Below, one piece after another: positions 1 through 15,719 of a DNA stretch of 15,719 bases. Below the pieces are notes generated by a model, which saw only the letters and a list, made by a program, of their open reading frames with translations, had not been told where the DNA came from and ran no database searches. The stretch's first letter is position 1, and each line of letters starts with the position of its first letter. The DNA comes from an uncultured Deferribacteres bacterium (GTDB taxonomy: Bacteria; Zhuqueibacterota; Zhuqueibacteria; Zhuqueibacterales; Geothermadaptataceae), in the NCBI GenBank assembly GCA_964014485.1, contig CAXHAT010000182.1, positions 1-15,719 of the forward strand. Direction: 5' to 3'. Both the position numbers and the translations under genes were made by a program.

Positions 1-342
1 CGTGTGGTGGAATTTTCCGGCACGGTGCCGGGCGGAATGAAATTGCAGGGCAAGAGAACGAAAGTGATTCTCAAAGAAGCGCTCACGGAGATTTTGCCGG
101 AGAAAATTATCAATCGCGGCAAGGAAGGTTTTAGCATCCCGATCAAGCAGTGGCTCAAAACCGACCTCAAGCCAATGATGCTCGACATGCTCTCCGAAGA
201 CCGGCTCAAACGCGAGCAATTTTTCCAGCCCGCGTACGTCCGGCGTTTAATCGACGAGCACCTGAAAGGCAAGGAAAACCACAGCCACCGCCTCTGGGCG
301 CTGATGACGTTTCAAAATTGGAAGAAAATTTATCTTGAGTAG
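1..342 (+). CDS. asnB: Asparagine synthase (AsnB-like) amidotransferase, C-terminal fragment (gene starts upstream of the window)
   Basis: Frame is open from base 1 (RVVEF...). It carries Asn_synthase C-terminal motifs 'K.ILKEA...LP..I.NR.KEGF.IP..W' and 'H...NHSHRLW.L..F..W', which are also seen at the end of 7111-9012. Stop TGA at 337-339 is in another frame; the in-frame stop is TAG at 340-342. Confidence 0.85.
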   Translation, partial: RVVEFSGTVPGGMKLQGKRTKVILKEALTEILPEKIINRGKEGFSIPIKQWLKTDLKPMMLDMLSEDRLKREQFFQPAYVRRLIDEHLKGKENHSHRLWALMTFQNWKKIYLE

Positions 343-381
343 TTGTTCGACAAAATGATTAAACCTGGATAATTCACGAAC

Positions 382-452
382 GTCATTCCCGCGCAGGCGG
401 GAATCCAGGGGCTGTGCGCGATTGAATGGATTCCCACCTGCGCGGGAATGAC
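382..452. repeat. Inverted REP doublet (REPIN-like), CGTC/dRS3-type ATTCCC-N8-GGGAAT units
   Basis: GTCATTCCCGCGCAGGCGGGAATCCA (382-407) and TGGATTCCCACCTGCGCGGGAATGAC (427-452) form a 26-bp inverted repeat with 1 mismatch and a 19-nt spacer. Each arm is itself a hairpin (ATTCCC-N8-GGGAAT). Confidence 0.9.
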
Positions 453-551
453 TTTGACGAGAGTTTCTACGGCGTCACGGCTGATGCGTAACATCGGTTA
501 TAAAGATGATTTTGACTCCAATTATTCTGACTTTAAAAAAAACAAAGATTT

Positions 552-1535
552 ATGAAAGCACTTGTCACAGGCGCGAACGGTTTTACCGGCAGTTATTTGA
601 CGAAGAATTTATTGAAAAACGGCTATGACGTTCGCGTGCTGGTGCGCAAATCTTCGGATTTGAGCGCGTTGAAGGATTTGCCGGTTGAGATTCACTACGC
701 CGATCTCTCCAACGGCCAGCCGGTTGAAGAAGCGACGGAGGGCATCGATGCGGTGTACCACATCGCGGCGCTTTTTCGCGCGGAAGATGTGCCGAAAAAG
801 ATGTTCTGGGACGTGAACGTCGGCGGCACGCGCAAACTGCTGGAAGCGTCGAAGAAGACCGGCGTGAAAAAATTTATCCATTGCAGCACGGTCGGCGTGC
901 AGGGCGAAATCAAGAATCCGCCCGCGACCGAAGACGCGCCTTACTCGCCCGGTGATTATTACCAGGACTCCAAAATGGACGGCGAGATGCTGGCGCTGGA
1001 TTTTTTCAGAAAAGAAGGACTGACCGGCACGGTCGTACGGCCCGTCGGCATTTACGGCCCCGGCGATCTACGGTTTTTAAAGCTGTTCAATTTCATTCAC
1101 AGCGGCAAATTTCGTATGATCGGCAACGGCAAAGTGCTGTATCACTTGACCTTTGTGGAAGATTTGGCGGAAGGCATTCGCCTTGCCGGAGAAAAGCACG
1201 AAGCCAACGGCGAAATTTTCACCATCGGCGGCGACGGCTTTTTGACGCTCAACGAGTTGGTCGCCAAAATCGCAGGCATTTTAGATAAGCCTGTACCGTC
1301 GTTTCGTATTCCGGTTTGGCCGGTGTGGTTCGCGGGATTGCTTTGCGAGGGCTTGTGCAAGCCGTTTGGCATATCGCCGCCCATCTACCGCCGCCGCGTC
1401 GATTTTTTCATCAAAGACCGCGCGTTCGATATTTCCAAAGCCAAAAACAAGCTCGGCTACCAACCTAAAGTCGAGCTCGACGACGGACTCAAGGTCACCG
1501 CGCAATGGTATAAAGAGCAAGGTTTGTTGAATTAG
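552..1535 (+). CDS. NAD-dependent epimerase/dehydratase (extended SDR)
   Basis: N-terminal 'ALVTGANGFTG' Rossmann motif, 'YHIAA', 'HCST', catalytic YxxxK ('YQDSK'), 'RP.GIYGPGD' and C-terminal 'LGYQP...DGL..T.QWY'. Confidence 0.92.
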   Translation: MKALVTGANGFTGSYLTKNLLKNGYDVRVLVRKSSDLSALKDLPVEIHYADLSNGQPVEEATEGIDAVYHIAALFRAEDVPKKMFWDVNVGGTRKLLEASKKTGVKKFIHCSTVGVQGEIKNPPATEDAPYSPGDYYQDSKMDGEMLALDFFRKEGLTGTVVRPVGIYGPGDLRFLKLFNFIHSGKFRMIGNGKVLYHLTFVEDLAEGIRLAGEKHEANGEIFTIGGDGFLTLNELVAKIAGILDKPVPSFRIPVWPVWFAGLLCEGLCKPFGISPPIYRRRVDFFIKDRAFDISKAKNKLGYQPKVELDDGLKVTAQWYKEQGLLN

Positions 1536-1556
1536 AAATCGCAGCTAATGCTTTTG

Positions 1557-1635
1557 TTTTTGACTGGATCAACCGGATTGACCGGATCAAGAAAGAAAAA
1601 GACAATCTAGTTGATCTTGTAAATCCCGTCAAAAA
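1557..1635. repeat. Imperfect inverted repeat of 3+3 tandem 9-nt units
   Basis: Left arm: TTTTT-GACTGGATC-AACCGGATT-GACCGGATC (1557-1588). Right arm: AATCTAGTT-GATCTTGTA-AATCCCGTC-AAAAA (1604-1635). Unit consensus is about NAC-NR-GATY. Confidence 0.75.
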
Positions 1636-1669
1636 AAATAGCTCCAAACGACATAAAGTCAGAAGAAAA

Positions 1670-2446
1670 ATGAGCAGTAAAAACGGCGTCAAAACCGAGA
1701 CGGTCGAGATTCAGAAAGATTTGCTCGACGCGAACAAGTCGAAATTACAAAAGTACCAGGAAATCATTCTTGGTACGACCGGCTTTTTCGATTTGGTGAA
1801 GTACGAGTTCATCACGCTTCTGTGCGGCTGGCTCCCCGGCGCGCTGGGGCTTCTTCTGCGCAGCAAGCTTTACCCGGTACTCCTCGGCAAAGTCGGCCGC
1901 AACGTGACGTTTGGGCAAAACGTCGTCCTGCGTCATCCCAAGAAAATCCGCATCGGGGACAATGTGGTGATCGACGATAACGTCGTACTCGACGCGAAAG
2001 GCGAGAACAATCGCGGGCTGTTTATCGGCGACGGCGTTTTTGTGGGACGGAATACGATTTTGAGTTGCAAGAACGGCGATATTCATCTTGAAGACGGTGC
2101 AAACATCGGTTTCAATTGCGAGATTTTTTCAGCGAACAAAGTGACGGTCGGCAAGAATGTTTTGATGGCGGCGTACTGCTATCTCGTCGGCGGTACCCAT
2201 ACGTTTGCGCGCACGGATATTCCAATTTTGCACCAGTCCCGCGAAGCGCGCGGCATTGCCGTCGGCGACAACGCCTGGCTGGGCGCACACGTTGTCGTTT
2301 TTGACGGCGTAGAACTCGGCAAGGAAAGCATCGTCGGCGCGGGCGCGGTCGTCAGCAAAAACGTCCCCGACTGGCAAATCGCCGCCGGCGTTCCGGCAAA
2401 GGTCGTGAAAGATCGCAGAAATGTGGAAGAATCCGCTGCTTTATAA
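1670..2446 (+). CDS. Hexapeptide-repeat (left-handed beta-helix) acyltransferase, probably a sugar O/N-acetyltransferase
   Basis: Repeated [LIV]G-x-x-x-x hexapeptides (IGDNVV, IGDGVF, VGKNVL, VGDNAW, LGKESI), a 'GGTH' motif and C-terminal 'AAGVPAKVVK'. Confidence 0.9.
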   Translation: MSSKNGVKTETVEIQKDLLDANKSKLQKYQEIILGTTGFFDLVKYEFITLLCGWLPGALGLLLRSKLYPVLLGKVGRNVTFGQNVVLRHPKKIRIGDNVVIDDNVVLDAKGENNRGLFIGDGVFVGRNTILSCKNGDIHLEDGANIGFNCEIFSANKVTVGKNVLMAAYCYLVGGTHTFARTDIPILHQSREARGIAVGDNAWLGAHVVVFDGVELGKESIVGAGAVVSKNVPDWQIAAGVPAKVVKDRRNVEESAAL

Positions 2447-2487
2447 AAATCAAAAACTACTTGAGAATCGAATAGGAATAGAATTTT

Positions 2488-2584
2488 TTAACGCAGAGTT
2501 CGCAAAGGCGCAGAGAGTGGGCAAATAATACTCAAAAATGAAAACACTCTGCGCTACTTTGCGCTCTCAGCGTCTCCGCGTTAA
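2488..2584. repeat. Imperfect inverted repeat of tandem CGCAGAG/CGCAAAG units with TTAAC...GTTAA ends
   Basis: Left arm: TTAA-CGCAGAGTT-CGCAAAGG-CGCAGAGAGTG (2488-2519). Right arm 2545-2584 reverse-complements to TTAA-CGCGGAGA-CGCTGAGAG-CGCAAAGTAG-CGCAGAGTG. Confidence 0.8.
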
Positions 2585-2585
2585 G

Positions 2586-2625
2586 AATCCACAATTCCAA
2601 AAATTCACTAATCCAACACTCCAAA
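2586..2625 (+). repeat. Five tandem degenerate 8-nt units (ANTCCANN)
   Basis: AATCCACA-ATTCCAAA-AATTCACT-AATCCAAC-ACTCCAAA, immediately after the CGCAGAG element. Confidence 0.55.
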
Positions 2626-2638
2626 AAGACTTCCCAGG

Positions 2639-3760
2639 ATGGGAAAACCAATCAAAGTTCTCCACGTCATCGATAAGTTTTCCATGGACGGAACCAACCC
2701 CAGCAGTTGCTCGCGGCTGTTTGCCGAGTGGATTCCGCGCCATGATGCGAGCCGTTTTCAGGTCGAAGTCGCCGGACTGCGTCCGCCCGATCCCGCCAGC
2801 GAGTTTTTGCAGCAGCACGATATGCGCGTGCATCACATCGACAAAGGCAAGATTTCTCCTAAAATCATTACTGAAATCGAGAAGATCGCCGTGACGGGCG
2901 GATTCCATATTCTGCATTTACACGGCTACTCGTCCGCGAATTTTGGCCGTATGGCGGCGAAACGAGCGAAGATTCGCAGCATTGTTCACGAACACGCGAT
3001 TCTGAAAATCCAGCCGCACCAGTTTCTCGTCGACCGGCTGTTGCGCGGCAAAAACGATGTTGGCATTGCCGTTTCACAGGCCGTGAAAGAATTTATGATT
3101 CAAGGCCGCTCCGTTCCCGCCGACAAAATCCGCGTCATCTGGAACGGCGTGCGCTTGCAGGATTTTCAAAACATCCCCCCCGAAAAAATCAGCGCTTTTC
3201 GCGCCAAGCACAATATTCCAACGGAAAAACGAATCATCGGCACGGTGACGCGATTGCGCGAAGAAAAAGGCAATGCTTTCCTTGTTGAAGCGGCGGCGCG
3301 GGTTTGCAAAGATTTTGAAGACGTCGTTTTCGTGCTGGTCGGCGACGGGCCGGATCGGGAAAGGCTGGAAAAACAGGCTCAGAACTTGGGCGTGTCGGAC
3401 AAAGTCATTTTCACAGGTTTCGAGCCTGAAATCGCCCCGGCGCTGGGCGCGATGGAAGTTGTGGCGATTCCGTCGTTGAACGAAGGCTTTGGCTTGGCGA
3501 TGGTGGAAGCGATGGCAGCGGGCAAGCCGGTGGTTGCAAGCAGGGTAGGAGGGATGCTTGAAATTGCCGAGCACGAAGAAACCGCACTCTTCGTCCCCCC
3601 TGCGAACGCCGAAAAACTGGCGGATGCGCTGTCGCGGCTATTACAAGATGGCGATTTTGCCGGGAAAATCAAGGAGAACGCGATGCGGCGGAGTTTGGAT
3701 TTTGGTATTGAGAAGAATGTGGCGGCTTTGGAGAAGTTGTATCAGGGCATGATGAGTTGA
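2639..3760 (+). CDS. Glycosyltransferase family 4 (GT-B fold)
   Basis: 'IKVLHVI' start, 'HLH', 'IAVSQAVK', 'VIWNGV', 'RL.EEKG', 'VGDGP.R', and the GT4 signature 'PS.NEGFGLAMVEAMAAGKPVVASRVGG..E'. Confidence 0.93.
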   Translation: MGKPIKVLHVIDKFSMDGTNPSSCSRLFAEWIPRHDASRFQVEVAGLRPPDPASEFLQQHDMRVHHIDKGKISPKIITEIEKIAVTGGFHILHLHGYSSANFGRMAAKRAKIRSIVHEHAILKIQPHQFLVDRLLRGKNDVGIAVSQAVKEFMIQGRSVPADKIRVIWNGVRLQDFQNIPPEKISAFRAKHNIPTEKRIIGTVTRLREEKGNAFLVEAAARVCKDFEDVVFVLVGDGPDRERLEKQAQNLGVSDKVIFTGFEPEIAPALGAMEVVAIPSLNEGFGLAMVEAMAAGKPVVASRVGGMLEIAEHEETALFVPPANAEKLADALSRLLQDGDFAGKIKENAMRRSLDFGIEKNVAALEKLYQGMMS

Positions 3761-3768
3761 TGACAGTT

Positions 3769-3785
3769 GACGGATGCAATCCGTC
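3769..3785. other. Perfect 7-bp hairpin GACGGAT-GCA-ATCCGTC between convergent genes
   Basis: Seen directly. There is no U-tract on either strand, so it could be a REP remnant or a pause/terminator-like hairpin. Confidence 0.45.
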
Positions 3786-3815
3786 GGCATTGATTCGACG
3801 GGGATTCTACGAAAC

Positions 3816-4088
3816 CTAAGCAGGGAGAAGATTCCCGTTGAGCAGGAGCGTTTCCAGTTCTTCCCAACTCATTTCTTCGCCTTCGCTCAAGGGTGTGGCG
3901 AGCGCTCTTTTGGTTTCTTCGTTCGGTATTTCCACGCGGAACGGCAGGCCCTGAACGGCAACGGCCTGGCGCAAAAACAGGTCGATCGCGCTCGAAAGAT
4001 CGAGACCGAGTCGTTTGAACAAAACGCTTGCGTCGGCTTTGAGCTTTGGGTTCGTTCGAGCGTGAATAACAGCGGTTTTGGTTGACAC
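3816..4088 (-). CDS. RelB/DinJ-family antitoxin (no adjacent toxin)
   Basis: 'I.AR....LK..A..LF..LGL..S.AI.LFL.Q.V...GLPF....PNEET..AL' is the typical DinJ/RelB RHH pattern. GTG start is preceded by an AAGGAG RBS. Confidence 0.88.
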   Translation of the reverse strand: MSTKTAVIHARTNPKLKADASVLFKRLGLDLSSAIDLFLRQAVAVQGLPFRVEIPNEETKRALATPLSEGEEMSWEELETLLLNGNLLPA

Positions 4089-4156
4089 GGGCGTTCTCCT
4101 TTGTTGATGGCGGAGCGGCGAATTGATACGAAATGTTTAAGAATCGCGAGATAAAA

Positions 4157-5572
4157 ATGCAAGTCAAAAACCTGTCGTTTGAAATCGATGAAGACAAACC
4201 TTTTGAAAATGATCAGTTATCACGCCGCAATAGCGCTGAAAATCTGACCCATCTCATCAAAACGATTGAACAGCCCTTCGTACTGGCGCTTGATTCTCCA
4301 TGGGGATCGGGGAAAACGACATTTATCAAAATGTTTGCCCAACACTTACAGCTACAAGGCGTGCCCACCCTTTATTTCAATTCTTGGGAGGTCGATTACA
4401 GCGATGACCCCTTAATTTCTTTTATTGGAGAAATTCAGAGCAGTTTAGAAGTGTCCAAAATCGATCCATCTAAAAAGAAAAAACTCGCTGGATACGTCAA
4501 AAAGGCAAAGAAACTTGGCGGTACGATCATCAAGGAATCGATCCCGCTGGCCTTAAAAATTGGAACGGCAGGGGCGCTGGACTTAGACAAATTCACTGAA
4601 AAGGCGTTTGCGGATTTTGCTGAGAAAGTGGCGCGAGAAAAAATAGATGGGTATCAGACATATAAGCGAACACTCGAAGATTTCAAAGAAAACTTGGGGA
4701 ATTTTGCCTCTGAAATTTCGAAAAGCGGCGATCAGCATTGTCCTTTAGTCTTCTTTATCGATGAATTGGATCGATGCAGGCCAAATTTCGCTGTCGAATT
4801 ATTGGAACGGCTCAAACATTTGTTTTCAGCGCCAGGAATCGTGTTTGTGCTTGCTATAGATAAGGCTCAGATTTCGAATTCGATAAAGTGTTTGTTTGGA
4901 AACGATATAAACACCGATGGCTATCTGCGTCGCTTTGTTGATCTTACTTACCAGCTTCCAATTGCTGGCTTAGATGAATTCTGCAATTTTTTATACCAAA
5001 AATTCGAGTTTTGGAAGTTTTTTGAACAAAGAAATGCAAACTTTCAAGACCGTGAAATTGAGTATAAACAACTCACCGAAACCTTCACAAGCGTAGCCAA
5101 CATTTTCAAGCTGAGTGCCAGGGTTGTCGAGCAGTGTATCGCTCAAATTAATATTATTGTGAGAACTACTCCTTTTGAAGAGAGTATTTATCCGATATTT
5201 TTGGGTTTCTTGATTTCTTACCGAGTCTTTAACGAAGAGAGATATGTAGCTTATTGCAAAGGAGAAATCCAACCAAGAGAGGTAATTAACGAACTCAAAG
5301 GACTAGATGGAGGGTACGAGTTTTTAGTATCTGAGCAATACGGGAAATTACTGGAAGCCTTTATCGCCAGCGCATTCTTAGATGCTAAAGAAATAAAGGA
5401 ACTTATAGATTTCTATAAAGGCTCTGAATATGCAAATAATTTGAATGAAGATGAGACTCAAGCCGCTGTGAGTATTATGAAACACTTGGCAACTTTTATT
5501 AGCTTTAGATACAATCGTATTATCGAAGAGATAGTGAAAAAAATCGAGATGAGTCATCGCTTTCAGTTCTGA
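4157..5572 (+). CDS. KAP-family P-loop NTPase
   Basis: 'PF.ND.L.R', Walker A 'ALDSPWGSGKT', 'YFNSW', Walker B 'LVFFIDELDRCRP', 'E.LE.LKHLF', 'GYLRRF.D..Y.LP'. Start is either ATG 4157 (preferred; the KAP signature begins soon after) or 4133. The gene is AT-rich relative to its neighbours. Confidence 0.9.
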   Translation: MQVKNLSFEIDEDKPFENDQLSRRNSAENLTHLIKTIEQPFVLALDSPWGSGKTTFIKMFAQHLQLQGVPTLYFNSWEVDYSDDPLISFIGEIQSSLEVSKIDPSKKKKLAGYVKKAKKLGGTIIKESIPLALKIGTAGALDLDKFTEKAFADFAEKVAREKIDGYQTYKRTLEDFKENLGNFASEISKSGDQHCPLVFFIDELDRCRPNFAVELLERLKHLFSAPGIVFVLAIDKAQISNSIKCLFGNDINTDGYLRRFVDLTYQLPIAGLDEFCNFLYQKFEFWKFFEQRNANFQDREIEYKQLTETFTSVANIFKLSARVVEQCIAQINIIVRTTPFEESIYPIFLGFLISYRVFNEERYVAYCKGEIQPREVINELKGLDGGYEFLVSEQYGKLLEAFIASAFLDAKEIKELIDFYKGSEYANNLNEDETQAAVSIMKHLATFISFRYNRIIEEIVKKIEMSHRFQF

Positions 5573-5647
5573 TAGCATCTTGATGAAAAATCTTTCGATT
5601 TTAGGTTCAAATGAGTTGTTAATAGGAGAAGGTCGGCTTTTCAATTT

Positions 5648-6877
5648 ATGTACGCAACGATTCTCAACAAACTCCGCTGGAGCTATCGCAAAAATTGGCC
5701 GGATATTAAAGGCTTGTTTTTGCGGCATTATCCGGAATTTGTTTTGTCCAACAGTTTGCGAGAATTGGGCGAGGAGATTCCGGTTTTTTGTTTTCACAGC
5801 GTGGAGCCGGAAGATTTTGAAGCCAAACTCGATTATCTCAAGAGCAACGATTACGCAACCCTCGACGGCGATGCGCTGCTCAAAGCCCTGCGCCGAGAAA
5901 CGCCCCTGCCCAAACGCGCCGTTGTGTTGACATTCGACGACGGCACGGCCACGCTCTATTCCGTTGCCTGGCCGCTGCTGCGGAAATACGGCTTTCAGGC
6001 GATCAGCTTTCTCATTCCTGGCTGCATCCCCGAGACCGCGCCAAAGCAGCCGATGTACGAGGATTGGGCTGCTGGAGATGTTGAAAAAAGCGCTTTGCTG
6101 GAGCGGGAAAAGGGCGATTTTCCGCTTTGTTCGTGGCAGGAAATTCGCGAGATGCACGCGAGCGGCGTGATCGATTTTCAGGCGCATACGATGCATCATC
6201 ATTTGATCCACGTTGCGCCGCAATTGGTCGATTTTATCCACCCCAACTACGACTTTTATTTCTACGCAAATATTCACGTTCCGGTCTACTATTCACAAGG
6301 TCAACCGGACTTTAGCCGCAAGGCTGCGCTTGGAACGCCGGTCTATCGCGCCGAACCGCACTTGTGCGGACGAGCGCAGTTTTTTGATGACGAATCCGCG
6401 CGCAGAACATGCGTCGAATATGTCGTGAAAAACGGCGGCGAGCGTTTTTTTGAGCGGGAAGATTGGCGAAAAGAATTGCTCGAAGTCCATCGCAACGCTT
6501 CAAAAAGCAACGGCCAAACGCGATTTGAATCGACTGAAGAAACCCGCGAAACGATCTTTCAGGATTTCGCTGAGTGCAAGCGGCAGATTGAGGAAAACAT
6601 CCCCGGAAAAAAGGTGGAGCATTTTTGTTTTCCCTGGTTCATCGGCTCGAACGTCGCTGTGGAAATGGCGCAAAAGGCAGGCTTTCAAGCATTGTATTGG
6701 GGCATTTTAAACGTCCGCCGCACCAACCGCCCCGGTGACGACCCACTGCGCGTTATGCGCGTGGAAGACCGTTATCTCGAACGTTTGCCGGGAGACGGGC
6801 GAAAGTCGCTGCGGGAGATTCTGGCGGGAAAAATCAACACGAATCTGCCGCTTTTTCGAAAGAGATTGAATAAATAA
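5648..6877 (+). CDS. Polysaccharide deacetylase (NodB/CE4 homology) with a large internal insertion
   Basis: 'PVFCFHSV', motif 1 'VVLTFDDG', 'L.W.EIREM..SG..DFQAHT.HH' (metal-binding His) and motif 3-like 'FCFPW'. Confidence 0.85.
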   Translation: MYATILNKLRWSYRKNWPDIKGLFLRHYPEFVLSNSLRELGEEIPVFCFHSVEPEDFEAKLDYLKSNDYATLDGDALLKALRRETPLPKRAVVLTFDDGTATLYSVAWPLLRKYGFQAISFLIPGCIPETAPKQPMYEDWAAGDVEKSALLEREKGDFPLCSWQEIREMHASGVIDFQAHTMHHHLIHVAPQLVDFIHPNYDFYFYANIHVPVYYSQGQPDFSRKAALGTPVYRAEPHLCGRAQFFDDESARRTCVEYVVKNGGERFFEREDWRKELLEVHRNASKSNGQTRFESTEETRETIFQDFAECKRQIEENIPGKKVEHFCFPWFIGSNVAVEMAQKAGFQALYWGILNVRRTNRPGDDPLRVMRVEDRYLERLPGDGRKSLREILAGKINTNLPLFRKRLNK

Positions 6878-6878
6878 A

Positions 6879-7087
6879 ACCACGGAAATACACGGAGTTG
6901 CACGGACGGGGGCATGGACGGACAGATTGAGAAGCACGCTGAAGCGTGAACTACAAACGACAGAGCTTCTCTTATGCTCAGAGTAGAAGGATACTCGGTC
7001 GTTTGTAGTCCATGCTTTAGCATGTTTTTTTTGTACGATTCGTCATGTATCCAAGGTGGATGTCATTTTTCCATGCCCCTCCGTGGT
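6879..7087. repeat. Outer inverted repeat of CA(C/T)GGA units at about 10-nt period
   Basis: Left arm: AC-CACGGA-AATA-CACGGA-GTTG-CACGGA-CGGGGG-CATGGA (6879-6918). Right arm TCCATGCCCCTCCGTGGT (7070-7087) reverse-complements to ACCACGGAGGGGCATGGA. Confidence 0.75.
6932..7027. repeat. GTAG-type REP doublet (REPIN-like), nested inside the CACGGA element
   Basis: 6932-6961 reverse-complements to GTCGTTTGTAGTTCACGCTTCAGCGTGCTT. 6998-7027 is GTCGTTTGTAGTCCATGCTTTAGCATGTTT (25/30 identical). Each copy is GTAG plus a short palindrome. Spacer is 36 nt. Confidence 0.85.
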
Positions 7088-7110
7088 CAAAAAAGCAAAA
7101 AAACAGTGAT

Positions 7111-9012
7111 ATGATATTCGGCAGCTTTGGGGAAGACATTACCAGGAATCTCGATCCGATCAATCCATTCAACGTTTGGGGGATTTCCGATAAAACAAGG
7201 GTACGCCACGACGCGCGCTGCGATCATTTTCTCATCGGCATGTGCTCGTCCGGCGCGCCGTCACACGATGCGGGGCATGCGCTTTATCGCAATGCGGAGT
7301 CCCGCGTTACCGTTGCGGTTTATGGGACAATTTTTAATGCGTCAACGCTCGCGCGCGAGTGGGGGGGAGGCGACAGCATCGGAGAAATTATTCACGCGGG
7401 CTACCAAAAAGCGGGATCAAAATTTTTCGCCAAATTGAACGGCAATTTTGTCATCGACATTCATGATCCAAAGAACGACCGGTTTTGGGTGGCGCGTGAT
7501 CATTTGGGCGTGGAATCGCTGTTTTTCTATCGCAAAAACAAAAAACTGCATTTCTGTTCAAAGCTCCATCCGCTGGCGAAGCACCCTGAAATCGAGACGG
7601 GGCTCAACCCGACGGCAGTGAGCCGCTACCTGCTTTTTAACTACAATCCCGCCTACGACTCTTTTTATCAAAACATCGAAAAGCTGCGTCCGGGCAATGT
7701 GCTGAAAATCGAAAAAGGCAAAATGCACATTGAGCCGTATTGGTACATCTCGTTCAAAGACCCGTTCGATAAATCTATCGAAACCTATCGCGAAGAATTG
7801 CTGGAACTGTTCCGTGACGCGATCAAAATTCGGCTGGACGACAAAAATTTTCGTACCGGCGCGTACCTGAGCGGCGGCATGGACAGCAGCACGGTCGTCG
7901 GCCTGATGCGTCCGATGATTGACGGCGACGTTCATACGTTTTCCTTTCGCTGTCGCGGCAAATCTTACGACGAATCGAAGTACGCGCGGTTGATGAGCGA
8001 TCATTACAAGACGCAACATCACGAAGTGCCGTACGAATCGGAGCACGTCGACCGCATCATGCAATTGGCGGGCGCGGTGAACGAACCGTTCTCGGACATC
8101 GGCATCGAGGTCGCGTCGTTTTTGCTGGCGGAGAAGGCCTCCGGCGTGGTGGACTATGTTTTGACCGGCGACGGCGGCGACGAGTTGTTCGGCGGGCATC
8201 CGGTGTATTTGGCCGACCGCATGGCGGAGAAATTCGAGAAAGTGCCGTCAATCTTGCGCAATCCGATGACCAGTTTGTTCCAAAAGCTGCCGGATACGGA
8301 TCAAAAGAAAAGCCTCGTTGTCAAGGCGAAACGATTTTCCTACAGCGCCCAGTTTCCGGCGGAGCTTTACAGCAATCGCTGGCGCATTTACTACACCGAT
8401 AACGAACTGCGTGACCTGCTGCATCCTGATTGGCGCGAGACCGTGCGCAATGCCGATCCGTTGCACGATATTAAAGACCTTTACACCGAAACGGACGGCG
8501 AAGATTTTCTCAGCAAAACGCTTTACGGCGACTACTACACCGTCGTTGGATTTTATCTTTCTCGCATGGAATTGGTGCGCAATTTCGGCTTGGAAGGACG
8601 AATTCCCATGCTCGATCATCGCCTGGTCGAGTACACGGCGCGTATTCCGTCGAACCTGAAAATTGGGCCTAAAGGTGAGACGAAGGATATTTTCCACAAG
8701 GTCATGGCCGGAACGCTGCCGGACGAGATCGTTTTTCGTACGGACAAGCTTGGCCACAGCGTGCCGTTCAAAAACTGGCTGCGCGACGCGTCGAACGTGC
8801 AGAAATTATTGAAAAAGTACACCTCGCCAGACATGCTGAAAAATCGCGGCATGTTCAACCCGAAATTTGTTGAGCGCATGTACAATTCGCACATGAGCCG
8901 CGCCGAAAACAATAGCCACCGCTTGTGGGCGATTCTGGTTTTTGAGTTGTGGTGTCAGCGGCATTTGGATGGAGCGGGAGTTGAAGAAGGGATGAATGCG
9001 CAACCTGCTTAG
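7111..9012 (+). CDS. Asparagine synthase-like (AsnB-family) amide synthetase with a degenerate glutaminase domain
   Basis: Carries 'LNGNF', 'ARDHLG...LF', PP-loop 'YLSGGMDSS', 'EPFSD', 'LTGDGGDELFGGH', 'LEGR.PMLDHRLVEY' and 'K.GH.VP..W'. ATG 7111 is preferred because the 7045 start runs through a repeat arm and A-tracts. No N-terminal Cys with either start. Confidence 0.88.
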   Translation: MIFGSFGEDITRNLDPINPFNVWGISDKTRVRHDARCDHFLIGMCSSGAPSHDAGHALYRNAESRVTVAVYGTIFNASTLAREWGGGDSIGEIIHAGYQKAGSKFFAKLNGNFVIDIHDPKNDRFWVARDHLGVESLFFYRKNKKLHFCSKLHPLAKHPEIETGLNPTAVSRYLLFNYNPAYDSFYQNIEKLRPGNVLKIEKGKMHIEPYWYISFKDPFDKSIETYREELLELFRDAIKIRLDDKNFRTGAYLSGGMDSSTVVGLMRPMIDGDVHTFSFRCRGKSYDESKYARLMSDHYKTQHHEVPYESEHVDRIMQLAGAVNEPFSDIGIEVASFLLAEKASGVVDYVLTGDGGDELFGGHPVYLADRMAEKFEKVPSILRNPMTSLFQKLPDTDQKKSLVVKAKRFSYSAQFPAELYSNRWRIYYTDNELRDLLHPDWRETVRNADPLHDIKDLYTETDGEDFLSKTLYGDYYTVVGFYLSRMELVRNFGLEGRIPMLDHRLVEYTARIPSNLKIGPKGETKDIFHKVMAGTLPDEIVFRTDKLGHSVPFKNWLRDASNVQKLLKKYTSPDMLKNRGMFNPKFVERMYNSHMSRAENNSHRLWAILVFELWCQRHLDGAGVEEGMNAQPA

Positions 9013-9395
9013 AAAAGCGTTTGGACTGGGTAGCGCCGTATGTTCTGGTCTTTGGTAAGCAATGTGAGATCATAAGTCAACGATTGGCAAATCAACATGC
9101 GATCAAACGGATCGTGATGCAGCGACGGTAAATCGAGTAGCCGCATGATGCTTTTTTCGTCCAACTCCAGGCTGGCGATTTGATGAAAGTTTCTCTGGTC
9201 GATCAAATACGGCTTAGCCGGCTTGTCAAGCGGAAGTTTCCCCTTTTGATATTTTAGAAGAATTTCCCAGATCGACACAACGCTCAAATAGACGATGTTG
9301 CTGAGGTCTTCGATAATATCGGCGACGATCTCGGAGCCATGTTCATCTTCCGTGATATACCAAAGAAAAGCGTGTGTATCCAAAAGGTACTTCAC
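9009..9395 (-). CDS. vapC: PIN-domain VapC-family toxin
   Basis: 'YLLDTHAFLW', 'S.VSIWEI..K..KGKL', 'LP.LH.DPFDRMLI.Q', 'LLTKD'. The GTG start overlaps the antitoxin stop (GTGA). Its stop overlaps the convergent asnB-like stop at 9009-9012. Confidence 0.93.
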   Translation of the reverse strand: MKYLLDTHAFLWYITEDEHGSEIVADIIEDLSNIVYLSVVSIWEILLKYQKGKLPLDKPAKPYLIDQRNFHQIASLELDEKSIMRLLDLPSLHHDPFDRMLICQSLTYDLTLLTKDQNIRRYPVQTLF

Positions 9396-9679
9396 TTGTC
9401 CGCGAGCCCAAGAAATTCGTACTCAGGCAATGGATCATCGAAGTCTTCGGGAACGACAAAATCACCCTTCGCGAGACCGCGCGGGCGTGTGGGAACCGAT
9501 TTCATCTCGGCGACAAGCTTGCCCTTGTGTTTGATAACGATCACTTCGCCGTCTTGCACGCGATCGAGAATCGCTTCGAAGTCCTTTAGCACTTCTTCCA
9601 TATGAAGATAAGTGCGATGTTTGTGTTTGTTTTCTTTGAGCTTACCGGTTTCCGCCGAATCAATATTTGCCGCGTTCAT
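9392..9679 (-). CDS. Phd/YefM-type antitoxin (VapB-like partner)
   Basis: 'F..ILDRV..GE.IVI...GK.VA' Phd fold, followed by 'R.RG..KG...VPEDFD.PLP', typical of antitoxins paired with this VapC clade. ATG 9679 has a GGGAGA RBS, so the 9757 start in the ORF track is unlikely. Confidence 0.85.
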   Translation of the reverse strand: MNAANIDSAETGKLKENKHKHRTYLHMEEVLKDFEAILDRVQDGEVIVIKHKGKLVAEMKSVPTRPRGLAKGDFVVPEDFDDPLPEYEFLGLADK

Positions 9680-9703
9680 GATTTTTCTCCCATAATTGGT
9701 GAA

Positions 9704-9719
9704 GCTTTGTAAGCAAAGC
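9704..9719. promoter_or_regulatory. Candidate TA autoregulatory operator GCTTTG-N4-CAAAGC
   Basis: Perfect 6-bp inverted repeat about 25 nt upstream of the antitoxin ATG. It lies next to a possible - strand promoter (TTGCTT-N18-TAGTAT). Confidence 0.45.
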
Positions 9720-9777
9720 ATACTAAACGCATCGATCAATTTAAAGCAAAAAATCAATCAGAAATTCAACGCATCCT

Positions 9778-10731
9778 TTGCTTAAGAATAAATCCTTCAA
9801 ATTCATCTTTAAGCTCGCCGTCAGTATTGCGCTCATCTGGTTTTTGCTGAAAAGCGTCGATCTGAGCGAGATTCAGAATTCGCTGATCGATGTTAATTTA
9901 ATGATGCTCACGTTGGCGGGCGTTTTGTTTTTTGGGCATCAGATTCTGGTGGCGTGGTGCTGGCAAATCTTGTTGGCGGCGCAGGGCAATCGCGTGCCGT
10001 TTATGCGCGTTTTGCAGGTGCATTTCATCGGCAATTTTATCGGTGTTTTCATGCCGACGAGCATTGGGATGGACGTGGTGCGCGCCTACAGCCTGGCGAA
10101 ATACATGAAGAACGGCGTTGATTCGGCGAGTTCGATGTTTGTCAGCCGTGTCGTCGGCTACCTGGTGTTTTTTGCCATGGCGATCAGCATGGCGGTCCCG
10201 CTGGTTCAAAAAACAGGGGAGCCGTTGTTCTTCTTGCTGGTCGTTTTTACCGCTGTTTGCTTCATTTTGGGCGTGTGGCTGCTCCTCAGTAAAAAAATGC
10301 TGAATGCTCTCCAACCACTTTGCTCGCGATTTAATCTCGAAAAAATTGTCGGCAAACTGCGCGAATTCCAAGCAAGCATTTTGGCGTTTCGCCGACAGCG
10401 CAACGCCATGCTCAATCTCCTTTTCTGGACAATCGTTTATCAAGTTTTAGGGATTTATATACCTTACCTCATCGGCCTGAGTCTTGGCATAGAAATCAGC
10501 TTTATCTATTACTTCGTCACCATTCCTGTAATCATGGCGATCACAATTCTACCAATTTCCATTGGCGGCATCGGCGTACGCGAGTGGTCGTTTAAAGCGC
10601 TGTTCGTCCCTCTCGGCGCAACGGGCGGGCAGGCGGTTTCTCTTTCGATTCTGTTCATGCTTTTGGGAATCATGATCGCGCTTTTTGGCGGAATTGTTTA
10701 CCTGTTTTCAGGCAGCCGCGGCAAGCGTTGA
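9778..10731 (+). CDS. Lysylphosphatidylglycerol synthase TM-domain (UPF0104) flippase-like membrane protein
   Basis: About 8 hydrophobic segments, 'W..LL', 'IG.F....PT.IG.D.VRAY', 'LPISIGGIGVRE'. TTG start; exact start uncertain. Confidence 0.85.
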   Translation: MLKNKSFKFIFKLAVSIALIWFLLKSVDLSEIQNSLIDVNLMMLTLAGVLFFGHQILVAWCWQILLAAQGNRVPFMRVLQVHFIGNFIGVFMPTSIGMDVVRAYSLAKYMKNGVDSASSMFVSRVVGYLVFFAMAISMAVPLVQKTGEPLFFLLVVFTAVCFILGVWLLLSKKMLNALQPLCSRFNLEKIVGKLREFQASILAFRRQRNAMLNLLFWTIVYQVLGIYIPYLIGLSLGIEISFIYYFVTIPVIMAITILPISIGGIGVREWSFKALFVPLGATGGQAVSLSILFMLLGIMIALFGGIVYLFSGSRGKR

Positions 10732-10732
10732 G

Positions 10733-10782
10733 AGTGATCAGTAAACAGTTTACTGAATACTGATCACGAATCACTCATCACT
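10733..10782. repeat. Inverted repeat of tandem 7-nt units (AGTRANC / ACTGANY)
   Basis: AGTGATC-AGTAAAC-AGT-TT-ACTGAAT-ACTGATC-ACGAATC-ACTCATC-ACT. GTGATCAGTA (10734-43) pairs perfectly with TACTGATCAC (10758-67). It lies between convergent genes. Confidence 0.75.
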
Positions 10783-10788
10783 AAAAAC

Positions 10789-12141
10789 TCACTCCCCAGC
10801 CTTTAATTTCCCAAACCCCGGCCCTTTGACGCCAAACACCGGCATAAGATCGCTCGGCACGCGCTCGGGCGGGGTAACGAGCTGCGCCGGCAGGGCTGTT
10901 CCCGGATCGGTGAGCGCACGCATAAAAGCGACGACGGCCGCCGCTTCTTCGTCGCTTAAATCGAGCGGCTCGCGCAGCGAAGGATGCAGAGTGTTCACTG
11001 GAACTTCGGGGTGGCGCGGACTAGCGCCTTCGTTATAGAAATCAACCACTTCCTCCAACGTATAAAAAACGCCGTCGTGCATGTAAGGCGCGGTCAATTC
11101 CACATTGCGCAAGGTCGGCGTGCGGAAGGCGTAGCGGTCGCGGCTCAAGCCGGTGTGCTCTTCCCGCCCTAAATCATCTCCCGGAATCGTGTCTTTGCCC
11201 GGCCCTTCCTGCGGCACGGCTTGTACGACGTATTGATAATCGCTGAACATCGGGCCGTTGTGGCAGTCGCCGCACTTGGCTTTGGTGAAAAACAATTCCA
11301 ATCCCCATTTTTGCTGTGCGGTCAAAGCATTACCGTCGCCGCCGACGAATCGATCATAGGCGGAGTTGCGCGTGACGAGCTCTCGTTCATAAGCCGCAAT
11401 ACTGCGAGCGTAGGTTGATGAATCGATGGCCGTCGTGCGGTTTCCGGAAGCAATTTCCTGCGCTTCCTTTGGAAAGGCGGCGCGGAACAGCGTTTCATAA
11501 TCAGGAATAGCCTGCAGACGCGCCAGAACGCTATCGAGTGCGGCTGCGGCGGCATGCTCGTCTGAACCGGGATAAGCGTCGCCGCGCATCTCGACTCGGG
11601 AAGTGATCGGTTTGGACGCCTGCGCTTCCAGGCCTTCCGCGCGTCCGTCCCAGAATTGCAGACCTTTGGCCGAAGGACGCCCATTAATGTCGCCGTTGAA
11701 GGCTGTGTTAAAAATCGTTGGCGCGTTGCGCGGCGTAAAGTCAATCAGTGCGCCGGTCATAGCCGATTGGGTCAAGAATCGGTTTGGTCCCAGGCCGACG
11801 CCGCTGGTTCCGACTGGCAACTGCCGCCCGTCTGCGAAGCCAAAATCGGGATGGTGACATGTCGCGCAGGCCACGTCTTTTTCACCGCCGAGAATTGGAT
11901 CAAAAAACAGCAAGCGCCCCAAAGCAATGCGCTCGGCGCGCGGCGGATTGTCCGCGGGGTAGGGAATATCGCCAAGGGTCTGCAAATCGAACATCTCGAT
12001 CAGATCATCTTCAACGCCCGGATCCGGCGTGACTGGGTCGTTGTCGCCGCAGGCGGAGAACAGCGTAGCTGAACAAAGAATAAGTACCGCCGTGCGTCTT
12101 CTTATCGTTTGCCAAATTGTTGTTTCCATAAAAGTCTTCAT
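10789..12141 (-). CDS. Di-heme cytochrome c peroxidase/MauG-superfamily lipoprotein
   Basis: Two CxxCH motifs (CATCH, CGDCH), 'LGRLLFFDP.L', 'RNAPT..N', 'QFWDGRA..LE.QA..PI', 'FRTPTLRNV.LTAPYMHDG'. Signal peptide has RRR and a lipobox-like 'LFSAC'. ATG 12141 has an AGGAGG RBS. Confidence 0.92.
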   Translation of the reverse strand: MKTFMETTIWQTIRRRTAVLILCSATLFSACGDNDPVTPDPGVEDDLIEMFDLQTLGDIPYPADNPPRAERIALGRLLFFDPILGGEKDVACATCHHPDFGFADGRQLPVGTSGVGLGPNRFLTQSAMTGALIDFTPRNAPTIFNTAFNGDINGRPSAKGLQFWDGRAEGLEAQASKPITSRVEMRGDAYPGSDEHAAAAALDSVLARLQAIPDYETLFRAAFPKEAQEIASGNRTTAIDSSTYARSIAAYERELVTRNSAYDRFVGGDGNALTAQQKWGLELFFTKAKCGDCHNGPMFSDYQYVVQAVPQEGPGKDTIPGDDLGREEHTGLSRDRYAFRTPTLRNVELTAPYMHDGVFYTLEEVVDFYNEGASPRHPEVPVNTLHPSLREPLDLSDEEAAAVVAFMRALTDPGTALPAQLVTPPERVPSDLMPVFGVKGPGFGKLKAGE

Positions 12142-12167
12142 TGTAAATCCTCCTGAAATCATCACCC

Positions 12168-12192
12168 GTTCCGGCGAACCGGAACATTTTTT
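12168..12192. other. Perfect 7-bp hairpin GTTCCGG-CGAA-CCGGAAC followed by ATTTTTT (+ strand)
   Basis: Terminator-like on the + strand. On the - strand it has a UUCG loop and lies in the probable 5' leader of the peroxidase, just upstream of its RBS. Confidence 0.5.
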
Positions 12193-12284
12193 GAAAATCG
12201 CTCTACACGCGGCGAATCACCAATCCGCAATTTTGTAACTTTTTTGATAAACCTTGAAAATATCATCCAAAAAACTTTAGTGCG

Positions 12285-12496
12285 GAGCTCACTGCCTGAC
12301 ACTTTTTTGTAAACTGCATTTTCGAGCCTTCGAAAGGCCGCCGTCTTGTCATTCTGAAGGAATCTTTGTTATCGCCCGGTACAGATCATGCCCAAAAGTT
12401 CAAGGGCTAGATCAAAAAGATGCTTAAAGCATGACAATTCCGGCCTTTTTCGCCAACTTTCGAAGCCTGTACAAATAATGTCAGGTAGTGAAGTTC
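12285..12496. repeat. Long nested imperfect inverted repeat (about 210 nt) with a central TGTC-type REP doublet; MITE/REPIN-like
   Basis: Paired segments from outside in: CACTGCCTGACACTTTTTTGTA (12290-311) / TACAAATAATGTCAGGTAGTG (12470-490); CTTCGAAAG / CTTTCGAAG; AAAGGCCG / CGGCCTTT; TTGTCATTCTGAAGGAATCTTT (12346-367) / AAAGATGCTTAAAGCATGACAA (12416-437); GATC..GCCC / GGGC..GATC. Confidence 0.75.
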
Positions 12497-12533
12497 GGAG
12501 GCGATCAGCCTGTCGAAACAATAATTTTTCACT

Positions 12534-12570
12534 AAAAAAACAGCCCGCCCGGTTTCCCGAGACGAGCTGT
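12534..12570 (-). terminator. Rho-independent terminator of the large secreted-protein gene
   Basis: Minus strand reads ACAGCTCGTCTCGG-GAAA-CCGGGCGGGCTGT-TTTTTT: a GC-rich stem with G-U pairs, a GNRA loop and a U-tract, about 70 nt after the stop. Confidence 0.85.
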
Positions 12571-12598
12571 CTTATGAGAAGCAGGGTTTACACGATTT

Positions 12599-12634
12599 GT
12601 AAACTGTTTACTGTTCTCTGCTTATTGATTACTG
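12599..12634. repeat. Tandem 7-nt units related to the 10733-10782 element (half element)
   Basis: GTAA-ACTGTTT-ACTGTTC-TCTGCTT-ATTGATT-ACTG. 12599-12613 is the exact reverse complement of 10739-10753. Confidence 0.6.
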
Positions 12635-12640
12635 AAAAAA

Positions 12641-15600
12641 TCACTTCATTAACGTCATCTTTTTCATCGCAACCTGGCCGTTGGCTTCGATGCGATAGAG
12701 ATAGAGGCCGCTGGTGACGCGCTTTCCGCGTTCGTCGCGAGCATCCCACTTCAGGCTGTGAACGCCTGCGGGCATGGCGCCGTTGACGAGGGTGCGAACC
12801 AGTTGACCGGCGGTGTTGTAAACCGTCAGTTTGACCGCGCCGGCTTCCGGCAATTCGAAGCGGATGAGCGTGGTCGGGTTGAACGGGTTGGGATAGTTCT
12901 GATGCAGCGTGAAGGCGCCTGGAATCACTGTCGCCAGTTCTTCATCGGCTTCTTCCGTCAGAACCGCGCGCTTCGGAATGATGTTGCTTTCATAGACTTC
13001 AAGCTCATCAATCGAATAGCGCGACTTTCTGCCCTGCGTCATGTAAACGCGGACGTAACGAGCCGTAACTTGCGCGAACGTCACTTCGTCCGTGCCTTTG
13101 TCATCACGCGTCATGCTGGCGACCGTCGTCCAGGAAGAACCGTCTGTCGAAACTTCAATGTCGAAGACTTCGGCGTAGTTCTTGGAATGCCACGCCACAG
13201 TGACGCGACCGACTGTCTCGTTCATGCCGAGATCGACCATGAACCACTCGAAGTCATTCTTCTTCTCGCTTTCCCATTCCGAGTCCATGTCGCCGTCAAC
13301 GGCGTTAGAAGCGGCGCCGTCATCGCTTGTGGAAGCGGAGACGGAAGCGTTCAAGGCCATGTTGCCGCCCGAAGGATTGAGGTTGCCGTTGCCGGTGTTC
13401 GCTGAAGCGTCAGCCGGAATCGGCAGATCAAAGATCGGGCAAGGCTTGTAGACGATGGCCTGAACCGAGCCCATGTCGATATTGTTGCTGATCGGAGTTG
13501 CGGTGCAAGCGTTCATGTCGACGACATAAAGCAAACCGTCTTTGCGGCTGGAAGCGAACACTTCGCCGTTGGCGCCGAATTCGATGCTCGTGAGGCCGTC
13601 GATTCCGGTTTCGCAAACCAGCGCGCCTTCGCCGTTGCCCTGCCAATCGATTGAATAAATGTCGCCTTCATCTTCGTCAACGCCGTAGAGCACTTTCTGT
13701 CCGTTTTCCATGCGGAAAGCCAAACCTTCAATCTGACGGTCAACTTTCTCTTCAACAATCGGATCAGCGTAGTAGCTCGTTTCGCCGGTCGCCGGATCGA
13801 TGCAGACGAGCAGGTTGGTCTTCTTCTGAACGCCGTAGAACTTGCCGGTATCGTCGCACCAGGCGAGGGATCGAATGTTATCAACGTCTTCGCCGCCTGC
13901 CGTGTGGAGATTAACGAGACTCCACGCTTCGCCGGTGATCGGGTTGACTTCCATAATCGTGGCTTGATCGCCCTTGGTGGTGATGACGTAGATTTTCAGG
14001 CCGTTGTCAGTTTCCACACAGACTGCGCCGCGCAGATTGTCCAGCGGCTCGCAGAACGGAAAGCCTTCGCCGGGCTGACCGCCGAGAACCGGGCCAAAAT
14101 ACGTTACAACGTCGGCCACGACTTCAAATGTGCCGTCCGGATCGTTCAGGTTAAAGCGAACCATCTGGCCGGGATCTTCATCGGTGAAACCGTAGACGTA
14201 AACGTCGTCGCAGAGGAAGAAGCTGCCGTCAACGGAGTTGTTGATTTCAGCGGAGATCAATGCAACAGGATCGGTCTGGTTGTCGGCCGGATTGTAGTCC
14301 GAATCCAGTTCGTCGTCCGTACCTTGATCCTGATCGCAGTCAAAAACAACGCTGTAACCTGTAACTTCAGGCTCGCAGAACTCAACGATGTACGTGCCGG
14401 GAGCAACGTCGAAGCAGTACTCGCCTTGTGCGTTCGTGGTCAGGCTTGAATTGCCGTTCAAGTCCTGAACCGGATTGCCGTTGGCGTCGAGCAGGTTGAT
14501 TTTGACGTCTTCGATGGGCTGTTCGCCGTTATCGAAAATACCGTCGCGGTTATCATCCATCCAAACGAAATTGCCGAGCTTCGCGGGCTGGGTAAAGCAG
14601 GCGTCGATGCTGTTTTCTTCTTCGCCGGGATCGATGGTGATTTGTGCGGTTTGACCCGTCGCCGGATCGTAGTCACTGTCCGCGCCGTCGTCGTTGCCTT
14701 GATCTTGCAGACAGGTGATGAAGCCCGCCGGCGTTTCAAATTCAACGATGTAGCAGCCGGGCAGAACGTTAAAGCAGTACTCGCCGTTCGCGCCGGTTTG
14801 CAGCGTCGAAGCGCCGGTCACGTCCGCGGTCGGATTGCCGTTGCAGTCGAGCAGATTAACGGTTGCGCCAACGATGGGCGGCTCGCCTTGGTCGAAAACG
14901 CCGTCGCCGTCAATATCTTCCCAAACAAAGTCGCCGATCTTGCTGGGAATAAAATAGCAAGCGTCGATGGAATTGTTGGTTTCGCCGCTGACGACCGTGA
15001 TTTGACCGGTTTGGCCGTTGGCCGGATTGTAGTCAGAATCCAATTCATCGTCGTTGCCCTGATCTTGCAGACAGGTCTGGTAGATCACGGGGTCGGGATT
15101 GACGAATTCGACAATGTAGCAGCCGGGCTTGACGTCAAAGCAGTACTCGCCGTCCGCGTTCGTGACGGTGCTGGCGTTGCCGTTAATGTCCGTTGCTGGA
15201 TTACCGTTGCAGTCGAGCAGGTTGACGGTCACACCGGGGATGCCGGGCTCGTTGCCGTTCTGAATGCCGTCCTGGTTGTAATCGTTCCACACCAGGTTGC
15301 CGATTTTGGCCGGGAGTTTGAAGGCCGCGTCGATGGAGTTGTTGGTCTCATTGCTCGTCACCGTGATCGGCGGCGTCTGGTTGTTGTTGTCCGGATCGTA
15401 ATCCGAATCGAGCTGATCGTCATTGCCCAGATCTTCGTCGCAATCCACGTAGCCCGTCGGGGTCGGGAACTTGACGATGTACGTGCCGGGCTTAACGATG
15501 AAGCAGTACTCACCGTTGGCATCGGTGGTCAGCGAAGAATTGCCGTTCAAATCCGTAACCGAACTGCCGTTTTCATCGCAGAGATTGACCGTCGCGCCCA

Positions 15601-15719
15601 CAATCGGCGGTTCGCCGTTCTGGAACACGCCGTCGCCGTTCGTGTCTTCCCAAACAAAGTTACCGATCTTGGCGGACTGTTTGAAGGCCGCATCGATGGA
15701 GTTGTTGGTTTCGCCGCTG
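12641..15719 (-). CDS. Large secreted/surface protein, 5'-truncated: SdrD-B-like repeats, probable beta-propeller, F5/8 type C (discoidin/CBM32-like) domain, and T9SS type A/FlgD-Ig-like C-terminal domain
   Basis: Frame is open to the window edge (SGETNNSIDAAFKQSAKIGNFVWEDTNGDGVFQ...), so 15628 is an internal Val. Repeats 'IG.FVW.D.N.DG....GE..I.G.TVNL.D.NG.....T.ANGEY.F...PG.YIVEF..P...D...DSD'. F5/8 domain at about 12992-13363 ('N.ALNA...S...A.NAVDGD..S.W...W..VDLG', 'ARYVR', 'SI.ELEVY'). C-terminal domain at about 12641-12916 ('LHQNYPNPFNPTT.IRF.LP', 'YN..GQLVRTL', 'WD.RD..G..V.SG.Y.YRI'). Confidence 0.9.
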   Translation of the reverse strand, partial: SGETNNSIDAAFKQSAKIGNFVWEDTNGDGVFQNGEPPIVGATVNLCDENGSSVTDLNGNSSLTTDANGEYCFIVKPGTYIVKFPTPTGYVDCDEDLGNDDQLDSDYDPDNNNQTPPITVTSNETNNSIDAAFKLPAKIGNLVWNDYNQDGIQNGNEPGIPGVTVNLLDCNGNPATDINGNASTVTNADGEYCFDVKPGCYIVEFVNPDPVIYQTCLQDQGNDDELDSDYNPANGQTGQITVVSGETNNSIDACYFIPSKIGDFVWEDIDGDGVFDQGEPPIVGATVNLLDCNGNPTADVTGASTLQTGANGEYCFNVLPGCYIVEFETPAGFITCLQDQGNDDGADSDYDPATGQTAQITIDPGEEENSIDACFTQPAKLGNFVWMDDNRDGIFDNGEQPIEDVKINLLDANGNPVQDLNGNSSLTTNAQGEYCFDVAPGTYIVEFCEPEVTGYSVVFDCDQDQGTDDELDSDYNPADNQTDPVALISAEINNSVDGSFFLCDDVYVYGFTDEDPGQMVRFNLNDPDGTFEVVADVVTYFGPVLGGQPGEGFPFCEPLDNLRGAVCVETDNGLKIYVITTKGDQATIMEVNPITGEAWSLVNLHTAGGEDVDNIRSLAWCDDTGKFYGVQKKTNLLVCIDPATGETSYYADPIVEEKVDRQIEGLAFRMENGQKVLYGVDEDEGDIYSIDWQGNGEGALVCETGIDGLTSIEFGANGEVFASSRKDGLLYVVDMNACTATPISNNIDMGSVQAIVYKPCPIFDLPIPADASANTGNGNLNPSGGNMALNASVSASTSDDGAASNAVDGDMDSEWESEKKNDFEWFMVDLGMNETVGRVTVAWHSKNYAEVFDIEVSTDGSSWTTVASMTRDDKGTDEVTFAQVTARYVRVYMTQGRKSRYSIDELEVYESNIIPKRAVLTEEADEELATVIPGAFTLHQNYPNPFNPTTLIRFELPEAGAVKLTVYNTAGQLVRTLVNGAMPAGVHSLKWDARDERGKRVTSGLYLYRIEANGQVAMKKMTLMK
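14210..15719 (-). repeat. Intragenic tandem repeats of about 360 nt (120-125 aa SdrD-B-like domains), four complete units plus the end of a fifth
   Basis: Units start at 15673 (AKIGNF), 15310 (AKIGNL), 14944 (SKIGDF) and 14584 (AKLGNF). Each ends in 'NNS(I/V)D' or 'ENSID'. Confidence 0.9.

Follow-up and report, generated by a model that had tools for sequence, protein, structure and literature searches.

Bacterial MITEs can derive from DDE insertion sequences, and RAYTs, the HUH tyrosine transposases, are usually single-copy genes. In the REPIN-RAYT system, as far as it is set out by Bertels and Rainey (2011, PMC3116915; E. coli TnpA-REP, PDB 4ER8), a GTAG word lies beside a short hairpin, two inverted REPs make up a larger hairpin with tens of extragenic copies, and a Y1 HUH transposase gene is flanked by the same repeats. 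The small GIY-YIG Ssn nucleases have as their substrate the hairpins of the NTS/SRM motif, which they recognise and cleave in single-stranded form, and are presented, in the relevant parts of the paper (Nat Commun 2025, PMC11893778), as host restriction factors directed against incoming single-stranded DNA (ssDNA) in naturally competent Neisseria; the paper itself likens Ssn and its repeats to RAYT and REP. Transposition has not been reported, in the literature consulted, for Ssn or for GxxExxY proteins. Coxiella burnetii's 23S rRNA intervening sequence (IVS), in the account of PMC4990558, encloses a small S23p-family (four-helix-bundle) gene between inverted arms that pair into a long stem. 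In Xanthomonas and Nostoc, the dispersed heptamer repeats (Rehm et al. 2015, PMC4692102) are tandem short-unit arrays over-represented between genes, preferentially co-oriented ones, and are read in that paper as G-quadruplex-forming direct arrays. Our literature search found no published description of periodic-arm cassettes.

Here we analyse a stretch of 15,719 nt (the window) from an uncultivated marine bacterium whose genome is an 8.4-Mb metagenome bin of 465 contigs. The window represents a conserved operon for a cell-surface glycan, its genes running AsnB, epimerase, acyltransferase, GT4, deacetylase, AsnB, LPG-synthase-like. With a probability of about 0.7, we read its junctions as sites taken over by small non-autonomous elements, palindromic and of four unrelated kinds, each dispersed family tied to an enzyme of its own. 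The six operon junctions measure 12, 28, 39, 36, 46 and 0 nt in the relatives' loci L088 and L089 and 209, 134, 192, 1,887, 233 and 765 nt in the window, and the elements of the window are missing from the orthologous junctions; as the relatives' spacers in the same operon are only 0-46 nt long, the window junctions are filled sites. Cargo genes have been inserted in the same operon. Two genes assigned by Pfam, one RelB-like (minus strand, 3816-4088) and one for a KAP-family NTPase (plus strand, 4133-5572), together occupy 3816-5572 and are missing from the relatives' GT4-deacetylase junction (19-84 nt in the five loci tabulated, L088 and L090-L093), and minus-strand cargo at 9009-9757, consisting of a PIN-domain toxin (9009-9395, Pfam) and a small gene upstream of it (9392-9757), is missing from their AsnB-LPG synthase junction (0-23 nt). 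These TA and KAP genes are extra insertions in the operon, like the hairpin elements; a preliminary description made from the sequence had proposed insertion at junctions alongside such cargo, and the comparison of filled with empty junctions that it suggested bears this out.

That description had also placed an inverted-repeat element in each of six spacers (343-551, 1536-1669, 2447-2638, 6878-7110, 10732-10788 and 12142-12640) and none inside a coding sequence. Inverted repeats are present in all six, as seen by repeat finding, folds or family profiles, and within the window genes the repeated stretches are paralogous protein domains only (12683-12926 and 14269-15719), while inverted pairs of 12-15 nt occur at chance level. 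Scanning the genome with a profile of each element, again as had been suggested, revealed that five of the six are members of dispersed, mostly intergenic families: S1 (279 loci on 182 contigs), S2 (69), S3 (92), S4 (74) and S6 (317). Loci with less than 10% called coding sequence number 216, 57, 81, 61 and 275, respectively, in a genome that is 85% coding, a bias that rests on our own crude gene calls; of the 2,784 intergenic regions of at least 100 nt, 522 carry one or more elements from these five families. The copies are old (median pairwise identity 72-76%), and in S2, S3, S4 and S6 the two arms of a copy pair no better than arms from different copies, which indicates decay rather than a maintained structure. 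The public runs, which hold contigs only, gave no contig joins across an element.

The sixth element, S5, departs from the expectation of multiple copies. It is a single-copy 16-bp hairpin at 10734-10767, between the 3' ends of two convergent genes (arms 10734-10749 and 10752-10767, 16 nt, 88% complementary; fold -10.3 kcal/mol), and it belongs to no repeat family, nhmmer finding only the element itself in the genome. The proposed division of the elements into two architectures proved too coarse, because four kinds were found. Internal periodicity of the arms is significant only for S2 at 1557-1635, where the period is 9 nt (p<0.0005 and 0.03 for the two window arms, p<0.0005 for the consensus); it is not detected in arms 379-407, 6932-6975 and 12283-12385 (p 0.34-0.97), and the values for the outer arm 6885-6931 and for arm 10732-10750 are p 0.03 and 0.07. 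Two further features of the window stand apart: S3b (3766-3814, plus strand), an oriented, non-palindromic repeat of 47-49 nt that separates the stop codon of GT4 from the RelB-like gene's 3' end, has 13 loci, with both-strand matches at none, and a GC-rich hairpin followed by a T-run at 12534-12569 (minus strand) is, from sequence and fold, a probable intrinsic terminator of the secreted-protein gene, lying outside every repeat family and not listed by the terminator pattern scan.

An exact match to a described motif is found in S1. Its first unit (381-408, plus strand), a 28-nt hairpin, matches the published NTS motif (CGTCATTCCCGCGMAVGCGGGAATCYRG) at every position, and the second (427-455, minus strand) is its inverted, slightly degenerate partner, so that the two make up a doublet hairpin of 77 nt (379-458) with arms 379-407 and 427-455 (29 nt, 93% complementary); the family consensus folds at -46.8 kcal/mol, and the genome contains 69 occurrences of the strict motif. 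About 100 copies carry the doublet as the core of a longer composite, roughly 170-190 nt in length, whose right-hand extension (456-503, plus strand; about 100 copies by coverage profile and an alignment of 40 long copies) is present in the window and whose left-hand part is missing there. Two Ssn-type genes of the genome are flanked by the motif or a variant: a 95-aa GIY-YIG gene (C343) lies between S1 units, and next to its paralogue (C229) are five variant doublets. The GIY-YIG proteins share 55-60% identity with small GIY-YIG proteins from MAGs of beta- and gammaproteobacteria, and two of the three genes concerned are flanked by the same hairpin; the C343 protein has no match in a Neisseria lactamica genome, whose single small GIY-YIG gene is of a different clade and is without the motif. 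We assign the doublet at 381-455 to the NTS/SRM motif of the GIY-YIG Ssn nucleases and not to RAYT REPs, a kinship suggested by the motif and by the small GIY-YIG domain. As in the Ssn system, to the extent that PMC11893778 describes it, the motif flanks small single-domain GIY-YIG genes, and a hairpin motif of its own goes with a second nuclease subfamily. Unlike in that paper, the host is an uncultivated marine bacterium and not a naturally competent Neisseria, the units are mostly inverted doublets, about 100 of them within the longer composite, and the second motif is carried inside a MITE.

The preliminary description had classed both GTAG and (C/T)GTC doublets as REP-type; a link to RAYTs holds for S4 and not for the CGTC-type doublet at 381-455. 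S4 is a 94-nt element at 6933-7026 made of two inverted REPs, with hairpins at 6935-6948 and 7011-7024, CTAC at 6951-6954, GTAG at 7005-7008 and a T-run after the right hairpin (arms 6932-6965 and 6994-7027, 34 nt, 82% complementary). Copies of it flank both sides of two 201-aa RAYT genes (C64 and C76) that are 82% identical and score 86.6 and 79.7 bits against NCBIfam REP_Tyr_transpos (cut-off 80); the C64 protein (P0002) matches TnpA-REP of PDB 4ER8 across the HUH and Tyr motifs (E 1.6e-8), and two genomes from a different genus also carry the 26-nt REP unit. Judged by its sequence, 6933-7026 is a GTAG-type REPIN linked to RAYT, sharing with the published system (PMC3116915) the features given above. 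It differs from what is described there in having two RAYT copies instead of the usual one, a host of KSB1/Calditrichaeota type instead of a proteobacterium, and a nested arrangement in the window, where the REPIN is enclosed by an outer stem of ACGGA-type units (6879-7090, about 6879-6925 with 7066-7090; DNA fold of the spacer -45.1 kcal/mol) of which no other copies were found in the genome.

The element in spacer 12142-12640, which had been placed in the periodic-arm and REP scheme, turned out to be something else. S6 (12288-12492) is a palindrome of 205 bp that ends in 14-nt terminal inverted repeats (YTCWCTACCTGACA); on either side lies one copy of an 8-bp target duplication (12280-12287 and 12493-12500), the two agreeing at seven of eight positions. 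Among 57 intact pairs of the family, the 8-nt flanks are identical in 20 (0.46 in the control) and differ at no more than one position in 34 (0.68 in the control), and the terminal repeats have 162 matches against 0 for the reversed pattern. An inner hairpin (12346-12367, plus strand; TGTCATTC-loop-GAATC) has an inverted partner at 12416-12437; its motif occurs 256 times in the genome and flanks a second subfamily of small GIY-YIG genes, with five (C86) and three (C156) occurrences within 600 nt against 0.045 expected. We identify 12288-12492 as a MITE that makes target-site duplications and carries hairpins of what appears to be a second Ssn-type motif. It resembles DDE-derived MITEs in its terminal repeats, 8-bp duplication, uniform length, lack of coding capacity and burst confined to one lineage, and is unlike them in the Ssn-type hairpins inside and in that no parent insertion sequence or autonomous partner was found in the assembly.

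The remaining two elements are gene-less palindromes. S2 (1557-1635), with ends TTTTTGAC...GTCAAAAA, has arms (1557-1590 and 1602-1635) of three 9-nt units each, of GGATTRAC type, and no target duplication was found at it. In S3 (2481-2590, about 110 nt) the arm word CGCARAG recurs about every 9 nt, four times in the consensus arm, although autocorrelation at a fixed lag is weak (consensus p 0.08; window copy p 0.26-0.64). Their spacers fold as long hairpins (-16.8 and -26.1 kcal/mol, respectively, with DNA parameters), and both copies match their family profiles on both strands; the repeat finder missed their inverted repeats because these copies are degenerate. Adjoining S3 is a TCCAA-type tract of 8-nt units (2583-2636, plus strand), of which nhmmer found no other copy and whose likeness to arm arrays bracketing a four-helix-bundle gene (C111) is weak (blastn E 0.0007-0.008 only, many matches being register-shifted in tandem arrays).

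Arms of the S2 family bracket a GxxExxY gene on C359 (TIGR04256, 114.5 bits), where the left flank is a short, nearly complete S2 copy and not a clean left arm, and another in locus L272 of a different genome; four-helix-bundle genes sit between other periodic arms. Both associations, which the preliminary description had put forward, hold. In 12 of 30 GxxExxY loci from other genomes of the phylum, S2 or S3 profiles match immediately next to the gene (S3 in nine, S2 in three), against none of 30 for S1, S4 and S6. The flank inverted-repeat score reaches at least the 98th percentile of 449 control genes for six of nine testable GxxExxY or four-helix-bundle genes, and is at least 20 in 13 of 27 GxxExxY loci of the phylum against 0 of 51 shifted controls. 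We accordingly class 1557-1635 and 2481-2590, on sequence grounds, as the gene-less form of a cassette with a GxxExxY gene between inverted arms; in this assembly no gene-bearing copy of S3 was found. The Coxiella IVS (PMC4990558) is similar in build and, like these cassettes, is regarded as selfish and horizontally acquired; it lies in rRNA and carries S23p, whereas the window elements lie between protein-coding genes, are gene-less with arms of tandem 9-nt units, and have gene-bearing relatives with GxxExxY. The heptamer repeats, as Rehm et al. present them (PMC4692102), share the intergenic tandem units of 7-9 nt and the preference for gaps between co-oriented genes; here the arms are inverted and tied to a gene family.

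It is unlikely that the hairpins evolved in place as local signals with a function (as terminators, RNase III sites or mRNA stabilisers, for example) and are kept by selection, although the S4 consensus ends in a hairpin and T-run on both strands (terminator-like at 7011-7024 in the window), S5 is single-copy between convergent genes, and 23S rRNA IVSs of similar build are cut by RNase III (PMC4990558). Membership in families of 69-317 loci and the empty junctions of relatives argue for insertion; pairing shows no compensatory maintenance in individual copies, the T-run of S2 precedes its hairpin, and terminator-like sites in the window are at chance in a pattern scan (33 vs 25.8, sd 5.1). Still less probable is that RAYTs move every doublet as a REPIN, 381-455 and the inner hairpins in 12288-12492 among them, with the GIY-YIG genes as bystanders sharing intergenic hot spots. 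The genome does have three RAYT and three IS200-like genes, and the analogy drawn in the Ssn paper (PMC11893778) points the same way, but none of its seven Y1 transposase loci has an S1 copy within 1.5 kb, the sole S6 copy near a Y1 gene is about 1.3 kb away (C5), the motif is found in 0 of 80 loci of RAYT relatives from other phyla, and in five other genomes with the exact 27-mer only one of 20 Y1 loci has a site nearby. Each GIY-YIG subfamily, moreover, is enriched for its own motif only (P 1.5e-9 to 1.7e-3).

A more serious, though in our judgement doubtful, alternative concerns the periodic-arm elements, which may not be mobilised by GxxExxY: the gene could be passive cargo on an element that another function, of the host or of an element, moves, or the gene-less hairpins could arise locally when short tandem repeats slip and form palindromes. 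Arms of this kind also hold four-helix-bundle genes, which lack a nuclease fold, there is one S2-armed gene for 69 S2 loci and none for 92 S3 loci, and gene-less tandem arrays of 7-8 nt are common (among them those covered in PMC4692102). Against this, the gene-less copies are uniform in length and loop, which suggests one gene-less master and not many local origins, arm family and gene family co-occur in different genomes, and GxxExxY belongs to Pfam PDDEXK_3, a nuclease-fold family.

If the junctions were colonised as proposed, the mobility of the elements would come from the adjacent enzymes, a role that their adjacency suggests. For S4, a RAYT would act on a single-stranded hairpin, copying two inverted GTAG-plus-hairpin REPs; for S1, small GIY-YIG Ssn nucleases would bind and cut NTS/SRM hairpins as single-stranded DNA; S6 would have been inserted by a transposase making 8-bp staggered cuts; and for S2 and S3 the PD-(D/E)XK-like GxxExxY protein may be the nuclease moving both gene-bearing and gene-less elements. 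Selection against insertions elsewhere may be why the elements persist at junctions. Almost every gap in this operon holds a different small hairpin repeat, from a genome-wide family that would have its own kind of DNA-cutting enzyme.

The window makes up the whole of contig C182 in a genome bin of 8.40 Mb (465 contigs, 97% complete, 0.8% contamination). Its genes are, in order, the tail of an asparagine synthase (AsnB), an NAD-dependent epimerase, a hexapeptide acyltransferase, a GT4 glycosyltransferase, a RelB-like gene with a KAP NTPase, a polysaccharide deacetylase, a second asparagine synthase, a PIN gene with an upstream small gene, an LPG-synthase-like membrane protein, a di-haem peroxidase, and a large secreted protein with a type IX sorting domain; the DNA of that sorting domain (12683-12926, at the end of the gene) matches about 57 other places in the genome. 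By deacetylase similarity (56-63% amino-acid identity), the closest public relatives are metagenome bins that carry the label candidate division KSB1 or Calditrichaeota. The order AsnB, epimerase, acyltransferase, GT4, deacetylase, AsnB, LPG-synthase-like protein is kept in six loci of relatives, and comparing filled with empty junctions proved informative: the six junctions measure 12, 28, 39, 36, 46 and 0 nt in the relatives' loci L088 and L089, as against 209, 134, 192, 1887, 233 and 765 nt in the window. Each window junction has therefore gained a repeat element or a gene pair. One junction has gained the RelB-like gene with KAP and another the PIN gene with its partner, both pairs being extra with respect to L088 and L089, in keeping with the suggestion that the elements accumulate alongside toxin-antitoxin and KAP cargo. 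At the deacetylase-AsnB junction, loci L090 and L091 carry a doublet resembling the Neisseria Transformation Sequence (NTS), the hairpin motif of small GIY-YIG Ssn nucleases. With this doublet included, palindromic elements of their own, different from those of the window, were observed at some of the same operon junctions of relatives (L090:5834-6063, L092:5078-5910, L090:9225-9390 and L091:3255-3341), which indicates that these junctions have been hit repeatedly in separate lineages.

The preliminary description held that six spacers of the window each contain an inverted-repeat element, and one was found in all six. Each spacer repeat was used as the seed of three nhmmer rounds against the whole genome, with overlapping hits merged, and intergenic location was scored with a crude codon-usage gene caller (6095 genes, 85% coding). 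The doublet S1 (379-458) has 279 loci, 216 of them with less than 10% called coding; the corresponding figures are 69 and 57 for the palindrome S2 (1557-1635), 92 and 81 for the palindrome S3 (2481-2590), 74 and 61 for S4 (6933-7026), 317 and 275 for S6 (12283-12497), and 13 and 11 for an oriented repeat, S3b (3766-3814). The hairpin S5 (10734-10767) has a single locus, itself, and none with less than 10% called coding. All families but S3b and S5 gave hits on both strands, as expected of palindromes. Five of the six spacer families are thus multicopy (69-317 loci) and mostly intergenic, and at least one of the five occupies 522 of the 2784 intergenic regions of 100 nt or more. These five are neither single-copy nor fixed at the same place in all relatives; S5 is single-copy. 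Tandem junctions account for 67% of intergenic bases and hold 81% of the copies of S2 and S3 and 80% of those of S4, so that among copies of these three families any preference among convergent, divergent and tandem junctions is no more than slight. As for the genes enclosed between neighbouring copies of one family, the expectation of nuclease-like cargo held for two pairs of S4 copies around RAYT genes (HUH Y1 transposases linked to REPs and REPINs) and for a GxxExxY gene on contig C359; the other enclosed genes are ordinary ones (sulfotransferase-like, a toxin-antitoxin pair, transporters).

Two of the elements, S2 and S3, would fall into the class for which arms made of short tandem units had been described. 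Periodicity of the arms is clear in S2 alone, with a 9-nt period (p<0.0005); the S3 arm repeats the word CGCARAG four times with weak fixed-lag periodicity (p 0.08), and S1, S4 and S6 show none, so that the portrayal of the collection as internally periodic stands for S2, weakly for S3, and fails for the remaining three. With the seed 2585-2640, nhmmer found no other copy, and blastn gave weak hits to tandem arrays alone.

The link of this class to protein-coding genes is most direct on C359, where a gene of 145 aa is bracketed by S2-family sequence, with a short, nearly complete S2 copy on the left and a right arm on the right. Its product is a GxxExxY protein (Pfam PDDEXK_3, E 5.7e-31; TIGR04256, 114.5 bits against a cut-off of 35), and its flanks have an inverted-repeat score of 28, which ranks at the 99.6th percentile among 449 control genes. 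The genome also holds nine matches to the four-helix-bundle family 23S_rRNA_IVP. Among the nine GxxExxY or four-helix-bundle genes with testable flanks, the inverted-repeat score reaches the 98th percentile or higher in six, and in four of those six the arm periodicity does so too, each with a different 7-9-nt unit; the suggestion that periodic arms flank four-helix-bundle as well as GxxExxY genes is in this way borne out. In the phylum sample, GxxExxY genes occur in 55 of 61 genomes, with up to 11 per genome, and a flank inverted-repeat score of at least 20 was reached at 13 of 27 testable loci and at none of 51 shifted controls. Copies with one to three internal stop codons were seen in genomes G084, G085, G057, G047 and others, as expected for decaying selfish genes. 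For the cross-genome comparison, profiles of S1, S2, S3, S4 and S6 built only from the host genome were run against 30 GxxExxY loci elsewhere: S3 hits lie directly beside the GxxExxY gene at 9 of the 30 and S2 hits at 3 (L272, L263 and L268), with the left arm upstream and the right arm downstream of the gene in L272, and the S1, S4 and S6 profiles, serving as controls, gave 0/30. That such arms flank GxxExxY genes in other genomes is accordingly confirmed, as is the description of the window copies as empty forms, being gene-less copies of arm families that bracket GxxExxY genes. From these sequence comparisons, S2 (1557-1635) and S3 (2481-2590) would be gene-less periodic-arm cassettes. A RelE/ParE-type toxin gene and its ribbon-helix-helix partner (C204:8213-9400) were also observed with an S2 copy and then an S3 copy on each side. 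In the literature covered (mostly titles and abstracts), nothing was found that links periodic arms to GxxExxY or four-helix-bundle genes. The cassettes resemble the ORF-bearing 23S rRNA intervening sequences described in PMC4990558, which differ in lying inside the 23S rRNA gene and being excised by RNase III, whereas the window elements lie between protein-coding genes; their units also recall the heptamer repeats of Xanthomonas and Nostoc, as presented in PMC4692102.

The doublet S1 and the REPIN-like S4 had both been placed among REP-type doublets on account of their GTAG or (C/T)GTC tetramers, a type linked to RAYTs in its GTAG form; the RAYT link survives for S4 and not for S1. At S4 (6933-7026), two inverted REPs form hairpins at 6935-6948 and 7011-7024, beside CTAC at 6951-6954 and GTAG at 7005-7008, where a REP is defined as a short palindrome beside a GT[AG]G word. 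The 34-nt arms are 82% complementary, and the 93-nt consensus is a perfect-looking hairpin, with a short palindrome beside GTAG at each end and a consensus fold of -53.0 kcal/mol. Of seven Y1 transposase matches in the genome, two are 201-aa RAYT genes with S4 copies on both sides: on C64 the copies lie at 29032-29126 and 29833-29926, and on C76 at 24674-24767 and 25482-25574, enclosing gaps of 707 and 715 nt. The two proteins score 86.6 and 79.7 bits with the NCBIfam model REP_Tyr_transpos (NF047646; cut-off 80), and the C64 protein (P0002) aligns with E. coli TnpA-REP (PDB 4ER8) at E 1.6e-8 with HUH and Tyr motifs matched. Palindrome plus GTAG, inverted REP pair, many extragenic copies and flanked RAYT are all features of REPIN/RAYT systems, and S4 can be assigned to the REPINs on this evidence; a difference is that such systems usually have one RAYT per genome, whereas here there are two of the S4-linked clade, 82% identical, and a third RAYT. 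Many phyla contain relatives of the S4-linked RAYT, at 44-56% identity (157 stretches confirmed, 80 kept), and the word CTACAAAC, which marks the S4 REP, is present in 16 of the 80 kept loci. Two genomes of a different genus in the same family carry the 26-nt REP unit, at 92-96% identity, without the whole REPIN; a search of 28 further relatives did not find it. The third RAYT (C241:9500-10516, locus L005; REP_Tyr_transpos 101 bits) is flanked by GTAG-bearing palindromes of its own in about 30 copies, a family not represented in the window. At C5:46260-46410 and C361:440-520, IS200-like TnpA genes have flanking hairpins of the TTTCACCCC...GGGGT type in about 10-14 copies. The S4 REPIN of the window sits in the loop of a single-copy outer stem with ACGGA-type units (6879-7090), a nesting that looks like the insertion of one element into the tip of another hairpin.

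For S1, in turn, a RAYT partner was considered and rejected: S1 copies lie within 1.5 kb of none of the Y1 loci here, and in five other genomes holding its exact 27-mer the site is near only 1 of 20 Y1 loci. All 28 positions of the unit at 381-408 agree with the Neisseria Transformation Sequence motif of a 2025 study on Ssn nucleases (PMC11893778), and the inverted partner of the unit has a few mismatches. According to the same study, SsnA is a small single-domain GIY-YIG protein that binds and cuts the NTS hairpin as single-stranded DNA only, and most Ssn genes are flanked by NTS-type hairpins. Public genomes of many phyla contain the window's exact 27-mer, in at least 123 stretches. There are four small GIY-YIG genes in the host genome: that on C343, of a first subfamily, lies between canonical NTS units; the C229 gene, its paralogue at 77% identity, lies among five doublets of a variant unit; and those on C86 and C156, of a second subfamily, are flanked by a different hairpin, TGTCATTC-loop-GAATC, with 5 and 3 occurrences no more than 600 nt from the respective gene against 0.045 expected. 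Each subfamily is enriched in its own motif alone (P 1.5e-9 to 1.7e-3). Beta- and gammaproteobacterial bins encode small GIY-YIG proteins that share 55-60% identity with the first subfamily, and the same NTS hairpin flanks two of the three genes concerned. The small GIY-YIG proteins gave nothing above cut-offs in NCBIfam, the C343 protein had no match in one Neisseria lactamica genome, and the small GIY-YIG gene that Pfam finds in that genome is of another clade. Motif fit and GIY-YIG gene context together make S1 a predicted Ssn-type NTS doublet and not a RAYT repeat. About 100 copies have the doublet at the centre of a larger composite, some 170-190 nt long, of which the window copy (379-503) has the right-hand part only; in an alignment of 40 copies, the central loop was observed in both orientations relative to the outer parts.

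A second hairpin type is carried within S6, whose full-length form is 205 bp (12288-12492). Its 14-nt terminal inverted repeats have 162 matches in the genome and none for the reversed pattern. Of 57 intact end pairs, 20 have identical 8-nt flanks and 34 have flanks with no more than one difference, where a mismatched-pair control expects 0.46 and 0.68; those of the window copy, GTGCGGAG and GTTCGGAG, match at 7 of 8 positions. Matching 8-nt flanks are the signature of a transposase making 8-bp staggered cuts, and no end pair in the assembly encloses a transposase-size ORF with matching flanks that could be the parent insertion sequence. The copies share 87-90% identity with that of the window, a level that suggests a burst within this lineage alone, and a search of 30 relatives did not find the element. 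The inner hairpins (12346-12367 and 12416-12437) share the motif found beside the second-subfamily GIY-YIG genes of C86 and C156, and about 200 shorter loci of the family consist of the inner part alone. S6 can on these features be classed as a MITE carrying Ssn-type hairpins, of which no description was found in the literature.

The remaining repeats are of other kinds. The 47-49-nt oriented repeat S3b (3766-3814) exactly fills the gap that separates the GT4 stop codon from the 3' end of the inserted RelB-like gene. It includes a CGTAGAAT-like word, present as well in the repeats beside the third RAYT (C241). The single-copy hairpin S5 (10734-10767), between convergent genes, may be a terminator or nothing at all. 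Tandem 8-nt arrays stand at contig ends (C296:6-69, C392:6-58, C154:8-52 and C299:7037-7089), which suggests that they break the assembly. Sequencing-adapter-like words (DVYKRQ in translation) were also seen at contig ends (C343:28-46, C36:48666-48721 and loose ends of run X3), and the C36 end matches 54-86 other places in the assembly; these ends look like untrimmed adapter in the bin.

The arms of the multicopy hairpins bear on whether the hairpins are maintained. In S2, S3, S4 and S6 the two arms of a copy pair no better than left and right arms taken from different copies, and compensatory change is absent, a result that speaks against selective upkeep of the individual hairpins. S1 has a small self-pairing excess (0.80 vs 0.77), which may reflect subfamilies. 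Scanning the full window against Rfam (E up to 1) gave just two hits, both at chance level, and neither terminator nor promoter pattern scans exceeded shuffled expectation. Together with the median pairwise identity of copies, 72-76%, the arm pairing fits amplification from palindromic masters followed by neutral decay. At S1, S2 and S4 the longest direct word at the two ends equals that of a mismatched-pair control, giving no sign of target duplication. The public runs listed are three DNA runs from one study, with no RNA among them; their contigs break at the repeats and none spans an element, which leaves them uninformative on excision. Neither insertion nor excision of an element was observed.

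Adjacency suggests that the neighbouring enzymes may be the mobilisers of each family; for S4, adjacency and published work on REPIN/RAYT systems would make the RAYT the mobiliser. We hypothesize, tentatively and with a probability of roughly 0.35, that S2 and S3 are non-autonomous copies of a widespread class of mobile cassettes, for which no published description was found, and in which the small PD-(D/E)XK-like GxxExxY nuclease would recognise the phased 9-nt arm units and drive intergenic copying without target duplication, and whose vehicle would be shared by four-helix-bundle genes of the rRNA intervening-sequence type; the 23S rRNA intervening sequences and the cyanobacterial and xanthomonad heptamer repeats would then form one class, and this genome would hold four independent nuclease-hairpin partnerships. 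We know of no report of Ssn or GxxExxY proteins moving DNA.

A single 12-kb operon offers a compact, internally controlled picture, as its gene order is insertion-free in relatives and each window junction carries a different small element, a toxin-antitoxin gene or a KAP gene. Two published systems, REPIN-RAYT and Ssn-NTS, gain new members in S4 and S1, and are thereby extended to an uncultivated lineage far from the proteobacteria where they were described; an Ssn-type hairpin is seen hitch-hiking inside a MITE that makes target duplications. In practical terms, such elements break metagenome assemblies and yield spurious short ORFs. Evidence from within the genome and across genomes ties gene-less periodic-arm hairpins to GxxExxY genes, and if the GxxExxY protein is the mobiliser, there would be one explanation for two very large families of small proteins and for short-period intergenic repeats in many phyla.
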